Assembly (NCBI GenBank): GCA_023245895.1 | Contig: JAHFJJ010000005.1 | Coordinates: forward strand, 1-53,479 | Length of the DNA: 53,479 nucleotides | Direction of reading: 5' to 3' | Source: Candidatus Doudnabacteria bacterium | Lineage (GTDB): Bacteria; Patescibacteriota; Doudnabacteria; UBA920 | Part shown: piece after piece, positions 1 to 53,479 of the stretch | Layout: the number at the start of each line of letters is the position of its first letter | Position numbering within the stretch: position 1 is the first letter of the stretch | Made by a program: the position numbers and the translations under genes | Notes under the pieces: generated by a model | What the model was told of the DNA's origin: nothing | Database searches by the model: none | The model's input: only the letters and a program-made list of their open reading frames with translations

Positions 1-386
1 GCCTTCTTGATTTCCGGAGCTTTGCCCCGGAGAGACGCGGCGCGGTTTTTCAGAGTGCCCAAGGCGAGGCTAACGGCGTCCTTTGCCCTCGTCATGAGGG
101 GTTGGAGCGTAGTCGCCACGAAAGTGGGAACTTCTTCGGGGTTTGTAGTGTTCGCCGGGATCTGCTCAACGCAGTCGGCGTTGACAGAATCAAAATCCGC
201 CGCAAGCGGCAGGTCAACCGTAATCCAATCCGCCGAGCGAACTGTGACTCGGGGTGCTGCAGCGGCTGGAGCGGCTTGAGGTGCAGGTGCTTGTTCGGGT
301 TCGTCCAAGACAACCACTCGGTTGTCGGAACGCTCGGATAAAAACGGAATACGAACAGATGTACCGAACAGTGTAACTTTTCTCAT
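1..386 (-). CDS. hypothetical protein, 5' part only (ORF continues past the left edge)
   Basis: The minus-strand frame is open from ATG (complement of 384-386) to base 1: 128 codons with no stop. AGGAGG (complement of 399-404) lies 12 nt upstream. It is absent from the ORF track only because it is edge-truncated. It begins MRKVTLFGTSVRIPFLSERSDNRVVVLDEPEQ. No domain recognised. Confidence 0.55.
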   Translation of the reverse strand, partial: MRKVTLFGTSVRIPFLSERSDNRVVVLDEPEQAPAPQAAPAAAAPRVTVRSADWITVDLPLAADFDSVNADCVEQIPANTTNPEEVPTFVATTLQPLMTRAKDAVSLALGTLKNRAASLRGKAPEIKK

Positions 387-766
387 TGTTGTGTTGGTCC
401 TCCTGGACCTTTTCAAAGAACGTTGTTGTTTTGGGAGTGGTGCCTGTGGCCTACACCTTAATCCCGACAAAGAGTTGAAAACTAAAAACTGAAACTTTGT
501 GTTGCCACAGCACTGCAATTAAGACTTAGGGCTTAATAACAGGGGGTGACAGCAATTAATATAGTAGTGTAGTATTTAATTTTTAACCTATAATTATAAC
601 AAACTAATAGGATTTTGTCAATAATAATATTGTATCTAACCCTTATTTAAGGGTAAAATTATATAATTCCTTTTATTTTAGAGCTATATTCAAATATCTT
701 TATAAAATAACTTTAGTACGGATAGTATACAAAAAAATAATATTTTAGACTAGTTTAGTAATTTTA

Positions 767-795
767 TTGACATATAACCTAAAATATGGTATATA
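767..795 (+). promoter_or_regulatory. sigma70-type promoter for CDS 824-1627
   Basis: TTGACA at 767-772, a 17-nt spacer, and TG-extended TATATA at 790-795. It lies inside a ~430-bp very AT-rich divergent intergenic region (387-823). Confidence 0.45.
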
Positions 796-823
796 TTAGG
801 GTTAGGTTATAAGGAGGATATCA

Positions 824-1627
824 GTGCAATATAAAAGCGTTAGGCAAAGACGGCTTGAAAGACAGCGAGAAGATAGCGGCCGGCAAGTTTTAGGCATGAT
901 TGCGTGCTTTTTGGCGTTTGGCGCCATCTTTGTGGTTTGGCGGTTTGTACCACCAATAATCCCTCGGGTAATTGAGGTAAGGCAACCGGGAACGCCCACA
1001 AAGCCAGCCCCAGGGCCATCCGCTCCCGGCCGCGCCGGTTTTGGCGACTCGTCAGTTCCGGAAGGTTGGGTTAGGCTTAACCCCAACTGCCATCTGGAAA
1101 GGAAAATAGTTGCCAAGCAAATCCAAGGCGTCTTGGATGCCGCCGACAGTTCTGTTCCTTTTTTGCCGCCCTACGCGTCAACTCGCGTGCGGGGCATGCT
1201 CGCGGACATTAATTCCGGCAAGGTGTGTGTAGGTTCTGAACAGAACGTTAACTACATAGTGCCAAACGGAATTATGGAAGTCAGTCCCCAACGCAACCCG
1301 CCGCTACTGACGCTGTATTTAAACAGCCTTAATCCGGCGCAACCAAGTTTTGCCATAGAAGTAGGTTTCTCAATGGCCCACGAACGAACCCACCAGGATT
1401 TGAAGGGCCAGTATCCCAATACGCTGGAGGGTTTCCTTCAGGACGAATTGGAAACCAGGCGCAGGGTTTGCGAATATGGGGTGGAAGTTTTTGACTTTTC
1501 GCATGGACAAGGCTTGTCCGGATACCTGGTTGGGGAATGCAAAGAAAGGCGGACAAACCACGCGGATTGGGAGGCCGGCGTCCGCAAACGATACACAAGG
1601 ACATATTATGCGCAGCAGGGAAAATAG
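824..1627 (+). CDS. membrane-anchored hypothetical protein with an HExxH motif (possible zinc metallopeptidase)
   Basis: GTG start 6 nt after AGGAGG (812-817). One N-terminal TM helix (MIACFLAFGAIFVVW), a Pro-rich linker, and HERTH at residues 186-190 (nt 1379-1393). A strong terminator follows. No family recognised. Confidence 0.75.
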   Translation: MQYKSVRQRRLERQREDSGRQVLGMIACFLAFGAIFVVWRFVPPIIPRVIEVRQPGTPTKPAPGPSAPGRAGFGDSSVPEGWVRLNPNCHLERKIVAKQIQGVLDAADSSVPFLPPYASTRVRGMLADINSGKVCVGSEQNVNYIVPNGIMEVSPQRNPPLLTLYLNSLNPAQPSFAIEVGFSMAHERTHQDLKGQYPNTLEGFLQDELETRRRVCEYGVEVFDFSHGQGLSGYLVGECKERRTNHADWEAGVRKRYTRTYYAQQGK

Positions 1628-1645
1628 CCTACGCGCTCTTACACA

Positions 1646-1691
1646 CTACCGCAATAACCCCCCTTGTTATTGCGGTAGTATTTTATTTTTT
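1646..1691 (+). terminator. intrinsic terminator
   Basis: 13-bp perfect stem CTACCGCAATAAC / GTTATTGCGGTAG with a 7-nt loop, followed by TATTTTATTTTTT. Confidence 0.85.
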
Positions 1692-1715
1692 GGATAGTTA
1701 AGTGGTGCGTGAGTC

Positions 1716-1769
1716 GTAGTTGCTCGATTAATCGATCCGCCTAGGCGGACTGATAAATCAGGCAACTAC
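1716..1769. repeat. compound hairpin repeat, family F2 (GTAGTTGC...GATAAATC...GCAACTAC)
   Basis: Outer stem GTAGTTGC/GCAACTAC encloses the mini-palindromes TCGATTAATCGA, TCCGCCTAGGCGGA and CTGATAAATCAG. 52 of 54 nt are identical to 10196-10249. Confidence 0.85.
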
Positions 1770-1797
1770 AGGATAGGCAGGTTTGCATTTAACTTTT

Positions 1798-1858
1798 TTG
1801 GCTTTTTAACTTTTTTATGCTATAATCTAGACAAGTTTTAGGGAAAAATTGTCTAGAT
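1798..1858 (+). promoter_or_regulatory. promoter plus 5'-UTR hairpin of the giant-gene operon
   Basis: TTGGCT at 1798-1803, 17 nt, then TGC-TATAAT at 1818-1826. A perfect 10-bp hairpin ATCTAGACAA/TTGTCTAGAT (1825-1858) follows. Confidence 0.5.
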
Positions 1859-1930
1859 TTGTTTAGGGTTAAGCAAGATTTTTTAATTCAAAGATTCAAA
1901 GAAAAGCAATATTAAGTCCCAAATATTTAT

Positions 1931-4921
1931 ATGGGAAAATCTAAGGGAAAAAACGACCGAGGCGAAGACCGGCAAAATAAAGAAGATACCAGAAGCTTCC
2001 AGGAAAAAATGGCCGAAACCAAGGACAAGCTAAAACTAGATGCCACGCCCGTTGTAAAGCAAGAAAAGGCAGACCAGCTGGAAATTCCAAAAAATAGCAG
2101 GCTGTATGTTAACTGCGCTTTTGATTATATTTATGCTAGCCATGTAGATAAAGAAATGTTTCCAACTTTGGAATCCTATTTACACAGCTACGCCGAGACT
2201 TTACGCAAACAGAGCCCGGATGATAAAGGGGTACTGGACTATTTACGGCCATTAGGTTTAGCTACCGAAGCCGACTGCTACGCGCCAATGTCCGCGGCGG
2301 AAATAAGCGCCGCTGTGGCGTTAAAAGCAAAGCAATTCCCCCACGTTTATCCGGCAGATAAAGTAGCGCTTTATTTAAAAGATATTTTGCCTGAAAGTTC
2401 AGAACCCCCGGCGCCGTCAAAACAAGAAAGAAAGCCTTATTTGACCAGGGATATTTTAGCAAAGAAATTGGCTTCCCAACCTGTTGCGGCAGAGGTGGCA
2501 GAGACTGGAGGATTAAGCGGACAAAAAGAGACTGCCAATACAGCGGAAATTTCGGAGGCAGGGGACAGGGAACAAGAGTTAGCCGGCGAGCCTGGTTTTA
2601 GCTATGAAGATGGGGTTTTACGCGTAGACTATAAAGTTAAGGTTAAAGGCAATCCCAGTAGCACGGAAATTGCGAGAAAGGCCTCTGTTCGTGTACCGAA
2701 ATTAGCCACGGCCGATTTACAAAATCAAAGGTCAGCTTTAAAAGAAACTTTAGTTGAACTTTTAAAGTTTAATAATTTTAGAATCCGGCCTCACATCCGC
2801 GTTGTGGCGGGCAAAAAAGCGTCAGGCCCGGGCGTAATAGATTTTTATTATGGCGACTTAAGTAAACAGTTTAATGTGGTTTATAGCATGGATGCCGGCA
2901 AGGCCATGACCAGCGGCAAATTTAGGGAGGGTTCCATTGAAAGTTATAGCGAGGCCAAAGCTTTTAGGGACAAAAATGCAAGTGTGGATTTTAGTACAGC
3001 CCCTAGAGACTTGAAAGATAAAATAGACGCAGCTGCAAAAGTGGTGAAGGGTTTTGAAAATCAACTTTTTAATACGCAAACAGAGTTTACCGCCAAAGGT
3101 GACCGCAGAAGCGTTGATTGGTATGTACGCGACACCATGTTTGAAAATTTATGGAAAAAGCGGATTGGCCCGGAAAAAGTAAAAGAACTGGAAGAATTGG
3201 CCGCGCCTAAAAAAACGGCGGCACAGGCAGAAGCCGTTCCTATTGCTCCTGCGGACGCCAAGCTCGAAGTTAAAGTTGAAAAGGCCGCGGAACCAGTTAA
3301 AGAGAAAACTCCCAAAAAGGCCGAAGAAAAAGACAAATGGAAAATGCCCCTGCCTTATGATGATGCGGATTTTAGGAAAGCCGCGGCAGAGTTTGTAAAA
3401 ACCCTCCACGATACTTACAGAGACGATTGGGTGGACGTTTTTGACGATACTGAGGCATTTGCCAGATTATCCCAAAAAAAGAATAAATTTGATAAGAATG
3501 AATATCATATAGGCATTGGCAAAGGGGTAAGGATTGCCGCTGAAGCTTTTTTTGGCGCCAACCCTTACGCGGATAGAACAGATTTTGACAGGTTAGTTGC
3601 TATGCCTAAGGGCGAAGTCAAACGCGAACTTGCCAAGATGCGTATTTATACAAACAATAATACCAAATCCGAAATGCTGCTTAGGCTATTGAGTAACCTG
3701 GCCGTAGACAACCTGCCAGAGCCTGACGAGGATGAAAAAGAAGAATATTTCCAACAAGAAATAGAGCAAGACCAAAACGAAGAACCTAAGGTAGAAAAGC
3801 CTATGGACAGTACAACATCAAAAAAACAAAGTAAAGAAGCTGACAAAAAAGACGACGACGCAGAAGACCATAAAGGGCCGGAAGTGGATGATGGCGAACA
3901 GGAACAAGAACGAGAAGATGATAATACCGAAGAAGACTCTTCCGAAGATGTAGACAAAGAAGACATATTCAATAACGCCTTCAACATTGTGGGTGAGATT
4001 TTGGTTGAGCACAAAGAGCTTACAGAAGAAAACGTCAGCGAAAGGACAGGTCTGGAAGGCCAAGATTTAGAACAATTTTTGCAGCGCGCCCTGCTTCATA
4101 TGGGCAGGCTGGAAGACTTTTTTTCCATCCTTAAAGAGTACAGGAAATTGCACGGCTCGGGTGACGATGCCGAAACCGACTTGGAATTAATGCTTAGGAT
4201 GGTTAAGACTTGGCGCGAATTATATATAAAACGCGAACAGGCCAGACAGAGAATTCTGGGCGGTGAAGACTTTAGGCCGGGCACAAGGAAAGTGGAAACT
4301 CCAAAATTTGAAGACATTAAGCTTAAGGGTTTGCCGGAATATTTAAAACCGGTAAAAGCTTTTAAAGAACCGCCATGCTGGCTGTTGGCAGACCAGGTTT
4401 CGCTGCAGCAATACGTGGCCATTGCCAACACGGGAGGCCATACTTTTAGGGTGCTTTTGCCGCCTCCGGAACAGGTGAGTATGGAAAACGCGGAACAGCG
4501 CAAGGCCTTTGTGGCCAGCTTTGCCGACTTTGTGGATGCCAATAAGCAGAACTTGGCGCCGGAAATAGTTTTGCCAGAGCATTTTTCCGGCAAGCCCACA
4601 GACAGGCTTGACCAGGTATTAAAGTTGGGCAGCTTTAGCGTAGGCCTTAGCCAGGAAGAATTTTTAAACAGGAATTTGGTGCGCCGCGACTACAGGAGTA
4701 GTCCGGAGTATAACCCTTACTATAAATTATTGTTACTGGAGCGGCTCCATCAGTTAAGGGCTATGGGCACAAAAATAAACGATGACGCGCAGGAAAAACA
4801 GCAGCTTGCGCTGACCCTTAAGGCTTTGCAATCGCTTTTAGACACGCCTATGCAACAAGGGCCATCTTTTTCGGACATAGCCGTCAGCCGCGCTTTTGAG
4901 GCTTTTAGGAAAAGTAGATAG
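1931..4921 (+). CDS. large orphan protein (996 aa), no TM, Lys/Glu/Asp-rich low-complexity segments
   Basis: A single long ORF with an ATG start and no SD. It has an acidic stretch (EDEKEEYFQQEIEQDQNEE...DDGEQEQEREDDNTEEDSSED). No domain recognised. Confidence 0.85.
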   Translation: MGKSKGKNDRGEDRQNKEDTRSFQEKMAETKDKLKLDATPVVKQEKADQLEIPKNSRLYVNCAFDYIYASHVDKEMFPTLESYLHSYAETLRKQSPDDKGVLDYLRPLGLATEADCYAPMSAAEISAAVALKAKQFPHVYPADKVALYLKDILPESSEPPAPSKQERKPYLTRDILAKKLASQPVAAEVAETGGLSGQKETANTAEISEAGDREQELAGEPGFSYEDGVLRVDYKVKVKGNPSSTEIARKASVRVPKLATADLQNQRSALKETLVELLKFNNFRIRPHIRVVAGKKASGPGVIDFYYGDLSKQFNVVYSMDAGKAMTSGKFREGSIESYSEAKAFRDKNASVDFSTAPRDLKDKIDAAAKVVKGFENQLFNTQTEFTAKGDRRSVDWYVRDTMFENLWKKRIGPEKVKELEELAAPKKTAAQAEAVPIAPADAKLEVKVEKAAEPVKEKTPKKAEEKDKWKMPLPYDDADFRKAAAEFVKTLHDTYRDDWVDVFDDTEAFARLSQKKNKFDKNEYHIGIGKGVRIAAEAFFGANPYADRTDFDRLVAMPKGEVKRELAKMRIYTNNNTKSEMLLRLLSNLAVDNLPEPDEDEKEEYFQQEIEQDQNEEPKVEKPMDSTTSKKQSKEADKKDDDAEDHKGPEVDDGEQEQEREDDNTEEDSSEDVDKEDIFNNAFNIVGEILVEHKELTEENVSERTGLEGQDLEQFLQRALLHMGRLEDFFSILKEYRKLHGSGDDAETDLELMLRMVKTWRELYIKREQARQRILGGEDFRPGTRKVETPKFEDIKLKGLPEYLKPVKAFKEPPCWLLADQVSLQQYVAIANTGGHTFRVLLPPPEQVSMENAEQRKAFVASFADFVDANKQNLAPEIVLPEHFSGKPTDRLDQVLKLGSFSVGLSQEEFLNRNLVRRDYRSSPEYNPYYKLLLLERLHQLRAMGTKINDDAQEKQQLALTLKALQSLLDTPMQQGPSFSDIAVSRAFEAFRKSR

Positions 4922-4984
4922 CAAAGATTTTAAAGATTCAATTGACAAAAAATAAAAATTAACCCATAATCTAAAGTTAAATTT

Positions 4985-5296
4985 ATGAATAGACTCGACA
5001 TCCCAATTCCGGTGGAAATAAGGACCTTTTTAACAGATTTGTTAAAAGAGGCGAAAATTGAAAATCCCGACCCGGCGTTAAAGGAAATGATGATAGACGA
5101 CTTGTACGAACGGCTACAGGTGCGTCTTATACAGGTTTTGGCCGAGCATATGGAAGCCAAGGATTTAGAAAAATACGAAGAATTAGCCGGAGTCGACCAG
5201 CTAAAAGCCATGGAATTTTTACAATCCAAAAACAATAAAATGCCCGAATATTTTTTGCAGGCAATGCAGGAATTCAGGCAGACGTTTTTAAGCTAA
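4985..5296 (+). CDS. small hypothetical protein (103 aa)
   Basis: Same-strand ORF lying between the two giant genes (63-nt and 21-nt gaps). Helical and acidic. No family recognised with confidence. Confidence 0.7.
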   Translation: MNRLDIPIPVEIRTFLTDLLKEAKIENPDPALKEMMIDDLYERLQVRLIQVLAEHMEAKDLEKYEELAGVDQLKAMEFLQSKNNKMPEYFLQAMQEFRQTFLS

Positions 5297-5317
5297 ATAT
5301 TTTTAATTTAAATTCAT

Positions 5318-8300
5318 ATGTTAGAAGGTCTGAAAAATTTTGGGAAAAAAGTTAGGGGAATGTTCGGGGAGGACAAAAGTCATACCCGCCAGGAGAGAGG
5401 CAACCCGAGCGGCGCTGAGCAAACGCGTGACAACAGGAATACCGAAATAATCCACATGACGCCGGGGTTTGATGAAGTCTCCGGCCTGCCGGTTTTGGTG
5501 GAACAGCCTAAGACGCAAACCGAAACTCGGCTTCAACGGATTAATCCGAATGACAAAGCTATAGCGCTTAAAGGCCACAATCTTCCTGCCAAACGGGACC
5601 CAAATGCCCTGCAAGAACATCGCCAGGTGCTTTACGCGCGCCCTATTAACGGCTCCCAGCGGCAAATTGAAGGGGGCGGGCGAAAATTAATCGGTCCGGG
5701 AGAACCAGGTGCTGATTTGCCGGCGGTTGAACAATTTAAAAAACAAGACCACAGGGTCGTGATTGCTGACATTACTTCGATTGTAGACCGCTACGCCCGG
5801 ACTTTGGCAGAAAAAAAAGTCAGTGAGCGCATAAATAATTCCGGCTTGCTTAAAAAGTCCTGGGTTCGCTTGTCCGAGGCCGGCTATGTGGAAAAATATT
5901 ACCAGGAAGCCAAAGCGGAAATTTTAAAAAACAGGAATTTGCTTTCCGACATCCAGACCCGCTTAATGCATAAGAGCGAAGGCAAGGCTTTGCGCGCGGA
6001 CGCGGATGATGTTCATAATGAAATTTTAGACAAAGTCATTAGTACTTTTGTAGACGCTGACTTATTGGACAAGAAAACTCGAGGCCAGGAAGTTAAGGCC
6101 GAGCATGTGGACTTGGGAGCCGCCCAAAACGCCCGTTTGGACAGCGAGGCCGCCAGGTTAATTACAGACTACGCATTAGGCAACATTACCGACCAAAAAA
6201 CTTTTGACACGCAAGTGGAGCAAAGGCTGGTGCCAATCTTAGAAGGGGCCGGAGCCAAGCAAGGCAAAGATAGAATGTATACTTCCAGTCTTTTTGAAAT
6301 GGCCAAAGGCTATAAGCACCAAATGCAGGAAAAATTAAACTGTGTTGGCAAAGAATTTGGCCCGGAGCAAAAAGCTTATGTGGAAAGGTTTATTAAAGGC
6401 ACTTTACATTTGGACGTAAAATTGGGAGAAAAGGCTGCGGATTTGTACCAAGCACGTCCGGAAGGCGTTATGAAGTGGTATGAAAAGAGCGTGGACTGGC
6501 TACAGAAAGGGGCAATACTTAGCCCTGACAACGCGATAGGAGCTTTAATGTCCAGGATTACAGGAGGCAAGGATAACCAGGCCGCTGTTGGGCGTGTGGC
6601 AGGCAAGTTTTTTGCTAACCCAGTATTATATGCCGCCATAGGTAATGTGGCGGGTCGTGGCGCAGCCAAGGCTTTGGGAGGAGCGGCCGCAGTTGGGCTC
6701 GGGGTACTGGGAGGAGTTGCGTTAATGCCCGCGACTTTGGCTATTATAGGGTCCGGCATAGGCGCGGGGTTATACTTGGGGGCCAGAGCGGCCAGGGAAA
6801 AACGCAGGGATATTGCCAGAAGAGAACAGGAAGTTGTAATGGGATTGCGTAATAAAGAAACCCGCGATGTAGAAATGCACGACGTTGTACAGGCGGAAAA
6901 ACTTATTGAAGAATTAAAAAAATTACAGGTCGCGGACAAGCTTTTATCCAATGAAGAGAAAAAAATGGTGGGACAAATTCAGGCTCGTTTAGACCTGCAA
7001 GCCCAGCATGGAGTTGACTTAATAGGCGTTTCCAAAGAAACAAGCGAGCGTTACGGCGGAAAACTTCCTGCCGAGGTGGATTTGCGCCAGACCTTAAAAG
7101 ATTTTTGGCGTTCCAAAGGCAGTCAGTATGGCAATACTCCGGCAGAACAACTGGCCGCTTACAACCGTTTCCTAGGAGATGCTGAAAGGGAGCTTATTCC
7201 CCAAATAGAAAAGGTAGACAAAGAAAAAGCTGAAACTATCCGCAAATACAGGAACAGCGTTGCTCTTAAGGGCGCGTGTATTTCCATGGCGGCGGCGGCT
7301 TTGGGTCCGTTAGCGTATAAGGGCTTAAAACTCGGGTCTAATTTTGCTTTAGGCACGCATTTTGATGTATCTAAAGTAAGCTATCCGGAACAAGCTTTTA
7401 ACTGGTATAAAGAAAAATTTCTGGGCTTTCCTCATGAGGGGGCTTACGCCGGAATACTAAATAAGTTACCCATACCCGGCAGTAACGTAGCCTTAAATTT
7501 AGCTCCCGGATACGGCTGGGCCAACCATATAGTGGATGCGCACGGCAACCATGTGGTGGATTTGGTAGACCCCCACGGGCATCTTATCCCGGGCGGCAAC
7601 CACATTACTTTTGACTCGGCCGGCAATCTTACCAACCCCCATGGTTTAGATGCTTTAAAAGCCGCGGGCTACCAAATTACAGAAACCCACGGTTCGCTTG
7701 GGCATGGCGGTACAGGGGCTTATTCAGAAGCGGAACTTAGGGCTGACGGGTTTGATCATAATCCTAGAGCTGACTGGCATCATATTAAAGATTTCGACAG
7801 CCCAAGTAAAATTATATTCAATGGAAAAGAACTTCAGGCTTACAAGCATGTGCTGGCTAATGGCAACGAAAATTGGGATGTAAAAAAAATGTTAAATAAT
7901 TTGAGCGATAACGCCGAAATGGAGCACATAAGGGGCAGTGACTTTGGTATTGATACGGAAGGCAATGTAGACACCCAGTTGCAGGAATTAAGGGACCAAA
8001 TGGCCCGTTGGTTTTCAGATGCTCACGATGGTATTATTGCCAAAGGCGGGACAGAAGCGGACGCGCTTTTAGCCGGCAAAGCGGAAATTGCCAAGCACAT
8101 GGTTTTGCGAGTGGTTGATTCTTCGGGTTTAAGCAAGGTTGTTGGGAATTTTGATTCAAACGGCCATTTGGATTTACTGGAAAAGTATGCAAACGCCCCT
8201 TTTAAAGAAGTAGCTTTGGTTGACGACTCCGGCGCGCATCATATTTTAGCCACGGAAGTGACCGGTAAGGAACTGCTTAAAACTATTCCAACCGGCGGCA

Positions 8301-9487
8301 AGCTTGGTATGGTAGATATGCGTCCGCCGTTGGAGAACGGCGCGCCGTTTATTCTTGCCGGTGCCAGGCGTGAAACCGACGCAATGGCAGATAAAGCCAA
8401 AAAAGACGAAGAAGAAAAGAAGAAAGCAAAAGATGAGAAGGATAAAAAGAAGCACGGCGGGAAAGACCACGGCGGGCATGATCATAGCCATGGCGGGGAC
8501 CATGGACACGACCATGGCGATGAAAAAGAACGCATGGCGCATGCCTTTGAGGAAATTCAGGGCAAGTTGGATAAAAACGAAATTACCCAGGACGAAATTG
8601 TGGCTACGGCCAAAAAGTACAACCTTAACCCCATATATTTATTTACTAAGGCTTTGGAGTACAAGTCTGTTGACCACAAAAAACACGAAGCGGACATTAA
8701 GGCGGCTTCCAAAAAACACGGGGTCAAATTTACAGAAAACCAAGTGTCCGGTTCTATGCTAAGGGCGGCCCAGGGTGAAATTGTAAAACCTAATTCAGAC
8801 GATGAAATAATAGACGAGAATGTCCAACAGTTAATTAGGATGGAACAGGAAGAGTTGGGCCAAATGGCTGATGAAAAAATTAAGGCCGAAGCTTTGACTA
8901 ATAAAAAGGCCAAGAAGGGCGGGGTGAAAAAGAAGCCCGGGACAAAAGACGGCAATAAACCGGCAGGAGAAAAACCCGTGACGGATAAAAGTAAAGCAAA
9001 GGCCGGAGGCGAGGGTAAGAGAAACATACGGGAGAACGAAGCTTCTAAAAAATCGGAAAAGCAGGCTTTTATGAATATAAAGGACAGGGTGGAAGAGTTC
9101 AGCCGCCATAAAGTCCATTTTACCTATTCCGCCAATGAAAGTTTTGACCGCGAAAAGGTTACAACAGCCGTCGCTTTTGCTAAGGCGTTAGAAGAGTTGC
9201 CGAATTCCGTCCGCCAAAACGCTTTAAATAAAGTGAACAGAAGCAGAAGCGGTAAGCTGGAAAAAGGGTTGATTTTGTCTTTTGACGGTGTTGGCGGCCA
9301 GCCCCGGTTTGGCAAAGAAGATAAAATAGTCATTCCGCTTGGCACTAGCAAGGAAGATATTAAAAGATTTTTGGTAGATAAATTTGAAAGGGACAAAAAC
9401 GCCGGGCCTATTAGGAAAAAAGGCAATAGTAAACAACAAAACAACCGGCCTGAAAGAAGGAATAGTTCCCAAGCTAAAGTCGCATAG
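5318..9487 (+). CDS. giant orphan membrane protein (1389 aa)
   Basis: A single long ORF. Gly/Ala-rich TM hairpin around residues 410-490 (AAIGNVAGRGAAKALGGAAAVGLGVLGGVALMPATLAIIGSGIGAGLYLG). His-rich cluster HGGKDHGGHDHSHGGDHGHDHGD (nt 8453-8521). Lys-rich C-terminal third. A strong terminator follows. Confidence 0.85.
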   Translation: MLEGLKNFGKKVRGMFGEDKSHTRQERGNPSGAEQTRDNRNTEIIHMTPGFDEVSGLPVLVEQPKTQTETRLQRINPNDKAIALKGHNLPAKRDPNALQEHRQVLYARPINGSQRQIEGGGRKLIGPGEPGADLPAVEQFKKQDHRVVIADITSIVDRYARTLAEKKVSERINNSGLLKKSWVRLSEAGYVEKYYQEAKAEILKNRNLLSDIQTRLMHKSEGKALRADADDVHNEILDKVISTFVDADLLDKKTRGQEVKAEHVDLGAAQNARLDSEAARLITDYALGNITDQKTFDTQVEQRLVPILEGAGAKQGKDRMYTSSLFEMAKGYKHQMQEKLNCVGKEFGPEQKAYVERFIKGTLHLDVKLGEKAADLYQARPEGVMKWYEKSVDWLQKGAILSPDNAIGALMSRITGGKDNQAAVGRVAGKFFANPVLYAAIGNVAGRGAAKALGGAAAVGLGVLGGVALMPATLAIIGSGIGAGLYLGARAAREKRRDIARREQEVVMGLRNKETRDVEMHDVVQAEKLIEELKKLQVADKLLSNEEKKMVGQIQARLDLQAQHGVDLIGVSKETSERYGGKLPAEVDLRQTLKDFWRSKGSQYGNTPAEQLAAYNRFLGDAERELIPQIEKVDKEKAETIRKYRNSVALKGACISMAAAALGPLAYKGLKLGSNFALGTHFDVSKVSYPEQAFNWYKEKFLGFPHEGAYAGILNKLPIPGSNVALNLAPGYGWANHIVDAHGNHVVDLVDPHGHLIPGGNHITFDSAGNLTNPHGLDALKAAGYQITETHGSLGHGGTGAYSEAELRADGFDHNPRADWHHIKDFDSPSKIIFNGKELQAYKHVLANGNENWDVKKMLNNLSDNAEMEHIRGSDFGIDTEGNVDTQLQELRDQMARWFSDAHDGIIAKGGTEADALLAGKAEIAKHMVLRVVDSSGLSKVVGNFDSNGHLDLLEKYANAPFKEVALVDDSGAHHILATEVTGKELLKTIPTGGKLGMVDMRPPLENGAPFILAGARRETDAMADKAKKDEEEKKKAKDEKDKKKHGGKDHGGHDHSHGGDHGHDHGDEKERMAHAFEEIQGKLDKNEITQDEIVATAKKYNLNPIYLFTKALEYKSVDHKKHEADIKAASKKHGVKFTENQVSGSMLRAAQGEIVKPNSDDEIIDENVQQLIRMEQEELGQMADEKIKAEALTNKKAKKGGVKKKPGTKDGNKPAGEKPVTDKSKAKAGGEGKRNIRENEASKKSEKQAFMNIKDRVEEFSRHKVHFTYSANESFDREKVTTAVAFAKALEELPNSVRQNALNKVNRSRSGKLEKGLILSFDGVGGQPRFGKEDKIVIPLGTSKEDIKRFLVDKFERDKNAGPIRKKGNSKQQNNRPERRNSSQAKVA

Positions 9488-9492
9488 AAAAA

Positions 9493-9521
9493 AGCCCCTC
9501 CTTTCACAGGAGGGGCTTTTG
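9493..9521 (+). terminator. intrinsic terminator of the giant-gene operon
   Basis: Stem AGCCCCTCC / GGAGGGGCT with a 7-nt loop, followed by TTTT. Confidence 0.8.
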
Positions 9522-9526
9522 TAATT

Positions 9527-9646
9527 GTGTCATCCCGACCGGAGTGCATCCGAAGTGGAGGGATCCCTTAAAGCTGATGTATATCGGACGTAAGGGATTT
9601 TCTCTCTTCCGCCTGCCTAAGGCAGGCGGATCGCTCGGGATGACGC
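9527..9646. repeat. MITE-like inverted-repeat element, family F1 (gene-less copy)
   Basis: Left arm GTGTCATCCCGACC...GGAGGGATCCCTTA, a 20-nt loop, and right arm TAAGGGATTT...TCGCTCGGGATGACGC. It contains an inner CTGCCTAAGGCAG mini-hairpin. The termini match 11653-11839 and the arms around the GIY-YIG gene. Confidence 0.8.
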
Positions 9647-9707
9647 ATTTATTGCAGACGGTACCTCTTAGCTCTGTTGCGGGGAGTGTTCATTTAAAAG
9701 TGGAAGA

Positions 9708-10118
9708 CTACCTTATCTGCAGTATATTTTGGACAATGGCAACTATGCTAAAGGACATTAGGGCAAAGACCAGGCCTAAAATTGCCCAGGTTATGGTTTT
9801 TTTAGCCTTGACTATGGTTTCTTCACTGCCCGCGGCCATAACCATTTGGAAGCCGCCCACTATAATAAATATCACAGACCAAATCCCCACAATGCCCAGA
9901 AGGGATTTTATAATTAGTAAAAAGGTCTGGGTCAGCTCTTGTGATGGTATGGGGTTAATAAGGCATTGTTTGGGGTCGGTGCAGGGGGCGGGTGGGGTGG
10001 GAGTCGCGTCCGCGTAAGTTTTATAAGCCCCAAAGGCAAAAGTTCCTACCAGGAACAAACTTAGTATAAAGCCTGTTTTTAGTGATTTTGCTATTTTGCC
10101 AAAGGTTTTTTGTTTCAT
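9708..10118 (-). CDS. TrbC/VirB2-like (type IV secretion-type) pilin family small membrane protein
   Basis: 136 aa. Signal/anchor helix, Pro/Thr-rich segment with a Cys pair (PTPPAPCTDPKQC), then two TM helices around a GGFQMVMAAGSEE loop. This architecture is typical of the small T4SS-pilin-like proteins abundant in CPR genomes. Assigned by eye only. Confidence 0.65.
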   Translation of the reverse strand: MKQKTFGKIAKSLKTGFILSLFLVGTFAFGAYKTYADATPTPPAPCTDPKQCLINPIPSQELTQTFLLIIKSLLGIVGIWSVIFIIVGGFQMVMAAGSEETIVKAKKTITWAILGLVFALMSFSIVAIVQNILQIR

Positions 10119-10195
10119 TTGGGTTGGTTATTTGAGTTTATTATACAACAAATGCGGAAAATAGGGAATTGTTGACGCAATACCAGTTCAGAAGT

Positions 10196-10249
10196 GTAGT
10201 TGCTCGATTCATCTATCCGCCTAGGCGGACTGATAAATCAGGCAACTAC
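10196..10249. repeat. compound hairpin repeat, family F2
   Basis: GTAGTTGCTCGATTCATCTATCCGCCTAGGCGGACTGATAAATCAGGCAACTAC, with 2 mismatches to 1716-1769. Confidence 0.85.
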
Positions 10250-10407
10250 GCAGGTGTCTTTTGTAGATTTGTCTATTAATACATTTATGTTATAATTCCT
10301 GTAACAAAAAATCAAAATCAAAATCAGGCAAAAACTCCTCTTTAAGGAACTTCCTTGCTTGATTTTATTTTTTTAATAAGTTATCCTCTATATATAATAA
10401 AAGACAA

Positions 10408-11604
10408 ATGAAAGCAAAGAAAATGGAAGTTAAGCCCAAAATTGAAACTTTTGCACGGATTAAAGTCTTGGGGATTGGCGGCTCCGGCACCAATGCCGTC
10501 AACCGCATGACCCAGCTGGGCATTCGCGGGGTGGAATTTATTGCCATTAACACCGACGCCCAGGCTTTGCATAATAACCAGGCCGACAAAAAAGTCCACA
10601 TTGGTAAAAGCGCGACCAAGGGCCTTGGCTCCGGCATGAACCCGGATTTGGGCAGGCAGGCGGCCGAAGAGAGCGTTGAAGAATTGGAAGAGGTAATTGA
10701 TAATGCCGACATGGTATTTATTACCTGCGGCCTTGGCGGCGGCACCGGCAGCGGCGCGGCTCCCATTGTGGCTGAGCTGGCAAAAAATAAAGGCATCTTA
10801 ACCGTTGGTGTAGTTACCAAGCCTTTTACTTTTGAAGGCAGCAAAAGAAAAGAAGTTGCGGAAACCGCTTATGATAATTTAAAAGATAAAGTAGATGCCA
10901 TAATTTCCATCCACAACGACCGCATTTTACAAATTATAGACAAGAAAACATCTTTAATAGATTCTTTTAAAACTGTAGATGAGGTTTTACGCCAGGGCAT
11001 TGCCGGCATATCCGATTTAATTACCACGCACGGGATTGTCAACGCGGATTTCGCCGACGTAAAATCCATTATGCAGGACGCGGGCACGGCCCTTATGGGC
11101 ATTGGACGGGCGAGCGGCGAAACCCGCGCGCAGGACGCGGCCAAAGCTGCCATTAATTCTCCTTTGCTGGAAATGACCATAGACGGCGCCAAGGGTGTGC
11201 TGTTCAACATTACCGGCGGCACCTCTTTGGGCATGTTTGAAATAGACGAGGCCGCCAAGGTTATTACCAGGAGCATTGATCCCGACGCCAAAGTTAAGTT
11301 TGGCGCGGTTATAGACGACAGCATGGGCGAAGAAATTCGCATTACGGTTATTGCCACGGGCTTTGACGAGTCCAGCAAGCGCTCCAGCCCGGTGTCCATG
11401 GTTTTAAACGACGAGCCCAAAAAGCCAAAAATCCAGGAATCCAAATTTGTAAGCCCGGCCCCGGCCATGGAAGTGCGTAAACCCATGTTCAACCCCAAGC
11501 CCGCCCCGCCAATTGAAACCAGCGAAGAGCCATCCTCGGCAGGGGACGCGGCGGGAGAAGATGAATTGGATATTCCGGCGTTTATACGGAAGAAGATGAA
11601 ATAA
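10408..11604 (+). CDS. ftsZ: cell division protein FtsZ
   Basis: GIGGSGTNAVNRM and the GGGTGSGAAP tubulin signature. C-terminal DIPAFIRKK peptide. No SD. TATAAT (10393-10398) lies only 9 nt from the ATG. Confidence 0.95.
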   Translation: MKAKKMEVKPKIETFARIKVLGIGGSGTNAVNRMTQLGIRGVEFIAINTDAQALHNNQADKKVHIGKSATKGLGSGMNPDLGRQAAEESVEELEEVIDNADMVFITCGLGGGTGSGAAPIVAELAKNKGILTVGVVTKPFTFEGSKRKEVAETAYDNLKDKVDAIISIHNDRILQIIDKKTSLIDSFKTVDEVLRQGIAGISDLITTHGIVNADFADVKSIMQDAGTALMGIGRASGETRAQDAAKAAINSPLLEMTIDGAKGVLFNITGGTSLGMFEIDEAAKVITRSIDPDAKVKFGAVIDDSMGEEIRITVIATGFDESSKRSSPVSMVLNDEPKKPKIQESKFVSPAPAMEVRKPMFNPKPAPPIETSEEPSSAGDAAGEDELDIPAFIRKKMK

Positions 11605-11612
11605 ATTACAGA

Positions 11613-11650
11613 AACTCTTTTCCAATTTGGGAAGGAGTTTTTTTATTTTT
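11613..11650 (+). terminator. intrinsic terminator after ftsZ
   Basis: 11-bp stem AACTCTTTTCC / GGAAGGAGTT (including G-U pairs) with a 5-nt loop, followed by TTTTTTTATTTTT. Confidence 0.7.
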
Positions 11651-11652
11651 AT

Positions 11653-11839
11653 GTGTCATCCCGACCGACCGAATGTCGTGCCTAAGGCAGATCTACCGAA
11701 GGTACGACATCTGAGGGAGTGGAGGGATCCCTTAACTCTTATTAGTATCAAAACTAAGGGATTTCCTGCCTACCGCAGGCAGGCTCGACTCGAATGTCGT
11801 AAAGATCTCCCGTAGGGAGACACTCGCTCGGAATGACAT
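11653..11839. repeat. MITE-like inverted-repeat element, family F1 (longer gene-less copy)
   Basis: GTGTCATCCCGACCGACC...GGAGGGATCCCTTA, a 20-nt loop, then TAAGGGATTTCC...CGCTCGGAATGACAT. The arms carry extra nested hairpins (GTCGTGCCTAAGGCAGATCTACCGAAGGTACGAC; CTGCCTACCGCAGGCAG). Confidence 0.8.
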
Positions 11840-11849
11840 AAAAAATAAA

Positions 11850-11899
11850 CCGGAGATTTCTTGGAACATAAAACATTCCTTAAAATCTCCGGTTTTTTT
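11850..11899. terminator. bidirectional intrinsic terminator
   Basis: Stem CCGGAGATTT / AAATCTCCGG, flanked by an A-run (11840-11846) and a T7 run (11893-11899). It serves the minus-strand CDS ending at 11922 and any plus-strand read-through. Confidence 0.7.
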
Positions 11900-11921
11900 G
11901 CCGGCTGATGTTGTTCGGCAG

Positions 11922-12371
11922 TTATCGCAAACGGATGGATATGCCGGAAATGGTTGTTCTGCCGCCTGATTGGAAGCGGACGGTAATGGCCAGTTCAACT
12001 TTTGCTCTTTGGGTAAGAGGCGTAATGCCCGAAAGGCTGGAAGACATATCTGCAAGCTTGATTTGCCGTTGAAGTTTTTGAGCAGTAATACCGTTTCCGG
12101 CAAGGACTCCCGGTCCCTTTGTCCGTATAGTATGCGCTTCCAAGTCGGCAATTTCTAATTCACTGACCGGATCCGAAACACGGATTTCAACCACAGCTTC
12201 TTGCGGCGCGCTTTCCGCTGTATAGCAGATTTCAACCTTAGGTTGCGGCGGTTGGGAAGTTTTGCAAGTCAGCGCTTGTTTTTGCTTTTCGTTTTGGGCA
12301 GCCGCCTGCGATAAAAAAAATCCATATCCCAGCGCCAGGGCTACCGTTGAAATAAGTAACCTACGTTTCAT
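11922..12371 (-). CDS. secreted hypothetical protein (149 aa)
   Basis: GAGGAGG (complement of 12379-12385) lies 7 nt before the ATG. It has a signal peptide (MKRRLLISTVALALGYGFFLSQAAAQ). No family recognised. Confidence 0.75.
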   Translation of the reverse strand: MKRRLLISTVALALGYGFFLSQAAAQNEKQKQALTCKTSQPPQPKVEICYTAESAPQEAVVEIRVSDPVSELEIADLEAHTIRTKGPGVLAGNGITAQKLQRQIKLADMSSSLSGITPLTQRAKVELAITVRFQSGGRTTISGISIRLR

Positions 12372-12674
12372 TCGATTTCCTCCTCTGCATTTTTGAACAG
12401 CAACTCGCCGCTTTCGGCTAATTTTATTTTACAGTAAGGGGCAGGAAAACGAAAGAAGCAAAAATCGCTTGCATTTTTTCTTTAGGTATGCTATAATGTA
12501 TTTAGTACAGTATTTTATTGGTCGATCTTTCCTCTAGAGGGAAGGGAAATACTAACGAAAAGAAACAAAAAGTTTCTCAAAATCAAAAAACAATTAAACA
12601 ACAGAGGAAATTCCATTTAACATCGGCTCTTACAATTGAGGAGCGGATTTCGTAAATTTTGGAATTTAATTATT

Positions 12675-13115
12675 ATGTTCTTAACACAAGAAACGCCGGC
12701 AAAGGTTTTAAGCCTTGTTGGCGCCAGCCTGTTTTCCATGTTTTTCCTGTTCGCGGTTTCAAATACCAACGCCAGTTTTACAGGAACGGAGAGTTCGCTT
12801 CCGGACATAGCCAGCCCGGCAAGAGTAATGTCAGTACTGGATAATGCCGCAAACAGCTACAGCAATTTTGTGGATGCTTATTTAGTTAAGCCCGGAGTGG
12901 AAAGCTACGCTTTCGGCAAAGACAACCTGGACTACATTATAGACGAAGCCGGCCCGCAAATTTTAGCCATTAGTGGTTTTGACAGCCTGGTTGACCAGCC
13001 GTCATCACAAGCTTCATCAGCCCCACGAGTCGCCGGAGCTTATACCGAAGTCAGTTATTTCAAACCTTCACAAGGCTTTAGCGTGGACACTTTGTACTCC
13101 ATATTGATAAGGTAG
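12675..13115 (+). CDS. membrane-anchored hypothetical protein (146 aa; alternative TTG start at 12636)
   Basis: ORF-track frame 12636-13115, with the first ATG at 12675. It has an N-terminal hydrophobic anchor (VLSLVGASLFSMFFLFAV). TGC-TATAAT promoter at 12489-12497. A terminator follows. Start choice is uncertain. Confidence 0.65.
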   Translation: MFLTQETPAKVLSLVGASLFSMFFLFAVSNTNASFTGTESSLPDIASPARVMSVLDNAANSYSNFVDAYLVKPGVESYAFGKDNLDYIIDEAGPQILAISGFDSLVDQPSSQASSAPRVAGAYTEVSYFKPSQGFSVDTLYSILIR

Positions 13116-13145
13116 TTTCCAACTACATATCTAAAAATAAATTTA

Positions 13146-13179
13146 AACTCCCGGCTGTGCCCCCGGGAGTTTTTGTTTT
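13146..13179 (+). terminator. intrinsic terminator
   Basis: Stem ACTCCCGG / CCGGGAGT followed by TTTTGTTTT. Confidence 0.8.
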
Positions 13180-13187
13180 AAAAAATG

Positions 13188-13225
13188 AATCCCGATCCTT
13201 CGTGCCCGCGTGAAGGATCGGGATT
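13188..13225 (-). terminator. intrinsic terminator of the convergent minus-strand gene
   Basis: Stem AATCCCGATCCTTC / GAAGGATCGGGATT. The T-run on the minus strand is the A6 run at 13180-13185. Confidence 0.75.
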
Positions 13226-13235
13226 TTAGATTGTG

Positions 13236-13964
13236 CTAGTCGTCGAGTTGTGCTATTGCTTCTTTCAAGTTAACTGAGGAGTCGAGTTTGCCTTGCCTGG
13301 CTAAAAGCTCTAGCAGGTATTTGCTGCAGTGCCTTGCGAATTCGGAATTCTCGGGCCCATCCCCGTAGTTGAAAAAATCTTGGAAACGGGTTTCGGGCCG
13401 GGACTTTACGAGACAGGCCATGTGGTAGAGCAAGCGTTCTTTAATTACCGCCGCGTGGATTTCAGATATGAGCAGGGAACCAACGTCGAAGACGGTATAA
13501 CAGTTCATGCTCAAGATGGCCGCGTCAAACCAGCTTCTGCCTGTAATGAACTGGTGTCGGCTGTCCATCAGAAAGTTTCCAATTGCCGATCTCCATTTTT
13601 CCTTTTCACGTTCTATAACGTTTTCGTATAGTTCTGGCTTTGCCAGCAAGGTTAAGGTTTTGTGCGGGACTTTTTCTTCTTGCATCCGCCTTGCCTCAAT
13701 ATTGGTGCTGGCCGGGTTGAGTTTGACGAGTGCTAAAAGGGTCGTTTGAGCCAGGGCGATTGTATCCGTGTCTTTTTCTCCGCCGGAGGTTGCATCCCGG
13801 CAGGCTGCCTCTGTTGCTTCAATAAGAAAGACAATTTTGTTAGAACGGCCAAATCCAACGAGGTGCTCTTCTTTCATCATTGAGTTAATCCAACCGATCC
13901 TGGGGGCGGCGTCTAAAACCCTCCAGTATTCGGACTCGAACTGCAGAAAGTTCTTCTGTTGCAC
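13236..13964 (-). CDS. hypothetical protein (242 aa), cytoplasmic
   Basis: GTG start with GGAGG (complement of 13974-13978) 9 nt upstream. It has its own terminator. No family recognised. Confidence 0.75.
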   Translation of the reverse strand: MQQKNFLQFESEYWRVLDAAPRIGWINSMMKEEHLVGFGRSNKIVFLIEATEAACRDATSGGEKDTDTIALAQTTLLALVKLNPASTNIEARRMQEEKVPHKTLTLLAKPELYENVIEREKEKWRSAIGNFLMDSRHQFITGRSWFDAAILSMNCYTVFDVGSLLISEIHAAVIKERLLYHMACLVKSRPETRFQDFFNYGDGPENSEFARHCSKYLLELLARQGKLDSSVNLKEAIAQLDD

Positions 13965-14173
13965 TTGTTTGTGCCTCCTTTAAAGTATATTGCCCACGCT
14001 TTAGTGGCGCCGGCTACGTGTGGGTAGGATAGGGCATTTGGGCTTGATTGTAAATAGATGTTTGGCTCCGTTTAGGAAGACAAAAAATTTAAATTTTTTG
14101 TCGTTTTTTGTGGATATCTGTGTTTAAAAATAACTAAAAATTAAAAACCTTAATATTTTAGGGGGCTTGAAAA

Positions 14174-14222
14174 AAACTATATATAGTATTACAATAATTA
14201 GGTAAGATACTAGATATGGTAG
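14174..14222 (+). promoter_or_regulatory. pair of NrdR boxes upstream of nrdR-nrdJ
   Basis: Box 1 AAACTATATATAGTAT (14174-14189; inner 12 nt a perfect palindrome). Box 2 ATACTAGATATGGTAG (14207-14222; 11 of 16 matches to consensus acaCwAtATaTwGtgt). The centres are ~33 bp apart. Confidence 0.6.
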
Positions 14223-14394
14223 TCTCGCTAAACGGGACGAAATACAAACCAAAATATAAAAGGGATAAGAGAAAGCCAATAGAGATTAAGAAAATACCCA
14301 CCTTGTTTGTAAGGGTTGTTAAAGATTCTCTAAAAACTTATATTTTGCCAGTTTTAATACCTGTAATTAACCATCATCGTTCAATATAAAAAGT

Positions 14395-14841
14395 ATGCGT
14401 TGCCCCAATTGTCAGAACGAAGACACCAAAGTGCTGGATAGCAGGCCAATAGACGAAGGCACGGCTATTAGGCGAAGAAGGGAATGCGAAAAGTGCGACT
14501 TTCGTTTTAGCACGTACGAAGAAATAGAAATCCTGGATTTGACGGTTATTAAGAAAGACGGCAAGCGGGAAATGTTTTCTAAGGAAAAGCTGGAGCGGGC
14601 TATTAGGCTGCCCATGGAAAAAAGGCCGCATACGGACGACACCCTAAGGAAACTGCTTTCTGCCATAGAAATAGAAATCCAGAAGAAGGCCAAGGACAGC
14701 CAAATTACCAGCGCGGAAATAGGGGATATAGTCATGAAGAAAATCAAGAAGGTAGACAAGGTAGCTTACGTCCGCTTCGCCGCTGTGTACAGGGAGTTTG
14801 AGGATGTGGACGAGTTTAAGGAAGAATTAAAGAAATTATAG
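14395..14841 (+). CDS. nrdR: transcriptional repressor NrdR
   Basis: Zinc ribbon MRCPNCQ...CEKC followed by an ATP-cone. 148 aa, typical length and sequence. Confidence 0.95.
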   Translation: MRCPNCQNEDTKVLDSRPIDEGTAIRRRRECEKCDFRFSTYEEIEILDLTVIKKDGKREMFSKEKLERAIRLPMEKRPHTDDTLRKLLSAIEIEIQKKAKDSQITSAEIGDIVMKKIKKVDKVAYVRFAAVYREFEDVDEFKEELKKL

Positions 14842-14919
14842 TGAATAGAGAATAGTGCTTAGAGAATAGGAGAAGATACATATTTTATCCTAACGCACTA
14901 TTCACTAAGCACTAATTAC
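14841..14919. repeat. word-like inverted repeat, family F7 (GTGAATAG / AGTGCTTAG words)
   Basis: GTGAATAGAGAATAGTGCTTAGAGAATAGG pairs with CCTAACGCACTATTCACTAAGCACTAATTAC. A single arm recurs after groEL (32851-32883). Confidence 0.65.
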
Positions 14920-14945
14920 TAAAATAGAATTAACTAAGAACTTAT

Positions 14946-17657
14946 ATGCAATCCAAACCCAACCTACAAACCAGAACAACTAACAGCTTGTCCGAGCTGG
15001 GAGAAAAAATATTCCTGGACCGCTACGCGGTTAAGGACATTAAAAGGGAAACTTTAGCCGTGGGCGACACGGTTGTGGTTTTGGTTAACCCAAAAACCGG
15101 ACAGCGCGAGATTGGGGTAGTAGACAATATAAATTTTGAAACCCGAGAGGTTACGGTTAAAATGAGAGACGGCCAGTTGGAGTATAGGACCATTGAACAC
15201 GTGGACAAGCCGCTTGAGCTCGCGCCCGAGCAAATGTTTGACCGGATTGCCAAACATATTGCCAGCGTGGAAAAGACAGCCGAAAAGAAAACCGAATGGG
15301 AGGACAAGTTCAGGAAATTAATGGACGACTGGAAGTATGTTCCGGCCGGCAGAATTTTTACCGGCGCCGGCACCGGCCAAAACCTAACTTTTTACAATTG
15401 CTACGTTATTCCGCATCCTAAAGATTCGCGCGCGGGAATTTTTGAAACCCTTTCGCAAATGGCGGAAATTATGAGCCGCGGCGGCGGAGTGGGGATTAAC
15501 GTTTCTTCTTTGCGTCCAAGGTACGCGTATGTTAAAGGCGTTAATGGACGTTCATCGGGCGCGGTATCTTGGGCATCGTTATATTCATTCGTTACCGGAC
15601 TTATTGAACAAGGCGGTTCGCGCAGGGGAGCTTTGATGCTTATTTTAAACTGCTGGCACCCGGATGTCTTGGATTTTATTAACGCAAAAAAAGAAGCGGG
15701 TAAAATTACCAACGCCAACATCTCTGTCGGCATTACCGACGATTTTATGCAGGCGGTTAAGGAAGACAAGCCGTGGGATTTGGTTTTCCCGGACACTTCT
15801 GACCCTCTATATAAAGACAAGTGGGACGGCAATATAAAGCGCTGGCAGGAGATTGGCGGCAAGGTAATTAAGCATAAGACTGTGCGCGCGGCTGATATTT
15901 GGGATAACATAATCACCTCCGCTTGGTCTTCTGCTGAGCCCGGAATGTATTTTATAGACCGCTCCAATTACTATTCCAACTCCTGGTATTTTGCCGATTT
16001 GCCCTGCACCAACCCGTGCGGAGAGCAGCCATTGCCAGCTTGGGGCGTTTGCAACTTAGGCCATGTTAATTTGGCCAAACACATTAACCGCGACACCGGG
16101 GAAGTTATGTGGAATGAGTTAAAGACTACAGTACAGTACGCTGTGCGCTTCCAGGACAATGTTATAGACGCCACGCCTTACTTTTTTGACGAAAATAAAA
16201 AACAGCAGTTGGGCGAACGCCGCGTGGGCATGGGCACCATTGGCCTGGCGGAAATGATGATTTATAAAGGCGTGCGCTACGGCAGCCCCGCGGCCGTGGA
16301 ATTTATAGATAAGCTTTACCAGTTTATTGCCGTTACCGCTTACGAAACGTCGGTTGAACTCGCCCGCGAAAAAGGCGCGTTTGAAATGTTTGAAGCTGAC
16401 AAGTTCTTGCAGTCCGGCTTTATGAAAAATATGCCGGAGTACATACGCAATTTGGTAAAGGAGTATGGCATCCGCAATGTAACAATTATGACTCAGGCCC
16501 CGACCGGCACGGTTGGGACTATGGTAGGGACATCTACAGGTATTGAACCGTTTTTTTCCTGGACATATTTTAGGAAGTCGCGTTTGGGAGTGCACGAGGA
16601 AAAAATTAAGCTGGCGCAGGACTGGCTGGACAAGCACCCGGGAGAAGATCTGCCCGACTATTTTGCCACAGCCATGGAACTCGCGCCGGAAGAACACGTC
16701 CAGGTGCAGGCCGCGGTCCAGCGCTGGACCGACTCGGCCATTTCCAAGACTTGCAACGCGCCGCAAAATTACACTATTGAACAGACCAAAAAACTTTACG
16801 AGTTAATGTATGACCTGGGCTGTAAGGGCGGAACTATTTATAGGGACGGTTCAAGAGATGAGCAGATATTGGCGACTGACCACAAAAAATTGGGCAAGGA
16901 TGCTTCGGACCAGGTGCAGGCAAAACAGGATTCCGACTTGGCTAAAGCTTCCAACTTCGCCAAGGCTACGTCGGACGAGGCGTCGGATAAGGTAATGGTA
17001 ATAGAAAATCATCCCAAAGAAGTAATGTCTATCATCGGTGACAATATGCAAATCAAACTCGCGCCGCGCACAAGGCCGGACATAATGAACGGCATCACTT
17101 ACAAAATGAACACGGCTTACGGCAATTTGTACGTAACCATTAACGAAGACGGACAGGGGCCCTTTGAAGTTTTTGCCCAACTAGGCAAGGCCGGCGGTTT
17201 CTTTAGCGCTCAGACCGAAGCCATTACCCGTTTAATTTCTTTGGCTCTACGCTCCAGTGTGGCGGTGGAAGAAATTATAGACCAGCTAAAAGGCATAAGA
17301 GGGCCGGATGTAAGCTTCTCCCAGGAAGGCATGGTTTTCTCTCTGCCCGACGCGGTTGCCAAAGTTTTGGAAAAGCACATTAGGAGAGGGGACAAACAGC
17401 TTACTCTGGAGCTGCCAGTCAGCGGTAAGTTGCCCGAAGTAAAAACACAAACAGATGTGGTTTTGGAAGAAAGGGTTGTGGAAACCATAAGCGAAGACAA
17501 AATTAAAACTAACGGCCACTTAACCTACAAAAAGACCCAGAAAATATCCATTGCCAACTTAGGCAACGCCCCGGTCTGCCCCTCCTGCGCTAATATGATG
17601 CTAATGGCCGAAGGGTGTATGAAGTGTGAGATGTGTGGGTATAGCAAATGCGGATAG
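14946..17657 (+). CDS. nrdJ: adenosylcobalamin-dependent ribonucleoside-diphosphate/triphosphate reductase (class II RNR)
   Basis: 903 aa. Class II RNR core including TNPCGEQPL, and C-terminal Cys cluster CPSC...CMKCEMCGYSKC. It lies directly downstream of nrdR. It carries a repeat-derived low-complexity insert (16947-16991). Confidence 0.9.
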   Translation: MQSKPNLQTRTTNSLSELGEKIFLDRYAVKDIKRETLAVGDTVVVLVNPKTGQREIGVVDNINFETREVTVKMRDGQLEYRTIEHVDKPLELAPEQMFDRIAKHIASVEKTAEKKTEWEDKFRKLMDDWKYVPAGRIFTGAGTGQNLTFYNCYVIPHPKDSRAGIFETLSQMAEIMSRGGGVGINVSSLRPRYAYVKGVNGRSSGAVSWASLYSFVTGLIEQGGSRRGALMLILNCWHPDVLDFINAKKEAGKITNANISVGITDDFMQAVKEDKPWDLVFPDTSDPLYKDKWDGNIKRWQEIGGKVIKHKTVRAADIWDNIITSAWSSAEPGMYFIDRSNYYSNSWYFADLPCTNPCGEQPLPAWGVCNLGHVNLAKHINRDTGEVMWNELKTTVQYAVRFQDNVIDATPYFFDENKKQQLGERRVGMGTIGLAEMMIYKGVRYGSPAAVEFIDKLYQFIAVTAYETSVELAREKGAFEMFEADKFLQSGFMKNMPEYIRNLVKEYGIRNVTIMTQAPTGTVGTMVGTSTGIEPFFSWTYFRKSRLGVHEEKIKLAQDWLDKHPGEDLPDYFATAMELAPEEHVQVQAAVQRWTDSAISKTCNAPQNYTIEQTKKLYELMYDLGCKGGTIYRDGSRDEQILATDHKKLGKDASDQVQAKQDSDLAKASNFAKATSDEASDKVMVIENHPKEVMSIIGDNMQIKLAPRTRPDIMNGITYKMNTAYGNLYVTINEDGQGPFEVFAQLGKAGGFFSAQTEAITRLISLALRSSVAVEEIIDQLKGIRGPDVSFSQEGMVFSLPDAVAKVLEKHIRRGDKQLTLELPVSGKLPEVKTQTDVVLEERVVETISEDKIKTNGHLTYKKTQKISIANLGNAPVCPSCANMMLMAEGCMKCEMCGYSKCG

Positions 17658-17699
17658 GGGAGCGGTTAGCGTATAGCGGTTAGTGATTAGTAAAACAAA

Positions 17700-17730
17700 G
17701 GCGGCGGCTTAACAGCCGCCGTCTATTAGT
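17700..17730 (+). terminator. probable terminator after nrdJ
   Basis: 10-bp stem GGCGGCGGCT / AGCCGCCGTC with a 4-nt loop. The T-tract is weak (TATTAGTT). Confidence 0.5.
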
Positions 17731-17740
17731 TAACATGTAA

Positions 17741-18151
17741 CCATCCCGAGTGCAGCCGAGGGATCCCTTATCCATGGAAGAGACCACATACGCAGTCTAC
17801 ATAATGGCAAGTGAGAGCGGGACTTTGTATACTGGCTTTACAAAAAATTTAGTTAAGCGGGTTTGGGAACATAAGAATAATCTTGTGCCAGGGTTCACAA
17901 AGAAATACCAATGCCATAAGTTAGTATATTACGAAGTTGGTGATAGCTTTGACGGGGCATTGGCTTTTGAAAAGCAAATTAAAGGATGGAGCAGGAAGAA
18001 AAAAGAAGATTTAATAAAAACTATAAACCCGACTTGGAAAGATTTGTATAACAGTATTTTATGAAACCATTCCGAGCGAATGCACCTGAGAGAGGAATCC
18101 CTTTGTGTATACTTATGGATTTAAGGGATTCCTCGGCTGCACTCGGAATGG
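17741..18151 (+). mobile_element. F1 hairpin element carrying a GIY-YIG nuclease gene (candidate autonomous copy)
   Basis: Arm A CCATCCCGAGTGCAGCCGAGGGATCCCTTA (17741-17770), then the GIY-YIG ORF. Arm A2 CCATTCCGAGCGAATGCACCTGAGAGAGGAATCCCTT (18067-18103) follows, then a 16-nt loop. Arm A' TTAAGGGATTCCTCGGCTGCACTCGGAATGG (18121-18151) is the reverse complement of A with 2 mismatches. Confidence 0.6.
17774..18064 (+). CDS. GIY-YIG nuclease family protein (short, UPF0213/YhbQ-like)
   Basis: YAVYIMASESGTLYTGFTKNLVKRVWEHKN carries the GIY...YIG motifs plus a conserved Arg/Glu. 96 aa from ATG 17774. The ORF-track GTG at 17750 lies inside the repeat arm. Confidence 0.85.
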   Translation: MEETTYAVYIMASESGTLYTGFTKNLVKRVWEHKNNLVPGFTKKYQCHKLVYYEVGDSFDGALAFEKQIKGWSRKKKEDLIKTINPTWKDLYNSIL

Positions 18152-18223
18152 TATAATAATTTGTACGCAAAAGAAAAGCGCGATGTCCGTCGCGCGCGGT
18201 CCAAGGCCCAGTACGCCTTGAAG

Positions 18224-18394
18224 TTATGAGAGTAGCAGCATGGATAAACCTGAAAGACCTAAGCAGATAATTGATGCTATGCCCCAAGTTCCGTTTATGT
18301 TTTGAGTGCCTTTTCTTAGCACTTTGAAGCCCTGAATGCATCCTGCTGCCAATCCACCAGCCATCATAGAAACGGCGAACATCTGAAATCCCAT
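18224..18394 (-). CDS. small two-TM membrane protein (56 aa), below the ORF-track cut-off
   Basis: Hand translation gives MGFQMFAVSMMAGGLAAGCIQGFKVLRKGTQNINGTWGIASIICLGLSGLSMLLLS*. AGGAGG (complement of 18401-18406) lies 6 nt before the ATG. A downstream hairpin GCGCGA/TCGCGC (18178-18195) is followed by a T-run on the minus strand. Confidence 0.6.
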   Translation of the reverse strand: MGFQMFAVSMMAGGLAAGCIQGFKVLRKGTQNINGTWGIASIICLGLSGLSMLLLS

Positions 18395-18444
18395 CTACAT
18401 CCTCCTGTATTCAAGGAATCTATCATTTTTAATGTAATAAGTCA

Positions 18445-19071
18445 ATGCCCAAAAAGAAAAAAATAGTAATACCCACAGAATTTTCCGACAAGCCTAAGGG
18501 GTTGGTTATTTGTTATGTGGGGGCGGGCAAGGGGAAGACTACGGCGGCAATGGGCATGGCGGTGAGGGCGGCGGGGGATGGCAAGGATGTTTACATTTTG
18601 CAGTTTGTTAAGGCGGCGGGAAAATCGGCCGATGATATTAAAGAGGGCGAGTGGCCGGTAAGCAGTGAAATAACTTTTTTTGACAACGTAAGCTATGGAA
18701 GTAAAATTGGCCGTATAGAAAACGAGCAGGTTGGCCTTGGCTTTGTTGGCATACTTGGCGATAAAAAAGAAAAAGAAGCGCACATGCGCCAGGCGCTTAA
18801 AGGTGTGGAGCGGGCGCGGGAAGTTATATCATCCGGAGATTATGAATTGGTAATCCTCGATGAAATAATTTCAGCCCTGGAAGTCGGGCTGTTGGAAGAG
18901 CGGGACATTTTAGAGCTTATAAAAACAAAGCCCGAACTTACCCACCTTGTAATTACCGGACACAATAAATACCCCGCAATTTTAAAATACTGCGATTTAG
19001 TAACCGAAATGAAAATGATCCAGCACCCATATTACAAAGGTATTTTGGCGCAAAAGGGGATAGATTATTAG
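18445..19071 (+). CDS. cobO: cob(I)yrinic acid a,c-diamide / cob(I)alamin adenosyltransferase (CobO/BtuR family)
   Basis: P-loop VGAGKGKTTAAMGMAVRA and LDEI motif. 208 aa. The candidate leaderless promoter is TTCAAG (18410-18415), 17 nt, TGTAAT (18433-18438), then 6 nt to the ATG. Confidence 0.85.
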   Translation: MPKKKKIVIPTEFSDKPKGLVICYVGAGKGKTTAAMGMAVRAAGDGKDVYILQFVKAAGKSADDIKEGEWPVSSEITFFDNVSYGSKIGRIENEQVGLGFVGILGDKKEKEAHMRQALKGVERAREVISSGDYELVILDEIISALEVGLLEERDILELIKTKPELTHLVITGHNKYPAILKYCDLVTEMKMIQHPYYKGILAQKGIDY

Positions 19072-19087
19072 AGACCATTTTTAGGCT

Positions 19088-19139
19088 GTAGCGTGCCCAT
19101 TTATGGGCGGCTTGGATCGCCGATAAATCGGCACGCTAC
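19088..19139. repeat. compound hairpin repeat, family F2 variant
   Basis: Outer stem GTAGCGTGCC / GGCACGCTAC encloses GCCCATTTATGGGC and GCCGATAAATCGGC mini-hairpins. The 3' half recurs inside CDS 28078-29001 (28777-28800). Confidence 0.75.
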
Positions 19140-19157
19140 AAGGTGAAGCAAAAAGGT

Positions 19158-20594
19158 ATGTCTAAAAGTAAAATATTCACAGGCGTTGCAATAAGTTTCG
19201 CGGCCGGGATATTCACCGCGTCCAAGTTTAGCATTTCCGGACAGGCTGTTTATATATTCATTGGAGTTTGCGTTTTAGTGTTTGCTTTGGCTTTCGTAAG
19301 CCAATATAAAACTTCGGCGCTTGCGGCGCTGTTTTTATTTTGCGCAGGTTTGGGGGTTTTACGTTTGCAGGTTTCCCAAATCCCCAGCCAGTATGTAAAT
19401 TTATATGGCGAAAAGCAAAGTTTGGAAGGTTATATTGTGGAAGACGTGGATATGCGCACGGACAAGCAGTTAATTACTTTTAAGCCAAAAGGCTATAATC
19501 AAAACATTTTAATTACCACGACTTTAGGCCAAAAGTTTTTTTACGGCGACTGGATTGTGGCCGAAGGCAAGCTAAACGAGCCAAAGAATTTTGAAGACTT
19601 TGATTACCAAAAATATTTGGAGCGCTTTAATGTTTACGCGGTAATGAGCTACCCTAAAGCCCTGATTTTAAAAAACCACCGGTTAAATCCGGTTAATGAA
19701 TTTTTACTGCAAATTAAATCGGCTTTTGCCAAGCGCATCAGCCAATTTATTAAAGAGCCGCAGGCCAGTTTGCTTATGGGCATCCTTATTGGCGCGCGGA
19801 AAACTTTGCCGCAAAGCGTTATGGATAATTTTAACAACACGGGCGTGTCCCATGTGATTGCCATTTCCGGCTATAACATTAGCGTAATTATTAAAGCCCT
19901 GGAGTCTTTGGCCAAGCTGTTCGGCAGGCGGGTGAGCTTTTGGCTTTCGGTAATTTTTATTTTTGGTTTTGTAATTTTATCCGGCGCTTCGGCCTCGGTT
20001 ATCCGCGCCGCGGTTATGGGCGCGCTTTTGCTGGTTGCCTTTAACATTGGCCGCCAGTATTCCATAACCCCGGCCTTATTTTTTGCCGCTTTGGCAATGC
20101 TGGTTATTAACCCTAAAATTTTGTTTTGGGACATAGGCTTCCAGCTTTCTTTTGCCGCCACTTTCGGCATTGTTTATTTTTCGCCGCTCTTGGACAGCTT
20201 GACTTCGCGCTGGCCCAACCCAATCCAAATTAAAAGCATTTTATTAACCACCATGGCCGCGATTGTTTCCACGTTGCCTTTAATTTTATTTTATTTTGGG
20301 CGCCTTAGCGTGGTTGCCCCATTGGTGAATATTTTAATTTTACCTTTTGTGCCTTTAACCATGCTGTTAGGCTTTTTAACCGTCCTGCCTGTGGTGGGCG
20401 CGGGTTTTGCCTTTTTGGTTAATTTTTTATTGCTGTACATTTTGCATGTAACGGAAATTTTTTCCGCCTTTAAATTTTCCAGCCTGGAAGTTAAGATTTC
20501 CTCCTGGGTGTTTTTAGCCCTGGTTTTGGGCGTGTTTGGGCTGTATTTTGGGCTTAAGCGGCTGGCCGGGGCAAGACCATCACAGGGTAGTTAG
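19158..20594 (+). CDS. comEC: ComEC/Rec2 family competence channel protein (no beta-lactamase domain)
   Basis: Polytopic membrane protein with a DUF4131-like N-terminus and the competence domain (GVSHVIAISGYNISVI). ATG 19158 is preferred over GTG 19143, which lies in the F2 hairpin. Confidence 0.85.
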   Translation: MSKSKIFTGVAISFAAGIFTASKFSISGQAVYIFIGVCVLVFALAFVSQYKTSALAALFLFCAGLGVLRLQVSQIPSQYVNLYGEKQSLEGYIVEDVDMRTDKQLITFKPKGYNQNILITTTLGQKFFYGDWIVAEGKLNEPKNFEDFDYQKYLERFNVYAVMSYPKALILKNHRLNPVNEFLLQIKSAFAKRISQFIKEPQASLLMGILIGARKTLPQSVMDNFNNTGVSHVIAISGYNISVIIKALESLAKLFGRRVSFWLSVIFIFGFVILSGASASVIRAAVMGALLLVAFNIGRQYSITPALFFAALAMLVINPKILFWDIGFQLSFAATFGIVYFSPLLDSLTSRWPNPIQIKSILLTTMAAIVSTLPLILFYFGRLSVVAPLVNILILPFVPLTMLLGFLTVLPVVGAGFAFLVNFLLLYILHVTEIFSAFKFSSLEVKISSWVFLALVLGVFGLYFGLKRLAGARPSQGS

Positions 20595-20666
20595 CCCACC
20601 TGCCTGTCCGTAGGCAGGTTTATGGGCTGTTCAAAAACAATAACAGCTGATGAATCAGCTAACTAC
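20587..20666. repeat. compound hairpin repeat, family F2 variant overlapping the comEC stop codon
   Basis: Outer perfect 9-bp stem GTAGTTAGC / GCTAACTAC; the TAG stop at 20592-20594 lies inside it. Inner hairpins are ACCTGCCTGTCCGTAGGCAGGT, CTGTT..AACAG and AGCTGATGAATCAGCT. Confidence 0.75.
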
Positions 20667-20749
20667 ACAGGCTCACTAAAGCCATCTCCGGGTTGAACTA
20701 AATTCAGGCCTATGATAATATAGTTAAAGAATTTTAACCAAAGGAACCC

Positions 20750-21523
20750 ATGACCAACAAAGCATTAATCATCAGCATCTTCGCCATTGTAATAGTCTGC
20801 GCGGCCGCGGCCGGATATTTTTACTGGCAGCAAACCAAACCTTTAAAAGTAACAGATGAATATTTAGAGCAATCTAAAAAGAAAGAAGAAAATATGGACA
20901 GGCCTCCGCAAGAAGTTACTCCCACAACTACGCCTAAGACAGGCGAACAGGTGACAGAGGCCTTGGGAGAATGCAAAAGAAATTTTGATGAAAACAAGTT
21001 AAAGACAGACAAGGTAGCCATAGCCGGCAGGCAGGTAGAAATGGATGTAAAAGGTTTTGGGAAAATTAAACTTGAATTTTACGAAAAAGACGCGCCTAAG
21101 ACCGTAGAGAATTTTTTGCGCCTGGTTAATTCCGGCTACTACAACTGTTTGACTTTCCACCGCGTGGCAAAAGGCTTTGTAATCCAGGGCGGCGACCCGA
21201 GCGGCAACGGCACGGGCGGTTTTAGCGCTTTTGGGCCAAAGTTTGCCGACGAGTTAAATGCCCAAACGCCAAGCTATAAGGCGGGTTACGCAAAAGGCGT
21301 GCTGGCCATGGCCAACAGCGGCCCCAACACCAACGGCAGCCAGTTCTTTATTATGCTGGCGGACAACAACCTGCCCCATGCCTACACAATTTTTGGAAAA
21401 GTATTATCTGGGTTAGACGTAGTAGACAAAATTGGCCAGGTAACCATAACGCCCCAAATGGGCCCCACGGACGGCGCGCCGGTTACGCCGGTGGTTATGA
21501 GTTCAGTAAAAATAACAAAGTAA
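20750..21523 (+). CDS. peptidylprolyl isomerase, cyclophilin type, with an N-terminal membrane anchor
   Basis: FHRVAKGFVIQGGDPSGNGTGG and GVLAMANSGPNTNGSQFFI. TM helix ALIISIFAIVIVCAAAAGYFYW. Confidence 0.9.
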   Translation: MTNKALIISIFAIVIVCAAAAGYFYWQQTKPLKVTDEYLEQSKKKEENMDRPPQEVTPTTTPKTGEQVTEALGECKRNFDENKLKTDKVAIAGRQVEMDVKGFGKIKLEFYEKDAPKTVENFLRLVNSGYYNCLTFHRVAKGFVIQGGDPSGNGTGGFSAFGPKFADELNAQTPSYKAGYAKGVLAMANSGPNTNGSQFFIMLADNNLPHAYTIFGKVLSGLDVVDKIGQVTITPQMGPTDGAPVTPVVMSSVKITK

Positions 21524-21553
21524 CCATTTACGATTAACAATTAACGATTAACT

Positions 21554-22048
21554 ATGGAAAAATCTTTAGTTTTATTAAAACCTGACGCGGTTGACCGAGG
21601 GCTTATTGGTGAAATAATTACCCGTTTTGAACGCGCGGGATTAAAAATTGCCGGACTTAAAATGGTTTGGCCAAAAAAAGAACACGCGGCCAAGCATTAT
21701 ACAGAAGATTTGGCAGTCCGCCGCGGCCAGGCGGTAAGGGATTTAATGATAGAAATGTTAACGTCAGGCCCCATTGTCGCGGTCGCTTTGGAAGGGGTAG
21801 AGGCAGTTGACCAGGTCAGGAAAATGATTGGCGCTACCGAACCAAAATCCGCGGCGCCCGGAACTATCCGCGGCGACTTTGCCCACGTATCGTTCAAACA
21901 CGCCGACGCTAAAAAAATGGGAGTCTACAATTTAGTCCACGCCTCCGGCAGCCCGGAAGAAGCGGTGGAAGAAATTAAGGTCTGGTTTAGCGAAGATGAA
22001 CTCCATGGGCACACGCCCGGGTATACTAAGCATACGATTGCGTATTAA
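21554..22048 (+). CDS. ndk: nucleoside-diphosphate kinase
   Basis: LVLLKPDAVDRGLIGEIITRFERAGLKI, GTIRGDF, and NLVHASGS (active-site His). Confidence 0.9.
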   Translation: MEKSLVLLKPDAVDRGLIGEIITRFERAGLKIAGLKMVWPKKEHAAKHYTEDLAVRRGQAVRDLMIEMLTSGPIVAVALEGVEAVDQVRKMIGATEPKSAAPGTIRGDFAHVSFKHADAKKMGVYNLVHASGSPEEAVEEIKVWFSEDELHGHTPGYTKHTIAY

Positions 22049-22091
22049 ACGGATAAACACGGATTGATCACAAATTAACACAGATTCAAAA

Positions 22092-22117
22092 ACTCTCTTA
22101 AATAAGGGAGTTTTTTG
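22092..22117 (+). terminator. intrinsic terminator after ndk
   Basis: Stem ACTCTCTT / AAGGGAGT with a 4-nt loop, followed by T6. Confidence 0.7.
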
Positions 22118-22135
22118 ATATTTGGTAAGGTATTA

Positions 22136-22164
22136 TTGACAAAACATATTTTATATGCTATAAT
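22136..22164 (+). promoter_or_regulatory. sigma70-type promoter of an orphan island
   Basis: TTGACA at 22136-22141, 17 nt, and TGC-TATAAT at 22156-22164. Confidence 0.6.
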
Positions 22165-22224
22165 ATAAGGTCAATAATATGACCATCTGGTAAGTCGCCG
22201 GATGAACCTTGAGGAGGGTTGAAT

Positions 22225-22476
22225 ATGGGTGGAGTTGTTGCGCTTGTTGTGTTTATTGGTGCGGCGGCGACAAATCAGAGTTGGCCTAAAAAGCTGGCTC
22301 CCATCGGATACGGCGTCGTTTTGTTCTTCCTGGCTTTGGACATTCTGGGTTCCATCGGGGCAGGCAGGATGCCAATCCGATCGTTGGTCTTCAGTGCCGC
22401 GATTGAGATGATTCTTCTTGTCGTAGCGTATCCGGCCGGCCGCTGGATCAAGTCACAGTTTGACTCAGAGTTATGA
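22225..22476 (+). CDS. small membrane protein (83 aa)
   Basis: GAGGAGG (22211-22217) lies 7 nt before ATG 22225. The ORF-track TTG at 22219 is only 1 nt from the SD. Three hydrophobic helices. A terminator follows. Confidence 0.75.
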   Translation: MGGVVALVVFIGAAATNQSWPKKLAPIGYGVVLFFLALDILGSIGAGRMPIRSLVFSAAIEMILLVVAYPAGRWIKSQFDSEL

Positions 22477-22493
22477 GCGCGTCCTATCTCGCG

Positions 22494-22528
22494 AGAGGTG
22501 ATTTGCCGGAAATCACCTCTCTTTTTTT
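22494..22528 (+). terminator. intrinsic terminator
   Basis: 11-bp stem AGAGGTGATTT / AAATCACCTCT with a 5-nt loop, followed by T7. Confidence 0.85.
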
Positions 22529-22580
22529 ATTGATTAAATTCTTGGAATCTGTCTTAATATGGGGTAAGGAGGAATAGAGA

Positions 22581-22997
22581 ATGGTGGCAAGAGTCTTTAA
22601 AACTTTGGCTGACGTTGTTGGCTGGGCGGCTTTGAGCCTGTTTTTTGGAGCGACGATTGTCGGCTACGGTGGAACCATGGTTGTAGGCGTGGTTTGGGGG
22701 CTGTTTTATGGAGACATTGAACTCGGCTTTAAAAGCTTGGCGACTTGGGCTACCGTATGCCTTTTGACGGGCATTTTTGTGGGAAGATTCCATGAGCTCA
22801 ATGGGAGGGTGTGGTTAGGGCCGCTAATTGTAACCGGCATTACCCTGGGCGCTTATTCGTTTCATGTACACAGGGGCGAAGGCTTCCAGCCGTGGTTTAC
22901 CATGGGATTTTGGTGGTTTGTTTTTTATACCGTACCGTTTCTGGCTTTACCGGCATTGCTGTCCAGGCCAATCTTCCAACGCCGTCGGGCGGCGTAA
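22581..22997 (+). CDS. membrane protein (138 aa), four predicted TM helices
   Basis: AAGGAGG (22566-22572) lies 8 nt before the ATG. Hydrophobic throughout. No family recognised. Confidence 0.75.
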   Translation: MVARVFKTLADVVGWAALSLFFGATIVGYGGTMVVGVVWGLFYGDIELGFKSLATWATVCLLTGIFVGRFHELNGRVWLGPLIVTGITLGAYSFHVHRGEGFQPWFTMGFWWFVFYTVPFLALPALLSRPIFQRRRAA

Positions 22998-23155
22998 AGG
23001 CCGCGCGCTTAAAAGACATCGCACGAACCAAAAAGGGTTTGTACGGTGTCTTTATTTTTATTTTGGAGGATTGACTAACAGCTTGTTATGTTATAGAGTC
23101 TATCTACGCTTAACGGAGGAATATTTAAAATTCGTCTACCAATAGGGAGGTTGTT

Positions 23156-23962
23156 GTGGCATTAAGACCAAATCCGAAAGATATAGCAACTTTTGGCGCT
23201 TATGATGTTGGCCAGTTCGCCCGTTGGCTCCGGGCCGGTTTGGAAGGCTATCTGGTTAACAAAACCGGAGTTGGGAGTTTCAGGCCTTTGTGGTACTGCA
23301 TGCTTCAAGAGCATTCGCTCTTCGGAGATTTGGAAAATATTTACGACGATTTTTCCGCCCCGCAAAAAGCCATGATTCGGCAAGCAGTTGTGCTTTTGTT
23401 AAAAGAGCTGCCGGTGGAGCAAAAGTATGAGCCGGTTTTTGGAGTGCTGCTCGATTTTGCTGCCGCAATAAGCGCCGTTGATGTTCTGTCTTCAATTCCT
23501 GCGCGGGGAGAAGGATTTCTTATTTTGGAACCAGTAAATCAGGATACTCCTTCTCTGTATAGCAGAGCACTTCATCTGGTTGTCAACTTAGCTAACCCAA
23601 TAGCTGATGCGAGGCCATGTATTGAGAGGCTTATTGGGGCTTCCGACTCATTTTCCTGTGATGATGCCTGGTGGGCGCTCATTGGCCTTTGCAGGGTTGC
23701 TCCAGAAGAATTCGTAAAGCATGTTGGCCTTCTTCGAGGCCATCTGGTCCGGAACCTCAAGAAATGGCAGCCTACTGAACAGGGTCAGCTTAACCTAGCC
23801 GGCTATTTGGTATCCGCAGTTGGCCCGGACAGAATTAAAGCCGATTTGCCTGTGGCGGTTCAAGAGATGGGCCTGGGTCCGGCCGATGCTGGGCTTGAAG
23901 TGGATGATCCAGTTTCCGGTTTGGTAGATATGTTCAGCAGGCTTAAAAAAGTTGAGGCATGA
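23156..23962 (+). CDS. hypothetical protein (268 aa), soluble, helical-repeat-like
   Basis: GGGAGG (23145-23150) lies 5 nt before the GTG. A terminator follows. No family recognised. Confidence 0.7.
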   Translation: MALRPNPKDIATFGAYDVGQFARWLRAGLEGYLVNKTGVGSFRPLWYCMLQEHSLFGDLENIYDDFSAPQKAMIRQAVVLLLKELPVEQKYEPVFGVLLDFAAAISAVDVLSSIPARGEGFLILEPVNQDTPSLYSRALHLVVNLANPIADARPCIERLIGASDSFSCDDAWWALIGLCRVAPEEFVKHVGLLRGHLVRNLKKWQPTEQGQLNLAGYLVSAVGPDRIKADLPVAVQEMGLGPADAGLEVDDPVSGLVDMFSRLKKVEA

Positions 23963-23989
23963 TTACGCACGATTTTAAAAGAGCCAAAA

Positions 23990-24030
23990 AAGGCCATTGT
24001 ATCGCAACCGCGACGCAATGGCCTTTATTT
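23990..24030 (+). terminator. intrinsic terminator
   Basis: Stem AGGCCATTG / CAATGGCCT followed by TTTATTT. Confidence 0.7.
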
Positions 24031-24063
24031 CAAATGTGTACAAATGTGAACGTTTGAAACAAA

Positions 24064-25578
24064 TCACTTTTTGCGGAAGAAACGGGGCAAAGAAAAATCT
24101 TTGAGTTTTAATTCTTTTATCCTATCGTAAATGCCTTTGTTGTTTTCGGCCAGGTAGTGGCGGATGCGGTTTTTGGAGGTGTGGGCTTTGGCGGCTTTTA
24201 GCCAGGCATGGGAAATTTTTACCGGCTTTTTTGACTTTATAATTTCCACCACGTCTTCATTTTCCAGTTCGTCGTAAATGCTGCCCATTTTGCCGTTAAT
24301 TTTCGCGCCCATCATGTGGTAGCCCAAATCCGAGTGCACGGCAAAAGCAAAATCTATAACCGTGGCGCCCGCCGGCAAATCTTTAATGTCGCCTTTGGGG
24401 GTGAAGACGAAAATGCGGTCGCGGAAAAAATCTATTTTTAAACTTTCCAAAAATTCTTCGGGGCTGGAGGTTTCTTCCTGCCAGGATTGCAGTTCTTTTA
24501 TCCATTTGGCGGAAAGCCTGCCGGAAGTTTCCGGCTTGCCTTCTTCGGCGTAAAACCAGTGCGCCGCCACCCCGCGTTCGGCTTCCTCGTGCATTAGGTC
24601 GGTGCGGATTTGGATTTCAAAAGTCTTGCTTTCTTTGTTAAAGACCGTGGTGTGGATGCTCTGGTAGCCGTTGGGCTTGGGGGTGGCAATAAAGTCTTTA
24701 ATCCTGCCCGGCACCGGCTGGAAGTGCTTGTGGATGACGCCCAAAACCGCGTAGCAATCGGCCGTAGATTTAGCAATGACCCTTAGTGCCACAATGTCAT
24801 ATATTTTTTTTATATCCCCGTTGTACTTTTCCAGTTTCCTAAAAAGCGAATACAGGCGCTTAATGCGGCCGGAAATTTCCAAATATTTTATGCCCTCGGT
24901 CCTTAAGGTGTGGTTGAGCATTTTTTCCATTTGCTTAACGCCGTCATCGCGGTGGGTAAGCTCCTCTTGCAAAAGTTTTTGGGTTGCTTCGTACTGCTTG
25001 GGGTAGACAATTTTAAAAGATAAATCTTCCAATTCGTCTTTCCAACTTCCAATGCCCAAACGGGCGGCAATAGGCGCGTAAATTTCCAGGGTTTCCGATG
25101 CCACCTTAACCTGTTTTTCCGGCGGGATGAATTCGATGGTCCGCATATTGTGGATGCGGTCGGCCAGTTTTATCAGGATGACGCGGATGTCATGGCTGGT
25201 GGCAATAAAAAGTTTGCGCAAATTTTCCACGTAATATTTGTCTTTGCTGTTTTTCATGCGCACATGGCCCAGCTGGGTAACGCCGTCAATTAGCCGGGCG
25301 ATTTCTTCGCCGAATTGCCGGGTAATTTCTTCCAAGGTTACCTTGGTATCTTCCGGCACGTCGTGGAGCAGGGTGGCGGCCAAGGTGTTAGGGTCCGGGA
25401 AAATCCTGCCTAAAATTAGTGACGCTTCGTAAACATGGACAAAATAATCCTCGCCGCTTTTGCGCTTTTGGCCTTTATGGGCATTATAAGAAAACAGGTA
25501 GGCTTTATGGAGGGTTTTTTCCTCTTCAGGCTTGAATTTATGGGGGATGGAATGCAGAAAGTCGCTAAAGTTTTTCAT
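24064..25578 (-). CDS. relA: bifunctional (p)ppGpp synthetase/hydrolase, RelA/SpoT homologue
   Basis: HD hydrolase domain (LLHDVPEDT), synthetase domain (GYQSIHTTV) and TGS domain (FTPKGDIKDLPAGATVIDFAFAVH). 504 aa with no ACT domain. Confidence 0.9.
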   Translation of the reverse strand: MKNFSDFLHSIPHKFKPEEEKTLHKAYLFSYNAHKGQKRKSGEDYFVHVYEASLILGRIFPDPNTLAATLLHDVPEDTKVTLEEITRQFGEEIARLIDGVTQLGHVRMKNSKDKYYVENLRKLFIATSHDIRVILIKLADRIHNMRTIEFIPPEKQVKVASETLEIYAPIAARLGIGSWKDELEDLSFKIVYPKQYEATQKLLQEELTHRDDGVKQMEKMLNHTLRTEGIKYLEISGRIKRLYSLFRKLEKYNGDIKKIYDIVALRVIAKSTADCYAVLGVIHKHFQPVPGRIKDFIATPKPNGYQSIHTTVFNKESKTFEIQIRTDLMHEEAERGVAAHWFYAEEGKPETSGRLSAKWIKELQSWQEETSSPEEFLESLKIDFFRDRIFVFTPKGDIKDLPAGATVIDFAFAVHSDLGYHMMGAKINGKMGSIYDELENEDVVEIIKSKKPVKISHAWLKAAKAHTSKNRIRHYLAENNKGIYDRIKELKLKDFSLPRFFRKK

Positions 25579-25762
25579 TATACTGAATACTAATGTAAGA
25601 TGTAATTATTGTAGCATTTTAGGGTCTAAATTTCTAATTATACTAATTGGTCTAATTGACCTAAAAAATGTCCAAATACACAATTTCTAAAATTCCGGCA
25701 GTAGTCATTGGTGCTTGTTTGGAATAATTAGTACAATTAGGTTAATTAGAATAATTTTATCT

Positions 25763-26689
25763 ATGCCGGAGCTTCCCGAAGTCCAAACCATTGTTTCGGA
25801 ATTGAATATTAAGCTAAGGGGCCGACAAATAAAGTCGGTTAAGGTTTTGGCGCCTAAAATTGTGGGGCTCGGCGCGGCTACTTTATCGCCAAAGCGGGTG
25901 ACTGCTCCGTTAACGGTTAAAAATTTTGTAAAGATGCTGACAGGGCAAAAGTTTTTGTCGGTCAAGCGCAGGGCCAAACTGTTAATTTTTGATTTATCAG
26001 GCCCTTTAAGTATACTGGCGCATTTAAAAATGACCGGCCAGTTTATTTTTGAAGATAAAAAATTGCGAGCTAAGACAGACGGCAAGTATCGCATGCTAAA
26101 TAAGCTTAACGCGCCGTTTGTTAAACTGCCCGGCAAACACACCCACGTAATATTTTATTTTACGGACGGTTCCATTTTGTATTTTAATGACGTGCGCAAG
26201 TTCGGTTATTTAAAATTGGTGCACGATGATGAAATAGGCCAAGTGCGGGAATTAAATGAGTTCGGCCCGGAACCTTTAAGTAAAGAATTTACCCTACTAG
26301 CATTATGCGCGGCCGCGCATAATGCTAGTAGACTTAAAATTAAACAGTTTTTGATGGATTCAAATCGTATAGCGGGTATTGGAAACATTTACAGCGACGA
26401 GATTTTATTCCATGCTAAAGTGCGGCCGACAAGGACCGTTAAATCTTTATCGGCGGATGAATTAAAAGGCATCTATAAATGGATTAAGCCAGTATTGCTA
26501 AAGGGCATAGCGGCCAAAGGCTCGTCGGTCGGTGATTTTGTCCGCACAGACGGAAGCTGGGGGAAAATGGGTAAGTATCATTTTGTTTACGGCAGGAAAG
26601 GGCAGAAATGTAAAAAGTGCGGAACCACCATCGAGGCAACTAAAATAGGGGGCAGGACAGGAAGTTTTTGTCCTAAGTGCCAGAAATAG
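25763..26689 (+). CDS. mutM: formamidopyrimidine-DNA glycosylase (Fpg/MutM)
   Basis: Canonical N-terminus MPELPEV at ATG 25763; the ORF-track start at 25715 adds 16 non-homologous residues. H2TH motif IAGIGNIYSDEILF. C-terminal zinc finger CKKCG...CPKC. Confidence 0.9.
   Translation: MPELPEVQTIVSELNIKLRGRQIKSVKVLAPKIVGLGAATLSPKRVTAPLTVKNFVKMLTGQKFLSVKRRAKLLIFDLSGPLSILAHLKMTGQFIFEDKKLRAKTDGKYRMLNKLNAPFVKLPGKHTHVIFYFTDGSILYFNDVRKFGYLKLVHDDEIGQVRELNEFGPEPLSKEFTLLALCAAAHNASRLKIKQFLMDSNRIAGIGNIYSDEILFHAKVRPTRTVKSLSADELKGIYKWIKPVLLKGIAAKGSSVGDFVRTDGSWGKMGKYHFVYGRKGQKCKKCGTTIEATKIGGRTGSFCPKCQK
26294..26331. repeat. perfect 38-bp palindrome inside the mutM coding sequence
   Basis: CTACTAGCATTATGCGCGG|CCGCGCATAATGCTAGTAG, centred on GCGGCCGC. 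It encodes LLALCAAAHNAS on both strands. Confidence 0.95.
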
Positions 26690-26731
26690 AAACGCCCACC
26701 GCTGCCGTGCAACGGTGGGTCGTATTGATTG

Positions 26732-27223
26732 TTAGGAAAACTTTTTCAGGCTGCGAAGCGAGCTGGTAAGTTCATGGGTTTGTTGTTTTTCAAATCCCAT
26801 GAGTCGCGTGCCCAACATCTGCCATTCAGTGAACCCGAGTTTCACTCCTTCCCACTCCGGTCCGGCAACCAGGATACATGCGGCCAGTTGTGCAATTCGC
26901 AGTAATCCTTCTACTGAAACGCAATTATATCCAGATCCATCATTGAGGAGCGCTTGGTAAGGCGCCTTCCACCCAAGGATGAGTCTTTTGTCCTCGATCA
27001 TTTCAAGTACGGCTTTCTCCAAAGAATCGCCCTGGCCGTAAGTGAAGTAGGTCAGCTTATGGGTTGAAGAATCAAAAGCTGAAGAAAAACGTCCCCAGGC
27101 CAAGACTATCCGTCCTTCGTGAGCCGTTGCCCCAAAAATGGCACCTCCCAAGAGATCACCACGGATTATTGCGTGCTTTGGTAAAGTTTCTTCCAGCCAA
27201 CCCTGAAAATTACTTCCTTTCAT
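26732..27223 (-). CDS. hypothetical protein (163 aa)
   Basis: GGAGG (complement of 27228-27232) lies 4 nt before the ATG. It is convergent with mutM and shares the hairpin CCCACCG/CGGTGGG (26695-26719). No family recognised. Confidence 0.7.
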   Translation of the reverse strand: MKGSNFQGWLEETLPKHAIIRGDLLGGAIFGATAHEGRIVLAWGRFSSAFDSSTHKLTYFTYGQGDSLEKAVLEMIEDKRLILGWKAPYQALLNDGSGYNCVSVEGLLRIAQLAACILVAGPEWEGVKLGFTEWQMLGTRLMGFEKQQTHELTSSLRSLKKFS

Positions 27224-27348
27224 TGTTTCCTCCGTCGCCTAGATTGATAAATCGTCGGCTAGGTTTTTGCCCGTTATTGGGTAGGGGAATTGTAAGTTAT
27301 GGGCGGGGTTTAGTCAATGTGGTAGAATGGAAGTACAATTAACCAACT

Positions 27349-27385
27349 AACCCTCACCCCGCCCCTCTCCCAAGGGGAGAGGGGG
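27349..27385. repeat. hairpin repeat, family F3 (AACCCTCACCCC..CCCTCTCCC-N-GGGAGAGGG)
   Basis: AACCCTCACCCCGCCCCTCTCCCAAGGGGAGAGGGGG. The same element occurs at 40953-40987, 46155-46191 and 47077-47111. Confidence 0.85.
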
Positions 27386-27396
27386 ATGGAATTCTT

Positions 27397-27621
27397 ATGG
27401 AAAATAACCAAGCAGAACAAAATCAAAAGCCTGTAATGAACCAAGAACAGGTGTTAATGGAGATTTACGAAAACACGCGCAAGACCAAAAATTACATGAA
27501 GTGGCAGTTGTATATTACGGTTATTTTGGTTGTCCTGCCGCTTTTGGCTTCCATATTTATTGTGCCTTACGCTTTGAGCAGTTTGAGCAGCGCGTATGGG
27601 GCGGCGGGGCTATTGCAGTAG
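27397..27621 (+). CDS. small membrane protein (74 aa)
   Basis: ATG ORF with a polar N-terminus and one C-terminal TM helix (LYITVILVVLPLLASIFIVPYAL). Confidence 0.6.
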   Translation: MENNQAEQNQKPVMNQEQVLMEIYENTRKTKNYMKWQLYITVILVVLPLLASIFIVPYALSSLSSAYGAAGLLQ

Positions 27622-27730
27622 TAATCTCAAATATACAAATCAACACAAATATACAAATGGGGGCACCTGTATATTGCATGTTGTGAATATTTGTATATTT
27701 GTTAAAATTTGTTTATTTGGGAACACTACA

Positions 27731-28075
27731 ATGATTGACGAAAAATGGCAGCAATTAGTGGAGGCGGCGCAAAAACATTTTAAGAATGTGTTTTTAACAT
27801 TGGAAGATTTAATAATGGAATCATCGGACGGCCCTATTAAGCAGGGGACTCAGGATGTGTTGGTTTTTGAAAACCCTGCCGGAAAATTTAAACTGGTGAG
27901 GGAAAACCGCCCGGTGGTTTTAGAGAAAAAGGAATTGTACTCCCACCGGGCCGGGCAAACGGCTCAGACCCAATATAAATTTTCGGAAACTGAATTCAGC
28001 CATAAATTAAAGGTATTTAAAAAGATTGATTTCGATGAGTGGGAAGAGGTTACATTAGATAAATTAGGTATGTAA
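27731..28075 (+). CDS. hypothetical protein (114 aa)
   Basis: ATG at 27731. The upstream part of ORF-track frame 27596-28075 runs through a word-like inverted repeat (27630-27715). The stop lies 2 nt before the next start. Confidence 0.65.
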   Translation: MIDEKWQQLVEAAQKHFKNVFLTLEDLIMESSDGPIKQGTQDVLVFENPAGKFKLVRENRPVVLEKKELYSHRAGQTAQTQYKFSETEFSHKLKVFKKIDFDEWEEVTLDKLGM

Positions 28076-28077
28076 AA

Positions 28078-29001
28078 ATGCTCAAAGAAAGAATTTTGTC
28101 AACATTACGATTTTTTGACTTTCAGGATTACCCCCTCACGCTATTGGAGTTGCAGCGGTTTTTAGTTACCGATTTGGAAGTTTTAAAGAAGCTCATTGAT
28201 ATGCAAGGCGAGATTATAATCAGCAATTTTAAAAAAGAACAAGAGATCACAATAGATAAAATTTTGGAATGCCTGGATTCAGAATTACAAAATTTTGTAG
28301 AAAATACTTTGGGTTTTTATCATCTTGCGGGCAGAAAGCCAATTGTCCAATCCAGGTTGCAAAATTATTTTTTTGGCATTAAGCGTGAGAAGTTAATAAA
28401 AAAATACATTGGCGGCTTAAAATACATCCCCTTTGTAAGGGGCGCGGCTTTGGCCGGCAGTCAGGCCATGGGCCAGGAGAAAGAAGCTTCCGATATTGAT
28501 TTGCTTATAATCACCGACCCAAAATATATGTGGCTGGCCAGGACTTTGGTAACGGCCTATTTTCAAATATTAGGCAAACGCCGGCACGGCAGGAAAATCC
28601 AAAACCGTTTTTGCTTAAACCACTATTTGGCCGGGCCAAAGCTAGTATTGAGCTTGCGTAATTTGTACACGGCTTCGGAATATTTAAAGTTGAGGCCTTT
28701 GGTTTATACCAGTTGTGTTTCGGATTTCCAGTCACAAAACGCCAAGTGGCTAAAAATATTTTTTCCTAATGCGGTAATCGCCGATAAATCGGCACGCCAC
28801 ACTCACGCACAGCCTGATGTGCAAAGATTTTTTGAAAAAATTCTCAGCGGAAGTTTTGGACGTTGGCTGGAAAAGCTTTTAAAAAACTGGCAGCTGCCCA
28901 AAATCCGGCGGGAAAAGTTTATTGTGGTGGAAGAAGATGAGCTTTCTTTCCATCCCGAAAGCAAGCAACAAGAACTTCTCCAAAAGTTTTTATTTGAATA
29001 G
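28078..29001 (+). CDS. nucleotidyltransferase (Pol-beta superfamily) domain protein
   Basis: The GS...D.D motif is GSQAMGQEKEASDIDLLII. 307 aa. It contains half of an F2 repeat in frame (28777-28800, IADKSARH). Confidence 0.7.
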   Translation: MLKERILSTLRFFDFQDYPLTLLELQRFLVTDLEVLKKLIDMQGEIIISNFKKEQEITIDKILECLDSELQNFVENTLGFYHLAGRKPIVQSRLQNYFFGIKREKLIKKYIGGLKYIPFVRGAALAGSQAMGQEKEASDIDLLIITDPKYMWLARTLVTAYFQILGKRRHGRKIQNRFCLNHYLAGPKLVLSLRNLYTASEYLKLRPLVYTSCVSDFQSQNAKWLKIFFPNAVIADKSARHTHAQPDVQRFFEKILSGSFGRWLEKLLKNWQLPKIRREKFIVVEEDELSFHPESKQQELLQKFLFE

Positions 29002-29030
29002 CAGGAATTTGACGGCCGTCAAATTCCTGC
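29001..29030. terminator. perfect 30-bp palindrome between convergent genes (bidirectional terminator candidate)
   Basis: GCAGGAATTTGACGG|CCGTCAAATTCCTGC. Its first base is the last base of the TAG of the plus-strand gene. Its last base is the first base of the CTA (the TAG stop) of the minus-strand gene. Confidence 0.7.
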
Positions 29031-29779
29031 TATTTTATAAAATTAGATTTTTTGAATTCCAGCAATAAAATGTAGGGAAAACGGTAAAGCTGGTATTGCA
29101 GGTTAAAATTTGGGCTGTCGGTTTTGGCCTGGATTTCCCGCATTTGTGTTAAGGCAAAACCATTATCTACCGCCCAATTTATGTATTCGGCCAGGCTGTA
29201 AAAATGGGAAGTAATGTTATCGCCCCAGCCGAATTTCCTGTCGGTTTTATTTTTAAAATAAAAGTAAGGCCTAAGCAAAAGTTTGGGTTTTTTTAAAAGC
29301 AGGCGTCCTAAAATGCCGCGCTTCCAAACTCCGACAGGTAATGAGTAGTATGGGTTAGAAATAGTGATGACCAGTTTGCCCCCGGGTTTGGTTATCAGTT
29401 TAAAATTTTCCAAAGCTTGAGGCACATTGTCCATATCGTGAAGCGACATGTTGGCAACTATAGCATCAACCGAATTTTTTTCAAAAGGCAAGTTCGCGGT
29501 TAAGTCGCAAACCAAAAATTCCTGTTTTGGATATTTATTTTTGGCATAAGCAATAAGTTCAGCCGAGGCATCACAGCCGCAAACATCGGCAAACAGCCCG
29601 GCCAGGGCATGAGTAAGCCAACCTGAACCACAGCCGGCGTCCAGAATTTTTTGCTTGGGATTTCTATCCAGGGAAGCCAAAATGTAGTCCAGCAATATCT
29701 TTTGCTGGAATTGTCCGCTCTCGGAGTTAGTAAAGTCCTCGTACTGGCGGCTGCCCAGTTGGCTATTGTATGAGTCCAT
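29030..29779 (-). CDS. class I SAM-dependent methyltransferase
   Basis: Motif I ILDAGCGSGWLT and post-I ...GCDAS. 249 aa. Confidence 0.85.
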   Translation of the reverse strand: MDSYNSQLGSRQYEDFTNSESGQFQQKILLDYILASLDRNPKQKILDAGCGSGWLTHALAGLFADVCGCDASAELIAYAKNKYPKQEFLVCDLTANLPFEKNSVDAIVANMSLHDMDNVPQALENFKLITKPGGKLVITISNPYYSLPVGVWKRGILGRLLLKKPKLLLRPYFYFKNKTDRKFGWGDNITSHFYSLAEYINWAVDNGFALTQMREIQAKTDSPNFNLQYQLYRFPYILLLEFKKSNFIK

Positions 29780-29817
29780 AAAGATAGTATAACATAGCAG
29801 TAGGACATAAAAATTTT

Positions 29818-30552
29818 ATGCGCCAAACCGACCTTCATCAGCTCCACAAAACTTTTGACGCTTCTCAAACCTATGAAAAAGTCAGGCGGCTTTTGGATTT
29901 TGAAAGCGGGACTAAATTACAAATTTTAGATATTGGCTCCGGCGGCGGGGCGCTGGGTAAAAAACTTCTTTCCTTAGGACATCAGGTTGTGGGTTTGGAT
30001 ATAAATCTTGAAGCAACAAAAGAAGCGTGGGTAATACCATCGGATATCAGCAAGCAGTGGCCAGTACAAGAAGGCAGTTTTGATTTGGTGATATGCCTGG
30101 ACGTTGCCGAGCATCTTGAAGACCCCGAACATATTTTAAAGCAAGCTAAAAGGGTTTTAAAACCCGCGGGCAAATTAATTTTCGGCGTGCCTAACCATTT
30201 TGATTTGCGCCAGCGCCTGCGCGTTTTATTCGGCAAGGGGATAGTGCACTGGGACAACCTGCGCCACAACCAGAAGGCCTGGTCTTACGCGCATATCCGG
30301 TTTTTTTCTTTGCCGGAACTTAAGGTCATGTTTTCTCAAAACGGATGGAAAGTGGCGGCATCCCAGTATAATTTTATGGGCGGAGGGATTATTCCTTCGC
30401 GTTATACGCCGCGTTTTATAAAAACTTTTTTATTAAAGCAATGGCCTAATTTATTTTCCGGCAAGTTTATTTTTTTATTGTCGCCAAACTCCTTGGAAAC
30501 GGCCGGAAATGATGCAAAAATTATCATCCCGCATACTCCCAAGGGCCTGTAA
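29818..30552 (+). CDS. class I SAM-dependent methyltransferase
   Basis: Motif I ILDIGSGGGALG, then VVGLDIN and LKPAGKLIF. 244 aa. Divergent from the previous methyltransferase, with only 38 bp between the starts. Confidence 0.85.
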   Translation: MRQTDLHQLHKTFDASQTYEKVRRLLDFESGTKLQILDIGSGGGALGKKLLSLGHQVVGLDINLEATKEAWVIPSDISKQWPVQEGSFDLVICLDVAEHLEDPEHILKQAKRVLKPAGKLIFGVPNHFDLRQRLRVLFGKGIVHWDNLRHNQKAWSYAHIRFFSLPELKVMFSQNGWKVAASQYNFMGGGIIPSRYTPRFIKTFLLKQWPNLFSGKFIFLLSPNSLETAGNDAKIIIPHTPKGL

Positions 30553-30570
30553 ACAGGGTTTATAATGGCC

Positions 30571-30610
30571 TTATCACTCCCCTTGACAGAGTGATAAAAA
30601 ATACTATAAT
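30571..30610 (+). promoter_or_regulatory. CIRCE-like operator overlapping the groESL promoter
   Basis: TTATCACTC-N9-GAGTGATAA (30571-30597) versus CIRCE TTAGCACTC-N9-GAGTGCTAA, with one symmetric change per arm. The N9 spacer contains the -35 TTGACA (30583-30588). 16 nt further on is TATAAT (30605-30610). Confidence 0.7.
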
Positions 30611-30626
30611 ATCAAATAAGATAATT

Positions 30627-30722
30627 AAGAACCAAGAATCAAGACCGCAAGAACCAAGGAAGAGCCAAGTTTGAAATTTTAAAACTTGGAATTTGCTTGG
30701 ATCTTGGCATCTTGGATCTTGG
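30627..30722. repeat. ~100-nt periodic long hairpin, family F4 (CCAAGA/TCTTGG blocks)
   Basis: AAGAACCAAGAATCAAGACCGCAAGAACCAAGG...AAATTTTAAAA...CTTGGATCTTGGCATCTTGGATCTTGG lies in the groES leader. Paired 6-nt blocks are separated by 2-3-nt mismatches. Confidence 0.8.
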
Positions 30723-30744
30723 AATTTACGACGAAGGAGTAGCT

Positions 30745-31050
30745 ATGAAAGTTAAACCTTTAGGCAACCGCGTTCTGGTAAAACAGCTTTCCAGCGAGGA
30801 AGTCACCAAGAGCGGCATTGTTTTGCCGGACACGGCGGATAAAGAAAAAAAAGCCCAGGGCAAAATTGTGGAATTGGGCAACGGCAGTGAAATAGCAGGA
30901 CTCGGCTTAAAAGTAGGCGACACTGTTGTCTTCGGCAAATACGCCGGGGAGGAAGTGGAAATAGACGAGGACGGCAAAAAAGAAGAATACAAAATTTTAT
31001 ATGTCGGGAAAGAGAAGGATGATAGCGATATTTTAGCATTAATTGAATAA
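30745..31050 (+). CDS. groES: co-chaperonin GroES
   Basis: MKVKPLGNRVLVK. GAAGGAG (30733-30739) lies 5 nt upstream. The ORF-track TTG start at 30697 lies inside the F4 hairpin. Confidence 0.95.
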   Translation: MKVKPLGNRVLVKQLSSEEVTKSGIVLPDTADKEKKAQGKIVELGNGSEIAGLGLKVGDTVVFGKYAGEEVEIDEDGKKEEYKILYVGKEKDDSDILALIE

Positions 31051-31152
31051 GAACCAAGAATCAAGATCGCAAGAACCAAAAAAGAACCAAGTTTAAAATT
31101 TTAAAATTTAGACCTTGGAATTTATTTGGATCTTGGCATCTTGGGTCTTGGG
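31049..31152. repeat. family F4 long hairpin between groES and groEL
   Basis: It begins at the last two bases of the groES TAA: (TA)AGAACCAAGAATCAAGATCGCAAGAACCAA...TTGGATCTTGGCATCTTGGGTCTTGG. Confidence 0.8.
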
Positions 31153-31171
31153 GTTTACATAAAAGGAATTT

Positions 31172-32848
31172 ATGAGCAAAATTATCAAATATGGTTTAGA
31201 AGCCAAGCAGGCTATTAAAGCCGGCGTGGACAAAGCCGCGGACGTGGTTAAAGTTACTTTGGGCCCCACAGGGCGGACGGTTATTTTGGATAAAGGCTAC
31301 GGCTCTCCATCTATAACAGATGACGGTGTTACCGTGGCCAAGGACATTGAACTTGAAGACAAATTTGAAAACGTGGGCGCGTCTTTAATCCAGGAAGTGG
31401 CCAATAAAACTAATGACGCGGCTGGCGACGGGACCACCACGGCTACGGTTTTGGCGCAAAAAATGATAGAAGACGGTTTTGAAATGTTAAAGCGCAACCC
31501 TTACAAAGCCAATGACATGAAGCGCGGCATGGACAAGGCCGTAAAATTTGTTGTCGCGGAACTTAACAAAGTTAAAAAAGAAGTTAAAGGCAAAGAAGGC
31601 ATTGAGCAGGTTGCGACTATCTCATCGCTCGACCCGGAAGTCGGAAAACTGATTGCAGAAGCCATGGAAGAAGTCGGCCACGACGGCGTTATTACAGTAG
31701 AAGAAGGCCAGACCGTGGGCTTACAAAAAGAAGTCGTAAAAGGTATGCGCTTTGATAAAGGCTTTGTTTCGCCGTATATGGTAACTAACGCCGAAAGAAT
31801 GGAAGCAGTTTGGGAAGACCCGTATATCCTCATCACCGACAAAAAAGTTTCATCTGTCCAGGAAATTTTACCTTTGCTTGAAAAGGTGGCCCAAAGCGGC
31901 AAAAAAGAAATTGTCATTATTGCCGATGAAGTGGAAGGTGAAGCCTTAACTACATTTATTTTAAATAAACTGCGCGGCACCTTTAGCGTGCTGGCGGTTA
32001 AAGCCCCGGGTTTTGGCGACAGGCGCAAGGAAATGCTGCAGGATATTGCGGTCTTAACCGGCGGCACGGTAATTACGGAAGACTTGGGCTTGAAGCTGGA
32101 TAAAACCGAAGTTGAACATTTGGGCAAGGCGCGCAAAGTTATTGCCACCAAAGAAAATACCACTATTGTGGACGGCCATGGCGACAAAAAGAAAATTGAG
32201 GACAGAGTAAACCAAATTAAAGCCGAACACAAAGAATCTACATCGGATTTTGACAAAGAGAAACTCCAGGAACGCATGGCCCGTTTGGCCGGCGGCGTAG
32301 GCGTAATTAAGGTTGGCGCTTTTACGGAAACCGAAATGAAAGCCAAGAAGTTTAAGATTGAGGACGCTTTAAATGCCACGCGCGCGGCAGTTGAAGAAGG
32401 CATTGTAATTGGCGGCGGCGCGGCTTTGGCAAAAATTGCGCCTTTGCTTGAGCAGGCGGTTTCGCAGGGAAATCATTTTTCCGAAAACGAAAAATTAGGC
32501 GCCATGATAATCCGTAAAGCTTTAGAAGCTCCCTTAAGGCAGATTGCCGAGAATACCGGCGTTGAACCATCAGGAATCGTAAGTTATGTCCAGTCTTCCG
32601 GCGAGCATGAAGGCTATGACTTTATGGACTTTGACGAAATGAACTGGGCCAAGGGCAAAAAAGATTTAATGAAGGCTGGCATTGTAGACCCGGTTAAAGT
32701 TACCAGGCTTGCTTTGGAAAACGCGGTATCAATTGCCTCCACTTTAGTTACAAGTGAAGCCATAGTCGTAGACAAACCGGAACCGAAATCCGAAGCTCCT
32801 GCCGGCGGCATGCCCGGTGGAATGGGCGGCATGGGGGGGATGTATTAG
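31172..32848 (+). CDS. groEL: chaperonin GroEL
   Basis: 558 aa with [12 protein letters not shown] and a C-terminal [14 protein letters not shown] tail. Confidence 0.97.
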
Positions 32849-32892
32849 GACTAGTGAATAGTGCTTAGTGCATAGAGAATAGGAAAAGACAA

Positions 32893-32918
32893 AAGCCTCG
32901 TTTAAAGCGGGGCTTTTT
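32893..32918 (+). terminator. intrinsic terminator after groEL
   Basis: Stem AAGCCTCG / CGGGGCTT (one G-U pair) with a 7-nt loop, followed by TTTTT. Confidence 0.75.
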
Positions 32919-32982
32919 GATTAGCTGGTAAAATTTTTTGCTCATAAATAAGACAAAAATAGGACATATTGGCTAAATAGGC

Positions 32983-33011
32983 TTGACAAAAGGGTCATTT
33001 TAGAGTATACT
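32983..33011 (+). promoter_or_regulatory. near-consensus sigma70 promoter with no ORF behind it
   Basis: TTGACA at 32983-32988, exactly 17 nt, and TATACT at 33006-33011. The next CDS start is 930 nt downstream. Confidence 0.65.
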
Positions 33012-33017
33012 GTCTAG

Positions 33018-33506
33018 TTACGCTAAATCCTCCTCCGCTAAAGCTGCTGCGGACAAGAAAGGCGTACATCTTTAAAAATCCAATAATCTATATGTTTTTG
33101 CAGGAGAACATACGGATATCGCCCTTACATCAATCTTCACCAAGTTGATTGCAGAATAAAATTTTCACATCATACAGATATTTTAGAGAATCATTTATCC
33201 TAGGACTACTTTGATGGAGATTGATGTAAGGACGCTTATGCTCCTAATTTCGTTAACCCGGATTGGGGGCGCTAATGAGCCCGTTTCAAAAATTCATTTC
33301 GGCTGCAATTCTAAAATTTTGGCTGCAAAACCTTCATAGAAGCTCACCGATGCGCAAGGCATCGCCTCGCTTCTCTTCAGGTTTTTCGCTCAAAATTTTA
33401 GAATTTCGCTACGAAAGCAATTTATGAAACGGACTCTTAAAAAAGCCGTATACTCCACAAGAATATTTTTACTAACGTTCTTAAGTGTTTGAGTTTACGG
33501 TTTTTT
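33018..33506 (+). ncRNA. candidate orphan structured ncRNA (or first part of a very long leader)
   Basis: There is no ORF of 60 aa or more on either strand across 32849-33908, and no SD+ATG by eye. The predicted TSS is ~33018. Structures: a long-range stem 33123-33136/33218-33231 (14 bp perfect), a ~160-nt extended hairpin (33277-33436), and a terminator-like hairpin CCGTATACTC/GAGTTTACGG plus T6 (33446-33506). It matches no RNase P, tmRNA, SRP or 6S motifs known to me. Confidence 0.35.
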
Positions 33507-33942
33507 AATTCACATTAATTAAATTATTAATAGTGAATTAATCCGCCGAAGCTTTAGCGAAGGCGGATGTTAAATATATCGAATCTGCGAATGGGACGAA
33601 TCAACGAATGGCTACGAATGCAGACAGAAGATTGCTTATACAGTCGTGAGGCTTAGGAGGGTAAAACTTTATAGACATCTGATGATGTCGTGACCCGCAT
33701 CTCTAAGACTCACTATTGTGGAAGTAATTAGCTAGTAGTAGGTAGTATGTAGCAAGAATTAAGGCAAGGAGTATGGCGGCAAAATAGTTATCTAGGTTGT
33801 CGCCAAACTCCTTCTCTTAAAAAATTAATACTCTGAGGGCCTTAGGCCCTTTTTGTTTTGGGGACTTAAGGCCTTCAGAGTAGGCACGGGCACTTTGAAA
33901 AAAGTGCAGTGATTTATTTTGAGAGGAGGTTAAGGAGGGTAG

Positions 33943-34548
33943 ATGGAGGATTCGACGATAGACAATCAGAAAGAAAATACGAAAGAGCTTCGGCCTTTTT
34001 TTGTTTTGAGCGGCACGGGGCTAAGGTCTTTCCATGTCGACGTTACACGATTGATATCCAGGCAACTTCTTGTGGAAGTTGTATTGCCTGGGCTCATGGA
34101 TGAGGCGCAGGCGATGCTTGACAACGAACGGCGTGCAAGAGAGGCTGCGGAAGAAGAAGTCCGGGGTCTGGGCAGGTTTGTGAAACGTTTTGAGCTTATG
34201 GCGTCTCAGATGCTTTACTCTGGACGGGATTCCTCAAGGCGTGCAGACAGAGTCCGGGCAATTACACTTGTACAAGCTGGAGACCCCAAGGTTCCGGACG
34301 ACCAGATTGTGTTCTTTTTCCCTCGGGGGGAGAAGCCTCAGGTTGCCGCTCCGGTGCCCGCTAAAGCGGCGTCAAAACGGCGGGGAAGAAAGGGCAAGCG
34401 CAAGTGCGGCGTGTGCCAGAGCGCAGAACACGACGCGCGCAACTGCCCGACTAAGCCTTCACCGGCTCCGGAACCGCCAGCGGAAAAACGCGCGGTCAAG
34501 AAATCCGCGAACGCGAAGAAGAAACCGGGACGCAAAAAAAAGAAGTAG
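33943..34548 (+). CDS. CCHC zinc-knuckle protein with a Lys/Arg-rich tail (201 aa)
   Basis: AAGGAGG (33932-33938) lies 4 nt before the ATG. CGVCQSAEHDARNC matches C-x2-C-x4-H-x4-C (nt 34405-34446) and uses all three Cys of the protein. It is flanked by KRRGRKGKRK and KKKPGRKKKK. Confidence 0.8.
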   Translation: MEDSTIDNQKENTKELRPFFVLSGTGLRSFHVDVTRLISRQLLVEVVLPGLMDEAQAMLDNERRAREAAEEEVRGLGRFVKRFELMASQMLYSGRDSSRRADRVRAITLVQAGDPKVPDDQIVFFFPRGEKPQVAAPVPAKAASKRRGRKGKRKCGVCQSAEHDARNCPTKPSPAPEPPAEKRAVKKSANAKKKPGRKKKK

Positions 34549-34655
34549 TTCGGTAGTACGCCGACTGCGAATGGGGGAGTTTTTAAGTGAGTAATCATTT
34601 AGAAATTCCCCCAAAATTTTTAAACAAGTTATAATAGTAAGCGGGATTATTCCCG

Positions 34656-34735
34656 TCCCAAAATCTGCCAGCGAAACGCGTATCCGTCCTTTTAAGGATG
34701 GGTTCCTGCACGGGTTTCGTCGGCAGTTTTTGGGA
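34656..34735 (+). repeat. conserved intergenic hairpin, family H (copy A1)
   Basis: TCCCAAAATCTGCCAGCGAAACGCG...CACGGGTTTCGTCGGCAGTTTTTGGGA. It lies between a T-type hairpin (34572-34613) and the SD of the next gene. It contains the spurious ORF-track ATG at 34698. Confidence 0.7.
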
Positions 34736-34754
34736 AACACAACAGGGAGGAATT

Positions 34755-35030
34755 ATGGATATGCTTTACGTTTTACGTTTTGCTTTTATTTTAGGTTTAG
34801 CATCTGGCTTGTTTGCCAAGCTCGTGCTTAAGGAAAAGCAAAAAAAGTCGCTATGTCGGCTTTGTCTGTTAGCTGCAATTTTGTCAGTGATTGTGTGCTG
34901 CGAGCCTAAAGGAGCCGGGCAGTTATTATGGTGCATTGTTGCCGGTACGATAGCCCATTTTTGGGGCGCGGTTGGGTTTATAAATGTGCACCAATGGGTC
35001 GAGAAACGCAATAAGGGACAAACTATTTAA
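34755..35030 (+). CDS. small membrane protein (91 aa)
   Basis: GGGAGG (34745-34750) lies 4 nt before ATG 34755. Three hydrophobic segments, Cys-rich (CRLCLL, CCEPKG). Confidence 0.7.
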   Translation: MDMLYVLRFAFILGLASGLFAKLVLKEKQKKSLCRLCLLAAILSVIVCCEPKGAGQLLWCIVAGTIAHFWGAVGFINVHQWVEKRNKGQTI

Positions 35031-35044
35031 GTGGTTTGTCCCTT

Positions 35045-35099
35045 GTCAAAATTTGCCAGTGAAGATTACGCGGGGGGTTTCGTAGGCAATTTTTGGGAG
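35045..35099 (+). repeat. conserved intergenic hairpin, family H (copy A2)
   Basis: GTCAAAATTTGCCAGTGAAG...GGTTTCGTAGGCAATTTTTGGGAG. It shows a compensatory change relative to A1 (CTGCC/GGCAG versus TTGCC/GGCAA). A hairpin spanning the stop codon precedes it (35013-35044). Confidence 0.7.
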
Positions 35100-35124
35100 C
35101 GAATTTTTTGCAAAGGAGGTATAA

Positions 35125-35331
35125 ATGAGCAGGCAAGTTAAACTGCCGGTGGTTCTATTCGCGGTTTCTTCATTCATTTGTTTTTTAACGCTGGCAGTAT
35201 CGGAAATTGCCCTATGCAACCGCATTGAGCACGGATGGTATGAGCCCATACTGCTTTTGCTGGCATACTTTACCGCAGTTTCCGCATACACAATAGCGGA
35301 AAAAGATAAGCCTGAAAAAAGGCAACTTTAG
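35125..35331 (+). CDS. small membrane protein (68 aa)
   Basis: AAGGAGG (35113-35119) lies 5 nt before the ATG. Two TM helices. Confidence 0.7.
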   Translation: MSRQVKLPVVLFAVSSFICFLTLAVSEIALCNRIEHGWYEPILLLLAYFTAVSAYTIAEKDKPEKRQL

Positions 35332-35343
35332 GAGGAACAAAGA

Positions 35344-35622
35344 GTGTGGACTTTTGTTTTGTGTTTTGTCTTTGGCATGGCTTTTGTGTTTTTGCACTTG
35401 GATCGCAATGCATCGCCTTTCCTTAAGAAGTATGCCTTTGTGGCCTTTCCTGTTGTAGTCTTGGGCTCGGCCATGTTGGTTGAACCTAAGGCCGCAGATA
35501 GGTTGGCTATTCTTACGCTCTTTAATATGTTGTTTGTGTTCGTAGGCATAATTGTAGCAGTTGTGGTGGGCCTGATTTTTAACCGGCGGGGCAAGACGCC
35601 GCGAACCAATACTCCGCGGTAA
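35344..35622 (+). CDS. small membrane protein (92 aa)
   Basis: AGGAGG (35330-35335, overlapping the previous stop) lies 8 nt before the GTG. Three TM helices and a basic tail. Confidence 0.7.
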   Translation: MWTFVLCFVFGMAFVFLHLDRNASPFLKKYAFVAFPVVVLGSAMLVEPKAADRLAILTLFNMLFVFVGIIVAVVVGLIFNRRGKTPRTNTPR

Positions 35623-35642
35623 AGCCAAAAACGGCTACCCCT

Positions 35643-35683
35643 AACGAGGCATAAGCGCCGAGCGCTTAGCCTCGTTCTTTTTT
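35643..35683 (+). terminator. intrinsic terminator closing orphan array A
   Basis: Long stem AACGAGGCATAAGCGC / GCGCTTAGCCTCGTT followed by CTTTTTT. Confidence 0.85.
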
Positions 35684-35691
35684 ATCCGGGT

Positions 35692-35720
35692 TTGACTAAA
35701 ATATCTTTTTTAGCTATAAT
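35692..35720 (+). promoter_or_regulatory. sigma70-type promoter of rpmF-nusB
   Basis: TTGACT at 35692-35697, 17 nt, and TATAAT at 35715-20 (35715-35720). An F1-like leader hairpin TTCACCCCTCG...CTCGGGGTGAA follows (35750-35794). Confidence 0.6.
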
Positions 35721-35811
35721 TGTTTCACTTTATAATTTTTAAATTTAATTTCACCCCTCGACTATCCGCCAAAGGCGGATTCGCTCGGGGTGAATTTTCT
35801 GGAGAAAATTC

Positions 35812-35982
35812 ATGGGCGTCCCTAAAAAGCACAAAACCCGCAGCGGCCGCAACCAGCGCCGCAGCCACCACGCTTTAAAAGCAAAATCTTTCGCGGTTTG
35901 CAAAAATTGCGGGCAACCGGTTATGCCGCATTTGCCTTGCAAAAATTGCGGGTATTATAAAGGCAGGAAAGTTACTAAATAA
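35812..35982 (+). CDS. rpmF: 50S ribosomal protein L32
   Basis: Hand translation gives MGVPKKHKTRSGRNQRRSHHALKAKSFAVCKNCGQPVMPHLPCKNCGYYKGRKVTK* (56 aa, below the ORF-track cut-off). It has the typical L32 N-terminus and a CxxC...CxxC ribbon. GGAG lies 7 nt upstream. Confidence 0.9.
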   Translation: MGVPKKHKTRSGRNQRRSHHALKAKSFAVCKNCGQPVMPHLPCKNCGYYKGRKVTK

Positions 35983-36118
35983 GAACCAAGACCCAAGAAA
36001 ACAAGAATCAAAAAAGAACCAATTTTTTCCGCCGGAGGCGGATCCGCCACTGGCGGAAAATTTAAAATTTTAAACCTTGGAATTTAGTTGGGTCTTGGCA
36101 TCTTGATTCTTGGTTCTT
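35981..36118. repeat. family F4 long hairpin between rpmF and nusB, with a nested F5-type insertion
   Basis: It starts in the rpmF TAA: AAGAACCAAGACCCAAGAAAACAAGAATCAAAAAAGAACCAA...TTGGGTCTTGGCATCTTGATTCTTGGTTCTT. The loop holds CCGCCGGAGGCGG and CCGCCACTGGCGG mini-hairpins. Confidence 0.8.
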
Positions 36119-36125
36119 TAATTTT

Positions 36126-36551
36126 ATGGCTAACAGGCACCTATCACGCACAATAGCAATGCAATCCCTCTTTGAATGGGATTTTAACGGACGCGATGAA
36201 GACTTGGCAGGTATTGTAAAAAACCATATTAAGGAATTTTCGGGAGCCAACGAAGAGAGTAGTTTTATTTTTGAACTGGCGGACGGCGTTCAAAAAAATT
36301 TGCCTGCCATAGATGAAATTATTACCAAGCACGCGCCGGAGTGGCCCATAGACCAAATTCCGCCCGTTGACAGGAACGTCCTGCGCATTGGCGTTTACGA
36401 ACTAATGTTTTTAAAACAAGTGCCGCCCAAGGTAGCAATTAACGAGGCGGTGGAGCTGGGCAAAACATTCGGCGGAGAGTCATCCGGGAAATTTGTAAAT
36501 GGCGTGCTTGGCGCGCTATACAAAGAAGCGGGGATAGAAGAGAAGGCATAG
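36126..36551 (+). CDS. nusB: transcription antitermination factor NusB
   Basis: [13 protein letters not shown] and [12 protein letters not shown]. 141 aa. Confidence 0.9.
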
Positions 36552-36613
36552 CCCCTACTAAAATATCTGCCTACGGCAGGCAGGCGAAACTTAAACTAAA
36601 ATATTAAACTAAC

Positions 36614-36638
36614 AGACCTGCTATGGCGGGTCTTTTTA
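36614..36638 (+). terminator. intrinsic terminator after nusB
   Basis: Stem AGACCTGC / GCGGGTCT (one G-U pair) followed by TTTTT. Confidence 0.7.
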
Positions 36639-36854
36639 GTATTTAGTAGAAGTTTCCATAATATGAAAACCTTGTAACAAAAGCCAATTTTCGCCGTTAT
36701 AAAGTGTGAGGATAAAATTTTGGGCTCAAACTGGCAATCTTTTTTCAAATTTGCTATACTGATAATAGATTTTGCCAGATATATAAAAATAAATTAATAA
36801 GCCCCATAAAGGCGCCTGCCTGCCGGTAGGCAGGGGGAAAAAAGGATAAACATT

Positions 36855-37139
36855 ATGAATAAACTACAACTTACAGAACAATTAGCCGCAAAATTAAGCA
36901 TTACCCACAGCGAAGCCGAAAGGTTTGTAAATACTTTTGTCGGCATGATTTACGACAAACTCCGCGAAGGCGACAAGGTCAACATTTCCGGTTTTGGCCA
37001 GTTTAGCGTTTCCCACCGTGCTTCCAGGATTGGTGTAAACCCGCGCAATCCATCGCAAAAGATAACCATACCTGAACTCAACACCCCAAAGTTTAAAGCC
37101 GGCGAAGCGTTTAAGGAAGCGGTTAAGTTAAGACCATAA
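36855..37139 (+). CDS. hup: HU family DNA-binding protein
   Basis: GFGQFSVSHRASRIGVNPRNPSQKITIP beta-arm motif. 94 aa. TGC-TATACT promoter at about 36760-36768. Confidence 0.92.
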   Translation: MNKLQLTEQLAAKLSITHSEAERFVNTFVGMIYDKLREGDKVNISGFGQFSVSHRASRIGVNPRNPSQKITIPELNTPKFKAGEAFKEAVKLRP

Positions 37140-37186
37140 TTAGACAAATCAACACGAATCAGAAACGGATTAACACGGATACAAAA

Positions 37187-37211
37187 AGCCCTTTCTAGAG
37201 AGGGGCTTTTT
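37187..37211 (+). terminator. intrinsic terminator after hup
   Basis: Stem AGCCCCT... / ...AGGGGCT followed by TTTTT. Confidence 0.75.
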
Positions 37212-37263
37212 AAGTGCCGGCTATGCCCTTGACAAAACGTATGTTTTGTCATATTATGGGATT

Positions 37264-37536
37264 ATGAAGTATTTTGATTGGGATGAAGAGAAAAATAAGC
37301 GTTTAAAGGACGAAAGGGGGGTGGGCTTTGAAGATATTACCTTAGCTTTTGCTGAAGATCGTGTATTGGATGTTCTTGAGAGTCCTAATAAGCAAAAATA
37401 CCCAACGCAAAAAATGTATGCGGTAAATATTGGCCAGTATGTATATTTATGTCCTTTTGTGGAAGAAGATGAAAAAATTTTTTTAAAGACAATTTTTCCA
37501 AGTCGTAAAGCAACTAAAAAGTACTTAAAAATTTAA
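37264..37536 (+). CDS. brnT: BrnT family toxin (DUF497)
   Basis: MKYFDWDEEKNKRLKDERGVGFEDI matches the BrnT N-terminal signature (FEWDxxKNxxNxxKHGVSFEEA type). ATG 37264 lies 7 nt after the -10 (TTGACA 37229-37234, 17 nt, TATTAT 37252-37257), making it a leaderless candidate. Confidence 0.8.
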   Translation: MKYFDWDEEKNKRLKDERGVGFEDITLAFAEDRVLDVLESPNKQKYPTQKMYAVNIGQYVYLCPFVEEDEKIFLKTIFPSRKATKKYLKI

Positions 37537-37551
37537 TTTATTAATAATTTT

Positions 37552-37833
37552 ATGAAATATATTGAACTGGACCCGGAAGAAAAAGCATTACTTAAGGCCT
37601 ACGAACAGGGTAAGTTTAAGTCTGCCCCCAATCTTAAAAAGGAAATTAAACGTCTAGGAGATTATGCCCGCGCTTCTTTAGATAAGACTAAAAATATAAA
37701 TTTAAGGATTTCAGAGGCGGATTTGTTAAAAATTAAATCCCTAGCTGTGGGAAAAGGCATTCCTTACCAGACATTACTGGCGTCGCTTATTCACCAGTAT
37801 TCCGCCGGAAAAATAGAAACCCGGGTTTTATAA
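37552..37833 (+). CDS. brnA: BrnA-type antitoxin (ribbon-helix-helix)
   Basis: 93 aa, directly downstream of brnT. C-terminal RHH-like segment NINLRISEADLLKIKSLAVGKGIPYQTLLASLIHQY. Confidence 0.75.
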   Translation: MKYIELDPEEKALLKAYEQGKFKSAPNLKKEIKRLGDYARASLDKTKNINLRISEADLLKIKSLAVGKGIPYQTLLASLIHQYSAGKIETRVL

Positions 37834-37897
37834 ATTTTGCGGACATTGTATAATGCTTTAAAATCTGCAGCTTCCCCCGCCTGCCATCGCCTTTGAC

Positions 37898-37971
37898 GCG
37901 GAATTCGTATAATGGTAGTACGCTAGCCTTCCAAGCTGGTGGCACGGGTTCGATTCCCGTATTCCGCTCCA
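37898..37971 (+). tRNA. tRNA-Gly (anticodon UCC), CCA encoded
   Basis: Hand-folded cloverleaf. Acceptor GCGGAAT/ATTCCGC, D-stem GTAT/GTAC, and anticodon stem CTAGC/GCTGG with loop CTTCCAA. T-arm ACGGG-TTCGATT-CCCGT, then TCCA. A terminator hairpin follows. Confidence 0.9.
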
Positions 37972-37977
37972 CAAAAA

Positions 37978-38004
37978 ACACCTGTTAATGGCAGGTGTTT
38001 TTTG
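37978..38004 (+). terminator. intrinsic terminator after the tRNA
   Basis: Stem ACACCTG / CAGGTGT followed by TTTTTT. Confidence 0.8.
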
Positions 38005-38161
38005 TTATAATGTTAATAAGAATTAAGCTAATTAAATTATTTATAAATATATAGAAGCCAATTATCGGAAAAATCCCGGTAGCATGATAATTGTAAGGCG
38101 CACAGATGTGCCGCTTACTACTGAAGAAATTAAAAAATAAATAAATGACAAAAGTTATTTT

Positions 38162-39640
38162 ATGAAATTATCGTACAAACAACTTTTGTTGGTAGCGGTT
38201 GCTTCCCTGTTTTTGGGCGTGGTTTGGGATGTGCTTTTTTTTGGCAAGATGCCCGGGATTTCTTTTGTCATATATGTGGGCTTACTGCTGGCGGGGTTTT
38301 ATTTTTTTGCCGATTTTCTGGGTTTGTCTTTTTACAAAACCACCAGCCGCTCTTTAAAATTGCTGGCTTTGCCCATTGTGTTCTTCTCCCTTATGCTGGC
38401 CATAAGGGACAGTAACTTTTTAAGTTTTTGGAATGTGGTTGCCGCGCTGGGTTTACTGCTTATTTTTGCCGGCAGTGTAGTCGGGAGAAGCTTAAAGGAC
38501 TACAGGCTGTTTGATTTTTTAAAAACCGCGGTTGAATTGCCTTTGAGGTATTTGGCGGCGGGCCTTGGCAGTCTGGCCCAATTAATTTCCATAGGCAAGC
38601 GGGCCAAAGACCGGGAATCTACAGCCCAGATTTTAAAGGGGCTGGTTGTTACCCTGCCGATTGTTTTCTTTTTTATTATTTTGCTTTCTTCCGCGGATTT
38701 GGTTTTTGGCCGGCTGGTATCTGGTTTATTCAGCTGGCAAATGGATTTTAGCAATTTTGGCCATTATTTTTGGGTTATCTTTTTTGCTTTTATTTGGCTG
38801 GGAACTTATTCCTATCTTTTCCAAAACAGCAGTCCCGCGCCTGTTCCCCAGGTGGCTAAAGAAACAGGCTACCGTTTTGGGAAGATAGAAGCGGGCATAC
38901 TGCTGGGCGCGTTAAACTTTTTGTTCGCGGTTTTTGTATTCATCCAAATAAAATATTTGTTCGCCGGCCAGCAGGCAATAACCGGCCTGGGTTATACTTA
39001 CGCCGATTACGCCCACAAGGGTTTTGGAGAATTGGTTGCCGTGGCAATTTTGAGTTTCGCCCTTATTTTTGGCAGCGAAAAGTATATTGAAAAGAGGCCC
39101 GCGGGCCATTACGGATTTTTTAAAGTTTTAAGCGGCTGTTTGGTTGGTTTGCTTTTAATAATGATGGTTTCGGCTTTTACCCGGCTTTCCTTGTACGAGC
39201 ATGCTTACGGTTTTACCTTACTGCGTTTGCTGGTGCAGAGCTTTATAGTCTGGCTGTCGGTGATATTTTTATTGCTGTATTACAAGCTATGGAAGTTTTT
39301 GCCGGAAAGTTTTTTGGCTTTTTGGTCTTTAATGCTGGTAATTGGCTTTTTTGTTTTTTGGAACGCGCTTAACCCGGACGCTTTTATTGCCAAAAAGAAC
39401 ATAGAGCAGTTCGCCAAGGCCGGATTGCTGGACACCAAATACCTTTCTACCCTTTCAGCCGATGCCATTCCTGAAATTGCCAAGCTTTTGCAATACGAAG
39501 GCTACTTAAATAAATACGGCCGAAGCCTGCCGGAAGCGGCGCGGGAAATATTAAAAAGTAAAAAAGAACGATATTCCAAACAGCCGTGGCAGTCGTTTAA
39601 TCTTTCCAGGAATAAGGCAGAGGTCTTAGTGGTGGATTAA
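38162..39640 (+). CDS. polytopic membrane protein (DUF4153/DUF4173-like), 492 aa
   Basis: About 12 hydrophobic helices and a soluble C-terminal ~90 aa. The family assignment is from memory of the N-terminal pattern (LLLVAVASLFLGVVWDVLFFGK..GISF) and is not verified. Confidence 0.75.
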   Translation: MKLSYKQLLLVAVASLFLGVVWDVLFFGKMPGISFVIYVGLLLAGFYFFADFLGLSFYKTTSRSLKLLALPIVFFSLMLAIRDSNFLSFWNVVAALGLLLIFAGSVVGRSLKDYRLFDFLKTAVELPLRYLAAGLGSLAQLISIGKRAKDRESTAQILKGLVVTLPIVFFFIILLSSADLVFGRLVSGLFSWQMDFSNFGHYFWVIFFAFIWLGTYSYLFQNSSPAPVPQVAKETGYRFGKIEAGILLGALNFLFAVFVFIQIKYLFAGQQAITGLGYTYADYAHKGFGELVAVAILSFALIFGSEKYIEKRPAGHYGFFKVLSGCLVGLLLIMMVSAFTRLSLYEHAYGFTLLRLLVQSFIVWLSVIFLLLYYKLWKFLPESFLAFWSLMLVIGFFVFWNALNPDAFIAKKNIEQFAKAGLLDTKYLSTLSADAIPEIAKLLQYEGYLNKYGRSLPEAAREILKSKKERYSKQPWQSFNLSRNKAEVLVVD

Positions 39641-39646
39641 AATTTA

Positions 39647-39684
39647 TAAAAAACCGCCCTATAAGGTTAAGGGGCGGTTTTTTG
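39647..39684. terminator. bidirectional intrinsic terminator
   Basis: Stem ACCGCCCT / GGGGCGGT, flanked by an A-run and T6. It lies between convergent genes. Confidence 0.8.
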
Positions 39685-39701
39685 ATAATTTTGAAATGCG
39701 C

Positions 39702-40220
39702 TTAAAAGGCATTCACCAAATGCACGCTGACTATTTGGAAACTGTTAATTTCAACGCCCCAGTCGGAGAACTGGGTTTTTAGGTCTTCCCAGACGTCGTG
39801 GGTTATGGCTTCCTTTTTTTCCAGAACATCATCATAACTCCTGACGGCAATTGAAAGGCGAAGGGCGTTTTCTATGGTTGTGGCAATTGTCTTTTCTCGG
39901 TTGTGCAGGGTGTAGGTATATTTTTTAACCCCTTCCAGGGTGGGGATGACGGAAAAAATTATATTAGCGGAAACGTCTATAAGCATTTTATCCTGAGTAT
40001 GGTAGCGGTCAGTTAGGGTAAAGTTTTGCTGTTTTAAAGTAACGGCCTCCATTACTCGCTCCAAAAGAGGCACCCTAAAATTTAAGCCCGCGCGCATAAT
40101 GCGGCTGAATTTGCCGAAAAATTCAACCACATAAACGGTGTTCTCACTTACGGTTTCTACGCTGGCTACAACCAGGCAAATAAAAACGATTGTGAGTGTA
40201 ATAATTAGCCACATATACAT
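39702..40220 (-). CDS. SPFH/band-7 domain protein (short), N-terminal TM anchor
   Basis: TM helix WLIITLTIVFICLVVA, followed by VYVVEFFGKFSRIMRAGLNFRVPLLERV, typical of the start of stomatin/HflC-like SPFH domains. 172 aa. Confidence 0.7.
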   Translation of the reverse strand: MYMWLIITLTIVFICLVVASVETVSENTVYVVEFFGKFSRIMRAGLNFRVPLLERVMEAVTLKQQNFTLTDRYHTQDKMLIDVSANIIFSVIPTLEGVKKYTYTLHNREKTIATTIENALRLSIAVRSYDDVLEKKEAITHDVWEDLKTQFSDWGVEINSFQIVSVHLVNAF

Positions 40221-40412
40221 TAAGGTAAATTTAATTTTTTTATAAAGGATATCTGCTTAGGTATAACGCTTTTTTTATAAATAAGTTCGCTTTTGCCACC
40301 CACTTGATTATTTGCCCGCTAGGGGATAGACTTGGAACAATTAGGTTTGCATTCTGAAGGAGGAGTAAGCCCCTTGCCCCGAAACAGACCTAAACAATGA
40401 AAGGATGTGGAG

Positions 40413-40751
40413 ATGAAAAGGTTTTTGTTGATGGCTGTGATGATTGTGTTACTGTGCGGTGGATGTGGTGCTAAGGTTGGCGCTTGCAAGTTTGGGACGT
40501 GCATACAGGATACCAGGCCTTACATACGGGGCCTGCAGGAGATTAAGCCGCTTCCTGCTTCAAAGAAAAGGCCGCTGGGGCTTTTTAATGAATCCCCCTG
40601 CGGCGGGTATCCCAACGCGGGGTCTGTGCGGTGCCCTCTGCCTGGTAGCGAAATGCCGAAGCGTGGGCGGGGCGGATTTAAGCCCAGTAAGGATAAGGAG
40701 ACGCCTGTAGTGCCAAATATTTGGCCGGCATGGTTGGGTGTGCCTGTTTGA
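40413..40751 (+). CDS. secreted / possible lipoprotein, Cys- and Gly-rich (112 aa)
   Basis: ATG 40413 lies 7 nt after AAAGGA. Signal peptide MKRFLLMAVMIVLLCGGCG. A terminator follows. No family recognised. Confidence 0.6.
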   Translation: MKRFLLMAVMIVLLCGGCGAKVGACKFGTCIQDTRPYIRGLQEIKPLPASKKRPLGLFNESPCGGYPNAGSVRCPLPGSEMPKRGRGGFKPSKDKETPVVPNIWPAWLGVPV

Positions 40752-40766
40752 CTCTACAACAACCAG

Positions 40767-40815
40767 TCGGGGACTGCGCCGGGTTTTACGCCTGCCAGTC
40801 CCCGAAAATATTTTA
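40767..40815 (+). terminator. probable terminator
   Basis: 10-bp stem TCGGGGACTG / CAGTCCCCGA followed by AAAATATTTT. Confidence 0.55.
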
Positions 40816-40821
40816 GGGATG

Positions 40822-40850
40822 TTGAAAGAAGTTTTTAAAAAGATTATAAT
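40822..40850 (+). promoter_or_regulatory. sigma70-type promoter of the metK leader
   Basis: TTGAAA at 40822-40827, 17 nt, and TATAAT at 40845-40850. Confidence 0.6.
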
Positions 40851-40870
40851 ATTTAAAATTGTATAATTAG

Positions 40871-41006
40871 TTATCAAGAGTTCCCCGCCAAGGCGGGGGC
40901 GGCAACCTGCTTAAGAATTAAGTTCCTACCTTTTGCAAGGTGCTATCTTTGGAACCCTCACCCTAGCCCTCTCCCAGAGGGAGAGGGAACAAGGCACAGA
41001 GGATAA
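40871..41006 (+). promoter_or_regulatory. SAM riboswitch of the SAM-I clan (simplified P2, SAM-I/IV-like)
   Basis: S-box landmarks appear in order. They are TTATCAAGAG (40871-40880), P2 hairpin CCCCGCC-AAG-GCGGGGG, and GGCAACC. Next come P3 CCTGC...GCAAGG and AAGGTGCTA. The P4 hairpin is the F3 repeat (40953-40987), and the 3' P1 strand is CAGAGGATAA (GATAA pairs with TTATC). It lies directly upstream of metK. Confidence 0.65.
40953..40987. repeat. family F3 hairpin repeat lying in the P4 position of the SAM riboswitch
   Basis: AACCCTCACCCTAGCCCTCTCCCAGAGGGAGAGGG. Confidence 0.8.
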
Positions 41007-41023
41007 AAAAAGGGATTTTTTTA

Positions 41024-42199
41024 ATGAAAAATAATAATCAGGTAAAACTTTTTACTTCCGAATCCGTAACCGAAGGGCATCCGGACAAAGTTTGCGACCA
41101 AATTAGCGATGCCATTTACGACGAAATGTTAAGGCATGACAAAAAGGCGCACGCGGGCATTGAGTGCTTTGCCACCACGGGTTTGGTATTGGTGGGCGGG
41201 GAAGCGCGCACCAAAGCTTACGTTGATATCCAGGCCGTGGTTAGGCGCACGCTCAAAAAAATTGGCTACGACAAACCCGAGTATGGTTTTTGTTATAGTG
41301 ATGTCGGCGTAATATCCACCCTGCACGAACAGTCGCCCGACATTGCCCAGGGAGTGGATGAAGGAAAGGGCGAATTTAAGGAGATGGGCGCGGGCGACCA
41401 GGGTTTGATGTTTGGTTTTGCCTGCGATGAAACCAAAGAGCTTATGCCTTTGCCAATATCGCTGGCGCATAAATTAACCCGCAAGCTGGCGGAAGTCAGG
41501 AAGAATCAAAAATTGCCTTACCTTAGGCCGGATGGAAAATCTCAGGTGACTATAGAATACATCGGCGGGAAGCCAAAGCGCGTGGCGACGGTGGTTATCG
41601 CGGCGCACCACAGCGAAGACGTGACTACAGAAAAACTCCGCGCCGACATTACCAGCCAGGTCATAAAACCGGTCCTGGGAAAATGGTTTAATAAGAATAT
41701 ACAAATTTACATTAACTCCACCGGCAGGTTTGTGCTTGGCGGCCCGCCGGCGGATGCCGGGCTTACGGGCCGTAAAATAATTGTGGACACTTACGGCGGT
41801 TACGCTCCCCACGGCGGCGGCTCTTTTTCCGGCAAGTGCGTGACTAAGGTTGACAGGAGCGCGGCTTATGCCGCCCGCTACATCGCGAAGAATATAGTAG
41901 CATCAGGCCTTGCCAAAAAATGCCTGGTGCAGTTGGCTTACGCCATTGGCGTGGCCAAACCGGTTTCGATTTTTGTGGACACCTATGGTAGCGGAAAAAT
42001 TTTGGATTCAAAATTGGAAAAAATGGTTGAACAGATTTTCCCGCTAAAACCGTCGGACATTATCCGCAAACTAAATCTGGAAAGGCCCATTTACGAACAA
42101 ACCGCGGCCTATGGCCACTTTGGCAGGAGTGATATTAGCCTGCCTTGGGAACGCTTAGATAGAATTAAAGAGATAAAAAAATTAGCAAAATCAAAATAA
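41024..42199 (+). CDS. metK: S-adenosylmethionine synthetase
   Basis: [26 protein letters not shown] and [16 protein letters not shown]. 391 aa. Confidence 0.97.
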
Positions 42200-42203
42200 T
42201 TTT

Positions 42204-42887
42204 ATGGGCGGAGAATTTTTAAATACTGAACCAAAAAAAGAAACCCCTGGCTCAAAAAAAGTTTTGGAGTTGATGGAAATTTCCGGAGAAGAACTTGAGG
42301 AGTTAAAGGCGAGGATTGCCGCGCAGAACGGCAAGGTATCGCTTTTTGTCCACCCGCTTCACCATATTTACCACGTGCCCGAAGGCGAAGCGCTTTTGGC
42401 CGACCAGCACGATTATAAAAGGCTTGCTGAAGTAAGGGACGGCTTTGGGTTTGTTACCGCCAACACAGACCACAACTTCGCGGTTTTTGTAATGGAAGAA
42501 GAGACTAACCTGGAAGCGACTAAAAAGTTTTTGGCAGATGAAAACTCATCGGCAGGCGCCCGCCCGGTTTATGTTATTGCAACAAAGGCCGGTACCGCAG
42601 AGCCTGATAACGGTTATAAGGGATCAAAAGACAATTGGGACGCTTTAAGGCGCAAATTTAGTGATTTGGCTGTAAAGGAAGCGCAAGTTGGAGGCATGTT
42701 TTTTTGGCCGAAGGAAAATGACGCGGAACAAGACCCGCTGAATTTAGGCAGTGGCTGCGTGGGGGACGCAATTCAAGAGCTTCGCCCGGTATGCCATACC
42801 AGGATATCCCATTTTACAAACCCGGGTTCCAGGAAAGATGTAATACTAATGCCCGGCAAAGGAACAAAGTTTAAACAAGACATATAA
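42204..42887 (+). CDS. hypothetical protein (227 aa) co-transcribed with metK
   Basis: ATG lies 4 nt after the metK stop. No SD. No family recognised. Confidence 0.75.
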   Translation: MGGEFLNTEPKKETPGSKKVLELMEISGEELEELKARIAAQNGKVSLFVHPLHHIYHVPEGEALLADQHDYKRLAEVRDGFGFVTANTDHNFAVFVMEEETNLEATKKFLADENSSAGARPVYVIATKAGTAEPDNGYKGSKDNWDALRRKFSDLAVKEAQVGGMFFWPKENDAEQDPLNLGSGCVGDAIQELRPVCHTRISHFTNPGSRKDVILMPGKGTKFKQDI

Positions 42888-42948
42888 TGGCTTGGTTAAG
42901 AAGGAAATCTTAAAAGCGCATTCGACAAAAGGCCCTTAAAATTAACCC

Positions 42949-42998
42949 TTGACAATAAGGGGTTTTTATCTTATTATAAGCAGTTATTCTGCTATAAT
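42949..42998 (+). promoter_or_regulatory. tandem promoters heading orphan array B
   Basis: P1 is TTGACA (42949-42954), 17 nt, TATTAT (42972-42977). P2 is TGC-TATAAT (42990-42998). Confidence 0.55.
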
Positions 42999-43025
42999 CC
43001 TCATTAACAAATTGTAGGCTTTTGT

Positions 43026-43064
43026 AAGTCCCAAGTCTGGAATTTCATTGCAGATTTAGGAGTT
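43026..43064 (+). repeat. family H hairpin (copy B1, in the leader of the first DksA-like gene)
   Basis: AAGTCCCAAGTCTG...CAGATTTAGGAGTT, with 12 of 14 positions paired. Confidence 0.6.
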
Positions 43065-43130
43065 CCGAAAGCAAGGAACACAGACGCGCCTAGAAAACTG
43101 AAAGCCAACCATAACAGGAGGAAGTAGAAA

Positions 43131-43478
43131 TTGAAGAAGAGTGATATAGAAAAGTACCGGCAGGTTCTTGTTGCAAAGTTGGAACAACACCTTGGTTCTG
43201 CCAAGCGCAAGGTCAGGGCGGCCACAGCCAGGATTGACTCAAGGGCCATAGACGACATAGCTCAGGCAGAGAACGATAGGGAGCTGTTGAGTCGTGGGGC
43301 CGCAAGCGACAATAAGGTCGCGGCGGCAATCGCTCGGGCCATTGCCCGGATAGACCATGGCACCTACGGAATCTGTCTGGGTTGTGAGGAAGAAATGCCT
43401 AAAAAGAGGCTGGATGCGGTTCCATGGGCCGCGCTTTGCGTTCCCTGCAAGGACCAGGAAGGGAACGGGAAAAAGTAA
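43131..43478 (+). CDS. TraR/DksA family C4 zinc-finger protein (115 aa)
   Basis: TTG start 9 nt after AGGAGG (43116-43121). N-terminal coiled coil, then CLGCEEEMPKKRLDAVPWAALCVPC (C-x2-C-x17-C-x2-C). Confidence 0.85.
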   Translation: MKKSDIEKYRQVLVAKLEQHLGSAKRKVRAATARIDSRAIDDIAQAENDRELLSRGAASDNKVAAAIARAIARIDHGTYGICLGCEEEMPKKRLDAVPWAALCVPCKDQEGNGKK

Positions 43479-43524
43479 TTTCATCAACCGGGATACACAT
43501 CAACTAAGCTGGCGTGTATCCCGA

Positions 43525-43582
43525 AACTCCTAAGTTCGTAAATCTGCCAGCCATTAAGCGGCGGATTGTGGGTTTAGGAGTT
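43525..43582 (+). repeat. family H hairpin (copy B2)
   Basis: AACTCCTAAGTTCGTAAATCTGCC-loop-GGCGGATTGTGGGTTTAGGAGTT. About a 23-bp helix with one bulge and 7 G-U pairs. The unit-specific hairpin CGGGATACAC/GTGTATCCCG (43489-43523) precedes it. Confidence 0.75.
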
Positions 43583-43669
43583 CCCAAAAGGAGGAGCTAG
43601 TTTTTTGTCTCGTTTCGCGCGCGTTAACGTTAGCAACTCAACTGATCGGATCTGAAAGGCAGGAAAAAC

Positions 43670-44077
43670 ATGCAGGACAAGAAAGTGCAGAAGTTCAAAC
43701 AGCGGCTGACTGAGGAGTATCAGAAGTTAATTCGGTCCATCAACCGGAGCCGGCTGGCCGAAGAGGAAATCACCCTGGAGAACACCGAAGATGAGGGTGA
43801 ACTGGCCACGATTAGCCACAACAAGGAGCTACTTTACAACCTCCATGAGAGCGACTTTCAAAGATTGAAGTCAATCCAGGAGGCGCTCAAACGGATGGAC
43901 CGCGGCGAGTACGGAGAGTGCCTGCGATGTTCCGAGTACATAAACGAAAAGCGTCTGCTGGCGGTGCCGTGGGCGACGCTGTGCATTACTTGCCAGGAAG
44001 AAGCGGAAAGCAAACAATCTTCCGGGCGGCCGGTTCGGGTAATAGTCGGCAAGCATGACGACGAAGACGACGACTAG
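43670..44077 (+). CDS. TraR/DksA family C4 zinc-finger protein (135 aa), paralogue of 43131-43478
   Basis: Coiled coil with the acidic tip EDEGELA, then CLRCSEYINEKRLLAVPWATLCITC. Acidic tail DDEDDD. Confidence 0.85.
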   Translation: MQDKKVQKFKQRLTEEYQKLIRSINRSRLAEEEITLENTEDEGELATISHNKELLYNLHESDFQRLKSIQEALKRMDRGEYGECLRCSEYINEKRLLAVPWATLCITCQEEAESKQSSGRPVRVIVGKHDDEDDD

Positions 44078-44125
44078 CCAATGATTCTTAGGAGCGGGAA
44101 GTGAATAAATACCACTTTCCGCTCC

Positions 44126-44167
44126 GACTCCCAAGTTTGTAAATAGTTTTTTGTAGATTTGGGAGTC
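44126..44167 (+). repeat. family H hairpin (copy B3)
   Basis: GACTCCCAAGTTTGTAAA-loop-TTTGTAGATTTGGGAGTC, an 18-bp helix including G-U pairs. The unit-specific hairpin GGAGCGGGAAGTG/CACTTTCCGCTCC (44091-44125) precedes it. Confidence 0.75.
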
Positions 44168-44188
44168 TACTACATGCAGGAGGACCTC

Positions 44189-44698
44189 ATGAGAAAAGAT
44201 GTTTTTTTGTTTTTGTGCCTATTTACGGGCCTTTGTTTCGCTGGCGCGAACCAAGTATACCAGACTCAGGCGGCGAACAATGAAAGGGAATCCGAGCGCC
44301 AAGTATACATTTATTGGAGCAACCCTAAAATCTTGCGGGCTAAGTTTCTTCTGGTAAGTGAAACCCTTTCGCGGGACAAGGAGGCTATGCTGGAAGGCAA
44401 CATTAGTACCGGAGAGGTTCGCTATACCGGCAAGTCGGGCAGTTTTACAGTTTTCTATTTTGACCGAACCACCCGGGGCGGCTGGCAGGAGCTGGGGCGG
44501 GCAATTCCAGAAAAAGGCTTGAAAGTTAACAAAGCACGGAGACCCAACTGCCCGGTTATGTTCTGGTTGGAAGAGAAGTCCTACAACCTTTTTACGCTAT
44601 TTGAGAGTACCACCCGAGAGGTGTGCGTAGGTTGGAGCACGAACGACCTGGTTTTAAGGAAAGAAAAGGAAGGGAAAAATAATGGCAGGCAAAATTAA
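44189..44698 (+). CDS. secreted hypothetical protein (169 aa)
   Basis: AGGAGG (44178-44183) lies 5 nt before ATG 44189. Signal peptide MRKDVFLFLCLFTGLCFAGANQ. No family recognised. Confidence 0.75.
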   Translation: MRKDVFLFLCLFTGLCFAGANQVYQTQAANNERESERQVYIYWSNPKILRAKFLLVSETLSRDKEAMLEGNISTGEVRYTGKSGSFTVFYFDRTTRGGWQELGRAIPEKGLKVNKARRPNCPVMFWLEEKSYNLFTLFESTTREVCVGWSTNDLVLRKEKEGKNNGRQN

Positions 44699-44963
44699 CA
44701 GAGACTTGGAAAGAAACCAGCTTCTGCAAAGCCTAAAGCGGCTGGAAGATGTTCCCAAGGACTCTGGGGCGTTCCGCCAGGTCGCGCGAAGGCTGGCGGA
44801 GAGTTTTAACCTCTGCCTAAGTTTAGCCCAGGGCTTCAGCCGGGACCACGCAAGCGACGTGTTTTTGGAAGTCCAGCCATTGCCTAATAATTTGGCCGAC
44901 ATGAAAGAGGCCGGTTACCTGCAGGCAATCCAGCTGGTAAAAAGGCAGCTGGAAAAGAAATAA
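44682..44963 (+). CDS. hypothetical protein (93 aa)
   Basis: The ATG overlaps the previous gene by 17 nt. A purine-rich AAGGAAGGGA lies upstream. Helical. No family recognised. Confidence 0.6.
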   Translation: MAGKINRDLERNQLLQSLKRLEDVPKDSGAFRQVARRLAESFNLCLSLAQGFSRDHASDVFLEVQPLPNNLADMKEAGYLQAIQLVKRQLEKK

Positions 44964-45019
44964 CAACAACAGCGGGATAGTGAGTATAACTATTAATTTA
45001 TTTATACTCACTATCCCTG

Positions 45020-45065
45020 AACTCCCAAGTTCGGATCCGCTTAGGCGGATGCAGGTTTGGGAGTT
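45020..45065 (+). repeat. family H hairpin (copy B4)
   Basis: AACTCCCAAGTTCGGATCCGC-TTAG-GCGGATGCAGGTTTGGGAGTT. The 15-bp unit-specific hairpin GGGATAGTGAGTATA/TATACTCACTATCCC (44974-45017) precedes it. Confidence 0.75.
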
Positions 45066-45085
45066 AGGAAATAAGGAGGAGTCTA

Positions 45086-45352
45086 GTGGCTAAAAAGAGT
45101 AAAGCGGTTTCCGCTTCGGAGATTGCGAAAGCAAAAGACAAGCTGCTTAAATGCGAGCAGACTATGAGTCGGGTAGGCCGCATTAAGGAGCTTAGCGATT
45201 TGTTGGAAGCTTACAGCGGAAAAATTGTCCCGGTCGACGCCAGGGGGGCACTGTATGTCAGATTGACCAATGAACAAAGCGAAGAGAAGCGCATGGCCGC
45301 TCTCGCAGAGTTCGTGGACAAGTATCTTACCAGTTCACCCGAGGCTGAGTAA
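45086..45352 (+). CDS. hypothetical protein (88 aa)
   Basis: AAGGAGG (45073-45079) lies 6 nt before the GTG. Lys-rich N-terminus, helical. Confidence 0.7.
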   Translation: MAKKSKAVSASEIAKAKDKLLKCEQTMSRVGRIKELSDLLEAYSGKIVPVDARGALYVRLTNEQSEEKRMAALAEFVDKYLTSSPEAE

Positions 45353-45385
45353 TAATTGTATTTTTCGACTAACCTGGAGGAACGG

Positions 45386-45658
45386 ATGAAGCACTTGCCG
45401 CGAATGGTTTTGGCGGTTTTTTTGATTTTGGGTTGGGGATTGTATTTCCAAGGCCGTAGCGATGCCCGCAAGGTGGAGCAGGCCGAGATTTACCTGAAAG
45501 ACCTAAAAAATTTGGATGATTTTTTGCAACGGGCAGTAATGCCCACCATCCAATACTATAGTTGCAAAGACTCCAGGCCGGTTGGTTTGGAATTCTGCCC
45601 GGCCGCGACCATTACCGACGCAGGAGGAAAAGGCGTCCAAATTAAGCTACAACAATGA
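45386..45658 (+). CDS. membrane-anchored / secreted small protein (90 aa)
   Basis: GGAGG (45376-45380) lies 5 nt before ATG 45386. N-terminal helix MVLAVFLILGWGLYF. Two Cys. Confidence 0.7.
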   Translation: MKHLPRMVLAVFLILGWGLYFQGRSDARKVEQAEIYLKDLKNLDDFLQRAVMPTIQYYSCKDSRPVGLEFCPAATITDAGGKGVQIKLQQ

Positions 45659-45791
45659 CATTGGCAGAAAGTTGCGAATTTTATTCCCAACTTTCTGCCC
45701 ACCACTTTGGGTGTAACCAATATAGGTTATACTTAGGGTGGTGGGAACGCACAGTTGTCTGAGGCGGTCTCATTTACAGGAGGATACCCTT

Positions 45792-46061
45792 ATGAGGGAA
45801 TCCGAGAGCTTGTTAGTCGGCAGTCTGGCGGTAACGATGATTCTCGCGTTTATTACGCTCATCGTTCTGCTGGCCCAGCCGGGGCATCATTTGCCCTTGC
45901 TTGTGATTCTGAACACGCTTGCTCTAATGCGGCTCGCGGCGAGGTTTTATGTTTATCTTAACGACTCGCCCAGCGCGAAAGCGGCACGCCGCGAAAAAGA
46001 AATAACAACACTAATAGTACTACCAAGGTTTTACTGGCTGCCTTCCGGCAGCTGTTCGTAG
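45792..46061 (+). CDS. small membrane protein (89 aa)
   Basis: AGGAGG (45778-45783) lies 8 nt before ATG 45792. Two TM helices. Upstream hairpins lie at 45663-45699 and 45698-45746. Confidence 0.7.
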   Translation: MRESESLLVGSLAVTMILAFITLIVLLAQPGHHLPLLVILNTLALMRLAARFYVYLNDSPSAKAARREKEITTLIVLPRFYWLPSGSCS

Positions 46062-46066
46062 CCTTA

Positions 46067-46145
46067 GTCAGGGAATTTGTGGGAAAGCCAACCCACAAAT
46101 TCCCTGACGCCATCCTAATTCTCGCCCACAGATGGGCGTTTTTTT
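46067..46145 (+). terminator. double hairpin closing orphan array B
   Basis: A 17-bp perfect stem GTCAGGGAATTTGTGGG / CCCACAAATTCCCTGAC (46067-46108) is followed by CGCCC-CAGAT-GGGCG plus T7 (46123-46145). Confidence 0.8.
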
Positions 46146-46154
46146 GTTGCTATT

Positions 46155-46191
46155 AACCCTCACCCCGGCCCTCTCCCAGGGGGAGAGGGGG
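46155..46191. repeat. family F3 hairpin repeat flanked by a 16-bp direct duplication
   Basis: AACCCTCACCCCGGCCCTCTCCCAGGGGGAGAGGGGG. Its first 35 nt are identical to the in-frame copy at 47077-47111. It is flanked by GGGCGTTTTTTTGTTG at 46134-46149 and 46201-46216. Confidence 0.9.
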
Positions 46192-46228
46192 AGGAGGTAC
46201 GGGCGTTTTTTTGTTGGGTTTTTTGGTT

Positions 46229-46257
46229 TTGGAAGATTTTAAAATTTAGGCTACAAT
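46229..46257 (+). promoter_or_regulatory. sigma70-type promoter of the tkt operon
   Basis: TTGGAA at 46229-46234, 17 nt, and TACAAT at 46252-46257. Confidence 0.5.
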
Positions 46258-46293
46258 AGAAAGACCCTAAAATTAGACGATTTATTGAGCCTT

Positions 46294-48306
46294 ATGGATA
46301 ATAATATTGAACAGCTGGCCAAGCTTATCCGCTACTATATACTAACCTCCACAACCGCGGCCGGGAGCGGACATCCGTCTTCTTCTTTGTCGGCAACCGA
46401 CTTAATGGCGGTTTTAATGTTTGGTAGAAAACAGAAGAACACGGAAACGGGCGCAACGGATGAACACGGAAAGGAAGCATTTTTTCGGACGGATTTGGAG
46501 AATCACGATAATTTGAATAACGACCGTTTGATTTTTAGCAAAGGCCATGCTTCGCCTTTGTTTTATGCTTTGTACGCGGCGTCTGGTCAGCGGCCCTCCT
46601 TCGCCAAGGCTGCGGCGGGCGAGTCGGCTGAATCATCGGCGGAATTAAAACGCGCACTCGAGCCAGAAGAACTATTAACTTTACGAAAGTTTGATAGCCG
46701 ACTGGAAGGCCATCCGACTTTGGAGTTTCCTTTTACGGAAGTGCCGACCGGGTCTTTGGGTCAGGGTTTGTCCGTGGGTTTGGGTATGGCTTTAAATGCC
46801 AGGCTGGATGGGTTGTTATATCGCACTTTTGTATTGCTGGGCGATTCTGAAATGGCCGAGGGTAGCGTGTGGGAAGCTATGGCTTGTGCGTCATTTTACA
46901 AATTGAATAATTTATTCGCGATTTTAGACTGTAACCGTTTGGGTCAAAGAGGGGAGACTATGTACGGCCACCATACGGAAGTTTATGAAGCCAGGGCTAA
47001 GGCGTTTGGATGGGAGACGGTGGTGGTGGATGGACATGATTTGGGGCAAATACAATCAGCATTTGAAGCTGTCACTAACCCTCACCCCGGCCCTCTCCCA
47101 GGGGGAGAGGGAGGAAAACCCACGATGATTATTGCCAAAACTTTAAAGGGCAAGGGTGTTTCGTTTATGGAAGACAAGGATGGCTGGCATGGCAAGGCCA
47201 TGAACCAGGAAGAGTTAAAAAAGGCTTTGGAAGAGTTGGGGGAGGTTGATAAGAGTATCATCGGGGAAGTTGCAAAACCCTCACCTGTCTCGACAGCCCT
47301 CGAGACATCCTCTCCCAAAGGGAGAGGATGGGAGCCAAATTTCACCGATTATTCATCCGGCAAGCCAGTTTCCACGCGCAAGGCGTATGGTAACGCTTTA
47401 GCTAATTTGGTGGATGCTAATAATCAAGTTGTAGTTTTGGACGCGGAAACCAGTAATTCAACTTTTGCCGATAGTGTTAAGAAAACCCATCCCGAGAGGT
47501 TTTTTGAAATGTATATCGCGGAGCAGAATATGGTGGGAGCGGCTTTGGGTTTTTCACGGAGGGGAAAAGTGTCTTTTGTTTCCACTTTTGCCGCATTCTT
47601 TTCACGGGCGTTCGATCAAATCCGTATGTCCCAATACGCCAAGGCCAACATTAAATTCGTCGGCTCCCATGCCGGCGTTTCCATTGGCGAAGACGGGGCT
47701 TCGCAAATGGGCCTTGAAGAAATAGCCATGTTTAGGACGCTTTTGGATTCTGTTGTGCTATATCCCTCCGATGCCATCTCCACGGAAAAATTAGTGGCCG
47801 AAGCGGCTAAACATTTTGGAAATGTTTATATTCAGACTACGCGGAAGGACACCGCGATTCTATATACATCAACTGACGAATTTTCCATCGGCGGCTCCAA
47901 AACTTTAAAATCATCTGCAAACGATGTCGCGACCGTCATTGGCGCAGGCATAACCGTCCACGAAGCTTTGGCGGCTTACGAAGAATTGCAAAAAGAGGGA
48001 GTTAACATCCGCGTAGTAGATTTATACAGTGTAAAGCCGCTTGATGTTGAAACTTTATTAAAGGCCGCAAGAGAGACTAAAGCCATTATCACGGTTGAAG
48101 ATGCTTATCCTGAAGGCGGAATTGGCGAAGCAGTTAAAGGAGCGCTAAGTGCTTCCACCTTCGCTGAAGCTTCGGCGGACAAGAAGTGCCTAGTGCTAAG
48201 CCTTGCTGTTAAAAAAATGCCCAAGAGCGGCAAGCCGGAGGAACTTTTAGCTTTTGAGGAAATAGATAAAAATGCTATTATAAAGCAAATTAAACAATTA
48301 GCTTAA
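46294..48306 (+). CDS. tkt: transketolase (fused N- and C-terminal halves) with several repeat-derived in-frame inserts
   Basis: GSGHPSSSLS, GDSEMAEGSVWEA, the GHD...KPTMIIAKTLKGKG region, and C-terminal pyrimidine-binding and TKC domains. ATG 46294 is preferred over TTG 46285. Confidence 0.92.
   Translation: MDNNIEQLAKLIRYYILTSTTAAGSGHPSSSLSATDLMAVLMFGRKQKNTETGATDEHGKEAFFRTDLENHDNLNNDRLIFSKGHASPLFYALYAASGQRPSFAKAAAGESAESSAELKRALEPEELLTLRKFDSRLEGHPTLEFPFTEVPTGSLGQGLSVGLGMALNARLDGLLYRTFVLLGDSEMAEGSVWEAMACASFYKLNNLFAILDCNRLGQRGETMYGHHTEVYEARAKAFGWETVVVDGHDLGQIQSAFEAVTNPHPGPLPGGEGGKPTMIIAKTLKGKGVSFMEDKDGWHGKAMNQEELKKALEELGEVDKSIIGEVAKPSPVSTALETSSPKGRGWEPNFTDYSSGKPVSTRKAYGNALANLVDANNQVVVLDAETSNSTFADSVKKTHPERFFEMYIAEQNMVGAALGFSRRGKVSFVSTFAAFFSRAFDQIRMSQYAKANIKFVGSHAGVSIGEDGASQMGLEEIAMFRTLLDSVVLYPSDAISTEKLVAEAAKHFGNVYIQTTRKDTAILYTSTDEFSIGGSKTLKSSANDVATVIGAGITVHEALAAYEELQKEGVNIRVVDLYSVKPLDVETLLKAARETKAIITVEDAYPEGGIGEAVKGALSASTFAEASADKKCLVLSLAVKKMPKSGKPEELLAFEEIDKNAIIKQIKQLA
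47077..47111. repeat. family F3 repeat inserted in frame in tkt
   Basis: It starts on a codon boundary (783 nt from the ATG) and encodes NPHPGPLPGGEG. A variant double hairpin at 47286-47330 encodes part of the inter-domain linker (STALETSSPKGRGW). Confidence 0.9.
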
Positions 48307-48315
48307 ATTATAATA

Positions 48316-49080
48316 ATGTCAAAAGCCCCATCTGAAATAGGAAGATTCCTTCCCCACGATTCATTTTTAGGTGAAGACGAAGCCAGTCACGCCAGGCTTA
48401 ACCCCAGCAGCCGTTATTTATCCGGAAGAACCAAGCGCAATTTGCGCACGGGGAAAGGATTTTTGGGAAAAGAAGTCCGGGGAGAGATAAGCGACGAACA
48501 ATCTTCGGAAGCCAGCAGGGAGCTAAGAGAGGCAGAAGCTAGATATTTAAACATTGTTGACGAGGATCGCGCGGGAATAAGCGGTTATGACCATCATCAA
48601 CTGGAGCTCTTGTTGGGCGTATTTGCCGAGCTGGACGCGCAGACCAGAGACGAAATTTTAGAACAAGTACATGCCGCTTCCGGAAATACCCAGGAAGAAA
48701 TTTTAAAATCCCGGCTTAAAGTAGTAAAAGCTTGGTTGCCTAAGCTTGAAGACCAAGGCATAGAATTTCATAATTATGGAGTTCCCAAATGGGAACAAGG
48801 AGTGGCAGAGAAGGATTATATTGGCTACCCAAAGGAAGACGACGAAGACGAAATCCCAGAGCATGATTTTCCGGAAAGGTCAGAATCTGAAGATTTGGAA
48901 AAAGGCAGTGAGCAAAAACCTACAAGACTTGGTTACTTGGACGAAACTGAAAGCCGCAGGTTAAATAGGGGAATGAAGTTAATGCATGACAGCCATGGCC
49001 GCAGGGGTAGAAAACCAAGTTATGAAAAAGGCGGAAAGAGCCTTAGGGACTTATTAATTCATGAAATGTTTGAAATATAA
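48316..49080 (+). CDS. hypothetical acidic protein (254 aa) within the tkt-glpX operon
   Basis: ATG lies 9 nt after the tkt stop. No SD. Rich in Glu/Asp/Arg. No family recognised. Confidence 0.75.
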   Translation: MSKAPSEIGRFLPHDSFLGEDEASHARLNPSSRYLSGRTKRNLRTGKGFLGKEVRGEISDEQSSEASRELREAEARYLNIVDEDRAGISGYDHHQLELLLGVFAELDAQTRDEILEQVHAASGNTQEEILKSRLKVVKAWLPKLEDQGIEFHNYGVPKWEQGVAEKDYIGYPKEDDEDEIPEHDFPERSESEDLEKGSEQKPTRLGYLDETESRRLNRGMKLMHDSHGRRGRKPSYEKGGKSLRDLLIHEMFEI

Positions 49081-49092
49081 CCAACTCTGTTT

Positions 49093-50031
49093 ATGGACAG
49101 GAATTTAGCTTTAGAATTCGTTCGAGTTACAGAGGCCGCTGCTATTGCGGCTTCTAAATGGATTGGCAAGGGCGACGTCAAAAAGGCCGATGGCGCGGCA
49201 GTGGATGAAATGCGGGATAGGTTTAACCAGATTGATTTTGCGGGCAAAGTGGTTATTGGCGAGGGCAGCAAGGACGAAGCGCCGGAATTGTACACGGGCG
49301 AAAAAGTCGGCACAGGCAAGGGCCCGGCCCTGGATTTGGCTGTAGACCCCTTAGAATGCACGGATAGCGTTGCCTACGGGCGTTATAACGCTATTGCGGT
49401 CATTGCGGCGGGAGCACGCGGTTCTTTGCTTAGCGCGCCTGATACTTATATGGAAAAGTTGGCGGTGGGGCCTAAAGCGGTTAAGGTAATAAAAATGGGC
49501 GCGCCGGTTAAAGTTAACATAGAACACGTGGCAAAAGCATTAGGCAAGAAAGTTCCTGATGTTACCGTTTGCGTAATGGACAGGGAGCGCCATAAGCAAC
49601 TCATCAGCCAAATTAGAAAAACAGGCGCCCGCGTTCGCCTTATTACAGACGGTGACGTAGCCGGGGCCATTGCACCCAGCATGCCGGATTCGGGCATTGA
49701 CCTTCTAATGGGCATTGGCGCATCCGCAGAAGCAGTTTTAGCCGCGACAGCTATTAAAATATTGGGCGGACAAATATTCGCGCGTTTTGCCCCGCAAAAA
49801 GAATCGCATTATCAGTTGCTTAAAAAGGCAGGACTTAATGACAACAGAGTTTATAGTGCTAACGATTTAGCCAAGGGCAAAACTTTAACTTTTACTGCTA
49901 CGGGCATAATCGACGGTCCGCTTTTAGACGGTATAAGGGTTTATGGCGACACAATTATCACTCATTCCATAGTCATACGCGGACTCAGCGGTACTATCCG
50001 TTACATTACTACGCATCATAAAGAGAAATAA
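49093..50031 (+). CDS. glpX: fructose-1,6-bisphosphatase class II (GlpX)
   Basis: [37 protein letters not shown]-type N-terminus, followed by ...DPLECT... and [14 protein letters not shown]. 312 aa. Confidence 0.9.
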   Translation: [312 protein letters not shown]

Positions 50032-50086
50032 TTAAGCAAACACTATCATACACAGTAGTATGATAGTAAATGTCGTAAATAAAAAT

Positions 50087-51085
50087 ATGCCATTAGTTAC
50101 TTTAAGGCAGGTGTTAGATGAAGCAGGCAAAGGAGGTTATGGGGTAGGGGCTTTTAATGTAAATAATATGGAGCAGATACAGGCTATTATGGAAGCCGCT
50201 AGGGCAACCAAATCGCCTGCTATAGTTCAGGCCAGCCGCGGCGCGCGTAAATATACAAATGATAGGTTCTTGTACCATTTAATGCTTGCGGCGACTGAAC
50301 TTTACCCGGAAATTCCAATAGTTTTACATCAGGACCACGGCAACAGCGCGCAAACCTGTCTATCGGCCATAGACATGGGTTTTACCAGCGCCATGATGGA
50401 CGGCTCGCTTTTGGAAGACGGTAAAACACCTTCGGATTTTGAATATAATGTTAAGGTTACTAAGGAAGTTGTTGACTATGCCCACAAAAAAGGCGCCAGC
50501 GTGGAAGGGGAGCTGGGCTGTATTGGCGGCATTGAAGACGGCCACGGCAGCGGCCAGTCAAGGTTGACTGACCCTGACCAGGCAGTAGAATTTGTTAAGC
50601 GCACGGGAGTTGATGCTTTGGCAGTAGCTATTGGCACCAGCCATGGCGCTTACAAATTTACCCGCAAGCCGGACGCGGCGATTTTAGCCATGAACCTAAT
50701 AATTGAAATCCATAAGCGCCTGCCGGATACGCATTTGGTTATGCACGGTTCCTCCAGCGTGCCGCAGGAGCTTCAGGATATTGTGAATAAATACGGCGGC
50801 CAGCTTAAACAGACATGGGGAGTGCCTATTGAAGAAATCCAGTTAGGAATTAAAAACGGCGTCCGCAAAGTAAATGTGGATACCGACAGTCGATTGGCCA
50901 TAACCGGCGCAATCCGCAAACATTTTGTTGAGCATCCGGGAGACTTTGATCCGAGAGACTATATGAAGCCGGCGCGTGAAGCCATGCAAAAAATGGTAGA
51001 GAAGCGCATGGTAGATTTTGGACAGGCAGGCCATGCCGGAGATTATCAACCCATTCCGCTTTCCGAAATGGCGAAGAGATATTAA
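50087..51085 (+). CDS. fba: class II fructose-bisphosphate aldolase
   Basis: Canonical N-terminus [29 protein letters not shown] at ATG 50087; the ORF-track start at 50060 adds 9 residues. HQDHG and LVMHGSSS motifs. Confidence 0.9.
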
Positions 51086-51204
51086 TTAAAGAAGTAATAA
51101 GTTATTAGTTATAGCGTCCGGTATCTAATTGGTAAGAAGGGGTAAGCAACTAATAACCATCTACTTATAACTATACTGGCCGCTATAACCTATAACCTGA
51201 AACT

Positions 51205-51909
51205 ATGGCACAAGAAGAAAAACCCAAATTTAAGCCTTTAGAACACCTGGAAAAGGTGCGCAAGGGGAGCGTAAAAAAAATCCCGGAGTGGATGATAAAA
51301 AAGATTAACGACGAGTTCGTTAGGGGTTTTAAATTTTTAAGCAAATACAAAAAGGCCGTGAGTATTATGGGCAGCGCGCGTCTGGGACTGCAAAACGGCG
51401 TTTACGAAGAAGCCACCAAATTGGCTTATAAGTTGTCTAAGGCTGGTTTTGCCATTATGACCGGCGGCGGGCCGGGCATTATGGAGGCGGCCAATAAGGG
51501 CGCTTATGAGGCCAAAGGCCAATCTGTAGGCATTAATATACTTTTGCCTTTTGAACAGCGCACCAACGACTATGTTAAGGATTCCGAAGACTTTTCCTAT
51601 TTTTTTACCAGGAAAGTCATGCTGGAATACGCTTCCCACATTTATGTTTTTTTCCCCGGCGGTTTTGGCACTTTGGATGAATTTTTTGAAATGGTTACGC
51701 TGACCCAGACCGGGAAAATTAACCCCGTGGCCATTGTTTTGGTGAACAAAGAGTTCTGGCAGCCTTTGCTGGATTGGATAAAAACCACGGTCTATGAAAA
51801 AGAACACGCCATAGACGAAAAAGATATGGATATATATAAGTTGGTGGATAACGCCGAGGAAGCTTACGAGCAGATTGAAATTTATTCTAAGATTACGGAC
51901 TTTTTCTAA
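51205..51909 (+). CDS. LOG family (TIGR00730) nucleotide phosphoribohydrolase
   Basis: GGGPGIMEAANKGA and PGGFGTLDEFFE motifs. 234 aa. Confidence 0.88.
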   Translation: MAQEEKPKFKPLEHLEKVRKGSVKKIPEWMIKKINDEFVRGFKFLSKYKKAVSIMGSARLGLQNGVYEEATKLAYKLSKAGFAIMTGGGPGIMEAANKGAYEAKGQSVGINILLPFEQRTNDYVKDSEDFSYFFTRKVMLEYASHIYVFFPGGFGTLDEFFEMVTLTQTGKINPVAIVLVNKEFWQPLLDWIKTTVYEKEHAIDEKDMDIYKLVDNAEEAYEQIEIYSKITDFF

Positions 51910-51985
51910 ATTAAAGCGGCCCGGAAAAGCATAATCCGGACCGCGTTGGGTAGTCGCGCAATGGCTTCCGTCGCCGCAGAGTAGC

Positions 51986-52513
51986 TTAGAAACCAGCGGC
52001 CAGACGAGCTTTTACAGAGGCGTCGTTGGTTGCCGGCAACCCTACCGGTCGGAGATGGTTTGGTTTCGGCATAGGCGCGGGAGTGCCTTGGTCCAAGTCG
52101 GCATTACCCAGAGTCGCTACAAATAGCATGTAGCCCAACAGATCGCCTTTTACGCCGCCGGCGATTAATGGTTCGGTTGCTAACCAGATTCCTCCGAAGA
52201 AAAGGCCTGGTGATGTATCTATAGTCCCCACATTTTTCTCGGCTAACGGCGAGATGCCGCCAGCGTCGAAGTCCAAGCCGCCATCACCTAGTATAGGGAC
52301 GTCGAAAGTAATTAGCATAGACACATATGGTTGCTTTGGCACAGGCTCCAAGGCGGCGGCTTCGCTTGTTTGCAGGGCATCACCGGTTACAGCTCCGAGA
52401 GCTTCGTCGTCGGCGTTAGTATTATCTTGGGCAAAACCGTTCGGCGGGAGCGCCAACATCAGCACAACCGCGGCCAGCCCAAGCATCAACCAACTGCTGT
52501 TTGTCTGTCGCAT
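51986..52513 (-). CDS. secreted hypothetical protein (175 aa)
   Basis: AAGGAGG (complement of 52522-52528) lies 8 nt before ATG (complement of 52511-52513). Signal peptide MRQTNSSWLMLGLAAVVLMLALPPNGFAQ. The longer ORF-track version (to 52729) would overlap the tal start. Confidence 0.7.
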   Translation of the reverse strand: MRQTNSSWLMLGLAAVVLMLALPPNGFAQDNTNADDEALGAVTGDALQTSEAAALEPVPKQPYVSMLITFDVPILGDGGLDFDAGGISPLAEKNVGTIDTSPGLFFGGIWLATEPLIAGGVKGDLLGYMLFVATLGNADLDQGTPAPMPKPNHLRPVGLPATNDASVKARLAAGF

Positions 52514-52571
52514 TGAGTTTTCCTCCTTACTTAAAAATTCTAGCATGTTTGTTACTATTAAGCCATAAAAT

Positions 52572-53423
52572 ATGAAGCCATCAAGTCTTACAACCAAAAT
52601 ATTTTTAGACAGCGGCGACCCGGCGGAAACTAAGCAAGCGCTATCAATTTTAGGTTTTTTGGACGGCCAAACAACTAACCCATCCCTAATTGCTAAAAAT
52701 CCCCAAACCGCGGGCAAAAAGTTTTCCAAACAGGAACTTTTGGATTTTTATAAAGGCATAGTAGGCCAAGTATCAGTTTTAATTCCACAAGGTTCGGTAT
52801 CTGTCGAAGTTTATGCCGACGCCAGTACAAAAGCTGAAGAAATGCTCGTACAGGGCAGGGAATTTAATAAATGGATTCCTAATGCCCATATTAAGTATCC
52901 AACCACCTCTGAAGGCTTAAAAGCCGCTGAAATAAGCGTTAAAGAGGGTATGAGAGTGAATATGACCCTAGTTTTTAGCCAAGAGCAGGCGGCGGCAGTT
53001 TACGCGGCAACAAAGGGGGCTAAAAAGGGCCAGGTTTTCCTTTCGCCTTTCATTGGCCGGCTGGATGACAGGGGGGAGAACGGCATGGATTTAATATCAA
53101 ACATAATAAAAATGTACAAAGCAGGGGACGGTCATGTGGAAGTTTTGACTGCTTCTGTGAGGTCTGTTGAACATCAGGTAAGAGCAATTGAGGTGGGTAC
53201 TGACATTATTACCTCGCCTTTGAGGGTTTTGAAAGAATGGAAGGAAGAAATTTCAAATGACAAATTTCAAATATCAAATGAAATCAAAAATCCAAATTTA
53301 AAACCGATCCAGTATCAGGAAATTGGCTTAGATAAGCCCTGGCAGGAGTACAATTTGGCCCATGAACTTACAGATAAAGGTTTAGAACGGTTTGCCGCGG
53401 ATTGGAACGGTTTGATTGGGTAA
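52572..53423 (+). CDS. tal: transaldolase family protein (short Fsa/TalC type with a C-terminal extension)
   Basis: IFLDSGDP, HIKYPTTSEGLKA (Schiff-base Lys region) and NMTLVFS. It carries a word-like low-complexity insert at 53248-53305 (ISNDKFQISNEIKNPNLK). Confidence 0.85.
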   Translation: MKPSSLTTKIFLDSGDPAETKQALSILGFLDGQTTNPSLIAKNPQTAGKKFSKQELLDFYKGIVGQVSVLIPQGSVSVEVYADASTKAEEMLVQGREFNKWIPNAHIKYPTTSEGLKAAEISVKEGMRVNMTLVFSQEQAAAVYAATKGAKKGQVFLSPFIGRLDDRGENGMDLISNIIKMYKAGDGHVEVLTASVRSVEHQVRAIEVGTDIITSPLRVLKEWKEEISNDKFQISNEIKNPNLKPIQYQEIGLDKPWQEYNLAHELTDKGLERFAADWNGLIG

Positions 53424-53435
53424 AAATAATACTAA

Positions 53436-53477
53436 CAAGGGGAATCCTTGCGTTGCGCAAGGATTCCCCTTGTTTTG
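53436..53477 (+). terminator. intrinsic terminator after tal
   Basis: 17-bp stem CAAGGGGAATCCTTGCG / CGCAAGGATTCCCCTTG with a 3-nt loop, followed by TTTT. Confidence 0.85.
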
Positions 53478-53479
53478 AG

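Follow-up and report, generated by a model that had tools for sequence, protein, structure and literature searches.

The interval downstream of groEL

The genomes of Patescibacteria (the candidate phyla radiation) are tiny and contain little noncoding DNA. In a Candidatus Doudnabacteria contig (JAHFJJ010000005.1, analyzed as one 53,479-nucleotide stretch that we call the window), groEL is followed by about 0.9 kb without a gene, and the genes here all lie on one strand. Directly 3' of the groEL stop codon, we read an array of TAGTG and ATAGAG words (32852-32885, + strand). The same words build a palindromic array at 14841-14925, and the array at groEL lies outside the RNA gene described below. 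An inverted repeat at 32891-32918 (+), consisting of the hairpin AAAAGCCTCGTTT/AAGCGGGGCTTTT and a T run, is the predicted intrinsic terminator of groEL, and an equivalent hairpin is found 3' of groEL in relatives. On the far side of the interval, a small hairpin (33890-33907) and a Shine-Dalgarno region (GAGAGGAGG...GGAGGG) occupy 33890-33942 (+) in front of an ORF starting at 33943, whose Pfam match to the zinc-knuckle family zf-CCHC is weak (E = 0.0033, below the curated cut-off).

The initial annotation described this interval as free of ORFs of 60 aa or more, and our examination of 32849-33942 on both strands agreed. The longest frames found were 54 aa (33263-33427) and 42 aa (33211-33339), each with a TTG start. 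Both were rejected as genes since they fall within the P2 hairpin or an inserted element (see below) and are not conserved; the inserted element, which houses part of these short ORFs, is missing from relatives. Folding of the interval is far above chance, as its annotated density of hairpins had suggested: 33018-33575 has a fold energy of -194.1 kcal/mol, compared to -115.7 +/- 5.8 kcal/mol for shuffled sequences (z = -13.5), and 33570-33945 gave z = -8.7. The two strands of 33018-33575 are roughly equal overall, with the - strand folding slightly better because the inserted 160-nt element is more stable on that strand. Every element that had been listed for the region was found at its position, and independent contigs from the source runs matched 33238-34100 with zero differences.

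Promoter and 5' domain of RNA-A

The candidate noncoding RNA gene, which we call RNA-A, extends from approximately 33016 to 33506 (+) as judged from a conserved promoter and terminator, a covariance model, and a strand preference. Its start is predicted (~33016-33017), and its end was set at a U6 tract. This gives a length of ~490 nt here, or ~325 nt without the inserted element. The predicted sigma-70-type promoter, TTGACA-17-TATACT (32983-33011, +), fits the consensus at 11/12 positions, in line with its earlier description as near-consensus. Relatives have a similar spacer (TTGACAAAAGGGyGGTTTTGGyGTATACT), and a consensus promoter lies 26-414 nt 5' of the P3 helix in essentially every related locus with enough upstream DNA.

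Three hairpins make up the 5' domain. P0, the 5'-terminal hairpin (33019-33066, +), has a UACGCU/AGCGUA-type stem and appears in minimum-free-energy folds of both the window and relatives. P1 (33086-33117, +), identified from folds and an alignment of relatives, has the conserved apex GUUUUU-RCAG-GAGAAC and was formed by all of the ~18 different relative sequences that were folded. Across 17 aligned sequences, 86% of the P1 cells were paired and 6 pairs changed on both sides, a covariation score reached by 3/500 shuffles. P2 is a long irregular hairpin recognized as an inverted repeat (33120-33234, +). Its stem pairs 33120-33160 with 33194-33234, contains the 14-bp perfect stem noted initially, and has the conserved base CCCUUACAUCAAUCUUC/GGAGAUUGAUGUAAGG. 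The basal helices of P2 compensate among relatives, with CCCCCACGCC/GGUGUGGGGG, UCUUCACACU/CGCGUGAAGA, and UUCUAGCGCU/UAGCGCUAGA as examples. Conservation of the 5' domain is limited to one subclade. Its length ranges from ~20 to ~400 nt across members, and short-type members have only ~20 nt 5' of P3.

A conserved 3' domain of P3 and P4

The conserved heart of RNA-A is its ~110-nt 3' domain, composed of P3 and P4. P3 (33240-33270, +) is a sequence-invariant hairpin, GCUCCURAU(N)YCG-loop-CGRWUUGGGGGC, with two fixed U-G pairs, one bulge, and a variable loop. Among GTDB genomes with a GroEL identity of at least 76%, P3 was present downstream of groEL with identical stems in 6/7 species genomes (GroEL identity, 76 to 80%). 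An exact-pattern scan of metagenome contigs added 53 more P3 loci, one of which is likely a chance match. These loci were found by the P3 pattern itself, so the invariance of P3 among them is partly built in, and the unbiased sample for P3 consists of only the six GroEL-anchored genomes. Being nearly invariant, P3 is also uninformative on covariation either way.

P4 (33441-33506, +), defined from folds and the alignment, is a terminator hairpin with an A tract, a stem at 33445-33500, and U6 at 33501-33506. Its apical part is conserved (AAGAAU-AUUUUUACUAAC-GUUCUU), and its base is G+C-rich. The P3 and P4 fold was recovered in 50/50 distinct family sequences, with the P4 stem followed each time by U5-U8. 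In the model-based alignment, 97% of the P4 cells were paired, with 3 to 5 pair types at many positions. The + strand of P3 and P4 folded better in 50/50 sequences, by 9 kcal/mol; this preference, like that of module C (see below), is due to G-U pairs.

P3 and P4 occur as one copy per locus in ~58 related loci, in each case between groEL and (rpmF-)nusB. The gene order groES-groEL-RNA-(rpmF)-nusB-HU, on one strand, was found in all loci with enough flank. A covariance model (R2) likewise detected RNA-A as a single copy per locus, with one hit in the 53-kb window, and did not find it in more distant Patescibacteria groEL loci. A search for homologues, as proposed in the initial annotation, returned alignable relatives in which P1, P2, and P4 covary.

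A small-protein ORF conserved inside the region, named at the outset as evidence that would count against an RNA, was not found. The AUG at the 5' edge of P3 gives way to GGG, CUG, UUG, UCG, UAG, or ACG in other members and was rejected as a start codon, and no Shine-Dalgarno sequence was found before it. A reading frame through P3 was also rejected, as the loop differs by single nucleotides and so shifts any frame. No conserved tag reading frame or downstream frame was found in RNA-A members. We also considered a P1-P4 pseudoknot or anti-terminator. In many relatives, ACAGGAGAA is complementary to UUCUCCUGU, but this complementarity is missing in the window, L108, and L125, and UUCUCCUGU is also present where the 5' region has no P1 motif (L133). 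Since the pairing is not kept, this structure was rejected.

Palindromic elements within and around RNA-A

The ~160-nt extended hairpin of the initial annotation is a MITE-like insertion in the P3-P4 linker (33276-33437, +), with the hairpin itself at 33277-33436, and does not belong to the conserved RNA. The evidence comes from empty sites and dispersed copies. The site is empty in L004 and in the majority of the other loci, and it is likewise empty in one contig each from freshwater run X7 and source run X1. Across 6 loci, the family has 8 copies, inserted at unrelated sites. Three near-identical copies in L004 have exact 3-bp duplications (ATT, ATC, and AAT); the element in the window is flanked by TAA at 33273-33275 and 33438-33440, with a 1-nt offset, and around older copies (L010 and L100), the target duplication is not clear-cut. 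The terminal inverted repeats read GAGCCCGTTTCA.../...TGAAACGGACTC in the window and GAGGCTGTCTAAAAACTC.../...GAGTTTTTAGACCACCTC in L004. The 160-nt hairpin has several features of a MITE: terminal repeats, no coding capacity, target duplication, dispersed copies, and empty sites. Relative to the local genes, all 8 copies point the same way; the hairpin is 2 to 20 kcal/mol more stable on the noncoding strand, and the family is common to Doudnabacteria-like and Falkowbacteria genomes.

A second class of repeat is the GC-rich palindromic REP-like word TCCGCCGAAGCTTTAGCGAAGGCGGA (33542-33567, +). Copies are present at varied places in L095, L111, L100, L125, and L092, and a further copy lies in the window at 48154-48179 on the - strand, inside an ORF. 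A degenerate version at ~33027-33058, in the P0 loop, corresponds to the previously described "F5" word; L100 has a comparable insertion in this loop, and other relatives have a plain P0. Such "F5" words are small REP-like palindromes. Together, the two words create a 27-nt long-range inverted repeat (33027-33053 with 33542-33568), missed initially, which is simply two copies of one word in opposite orientation. It was rejected as the closing stem of a 540-nt RNA because REP-like words sit at varied places in relatives.

Between the U tract and the next conserved module are two other elements. An AT-rich inverted repeat forms a hairpin directly 3' of the U tract (33505-33541, +), and a homologous hairpin follows P4 in L095, L092, L125, L099, and L105. 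Five CGAAT words at 8- to 10-nt spacing (33580-33619, +; starts at 33580, 33588, 33597, 33605, and 33615) were read from the sequence. At the corresponding position, L095 has a palindromic CGAAT/ATTCG array whose first half is homologous to these words, and CGAAT-type arrays are abundant in freshwater metagenomes with many different flanks.

Modules B and C and the second terminator

Two further conserved hairpins lie downstream of P4. Module B (33640-33721, +), defined by covariance model R1, is an irregular ~82-nt hairpin with the consensus ACAAUCGUGGGCCUUAGGAGGGCAAAAyAUUUU-hairpin-GGCCU...CUUAGACCCACAAUUGUG. With this model, the window scored one hit (75 bits), and 22 related loci each had a single copy; the module was always downstream of RNA-A, with both on the same strand. 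In module B, 92% of cells were paired, compared to 74% in shuffles, and 13 pairs changed on both sides, a covariation score that 0/500 shuffles reached. Folding energy leaves its strand undecided (the - strand was more stable in 9/19 sequences). Module C (33757-33822, +), defined by covariance model R3, is a G-U-rich ~66-nt hairpin with the core UUGGCGG...GUUAUC...CGCCAA, and it includes a hairpin at 33759-33820. Again, the window had a single hit (73.5 bits), and 11 relatives had one copy apiece. Here, 92% of cells were paired, compared to 75% in shuffles, 16/27 pairs changed on both sides, and 0/500 shuffles matched this result. The + strand of module C is much more stable in most members. 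Both modules co-occur with large-type RNA-A, which they follow in a constant order on its strand. In many family members, RNA-A stands by itself, with an rpmF promoter immediately next to it, which suggests that RNA-A works without B and C.

Downstream of module C, a predicted second terminator (T2; 33829-33882, +) consists of a hairpin at 33835-33851 followed by UUUUUGUUUU. It is nested in an inverted repeat (33829-33849/33862-33882) that forms a competing long hairpin, giving it the look of an attenuator. A terminator after B/C is also present in L095, L091, L114, L100, and L110. The spacer from P4 to B consists of variable repeats and is 10 to 230 nt long. In L100 and L130, module B begins 12 nt after the P4 U tract; a putative promoter for B inside P4 of these two loci (TTGAGT-17-CATAAT) was rejected because its -10 box would lie in the covarying outer stem of B. 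No sigma-70-like promoter was recognized from P4 to the zinc-knuckle gene (33507-33942). With no promoter between P4 and B and a gap of 12 nt in L100 and L130, B and C would need read-through of the strong-looking P4, and read-through into the zinc-knuckle gene of this genome is likewise possible given the lack of a recognized promoter in 33507-33942.

The genes that follow differ widely. The first gene downstream of RNA-A fell into 32 clusters among 39 loci, and no homologue of the zinc-knuckle gene was detectable in the other loci. In compact relatives, rpmF has its own consensus promoter after P4. The nusB gene is always downstream on the same strand, ~380 to 420 nt after P3 in compact loci.

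Transcript evidence and searches for known RNAs

In metatranscriptomes of the same groundwater study, the organism had no coverage, groEL included. One wetland metatranscriptome run contained contigs over P3-P4 and module B of close relatives, with a depth of ~4 to 5, like that of the relatives' groEL fragments; this data set is unstranded, and DNA carry-over is possible. One of the wetland RNA contigs extends 42 nt past the U tract. In peat metatranscriptomes, we found nothing beyond groEL fragments from other organisms and a single 37-nt match to the module C core. RNA contigs of relatives thus lend weak support to the transcription of RNA-A.

Searching the whole window with cmscan against Rfam 15, where membership requires a covariance-model score of at least the family gathering threshold, we found no noncoding RNA family in the region and only a tRNA elsewhere. 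At E values up to 10, the region returned only miRNA and sRNA noise far below threshold. The same search on 20 relatives yielded only tRNAs and SAM riboswitches, located elsewhere, and minimal and consensus-like RNA-A members were negative. ROOL, GOLLD, HEARO, OLE, and raiA, suggested initially as families to check, matched neither the window nor these relatives. The reported lack of RNase P, tmRNA, SRP, and 6S RNA motifs held up against Rfam; the defining motifs of SRP domain IV, 6S, and RNase P were also not seen by eye, and ARAGORN identified no tmRNA, standard or permuted. A two-piece tmRNA was rejected since there is no T arm before the GCUCC/GGGGC helix and no tag frame. In the literature on Patescibacteria and Doudnabacteria noncoding RNAs, we found no description of RNA-A or similar RNAs.

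Interpretation and competing explanations

Taken together, the gene-free 0.9 kb 3' of groEL is probably a noncoding RNA locus conserved throughout a lineage of Doudnabacteria-like Patescibacteria, with its own promoter and terminator. In this genome, a small mobile element has made the locus larger, and two additional conserved RNA hairpins follow. In our model, the strong sigma-70-type promoter at 32983-33011 would drive RNA-A, and the transcript would fold into the 5' domain (P0, P1, and P2), then P3, and then P4. With its A tract, G+C-rich base, and U6 tail, P4 would act as an intrinsic terminator, releasing a free RNA. A MITE-like insertion into the P3-P4 linker lengthened the gene by ~160 nt in this genome, and a REP-like word is additionally present in the P0 loop; evidently, RNA-A can accommodate inserted hairpins in its loops and linkers. 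The AT hairpin, repeat debris, B, C, and T2 are most simply explained as an extension at the 3' end of transcripts running past P4. RNA-A has two of the features expected of an sRNA gene, namely, its own promoter (predicted) and its own intrinsic terminator, and the compensatory changes in B, C, P4, P1, and the P2 basal helix are those expected of structured RNA. Our best inference is that RNA-A acts in trans as an abundant RNA and that a partner, most likely a protein, specifically recognizes the invariant P3 helix, because P3 has two fixed U-G pairs, a bulge, conservation on both strands, and a free loop.

This interpretation essentially upholds the first reading in the initial annotation, a novel ~0.5-kb noncoding RNA ending at the T6, in that the promoter, P0-P4, and the terminator have conserved counterparts in relatives. 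However, about a third of that RNA (the 160-nt hairpin) is a mobile insertion, its 5' domain is conserved in one subclade only, and the ~110-nt heart of P3 and P4 had not been singled out. Alternatively, RNA-A, the AT hairpin, B, and C could be domains of one RNA, with T2 as the true end and P4 as a structural or partial terminator. Such a molecule would be a large structured RNA specific to Patescibacteria, in the size class of OLE, ROOL, and GOLLD (~0.85 kb here, from 33016 to ~33858, and 0.5 to 0.6 kb in compact relatives). We regard this as a tentative, minority possibility. The fixed order and strand in which B and C follow large-type RNA-A fit with it, as do the conserved hairpin directly after P4, the terminator after B/C in several relatives, the + strand preference of C, and the wetland RNA contig reaching 42 nt past the U tract, and the 12-nt gap between the U tract and B in L100 and L130 is too short to hold a promoter. 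Yet in 50/50 variants, P4 looks in every respect like an efficient intrinsic terminator, many members have RNA-A alone followed by an rpmF promoter, and the P4-B spacer is made of variable repeats of 10 to 230 nt. A bolder version, in which A, B, and C form one large (0.5 to 0.85 kb), abundant RNP RNA specific to Patescibacteria and P3 mimics the tRNA-Ala/tmRNA acceptor-stem pairs in permuted order, G-U pair included, to be bound by a translation or RNA-processing protein, is speculative and rather improbable in our judgment. If true, it would add a new class to the few large bacterial noncoding RNAs, and from a lineage whose members are ultra-small and host-dependent and have reduced genomes.

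Three further explanations were considered. A long regulated 5' leader for the zinc-knuckle ORF and small genes, with P4 and T2 as attenuators that can be overridden, was the second reading of the initial annotation. The nesting of T2 in a competing long hairpin, the single strand of the genes, and the lack of a recognized promoter in 33507-33942 would suit a leader, but a dedicated leader is disfavored because relatives have different protein genes next to RNA-A (32 clusters in 39 loci, with no zinc-knuckle homologue detected in the other loci). RNA-A also ends in a strong terminator and is retained even where rpmF has its own consensus promoter, and no conserved pairing disrupts P4, the ACAGGAGAA/UUCUCCUGU complementarity being missing in the window, L108, and L125. 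The marks of a cis-acting leader or riboswitch were therefore not found, given the varying downstream gene, the rpmF promoter, and the absence of a conserved anti-terminator pairing, and we consider a leader unlikely. The constant presence of nusB downstream on the same strand would fit a different role in cis, in which P3 would be a nut-like site with a BoxA-like 5' strand (GCUCCUAAUUU), loading NusB/NusE for read-through of P4 and T2 or for autoregulation of rpmF-nusB. In gamma-proteobacteria, Nus factor genes are known to be autoregulated through BoxA; the BoxA consensus there is GYTCTTTAANA, and a C4T/T6C double mutant is reported to lose Nus factor recruitment (PMC5725501). The P3 strand fits this consensus at 6/11 positions, with a mismatch at position 5 included, although a gamma-proteobacterial consensus may not be that of this lineage. 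Since the candidate BoxA is also base-paired inside P3 and rpmF has its own promoter after P4, we hold a nut-like role to be very improbable. Finally, the region might be a nonfunctional spacer filled with palindromic repeats, its foldability being their sum. This third reading of the initial annotation, a graveyard of repeats, is right about some of the contents: the 160-nt hairpin is MITE-like, the 27-nt repeat is a pair of REP-like words, the CGAAT array belongs to a widespread class, and both strands of 33018-33575 fold about equally. As a complete explanation, it is refuted by the single-copy, syntenic conservation of P3 and P4, B, and C, which are not dispersed, and the conserved promoter, covarying helices, and + strand preference of P3/P4 and C also speak against it, leaving it next to no probability.

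Returning to RNA-A as a trans-acting RNA, the locus has kept its consensus promoter and invariant helix, and its position between groEL and rpmF-nusB is fixed, despite 20 to 30% GroEL divergence; its conservation across such genomes implies an important role. Lineage-specific RNAs seem to have been described only seldom for Patescibacteria. The family (~58 members, with covariance models) could enter RNA databases as a new entry, a candidate RNA-protein partnership can be sought, and the two further structured modules offer additional material. The locus also provides an example of an essential-looking RNA gene that absorbs mobile hairpins, much like the expansion segments of rRNA. For structure-based RNA discovery, the warning is that a transposon accounts for a third of the "structure" at this locus.

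Comparison with known systems

The 160-nt element resembles the Correia elements of Neisseria, RUP of Streptococcus, and ERIC/IRU of enterobacteria in being noncoding and ~160 bp long, with terminal inverted repeats, a long hairpin, and short target duplications. Like these elements, it occurs as near-identical copies within a genome at unrelated intergenic sites and inserts within transcription units. It differs in its 3-bp, A/T-rich duplication, in its sharing between taxa, and in its orientation, and we know of no sequence relation between it and Correia, RUP, or ERIC/IRU.

RNA-A is similar to 6S RNA, 4.5S/SRP RNA, tmRNA, and RNase P RNA in having a single copy, a consensus promoter, and a terminator, and its invariant helix elements suggest a protein partner, as in these RNAs. 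The top 5 bp of P3 (GCUCC/GGGGC, with a U-G third pair) are what we take to be the first five acceptor pairs of tRNA-Ala and tmRNA in permuted order. Unlike these RNAs, RNA-A has no Rfam match, T arm, tag frame, or end-to-end closing stem.

In comparison to raiA, OLE, ROOL, and GOLLD, RNA-A shows no sequence or structure match (Rfam 15 cmscan, E up to 10). It has a core of only ~110 nt, a 5' domain of ~20 to ~400 nt, a classical intrinsic terminator, and a home in Patescibacteria. Like these RNAs, it is independently conserved, highly structured, noncoding, restricted to a lineage, set in a fixed gene neighborhood, and backed by covariation, and its sequence does not reveal what it does. If A, B, and C were one transcript (0.5 to 0.85 kb), the locus would also match the size range of OLE, ROOL, and GOLLD.

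RESULTS

A conserved hairpin downstream of groEL

A stretch of 1.09 kb separates groEL (stop codon, 32848) from a 201-aa ORF (ATG, 33943). It contains no ORF of at least 60 aa on either strand, as the initial annotation stated for 32919-33942; the longest ORFs, of 54 and 42 aa, each start with TTG. The promoter proposed there (TTGACA-17-TATACT, 32983-33011) fits 11 of 12 consensus positions, and every hairpin and word listed was found at its position. Folding was far stronger than expected by chance: 33018-33575 reached −194 kcal/mol (dinucleotide shuffles, −116 ± 6; z = −13.5), and 33570-33945 gave a z of −8.7. The window originates from a groundwater metagenome, and its GroEL shares 76 to 80% identity with the GroEL proteins of MAGs labelled Candidatus Doudnabacteria or Patescibacteria group. 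An assembly artefact is excluded for 33238-34100, which is identical in contigs of the source sequencing runs.

Within the region, we identified a recurrent hairpin, P3 (33240-33270, + strand), with the consensus GCUCCURAU(N)YCG, a variable loop, and CGRWUUGGGGGC. Of the seven GTDB species genomes closest to the window, six (L001 to L004, L006, and L008) carry P3 on the same strand downstream of groEL. An exact-pattern scan of metagenome contigs (soil, peat, groundwater, and freshwater) with the P3 pattern retrieved 53 further loci, one of which (L132) looks like a chance match. P3 is a good helix on the + strand only, owing to two U-G pairs and a U-G/U-A/C-G position. The order on one strand is fixed: groES, groEL, the RNA, (rpmF and) nusB, and the HU gene. 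A covariance model found a single copy per locus, this copy alone in the 53-kb window, and zero copies in the groEL loci of more distant Patescibacteria.

Promoter, terminator, and 5′ domain of RNA-A

A promoter of the form TTGACA-16/19-TAnnnT lies 26 to 414 nt upstream of P3 in all loci with enough upstream DNA. In the window's subclade, conservation extends to the spacer (TTGACAAAAGGGyGGTTTTGGyGTATACT) and to a box located about 40 nt farther upstream. In the window this box (ATAAATAAGACAA, 32942-32964) precedes the −35 hexamer by about 40 nt, and relatives carry TTTAAATAAGCCA at the corresponding position; it may bind a regulator or serve as an UP-like element.

Downstream of P3, an A-rich linker leads into hairpin P4, which ends in 5 to 8 U (33441-33500 with U6 at 33501-33506, + strand). 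Folding returned exactly P3 and P4 in 50 of 50 distinct sequences, the + strand beating the − strand in every one (mean, 9 kcal/mol). In the covariance-model alignment, 97% of cells are paired, and many P4 positions show three to five pair types. P4 is not simply a terminator: its apical stem and A/U-rich loop (AUAUUUUUACUAA) are retained across subclades with completely different outer stems. The proposed RNA gene, RNA-A (about 33016-33506, + strand), is well supported by comparison among loci as a gene with its own predicted promoter and terminator, as is its predicted transcription from one to the other.

Short-type members (L006, L008, L084, L112, and L131) have only about 20 to 30 nt upstream of P3, and the large-type subclade, which includes the window, has three extra helices on the + strand. 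P0 (33019-33066) forms the extreme 5′ end of RNA-A. P1 (33086-33117) has a covarying lower stem beneath an apex, GUUUUU-RCAG-GAGAAC, that is conserved; each of about 18 sequence variants adopts this hairpin, and an alignment of 17 sequences contains six pairs altered on both sides, with 86% of cells paired. P2 (33120-33234) is a long hairpin with free compensation in its basal 17 bp, the window pair CCCUUACAUC/GAUGUAAGGA being replaced in relatives by CCCCCACGCC/GGUGUGGGGG, UCUUCACACU/CGCGUGAAGA, or UUCUAGCGCU/UAGCGCUAGA.

Insertions and repeat words

While L004 and most other relatives have a short A-rich P3-P4 linker (GGGGGCGCAAAAAAGCCG), the window linker carries 162 additional bases (33276-33437) with TAA on either side. 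The empty site is present in a freshwater contig, which joins 33274 to 33442, and in a relative on a contig from the source sample. Members of the same family lie at sites unrelated to one another and include three near-identical copies in L004 (2177-2334, 3382-3542, and 7648-7808) with exact 3-bp duplications (ATT, ATC, and AAT), one in the Falkowbacteria genome L010 (7254-7411), one in L100 2.2 kb downstream (9804-9961), and one each within P2 of RNA-A in L091 and L114. L110 and L123 have a shortened element of roughly 40 nt at the window's insertion site. By these comparisons, the 160-nt hairpin is a MITE-like insertion, which RNA-A tolerates, as it does other insertions in loops and linkers. 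All eight copies share one orientation relative to local genes, and in all eight the − (noncoding) strand folds better, by 2 to 20 kcal/mol. Since the inserted element favors the − strand, the whole segment folds equally well on both strands. Doudnabacteria-like and Falkowbacteria genomes share the family's conserved internal repeated words (GGCTGCAA/TTTCGC).

A single REP-like palindromic word accounts for both the listed "F5 word" and TCCGCCGAAGCTTTAGCGAAGGCGGA. The former copy occupies the P0 loop, as in L100; the latter follows the AT-rich hairpin, an arrangement shared with L095, L092, and L125. Both arms of a 27-nt complementarity are copies of this word, so we ruled it out as a closing stem. 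A third copy (TCCGCCGAAGCTTCAGCGAAGGTGGA, 48154-48179, − strand) lies inside a 673-aa ORF (46285-48306) and is either an in-frame repeat insertion or a chance resemblance.

L095 has a palindromic CGAAT/ATTCG array at the position of the five CGAAT words (33580-33619), which are homologous to its first half; other relatives have arrays of different words there (CGCTGA, ACAAAT, and CTACAG). CGAAT arrays are abundant in unrelated freshwater metagenomes, with many different flanks. Arrays at 32852-32885, 14841-14925, and 33580-33619 all consist of short words every 8 to 11 nt, often with an inverted array that gives long "beaded" hairpins. TAGTG/ATAGAG words are used twice in the window, after groEL and at 14.8 kb, and the arrays of relatives at equivalent places use CGCTGA, ACAAAT, CTACAG, and CAGATA.

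Two conserved modules follow RNA-A

Module B (33640-33721, assigned to the + strand, with strand undecided by folding energy) forms an irregular hairpin some 82 nt long. The model of this module gave a single copy in the window and in each of 22 relatives, every time following RNA-A on the same strand. Pairing occupies 92% of cells compared to 74% in shuffles and 30 to 47% in slid controls, with both-side changes in 13 of 20 pairs. Module C (33757-33822, + strand), a G-U-rich hairpin of about 66 nt, occurs once in the window and in 11 relatives (92% of cells paired versus 75% in shuffles; both-side changes in 16 of 27 pairs), and its + strand is much more stable in most members. A terminator-like hairpin plus U run (33835-51, + strand) follows, nested in a competing long hairpin; relatives likewise have a terminator after the module C position. 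In L100 and L130, module B starts 12 nt past the P4 U tract, which leaves modules B and C without room for their own promoter. Most simply, they would be reached by read-through of P4.

Downstream of module C in six relatives (L100, L120, L126, L091, L003, and L101), hairpins of the form CCyUCCAAAUUUG...CAGGUUUGGAGG precede small, mostly membrane-protein genes. In these hairpins the Shine-Dalgarno sequence is paired to an anti-SD-like stretch, a design resembling P3; a regex search of the window found none. SAM-I riboswitches adjoin a tRNA a few kilobases downstream of the RNA locus in L083 (9508-9613) and L111 (4766-4869), with none in the window.

Metatranscriptomes

Metatranscriptomes of the same study had zero coverage of the window's organism, and those from peat were no more informative. 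One wetland metatranscriptome yielded contigs over P3-P4 of close relatives, matching L091 1699-1803 with two mismatches and extending 42 nt beyond the U tract (unstranded), together with module B contigs at a depth of about 4 to 5, as for relatives' groEL fragments there. These unstranded contigs are weak evidence, compatible with expression and some read-through. Contigs from peat metatranscriptomes X11 and X12 (depth, about 12 to 17) share 37 nt with L114 1910-1946, the module C core, but differ on both flanks, so the UUGGCGG...GUUAUC...CGCC core may occur in other expressed RNAs.

DISCUSSION

The initial annotation offered a novel noncoding RNA as one reading, and our comparative data show this to be right in substance. 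We believe that the region holds a real conserved structured RNA gene outside all Rfam 15 families, followed by two further conserved structured modules. Of the RNA of about 0.5 kb envisaged, the gene with promoter and terminator stands; part of the length is evidently padding by the MITE and REP-like words.

The alternative of a long regulated leader was not borne out. Across 39 loci, the ORFs immediately downstream form 32 clusters, arguing against a dedicated leader, and no homologue of the window's zinc-knuckle gene was detectable at the other loci. Where the locus is compact, rpmF comes next and has its own TTGACA-N18-TAAAAT promoter after P4. A coding region was rejected too: the AUG at the P3 edge is not invariant, loop lengths shift by single nucleotides, which disrupts any frame, and a Shine-Dalgarno sequence is absent. 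A BoxA site is improbable, the fit being weak (6 of 11 consensus positions).

We infer that RNA-A would act in trans, probably bound by protein, with recognition at the invariant P3. The suggested Rfam search found no Rfam 15 family at threshold, matches with E values up to 10 being generic hairpin noise, and a known RNA family was rejected on this basis; the sole ARAGORN result in the window was a tRNA-Gly outside the region. GGAUUCGACG, at the start of the zinc-knuckle ORF, is a 10-mer typical of the tmRNA 5′ part; neither ARAGORN nor Rfam placed a tmRNA there (33943-33975), and the resemblance is probably chance. P3 itself differs from tmRNA in having neither T arm nor tag frame, and a tmRNA was rejected on these grounds. 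Its likeness to tRNA-Ala/tmRNA lies in the five pairs at its top, presumably those of the acceptor stem in permuted order.

What the first reader, a model, noticed from the sequence alone, without database searches (positions are those of the whole stretch)
33943..34548. Bacterial protein with a retroviral/eukaryotic-type CCHC zinc knuckle and poly-basic tails
Residues 155-168, CGVCQSAEHDARNC, match C-x2-C-x4-H-x4-C exactly. These are the only three cysteines in the 201-aa protein. The knuckle is flanked by KRRGRKGKRK and a Pro-rich, Lys-rich tail ending KKKPGRKKKK, as in nucleocapsid-like single-strand nucleic-acid chaperones.

zf-CCHC knuckles are overwhelmingly eukaryotic or retroelement-associated and rare in bacteria. 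The N-terminal 130 residues are unrecognisable. The gene heads orphan array A and lies directly downstream of the ORF-free structured region, so an RNA partner is conceivable. That link is speculation.
Basis: partly seen in the sequence, partly recalled or inferred. Interest (0 to 1): 0.65.

Follow-up and report, generated by a model that had tools for sequence, protein, structure and literature searches.

The report
Orphan CPR protein with zinc knuckle
A small gene in an uncultured groundwater bacterium (Patescibacteria/CPR) encodes a real but almost unique protein that joins a long helix to a retrotransposon-like CCHC zinc knuckle and a lysine-rich tail, so it probably binds nucleic acid, but only one distant relative exists and its function is untested.

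Summary
ORF 33943-34548 (+) encodes 201 aa. Its only three cysteines and one of its two histidines form CGVCQSAEHDARNC (res 155-168), flanked by KRRGRKGKRK and a Lys/Pro-rich tail.

The gene looks real. It has an SD site, a folded leader hairpin and a terminator-like hairpin. A positional orthologue, P0003 (172 aa, on locus L082), sits downstream of groES-groEL in a related genome.

That orthologue is about 30% identical overall. It keeps all four metal ligands (spacing C-x2-C-x5-H-x4-C), the H-[DN]-A-R-[NS]-C-P core, the basic tail and an N-terminal helical region.

No other relative turned up in roughly 1.8 billion representative proteins, 114 Doudnabacteria loci, or phage, plasmid and defence libraries.

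The knuckle resembles a plant copia Gag zf-CCHC (50% over 26 aa). It fails the Pfam thresholds and lacks the aromatic residues typical of nucleocapsid knuckles.

The pre-knuckle basic patch is not conserved in the orthologue.

The upstream "ORF-free structured region" holds an independent conserved small-RNA-like element. It occurs in more than 110 related loci that lack this gene, so no specific RNA partnership is supported.

Best reading: a clade-restricted, fast-evolving, probably oligomeric nucleic-acid-binding protein in a hypervariable island. Function is inferred, not shown.

The parts
33829..33882 (+). Leader hairpin about 60 nt upstream of the start codon (arms TACTCTGAGGGCCTTAGGCCC / GGACTTAAGGCCTTCAGAGTA). 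Its inner part, GAGGGCC-TTA-GGCCCTT followed by TTTGTTTT, can alternatively form a terminator-like hairpin.
   Evidence: Inverted repeat I6. Region 33820-33950 folds at -52 kcal/mol, z = -6.1. A homologous hairpin with the same outer arms lies upstream of the orthologue at about L082 3695-3742. Terminator-like site at 33835-33851.
33925..33939 (+). Two Shine-Dalgarno GGAGG motifs (33925-33929 and 33934-33938) ahead of the ATG at 33943.
   Evidence: Read directly from the sequence. The orthologue has GGAGG just upstream of its ATG.
33943..34548 (+). Coding sequence of the 201-aa zinc-knuckle protein (pI 10.2, 22.5 kDa), stop codon included.
   Evidence: Positional orthologue P0003 on L082. Nucleotide identity by codon position is 0.43/0.54/0.32.
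34033..34278 (+). Conserved N-terminal helical region, res 31-112. It contains the motif [VI]D[VI]TR.I, one long helix (about res 41-94) with a heptad-like hydrophobic pattern from about res 66-90, and a second helix (about res 98-112).
   Evidence: Alignment with P0003: 27% identity over res 31-127. AlphaFold2: long helix at pLDDT 78-93 when the domain is modelled alone, and H40-93/H97-111 in the full-length model. The heptad reading is my inference.
34375..34404 (+). Pre-knuckle basic patch KRRGRKGKRK (res 145-154). It is not conserved in the orthologue.
34405..34446 (+). CCHC zinc-knuckle motif CGVCQSAEHDARNC (res 155-168).
   Evidence: Ligands conserved in P0003, with 53% identity over res 153-169 against about 30% overall. 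50% identity over 26 aa to a PF00098 knuckle of a copia Gag.
34447..34545 (+). Pro- and Lys-rich C-terminal tail (res 169-201). The elements PEP...KKSA...KK are shared with the orthologue.
34572..34623 (+). Terminator-like hairpin (19 pairs) plus an A/T-rich tail, 24 nt after the stop codon. It separates the gene from the small membrane-protein ORFs downstream.
   Evidence: A comparable GC hairpin follows the orthologue's stop codon in L082 (read).

Best explanation
This is a genuine protein-coding gene restricted to a narrow clade, in the chromosome of a Doudnabacteria-like CPR/Patescibacteria bacterium. It sits in a hypervariable island between a conserved small-RNA-like element (downstream of groESL) and rpmF-nusB-hup.

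The protein has three parts:
- An N-terminal region dominated by one long amphipathic helix, inferred to be a coiled-coil oligomerisation module.
- A disordered Pro-rich linker.
- A C-terminal module made of one CCHC zinc knuckle and a lysine-rich tail.

Inferred mechanism: the three Cys and one His chelate one Zn2+ to shape a small knuckle. Together with the cationic tail, the knuckle binds nucleic acid with little sequence specificity. Oligomerisation through the helix makes the binding multivalent, so the protein would act as an architectural or chaperone-type nucleic-acid binder. Whether it prefers RNA, ssDNA or dsDNA is undetermined.

Shown: the ORF, the motif, its conservation, the synteny, the rarity of the family and the transcription-unit signals. 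Inferred: zinc binding, oligomerisation, nucleic-acid binding and biological role.
For: Gene reality:
- SD motifs and an ATG start.
- The same ORF, in the same orientation, lies downstream of groES-groEL in L082. GroEL is 94% identical between the two loci; this protein is about 30% identical.
- The conserved C-terminal knuckle requires the whole frame to have stayed open.
- Nucleotide identity by codon position is 0.43/0.54/0.32.
- The leader hairpin is conserved and a terminator-like hairpin follows the stop.

Knuckle:
- All four ligands and H-[DN]-A-R-[NS]-C-P are conserved. Identity is 53% over res 153-169, against 4-31% in the other segments.
- Apart from the orthologue, the only hits in the exhaustive search are eukaryote-type multi-knuckle and copia Gag proteins. 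The matched Gag segment is a PF00098 zf-CCHC at 41.7 bits and aligns at 50% identity over 26 aa.
- The profile's best matches in the PDB are single-knuckle MoMuLV NCp10 and Lin28, at non-significant E-values.

Charge: net +17 in the last 56 residues here and +9 in the last 27 of the orthologue.

Helix: pLDDT 78-93.

Context: an ordinary CPR chromosome (FtsZ, RNR, ComEC, RelA/SpoT, Fpg, MetK). There are no phage, plasmid or defence relatives.
Against: - There is no experimental or expression evidence. Metatranscriptome contigs from the same study do not map even to groEL, so they are uninformative.
- PF00098 is not matched and PF21890 is below its cut-off.
- The knuckle lacks the aromatic residues that, from established knowledge of retroviral NC, stack on unpaired bases.
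- The orthologue has a one-residue insertion between Cys2 and His, and lacks the pre-knuckle basic patch.
- With only two sequences, conservation statistics are thin. The codon-position test is biased because the alignment was made at the protein level.
- The AlphaFold models are of low overall confidence (mean pLDDT 54 and 69).
- Outside about 50 positions the protein has diverged nearly as far as unconstrained sequence would. Third-position identity is 0.32, against 0.58 in groEL.
Confidence: 0.5

Rival explanations
1. The protein is conflict-related cargo of a hypervariable or mobile island, for example a remnant of an unknown CPR phage or element, or an anti-phage or host-interaction factor. 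The knuckle and tail would target foreign or host nucleic acid, and rapid divergence would reflect an arms race or replacement by xenologues.
For: - The groEL-to-rpmF interval carries different, unrelated small ORFs in each related genome.
- The gene is present in only two lineages and absent from relatives with 91-92% GroEL identity.
- Divergence is extreme relative to groESL.
- GC is above the local background in both genomes: 0.55 against about 0.45, and 0.48 against 0.42.
- A MITE-like palindromic element sits 500 nt upstream.
Against: - No integrase, transposase or phage genes are nearby.
- There are no hits in PHROGs, PADLOC, IMG/VR, INPHARED phages or PLSDB plasmids.
- The leader hairpin and position are shared by both orthologues, which favours vertical descent in situ.
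- The higher GC can be explained by the Ala/Arg/Gly/Pro-rich composition.
Confidence: 0.15
2. The protein is an H-NS/Lsr2-like nucleoid-structuring protein, a special case of the main reading. The coiled coil forms oligomers and the C-terminal basic module binds AT-rich duplex DNA and bridges or silences it.
For: - The architecture is a helical N-domain, a flexible linker and a small basic C-terminal module.
- An RGR tripeptide lies in KRRGRKGKRK. From established knowledge, Lsr2 and H-NS use (R/Q)GR in the DNA minor groove.
- The genome is AT-rich at about 45% GC.
Against: - The RGR patch is not conserved in the orthologue.
- There is no sequence or fold similarity to H-NS, Lsr2, MvaT or Rok.
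- A canonical HU gene is already present 2.3 kb downstream.
- CCHC knuckles are typically single-strand binders (background knowledge).
Confidence: 0.12
3. The Cys/His cluster is a structural or protein-protein interaction knuckle, or a zinc or redox sensor. The basic tail would serve another role such as membrane or ribosome association, and nucleic-acid binding would not be the function.
For: - The base-stacking aromatic positions of NC-type knuckles are missing.
- The knuckle is below the Pfam thresholds.
- The gene lies near rpmF, and ribosomal protein L32 itself carries a Cys cluster.
Against: The combination of a strongly cationic tail and a knuckle conserved in both members is most simply read as polyanion binding. 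There is no operon link to rpmF, which has its own promoter at 35692-35720, and three ORFs lie in between.
Confidence: 0.1
4. The protein is a dedicated partner of the structured RNA encoded immediately upstream.
For: The RNA-like elements at 33235-33509 and about 33644-33722 lie adjacent to the gene. The same order, element 1 then the gene, is seen in L082.
Against: Element 1 occurs in 122 loci of related bacteria. Only three of those carry the gene: the window, L001 (an identical copy of the window) and L082. Element 1 has its own terminator. Element 2 is absent from L082, judging by eye from the sequence.
Confidence: 0.05
5. The ORF is spurious and not translated.
For: It is an orphan with no expression data. 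Overlapping alternative ORFs exist.
Against: A same-frame ORF with the C-terminal motif conserved is present in a genome whose non-coding flanks have largely diverged. It has a strong SD site and a codon-position pattern.
Confidence: 0.03

Closest known systems
zf-CCHC zinc knuckle (Pfam PF00098) of LTR-retrotransposon and retroviral Gag/nucleocapsid. The closest sequence found is the knuckle of a Tanacetum 'TNT 1-94' copia polyprotein (P0004). The closest solved structure is MoMuLV NCp10.
   Same: - The spacing is C-x2-C-x4-H-x4-C.
- A basic run lies immediately before the knuckle, and 'CP' plus a basic or Pro-rich segment follows it.
- 13 of 26 residues are identical to the copia knuckle region: SKRRGRKGKRKCGVCQSAEHDARNCP against SRSKSRGGRLKCYICQSEDHLKRNCP. 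That segment is a bona fide PF00098 hit.
- Like NCp10, it has a single knuckle with basic flanks.
   Different: - There is no PF00098 hit for the window protein.
- There is no aromatic residue after Cys1 or after His, and no Gly before His.
- The orthologue has x5 spacing.
- There is no capsid, protease or RT context. The gene is chromosomal in a CPR bacterium.
- The N-terminal domain is unrelated to Gag.
Lin28 second zinc knuckle (Pfam PF21890)
   Same: This is the only Pfam model that aligns to the knuckle: residues 153-176, E = 0.0033 for the full protein and 0.0004 for the C-terminal 51 aa.
   Different: The score of 18-21 bits is below the 27-bit gathering cut-off. There is no cold-shock domain, and there is one knuckle rather than a tandem pair. 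The orthologue P0003 does not hit the model.
H-NS/Lsr2-type nucleoid-associated proteins (an analogy of architecture only)
   Same: An N-terminal helical, probably oligomerising region, a flexible linker and a small basic C-terminal binding module. The window protein contains an RGR tripeptide.
   Different: There is no sequence or structural similarity. The binding module is a Cys3His knuckle, which those families lack. The RGR is not conserved.
ORF1 proteins of non-LTR retrotransposons (a coiled coil plus a nucleic-acid-binding module, some with CCHC knuckles). This is an analogy from background knowledge.
   Same: A long coiled-coil-like helix followed by a basic nucleic-acid-binding C-terminus with a CCHC knuckle, which is a chaperone-type architecture.
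   Different: No homology was detected. There is no ORF2, RT or endonuclease, and no repeats or target-site duplications around the gene.

Membership tests
zf-CCHC zinc knuckle (PF00098) | Ligand spacing C-x2-C-x4-H-x4-C | tested here: met
   CGVCQSAEHDARNC at res 155-168. The sole homologue has C-x2-C-x5-H-x4-C, a one-residue insertion.
zf-CCHC zinc knuckle (PF00098) | Score at or above the family's curated HMM threshold | tested here: not met
   PF00098 is not reported even at E <= 10. The only hit is PF21890 at 18 bits (20.9 bits for the C-terminal fragment), against a 27-bit cut-off.
zf-CCHC zinc knuckle (PF00098) | Typical non-ligand residues: an aromatic or hydrophobic residue after Cys1, Gly before His, and an aromatic or hydrophobic residue after His (background knowledge of NC knuckles) | tested here: not met
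   These positions are Gly156, Glu162 and Asp164 in the window protein, and Gly, Lys and Asn in P0003.
zf-CCHC zinc knuckle (PF00098) | Metal ligands conserved among homologues | tested here: met
   C, C, H and C are all invariant in the two-member alignment. The knuckle segment is 53% identical, against about 30% overall.
zf-CCHC zinc knuckle (PF00098) | Binds one Zn2+ through Cys3His | not testable with these tools
   This needs metal analysis of recombinant protein. The AlphaFold pLDDT over the knuckle is only about 57-60.
Retroviral/retroelement nucleocapsid-like chaperone | Part of a Gag or ORF1 protein of a retroelement (capsid, RT or integrase context) | tested here: not met
   The neighbours are groESL, small membrane ORFs, rpmF, nusB and hup. 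The window encodes housekeeping CPR genes and no RT was found among the ORFs scanned.
Retroviral/retroelement nucleocapsid-like chaperone | Basic segments flanking the knuckle on both sides | tested here: inconclusive
   Both flanks are basic in the window protein. In P0003 only the C-terminal flank is basic.
Retroviral/retroelement nucleocapsid-like chaperone | Single-strand nucleic-acid binding and annealing activity | not testable with these tools
   This requires EMSA and annealing or strand-exchange assays.
H-NS/Lsr2-like nucleoid-structuring proteins | Homology to the H-NS, Lsr2, MvaT or Rok domains | tested here: not met
   There are no Pfam, NCBIfam, PDB-sequence or Foldseek matches.
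H-NS/Lsr2-like nucleoid-structuring proteins | N-terminal coiled-coil oligomerisation domain | tested here: inconclusive
   A long helix (about res 41-94, pLDDT 78-93) is predicted from a two-sequence alignment. The heptad pattern is my reading. No oligomer prediction or experiment is available.

The most novel reading that the evidence does not exclude
A previously unseen class of bacterial nucleic-acid-binding protein, so far confined to one small Doudnabacteria clade. A retroelement-type CCHC knuckle, either evolved independently or acquired, is fused to a new coiled-coil domain. The protein would act as an oligomeric RNA/DNA chaperone or silencer in an ultrasmall CPR cell, possibly autoregulating through the conserved hairpin in its own leader.
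Probability: 0.15. Interest if true: 0.6.

Novelty: new variant of a known kind. Interest (0 to 1): 0.38.

Why it matters
If the protein really binds zinc and nucleic acid, it would be a rare bacterial example of a retroelement-style CCHC knuckle, placed in a new domain architecture. It would also add a lineage-specific nucleic-acid-binding factor to the largely uncharacterised gene pool of CPR/Patescibacteria.

The case also shows how a hypervariable slot between groESL and rpmF in these reduced genomes accumulates fast-evolving small proteins.

The impact is limited. The family has two known members, no expression data and no cultured host. The result is a testable curiosity and does not bear on a long-standing open question.

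Tried and rejected
Homologue hunting:
- Three word-indexed searches (single proteins and the two-sequence profile) found only the two proteins themselves.
- An exhaustive phmmer search over 1.84 billion representatives found P0003 plus two eukaryote-type knuckle proteins.
- Pattern and tblastn scans of genome contigs and IMG/VR found nothing.
- tblastn against INPHARED phages and PLSDB plasmids found nothing.
- hmmsearch and regex scans over six-frame ORFs of 196 loci found only the known pair.
- Direct comparison with the unrelated small ORFs that occupy the same slot in relatives found nothing.
- There are no paralogues in the window.

Family libraries: PHROGs, NCBIfam and PADLOC gave nothing meaningful.

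Structure:
- The full-length AlphaFold2 model has mean pLDDT 54, and the N-domain alone 69.
- Foldseek against the PDB gave 0 matches.
- I did not run fold searches on the low-confidence full-length model, because the matches would be meaningless.

Expression and population variation:
- The DNA runs hold the identical sequence, with no variants inside the ORF, so no dN/dS could be computed.
- Metatranscriptome contigs from the same study map nowhere in 30600-37200, so expression cannot be judged.

RNA families: Rfam found nothing for the upstream region, in the window or in L082.

Literature: two searches found nothing on CCHC knuckles in Patescibacteria or on bacterial knuckle families.

Rejected ideas:
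- Signal peptide or secreted effector: there is no hydrophobic N-terminus.
- Eukaryotic contamination or a chimeric contig: an identical context was assembled in several samples, and the orthologue has the same synteny.
- Retroelement Gag remnant: there is no RT or capsid context.
Full report
**1. Observation**

- A script located C-x2-C-x4-H-x4-C at residues 155-168 (CGVCQSAEHDARNC). It also confirmed that the protein has only three cysteines (155, 158, 168) and two histidines (31, 163).
- KRRGRKGKRK precedes the motif. The last 56 residues have net charge +17 and seven prolines.
- Given the composition, the chance of the exact motif is about 1.4e-6. In 2.0 million residues of six-frame ORFs from 196 loci there is no other exact match.
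- An identical 3-kb stretch was assembled in other samples. DNA runs from a groundwater study hold it.

**2. Is it a gene?**
- Two GGAGG motifs lie 4 and 13 nt upstream of the ATG.
- A terminator-like hairpin of 19 pairs follows the stop codon.
- A very stable hairpin (33829-33882) lies about 60 nt upstream. The region folds at -52 kcal/mol, z = -6.

The word-indexed protein search found only the protein itself. The exhaustive phmmer search of 1.84 billion representatives found one full-length relative, P0003 (172 aa, E = 6.8e-5, aligned over residues 31-192).

P0003 is encoded on a 4.5-kb groundwater contig (L082), directly downstream of groES-groEL and after an 830-nt gap. This is the same position and orientation as in the window.
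- GroEL is 94% identical and GroES 90% identical between the two loci. groESL DNA is 80% identical, while a neighbouring methyltransferase is only 41% identical.
- BLASTP between the two proteins gives 28% identity, E = 2e-13. MAFFT gives 30%.
- Identity is uneven: 13% (res 1-30), 27% (31-127), 4% (128-152), 53% (153-169, the knuckle) and 31% (tail).
- The best-conserved segment is at the C-terminal end, so the whole reading frame must have stayed open in both lineages.
- Codon-wise nucleotide identity is 0.43/0.54/0.32 for positions 1/2/3. This is a coding-type pattern, with the caveat that the alignment was made at the protein level. groEL gives 0.93/0.97/0.58.
- Outside roughly 50 positions, the protein has therefore diverged about as far as unconstrained sequence would.
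- The leader hairpin is also recognisable upstream of P0003, with the same outer arms (TACTCT.A ... T.AGAGTA) and changed inner pairs.

I conclude that this is a real, rapidly evolving gene.

**3. How widespread is it?**

Nothing further was found by any of these:
- word searches with P0003 or with the two-sequence profile;
- degenerate-pattern scans of 185,579 species genomes and of IMG/VR;
- tblastn against phage and plasmid collections;
- PHROGs, NCBIfam and PADLOC.

I then used a conserved non-coding element next to the gene (see section 6) as a handle. This collected 114 further loci, almost all labelled Doudnabacteria, 'Saccharibacteria' MAGs or Patescibacteria.
- A profile search and a regex search over all their six-frame ORFs found the protein only in the window/L001 and L082.
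- Relatives with 91-92% GroEL identity (L102, L112/L125) lack it.

The interval between groEL and rpmF (L32)-nusB-hup is syntenic in its flanks but hypervariable in content. It ranges from about 0.2 to about 4 kb, with unrelated small ORFs, a hydrolase-like protein or a transpeptidase-like protein in different genomes. The three small membrane-protein ORFs that follow the gene in the window (34698-35622) likewise have no counterparts in relatives.

The window itself is ordinary CPR chromosome: FtsZ, class II-type RNR, ComEC, RelA/SpoT, Fpg, MetK and transketolase.

**4. What the protein looks like**

Pfam gives only a sub-threshold match of residues 153-176 to PF21890 (Lin28 second knuckle). 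It scores 18 bits, or 20.9 for the isolated C-terminus, against a cut-off of 27. PF00098 is not reported, and P0003 hits neither model.

The two-sequence profile against all PDB sequences lists only knuckle proteins, at non-significant E-values: MoMuLV NCp10 at E = 1.2, a CCHC protein 7c45 and Lin28.

The other two significant hits of the exhaustive search align to the knuckle only.
- P0002 is a metagenomic multi-knuckle protein with repeated C-x2-C-x4-H-D-R-R-x-C-P.
- P0004 is annotated as a TNT 1-94 copia polyprotein of Tanacetum.
- P0004's matched segment is a bona fide PF00098 zf-CCHC at 41.7 bits.
- It aligns to the window protein at 13/26 identities: SKRRGRKGKRKCGVCQSAEHDARNCP against SRSKSRGGRLKCYICQSEDHLKRNCP.

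The resemblance to retroelement knuckles therefore goes beyond spacing. However, the window protein has Gly, Glu and Asp where canonical knuckles carry an aromatic residue after Cys1, Gly before His, and an aromatic or hydrophobic residue after His. P0003 has an extra residue between Cys2 and His (CGNCGKPAKHNARSC). The pre-knuckle basic patch is not conserved. The post-knuckle PEP...KKSA...KK tail is conserved.

AlphaFold2 from the two-sequence alignment is poor overall (mean pLDDT 54). It does predict a long helix at residues 40-93 and a second at 97-111. Modelling the N-domain alone raises the long helix to pLDDT 78-93. Foldseek against the PDB finds nothing.

Hydrophobic residues at 66/69/73/76/80/83/87/90 follow an a/d heptad spacing. 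This is my reading, and both sequences agree in the alignment, so a coiled-coil oligomer is plausible but unproven. There is no signal peptide or membrane segment.

**5. Mechanism**

The most economical reading is a modular nucleic-acid binder:
- a coiled-coil-like N-domain for self-association;
- a disordered Pro-rich linker;
- a Cys3His zinc knuckle plus cationic tail for largely non-specific binding of a polyanion.

That would make it an architectural or chaperone-type protein. I cannot say whether it prefers RNA, ssDNA or dsDNA.

What is shown: the ORF, the motif, ligand conservation, synteny, rarity and the transcription-unit signals. Zinc binding, oligomerisation, nucleic-acid binding and any cellular role are inferred.

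Rivals, each detailed in its own section:
- conflict-related or mobile cargo of the hypervariable island;
- an H-NS/Lsr2-like DNA bridger, a sub-case of the main reading;
- a knuckle that does not bind nucleic acid;
- a dedicated partner of the upstream RNA;
- a spurious ORF.

**6. The 'ORF-free structured region' and the RNA-partner idea**

The 1.1-kb gap is not featureless. A near-consensus promoter (TTGACA-17-TATACT, 32983-33011) is conserved in L082.

A hairpin, AUGCUCCURAUUUCG-loop-CGRAUUGGGGGCRC, followed by an A-rich linker and a long terminator hairpin with a U-run, is shared with L082, L005, L007, L002 and L003.
- A degenerate pattern for the hairpin finds it in 52 metagenome and 62 genome loci.
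- In all 82 loci where groEL is visible, the hairpin lies downstream of groEL on the same strand. It is often only 190-270 nt upstream of rpmF.
- The terminator stem covaries, for example GC/AU/CG/UA at one pair.
- The invariance of the 5' hairpin is partly an ascertainment effect of the search pattern.
- Its three invariant U-G pairs would be A-C mismatches on the other strand, which argues for a +-strand RNA.
- Rfam 15 has no match.

This element occurs in 122 loci, and only the window, L001 (an identical copy of the window) and L082 carry the knuckle gene. It is therefore not a dedicated partner.

**7. Comparison and novelty**

- The knuckle works like, and looks like, a retroelement zf-CCHC. 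Membership in PF00098 is not established: the spacing and ligand conservation are met, but the HMM threshold and typical residues are not, and zinc binding is untestable here.
- It is not a nucleocapsid or Gag, because there is no retroelement context.
- The overall architecture is analogous to H-NS-type proteins or non-LTR ORF1 proteins, but no homology is detectable.
- I file it as a new variant of a known kind (a zinc-knuckle, basic-tail nucleic-acid-binding protein) with a novel N-terminal domain and an extremely narrow distribution.
- That CCHC knuckles are rare in bacteria is background knowledge that I could not quantify here. The exhaustive search returned no other bacterial protein, which is consistent with it.

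**8. Verdict**

- Interest is moderate to low (0.38). This is a genuine, testable curiosity in microbial dark matter, with two members only, no expression data and no mechanism shown.

Noticed in passing
window 33235-33509 (hairpin 33238-33270; terminator hairpin about 33445-33509); also L082 3413-3528, L005 11518-11625 and more than 110 other loci: A conserved small-RNA-like element lies between groEL and rpmF in Doudnabacteria/Patescibacteria. It has a near-invariant 5' hairpin (GCUCCURAUUUCG-loop-CGRAUUGGGGGC, with three fixed U-G pairs), an A-rich linker and a covarying long terminator hairpin plus a U-run, about 95-110 nt in total. It has no Rfam match, and it is present whether or not the knuckle gene is there. 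Its function is unknown. Variable gene cargo always follows it, so it may mark an insertion hot spot.
   Followed up: partly
window 33277-33436; L160 1322-1482 (opposite orientation); L102 9803-9962: A 160-nt imperfect palindrome with 25-nt terminal inverted repeats interrupts the window's copy of the RNA element. The same element sits at the same site in the opposite orientation in L160 (84% identity). Another copy lies between nusB and hup in L102 (77%). A contig without the insertion exists in run X1. L112/L125 have a 40-nt hairpin at the same site. It looks like a MITE-like mobile element.
   Followed up: partly
window about 33644-33722, then purine-rich 33733-33790 and hairpin 33829-33858: A second conserved stem, CGTGAGGCTTAGG...CTCTAAGACTCACTATTGTG, has compensatory changes relative to L110, L102, L117 and L085 (GTGGACCTTAG/CTAAGATCCAC and similar). 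It may be a second small RNA downstream of the first. By eye I did not see it in L082.
   Followed up: partly
window 33570-33620; L082 2975-3012 and 3524-3553: Short periodic repeats follow the terminators: CGAAT five times at 8-10-nt spacing in the window, and CGCTGA four times at two sites in L082. The window copy has several-fold higher depth in the metagenome runs and matches in other loci, so it is a dispersed repeat.
   Followed up: no
window 34656-34735 and 35075-35098: A 26-nt-arm inverted repeat lies directly upstream of the first small membrane-protein ORF. Its 3' arm is repeated (92%) upstream of the second ORF, so the same 5' arm could pair with either. This could be a shared leader or regulatory structure for the orphan membrane ORFs at 34698-35030 and 35125-35331.
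   Followed up: no
window 32849-35811 compared with L002, L004, L005, L007, L009, L102, L110, L112, L115: The groEL-to-rpmF interval is a hypervariable slot of 0.2-4 kb. It is filled with unrelated lineage-specific small ORFs in each genome, while the flanks groES-groEL and rpmF-nusB-hup stay syntenic.
   Followed up: partly
window 37246-37536 and 37552-37833, next to tRNA-Gly at 37898-37971: A pair of small ORFs lies just upstream of tRNA-Gly(UCC). On the contig encoding the same protein (no DNA held for comparison), the ORFs in the corresponding position after hup carry weak precomputed Pfam hits to BrnT toxin and CopG-type antitoxin, so this may be a toxin-antitoxin pair.
   Followed up: no
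window 1931-4921 and 5318-9487: Two very large ORFs (996 and 1389 aa) have no Pfam match at E <= 1e-5. They may be giant CPR surface or orphan proteins.
   Followed up: no

Follow-up and report, generated by a model that had tools for sequence, protein, structure and literature searches.

Array A, a group of a few small orphan membrane-protein genes, occupies the groEL–rpmF interval of an uncultured bacterium from groundwater. It is one of two islands in the window, by which we mean the whole 53,479-nt stretch of DNA that was analysed. The same array is present in independent assemblies of three samples, which rules out an assembly artefact. Two kinds of hairpin recur along it: a unit-specific hairpin (S) at the end of a gene and a conserved hairpin (H) ahead of the next. 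Bit scores given below refer to two covariance models, R1, built from the H copies of array B (B-type) together with two relatives, and R2, built from the A1 and A2 copies (A-type). The features of array A and its downstream boundary are as follows.

33943–34548, forward strand: zinc-knuckle gene, the island's first; 201 aa, basic, one CCHC zinc knuckle, orphan
34572–34613, forward strand: S(A1), unit-specific end hairpin 24 nt past the zinc-knuckle stop; 19 bp, −28 kcal/mol, z −6.7; followed by AAAATTTTT
34641–34656, forward strand: small hairpin GCGGGAUUAUUCCCGU, directly abutting H(A1); −9 kcal/mol
34656–34735, forward strand: H(A1), conserved hairpin; −47 kcal/mol, z −8.4; R2 111.6 bits
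34755–35030, forward strand: gene A1; 91 aa (89 aa with start 34761), three hydrophobic spans, orphan; Shine-Dalgarno (SD) sequence GGGAGG at 34745–34750
35011–35046, forward strand: S(A2), unit-specific end hairpin; 16 bp, −22 kcal/mol, z −7.0
35046–35098, forward strand: H(A2), conserved hairpin, short form of H(A1), 0 nt past S(A2); R2 72 bits
35125–35331, forward strand: gene A2; 68 aa, one or two hydrophobic spans; SD AAGGAGG at 35113–35119, 14 nt 3′ of H(A2)
35344–35622, forward strand: gene A3; 92 aa, three hydrophobic spans, GVG start, orphan
35643–35683, forward strand: intrinsic terminator of array A; 15-bp stem (35643–35677) and T-run UUCUUUUUU; −26 kcal/mol, z −3.3
35692–35720, forward strand: rpmF promoter; TTGACT-17-TATAAT, 11/12 consensus positions

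The zinc-knuckle reading frame is preceded by a strong SD (GAGGAGG..AAGGAGG). Its product gives a weak Lin-28-type zinc-knuckle match against Pfam (E 0.003, below the cut-off) and has no homologue among 5.8 billion proteins searched; an AF2 model with a pLDDT of 53 was too poor to serve as a structure-search query. For gene A1, an exhaustive HMMER search of 1.84 billion representatives returned the protein itself and one spurious match only. Hydrophobic spans, counted as 19-residue windows, number three in A1, three in A3 and one or two in A2, and none of the three proteins matches a Pfam, PHROG or NCBIfam family. We found no support for A1 and A3 as paralogues, their resemblance being weak (BLASTP E 0.09), and set aside a holin-like reading of A1–A3, the basis of which is size, hydrophobic spans and charged tails alone, without a family match.

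Gene A3 has an SD (UAGGAGG) that overlaps the A2 stop codon, for which reason it appears to be translationally coupled to A2. No hairpin stands ahead of it, and no significant structure was found at 35300–35350; lacking a hairpin of its own, A3 leaves array A with two punctuated units, not three. For the arrays, consensus promoters are confined to 32983 and 42949, and terminators to the array ends. The ORF-less kilobase after groEL holds no decayed metK protein remnant by tblastn, and array A has no blastn match among phage and plasmid records. Array A is a short, lineage-specific string of small membrane-protein genes, apparently transcribed within a multi-gene mRNA. At 36025–36060 lies a palindromic repeat with ~100-fold excess depth; such repeats are abundant in these communities.

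The S hairpins of both arrays comprise 13–19 bp, with predicted energies of −18 to −30 kcal/mol, and stand 0–24 nt after stop codons; the loop of S(A2) contains the A1 stop codon itself (TAA, 35028–35030). Only the weak AAAAUUUUU after 34613 departs from their general lack of a clean U-run, and S(A1) was flagged as terminator-like. S(A1) has three G·U pairs and is predicted to fold at −27.2 kcal/mol as sense against −14.7 kcal/mol as antisense, S(A2) at −21.3 against −15.1 kcal/mol. Several S hairpins are perfectly symmetric and are thus uninformative on strand. Since perfect long hairpins without a T-run also end genes elsewhere in this genome, the unit-specific kind is no peculiarity of the arrays. 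The small hairpin GCGGGAUUAUUCCCGU aligns pairwise with the 3′ foot of S(A2), (U)CCC(G/U)U. A TATAAT box at 34630–34635, 6 nt 5′ of this small hairpin and without a good −35, could give unit A1 a start site of its own.

H(A1) consists of a basal helix of ~20 bp, with a U·U mismatch, an A bulge and a G·U pair, and an apical hairpin of 25 nt that is missing from H(A2). Folded alone, H(A2) reaches −14.6 kcal/mol (z 0.04), no better than shuffled sequence, so that its homology to H(A1) is what marks it as a hairpin. It keeps 17 of the 18 basal pairs, with one compensatory pair and one conserved G·U: a C–G in A1 is replaced by U–A in A2 (alignment columns 12/73), one C–G becomes U–G, and one G·U is present in both. 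This covariation is equalled by 255 of 500 shuffles and, with two sequences, has no statistical weight. The A-type 3′ arm GGTTTCGTMGGCARTTTTTGGGA has exactly two copies in the window, where 100 shuffles give an expectation of none, and the 5′ arm has two exact copies and a third with two mismatches at 43540. Across 185,579 GTDB species genomes, the 3′-arm pattern produced 25 single matches, which is chance level (we estimate ~17 for 18 fixed bases in 596 Gb), and no true copies; two candidates from ultra-small bacteria, on inspection, both lay inside coding genes. Viral contigs contained no A-type arm. The A-type H is known from only two copies in one population.

Both A-type hairpins end 9–14 nt ahead of the SD. 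In the predicted folds of array A the SDs are unpaired, and we dropped an SD-sequestering switch on that account; a reading of H as an alternative-sigma promoter was likewise dropped for want of consistent −35/−10 spacing.

Much of this agrees with a first-pass annotation of the same DNA. It had described 68–92-aa multi-TM proteins of no known family, which fits the 91, 68 and 92 aa, the one to three hydrophobic spans and the absence of homologues and families, and a strong terminator followed by the rpmF promoter, which we place at 35643–35683 and 35692–35720. Its unit-specific hairpins (34572–34613 and 35013–35044, the second across the stop codon) reappear at 34572–34613 and 35011–35046, and the punctuation that it saw in both units is recovered as end hairpin, conserved hairpin, SD and start. 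The compensatory C–G/T–A change that it reported between A1 and A2 is there, in columns 12/73. Two of its points stand in part: small genes are separated by hairpins in the A1 and A2 units and not at A3, and the conserved hairpins keep their coordinates and arm motifs, with A2 unstable on its own (z 0.04).

The second island, array B, lies 3′ of metK (identified by Pfam) and repeats this punctuation around other genes.

42949–42977, forward strand: array-B promoter; TTGACA-17-TATTAT, 11/12 consensus; 3′ of metK and a 227-aa ORF
43018–43072, forward strand: H(B0), B-type; −23 kcal/mol, z −3.5; R1 52 bits
43489–43581, forward strand: S (43489–43523), directly followed by H(B1) (43526–43581); R1 49 bits
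43670–44077, forward strand: DksA/TraR-type gene (Pfam PF01258), in a horizontally acquired segment of ~43585–44077
44091–44167, forward strand: S (44091–44125) abutting H(B2) (44126–44167); the pair −45.8 kcal/mol, z −7.9; R1 58.6 bits
44974–45065, forward strand: S (44974–45017), then H(B3) (45020–45065)
45663–45743, forward strand: B4, S (45663–45699) abutting an unrelated 19-bp second hairpin (45700–45743) in the position of H
46067–46138, forward strand: last S hairpin (46067–46108) and array-B terminator (46123–46138) with T-run

H(B0) begins the series, ~15–35 nt from where the array-B transcript is predicted to start. At B4 the layout of S, H, SD and start is kept with a second hairpin of unrelated sequence, which is R1-negative, has five G·U pairs and is predicted to fold at −27.1 kcal/mol as sense against −14.1 kcal/mol as antisense.

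The dksA-like gene of this array has 559 homologues at 63–88% identity, in a conserved context of zf-CDGSH, dksA, Zip and YchF on contigs of 52–58% GC, and it shares 80–87% identity with the dksA on the chromosome of an unrelated lineage richer in GC. Its GC3 is 0.71, against 0.47–0.55 in host genes. By identity, gene context and composition, this gene is a horizontal acquisition. In DNA alignments the homology ends at H(B1) on one side and at the next S on the other. A DksA-like finger was the only PHROG match.

We considered whether the hairpins of the two arrays form one family, and rejected this, as each covariance model detects its own type alone. R1 scores the B-type copies at 49–59 bits and misses A1 and A2 even at E ≤ 10 with filters off; R2 finds A1 and A2 only; and with MAFFT the 5′ arms of the two types could not be aligned. 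The types share an architecture, a CCCAA...TTGGG helix base and one exact 12-mer, AAATCTGCCAGC, common to A1 and H(B1) (43526–43581) only. In the absence of cross-detection, the link between A and B rests on these three features. For the joint covariance model of A and B copies proposed in the first-pass annotation we find no support, and the annotation's claim of a core shared with array B survives as the 12-mer in A1 and at 43526–43581, without the single H family.

All told, the window carries two A-type and four B-type copies in two islands, in one orientation relative to the genes. A looser hairpin-pattern scan for extra copies was not discriminating (14 matches against 15.7 in shuffles), and only the known copies in it pair without register shifts. 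A search of the whole window with Rfam 15 passes a tRNA-Gly only, and permissive Rfam scans of both islands give the hairpins nothing beyond sub-threshold, microRNA-like noise. The 3′ flank of H reads AACACAAC or GCGAAUU and has no U-run, so H lacks the make-up of an intrinsic terminator, whereas the true terminators at 35643–35683 and 46123–46138 combine stem and U-run.

The B-type H recurs in two distant relatives, L034 and L039, in the same S, H, SD layout and beside unrelated small genes. L039 is divergent enough that its groEL and metK are only 65–70% identical to those of the window. The L034 hairpin is 79% identical to H(B3) over 67 nt, and their apical stems (AUCCGC/GCGGAU in H(B3), AUCGCC/GGCGAU in L034) are related by two compensatory pair swaps. 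In L039 the groEL–rpmF interval contains metK and an array of very different small genes with the same hairpin punctuation, so that the comparison suggested at first pass finds the units not to be invariant; the array genes of the window, L034 and L039 are mutually unrelated. The order S, H, SD, start is found twice in array A, three times in array B and again in L034 and L039, and the S–H linker is 0–3 nt in nine of nine junctions. Exact-protein look-ups of rpmF and HU returned the same population only, Logan contigs of four runs placed on L039 gave fragmentary pieces that are unreadable as unit gain or loss, and no related viral loci were found.

Several features indicate the strand on which H is read. 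Every H is predicted to be 4–15 kcal/mol more stable as sense than as antisense (H(A1), −47.0 against −35.8 kcal/mol; H(B2), −20.9 against −11.8 kcal/mol), owing to G·U pairs, of which there are 2–5 on the sense strand versus 0–2 on the antisense. One G·U is invariant in six of six B-type copies and one U·G is present in five of six. R1 gives 49–59 bits on the sense strand versus 18–26 bits on the antisense. Double changes occur in 3 of 14 B-type basal pairs, and 95% of cells are paired, compared with 12–58% when the partner columns are slid. Sense-stable folding together with the conserved G·U pairs argues that H acts as RNA, and the predicted structures show selection on it in that form. The alignments also show that its sequence is conserved across very divergent genomes, flanking genes that vary from genome to genome, one of them acquired horizontally. 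Such strong primary-sequence conservation says that something reads the sequence, without implying the identity of the reader. Three metatranscriptomes of the same groundwater study contained nothing from this contig, and none of the RNA runs searched for the relative contains it.

Taken together, the hairpins probably represent an RNA element not described before, one that organises how a fast-changing gene island is expressed. More specifically, we propose, with somewhat less than even confidence, that they serve as intercistronic RNA punctuation of a hypervariable accessory-gene island, through segmental mRNA processing, stabilisation or insulation. Each translation unit in the mRNA would be marked by two adjacent stem-loops: S, the unit-specific end hairpin of the upstream cistron, without a proper U-tail, and H, the conserved stem-loop that starts 0–3 nt past S and ends 9–14 nt ahead of the SD. 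An endoribonuclease or a sequence-specific factor would cut the polycistronic RNA at or beside the S|H junction, or within H. The predicted pairs (32 in A1, 17 in A2, 18–23 in B-type copies) are adequate in some copies and marginal in others for the ~20 bp (two turns) of largely unbroken duplex that RNase III requires. After the cut, S would shield the 3′ end of the upstream segment, and H, now the 5′-proximal stem-loop of the downstream segment, would shield it against 5′-end-dependent decay. H would also keep the downstream ribosome-binding site from pairing with upstream sequence. Such an adaptor could let promoterless, unrelated or newly acquired genes run at set levels from one upstream promoter in a rapidly changing accessory island. 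The TATAAT box at 34630–34635, the terminator-like S(A1) and the weak lone fold of H(A2) weigh against this reading.

H might instead be an operator, a site at which a sequence-specific RNA-binding protein (the CCHC zinc-knuckle protein or a host factor) co-regulates translation of all units, in place of a processing or stability element. Primary sequence, invariant G·U pairs, mismatches and bulges are kept beyond what pairing needs, H lies 9–14 nt from the SD, and a gene for a basic zinc-knuckle protein heads array A. In eukaryotes and retroviruses, proteins of this kind bind RNA stem-loops. Yet this one has no homologue while the B-type H occurs in L034 and L039, so it is not the general partner of H; no conserved candidate binding protein was found beside the arrays, and the SDs are not sequestered in predicted folds. 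We consider an operator unlikely.

We regard it as less likely still that H is a selfish or neutral palindromic repeat, akin to a MITE or REP, which spread to the foot of existing hairpins and is tolerated without a dedicated role. H is indeed a short imperfect palindrome, exclusively intergenic and always placed after another hairpin, its copies are distinguished by nested apical insertions, and other palindromic repeats, such as that at 36025–36060, abound in these communities. Similarity between divergent genomes could also reflect horizontal spread. Against this, the six copies in 53 kb are confined to two islands, in one orientation and at a fixed distance from the SD, and neither terminal inverted repeats with target-site duplications nor a transposase was seen in the window. 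No true copy of the A-type arm turned up in 185,579 species genomes or in viral contigs, and both the strand asymmetry and the conserved wobble pairs speak for selection at the RNA level.

A DNA-level insertion would likewise yield the exact bracketing of the acquired dksA (80–87% identical to that of an unrelated lineage) by H and S, and H or S+H could thus be an integron-like recombination site that folds as sense single-stranded DNA and gathers promoterless cassettes behind a fixed promoter. The arrays occupy a conserved location (metK, groEL, rpmF), yet the window, L034 and L039 each fill it with small genes unrelated to those of the others; a single promoter precedes array B and a single terminator closes each array; and the cargo is mostly small and orphan, as in chromosomal integrons. 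The sizeable ORFs of the 53-kb window, however, include no tyrosine or serine recombinase, transposase or reverse transcriptase, and neither attC core, RYYYAAC or GTTRRRY, occurs in H or S. The outer arms of H read (U)CCCAAAA...UUUUGGGA in the A-type and ACUCCYAAGUU...UUURGGAGU in the B-type, and one copy alone reads GTTAGGA, by chance. Moreover, recombination of attC uses the bottom strand, but it is the top (sense) strand of H that gives the better fold, the other being 4–15 kcal/mol weaker; each junction has two separate hairpins in place of one imperfect palindrome with extrahelical bases; and DNA contigs of the three samples show no alternative junctions. We therefore judge a capture site improbable. 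A broader version, in which the S|H arrays are an unrecognised gene-capture and expression platform of ultra-small groundwater bacteria, strikes us as more doubtful again. Foreign or newborn promoterless genes would enter between the hairpins at a fixed hot spot near metK, groEL and rpmF, with the dksA copied from an unrelated lineage as one example, and H would act as both insertion landmark and RNA adaptor, making the cargo stable and translatable. Its function would be analogous to that of integrons, with different sites, the opposite strand and an enzyme yet to be named.

Finally, simple local duplication, with the A2 leader a decaying and functionless tandem copy of the A1 leader, fits the existence of only two A-type copies 363–390 nt apart with arms 92% identical, and the lost helix base and weak folding of A2, but is very improbable given that the genes after the two copies are unrelated and similarity ends at the hairpin, that one double change preserves a pair, and that array B and two other genomes show the layout again, built on a different hairpin sequence.

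If the punctuation reading is right, the arrays would contain a compact RNA adaptor by which rapidly changing small accessory genes, mostly for membrane proteins and including acquired regulators, are expressed from a single promoter. The hairpins would form a new sequence-conserved intercistronic class beside the few known cases of segmental processing and stabilisation. R1 and R2 would then provide a handle on hypervariable islands in genomes full of unannotatable orphans, and the element could serve as a natural cistron insulator for synthetic operons. Were capture at the DNA level to apply instead, the arrays would be cassette platforms of a new kind, distinct from the integron family.

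Several known systems resemble parts of this arrangement. The Correia/NEMIS elements of Neisseria, the ERIC/IRU elements of enterobacteria and REP/BIME are short imperfect palindromes in transcribed spacers that fold in mRNA; those of the Correia and ERIC type also affect RNase cleavage and how stable adjacent cistrons are. Such families number from tens to hundreds of copies, dispersed and in either orientation, and their terminal repeats come with target duplications. H is likewise a short imperfect palindrome of (presumably) transcribed spacers, and differs in its few copies (two plus four in 53 kb), its restriction to two islands, its single orientation and its fixed SD distance.

The early genes of phage T7 have RNase III processing hairpins between them, and bacterial mRNAs are stabilised by 5′-terminal stem-loops that lie within a few nucleotides of the end, as in the leaders of E. 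coli ompA and of B. subtilis ermC and aprE. Like the T7 hairpins, those described here are intercistronic structures of ~20 bp with internal mismatches, read in the sense RNA. In such systems a cut leaves one hairpin at a 3′ end and a structured 5′ end before the next ribosome-binding site, and the S–H spacing of 0–3 nt fits the rule that the stabilising stem-loop lies within a few nucleotides of the 5′ end. In contrast to T7, the arrays have no phage context and two hairpins per junction instead of one, and H is sequence-conserved across genomes with invariant G·U pairs, properties for which T7 sites are not known.

Integron cassette arrays also consist of small, mostly orphan genes, promoterless as those here are predicted to be, with imperfect palindromes of 50–100 nt between them, a promoter at one end, cargo that changes from relative to relative and at least one foreign gene (PMC4889954, PMC2727003). 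The present arrays differ from them in having no integrase in 53 kb, no RYYYAAC/GTTRRRY cores, and folding on the sense (top) and not the bottom strand. They also have two hairpins per junction, with the conserved hairpin placed before a gene's SD, unlike the variable element behind an integron gene.

The selective RNA processing and stabilisation (SRPS) stem-loops of the cip-cel operon in Clostridium (Ruminiclostridium) cellulolyticum are another close parallel, being likewise stable, U-run-less stem-loops at the 3′ ends of internal cistrons (PMC4423207, PMC10311766), a description that the S hairpins share. In Clostridium operons, such internal stem-loops of −6.6 to −31.8 kcal/mol lie at 3′ cistron ends beside mapped processing sites and set transcript ratios (PMC4423207). 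Stem-loops are rare 5′ of processing sites in C. cellulolyticum, at 6 of 33 (PMC4423207). The cargo differs, as the arrays carry orphan small genes and not complex subunits, and processing here is inferred. The energies overlap (S, −18 to −30 kcal/mol; C. cellulolyticum, −6.6 to −31.8 kcal/mol; PMC4423207), and in both systems each hairpin belongs to its own gene; what sets the present arrays apart is the second, sequence-conserved hairpin that follows at once, ahead of the SD.

The window appears to be a chromosomal segment of an uncultured groundwater bacterium with a small genome. Encoded on it are groES/groEL, rpmF, nusB, HU, a BrnT/BrnA pair, tRNA-Gly, metK, transketolase, ftsZ, nrdR/RNR, relA/spoT and comEC, and the sequencing runs containing its sequence are labelled groundwater metagenome. 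Array A lies between groEL and rpmF, where the upstream cistron ends in a unit-specific hairpin (S) and a conserved hairpin (H) follows ahead of the Shine-Dalgarno (SD) sequence.

Array A and its flanks
Directly after groEL, upstream of the zinc-knuckle gene: kilobase without ORFs
33943-34548: zinc-knuckle gene (201-aa basic protein, one CCHC zinc knuckle)
34572-34613: hairpin S(A1), after the zinc-knuckle gene (fold z -6.7)
34641-34656: small hairpin between S(A1) and H(A1)
34656-34735: conserved hairpin H(A1), then SD and gene A1 (fold z -8.4)
34755-35030: gene A1, good SD, three hydrophobic 19-residue windows
35011-35046: hairpin S(A2) (fold z -7.0)
35046-35098: conserved hairpin H(A2), then SD and gene A2 (alone, z 0.04)
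35125-35331: gene A2, good SD, one or two hydrophobic 19-residue windows
35344-35622: gene A3, no hairpin in front, good SD overlapping the A2 stop, three hydrophobic 19-residue windows
35643-35683: canonical terminator, end of array A
35692-35720: rpmF promoter

The hairpins, the conserved pair and the terminator before the rpmF promoter, all described in the first-pass annotation, are confirmed at these coordinates and recur in independent assemblies from three samples. The second unit hairpin indeed spans a stop codon, that of A1, which sits in the S(A2) loop. S(A1), S(A2) and H(A1) fold strongly, H(A2) by itself no better than shuffled sequence, and the 23-nt 3′ arm of the A-type H has exactly two occurrences in the window, with none expected. 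With two A-type copies from one population, A1/A2 covariation carries no statistical weight. The array A hairpins are a real, unannotated pair of conserved 5′-leader hairpins.

The genes had been described as multi-TM with no known family, and this holds: A1, A2 and A3 have no match in Pfam, PHROGs or NCBIfam. Neither the zinc-knuckle protein nor A3 has a homologue among 5.8 billion clustered proteins, and an exhaustive HMMER pass with A1 over 1.84 billion representatives returned nothing real. The island genes have host-like base composition (GC3 0.43-0.54, versus 0.47-0.55 in housekeeping genes) and are true lineage-specific orphans. In size, hydrophobic spans and charged tails they bear a holin-like or toxin-like resemblance, but no more than that.

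Several neighbouring features were also seen. Within its first 30 codons, the zinc-knuckle ORF contains a near-copy (33983-34030) of the terminator-like sequence upstream at 33835-33895, the two sharing GGCC(T)5-7GTTTTGAG(C/A)GG...GGCACGGG; the N-terminus may be built over a duplicated terminator, or the true start may lie further downstream. Right behind an 11/12-consensus promoter (32983-33011), the ~0.9 kb at 33012-33912 has no ORF above 54 aa and contains several long nested inverted repeats. Its predicted fold is -333 kcal/mol versus -218 ± 8 for shuffles (z -13.7), and it has no Rfam match, protein remnant or similarity to the two relatives L034 and L039 described below. Possible readings are a large structured RNA and a graveyard of array hairpins. 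Between rpmF and nusB, the palindrome TTTTCCGCCGGAGGCGGATCCGCCACTGGCGGAAAA at 36025-36060 (also 35764-35779) reaches a contig depth of ~690 versus ~6 around it in one metagenome, with many different flanks attached; it is a short repeat common to many organisms of that community. Ahead of metK, a 114-aa orphan ORF (40407-40751, local GC 0.55) ends in a hairpin at 40761-40806, CGGGGACUG...CAGUCCCCG then AAAAUAUUUU, in the style of S(A1), and may be another small island unit lacking H.

Array B, ~8 kb away, has the same layout.

Array B hairpins and boundaries
42949: promoter
43018-43072: extra B-type copy H(B0), just past the promoter
43526-43581: B-type H at a junction, 0-3 nt after a unit-specific S
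44126-44167: B-type H at a junction, 0-3 nt after a unit-specific S
45020-45065: B-type H at a junction, H(B3), 0-3 nt after a unit-specific S
45700-45743: second hairpin of the fourth junction (B4), unrelated in sequence to H
46138: terminator

That the two arrays follow one plan is supported: they share their architecture, the helix base CCCAA...UUGGG and one exact 12-mer, AAATCTGCCAGC, the last limited to H(A1) and the hairpin at 43526-43581. The proposal of a single H family is unsupported, because covariance models do not unite the types. The B-type model (four B copies and two relatives; consensus ACUCCYAAGUUYG...CRGRUUURGGAGU) scored its own members at 49-59 bits and missed both A1 and A2, even with filters off and a cut-off of E ≤ 10; the A-type model, built from A1 and A2, found only those two. 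No further H copies occur in the window outside the two islands.

Scanning metagenomes for the B-type pattern returned 23 loci, two of them true relatives (L034 and L039). In ten others (L035, L036, L038, L047, L049, L051-L055) the match is the apex of long palindromes of CCCAAC-like heptads (matched stretches 46-59% GC; for example ...CCAACGCCCAATTAACTCCAACCCCCAAACTCCCAAGTT...TTTGGGAGTTTTTGGAACTTGGGAGTTGGGAG...), a different repeat family that contained the search pattern by chance. L034 reads metK end, promoter, two small ORFs, S, H, SD-ATG, and its H matches H(B3) at 79% identity across 67 nt. L039, from a 139-kb contig present in many groundwater runs, reads groEL, metK, promoter, 34-aa basic ORF, S|H, further hairpins, 74-aa membrane ORF, S with an abutting H-like helix, 42-aa membrane ORF, terminator, toxin-antitoxin-like pair, rpmF, nusB. 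Its long branched H-like helix, CUCUCAAGCUG...CAGCUUGAGGGG, lies in a region folding at -98 kcal/mol (z -6.6).

Units had been expected to vary among relatives, and across the 53 kb of source genome and ~9 kb of relatives examined they do: L039 and the window share no array genes, with the hairpin punctuation kept and groEL and metK only 65-70% identical in DNA. The groEL-rpmF interval likewise differs in content, enclosing metK and the array in L039, with metK and array B 5 kb further on in the window. The apical stem AUCGCC/GGCGAU of L034 versus AUCCGC/GCGGAU in the window amounts to two compensatory pair swaps. In the B-type basal helix, 95% of cells are paired versus 12-58% with partners slid, and 3 of 14 pairs show double changes. 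As judged from these alignments, the punctuation is conserved and covarying while the cargo turns over.

A conserved leader hairpin, GACCCGCAG...CUGCGGGUCUUU(A)UUUU, lies in both relatives ahead of the first array gene and behind the post-metK promoter; it is not present in the window and may be a small RNA or attenuator.

Conserved leader hairpin of the relatives
L039 2720-2800, minus strand
L034 690-770, minus strand

In two runs, L039 2678-2945, which contains it, is covered 5-9 times as deeply as neighbouring genes; the stretch is therefore shared by many co-occurring relatives.

Cargo can also be acquired. Array B holds two DksA/TraR-type zinc-finger genes (43131-43478 and 43670-44077; 34% mutual identity); RelA/SpoT is encoded in the same genome (24064-25578, minus strand). 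For the second zinc-finger gene, 559 homologues share 63-88% identity. All six homologue contigs fetched have 52-58% GC, a conserved chromosomal neighbourhood (zf-CDGSH - dksA - Zip - YchF, plus NuoF, IlvD, MraZ and similar) and no H upstream. The gene's GC3 is 0.71 versus 0.47-0.55 in host genes. DNA similarity to the closest homologue (78%) runs from ~85 nt of leader through the stop codon, with limits just after H and just before the next S. The gene is not a chimera, because four independent assemblies join metK, the gene and transketolase. Sequence comparison thus identifies it as a recent horizontal acquisition from a GC-richer lineage with the zf-CDGSH/dksA/Zip/YchF order. Its leader, which seems homologous to the donor's, contains a candidate 16-codon upstream ORF (43605-43655) whose TTG start lies 10 nt past an SD, GGAGG, at 43590-43594. 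The arrays carry orphans and acquired genes alike, each slotted between H and S.

The hairpins have no Rfam match, and no phage or plasmid relation was found. H was rejected as a terminator, having no following U-run. The S hairpins are probably ordinary gene-end structures, because similar long perfect hairpins end genes elsewhere in the genome (1645, 13187, 26294, 28996, 53434). Folding the sense strand gives the more stable structure, by 4-15 kcal/mol, for all H copies (two A-type, four B-type, B4, and those of L034 and L039). Their helices include 2-5 G.U pairs that turn into A.C mismatches on the opposite strand; across the B-type alignment, all six copies keep one G.U and five of six keep one U.G. 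H(A1) and H(A2) likewise have a G.U pair, a U.U mismatch and a bulged A in common. A dsDNA operator or cruciform would not show such asymmetry. Given the predicted sense-strand stability and the G.U pairs, the likeliest interpretation is that H is read within the mRNA, and we are fairly confident that it is a functional sense-RNA structure. The conservation of wobble pairs and mismatches suggests that its recognition is sequence-specific.

H might be an operator in the mRNA, bound by a sequence-specific protein, which we regard as unlikely. Ranking after it, and also unlikely, is a tolerated MITE/REP-like palindrome; no recombinase, transposase or reverse transcriptase was found within the 53-kb window. 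An integron-like DNA capture site is less probable again: attC core sites are absent, and integron attC is used as the bottom strand, whereas the bottom strand of H is the weaker one. That the H(A2) leader is a decaying local duplicate seems very improbable.

We favour, tentatively and with slightly less than even confidence in the whole mechanism, a reading in which S and H together form RNA punctuation of a polycistronic transcript. H lies 0-3 nt past the end hairpin of the preceding cistron and 9-14 nt ahead of the SD, and the array has a promoter in front and a terminator behind. A cut at or near the S|H junction, or inside H, would leave the upstream segment protected at its 3′ end by S and give the downstream one H as its 5′-proximal stem-loop. 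Array B would need no cut at H(B0), which lies near its predicted primary 5′ end. A further role of H may be to shield each ribosome-binding site from the unrelated sequence that precedes it, which would suit an island with ever-changing content.

Hairpin-punctuated hypervariable small-gene arrays in groundwater bacteria are a previously undescribed wider pattern. There is a small chance that the hairpins mark a new kind of gene-capture platform; they are best filed as a new form of intercistronic mRNA stem-loop punctuation. In the ompA, ermC and aprE leaders, a protective 5′ stem-loop must sit no more than a few nucleotides from the end, a rule that the 0-3 nt S-H spacing fits. Among documented systems, the nearest is selective RNA processing and stabilisation in Clostridium operons, where U-less 3′ stem-loops, of similar energy to those here, lie beside mapped processing sites and set transcript ratios (PMC4423207).
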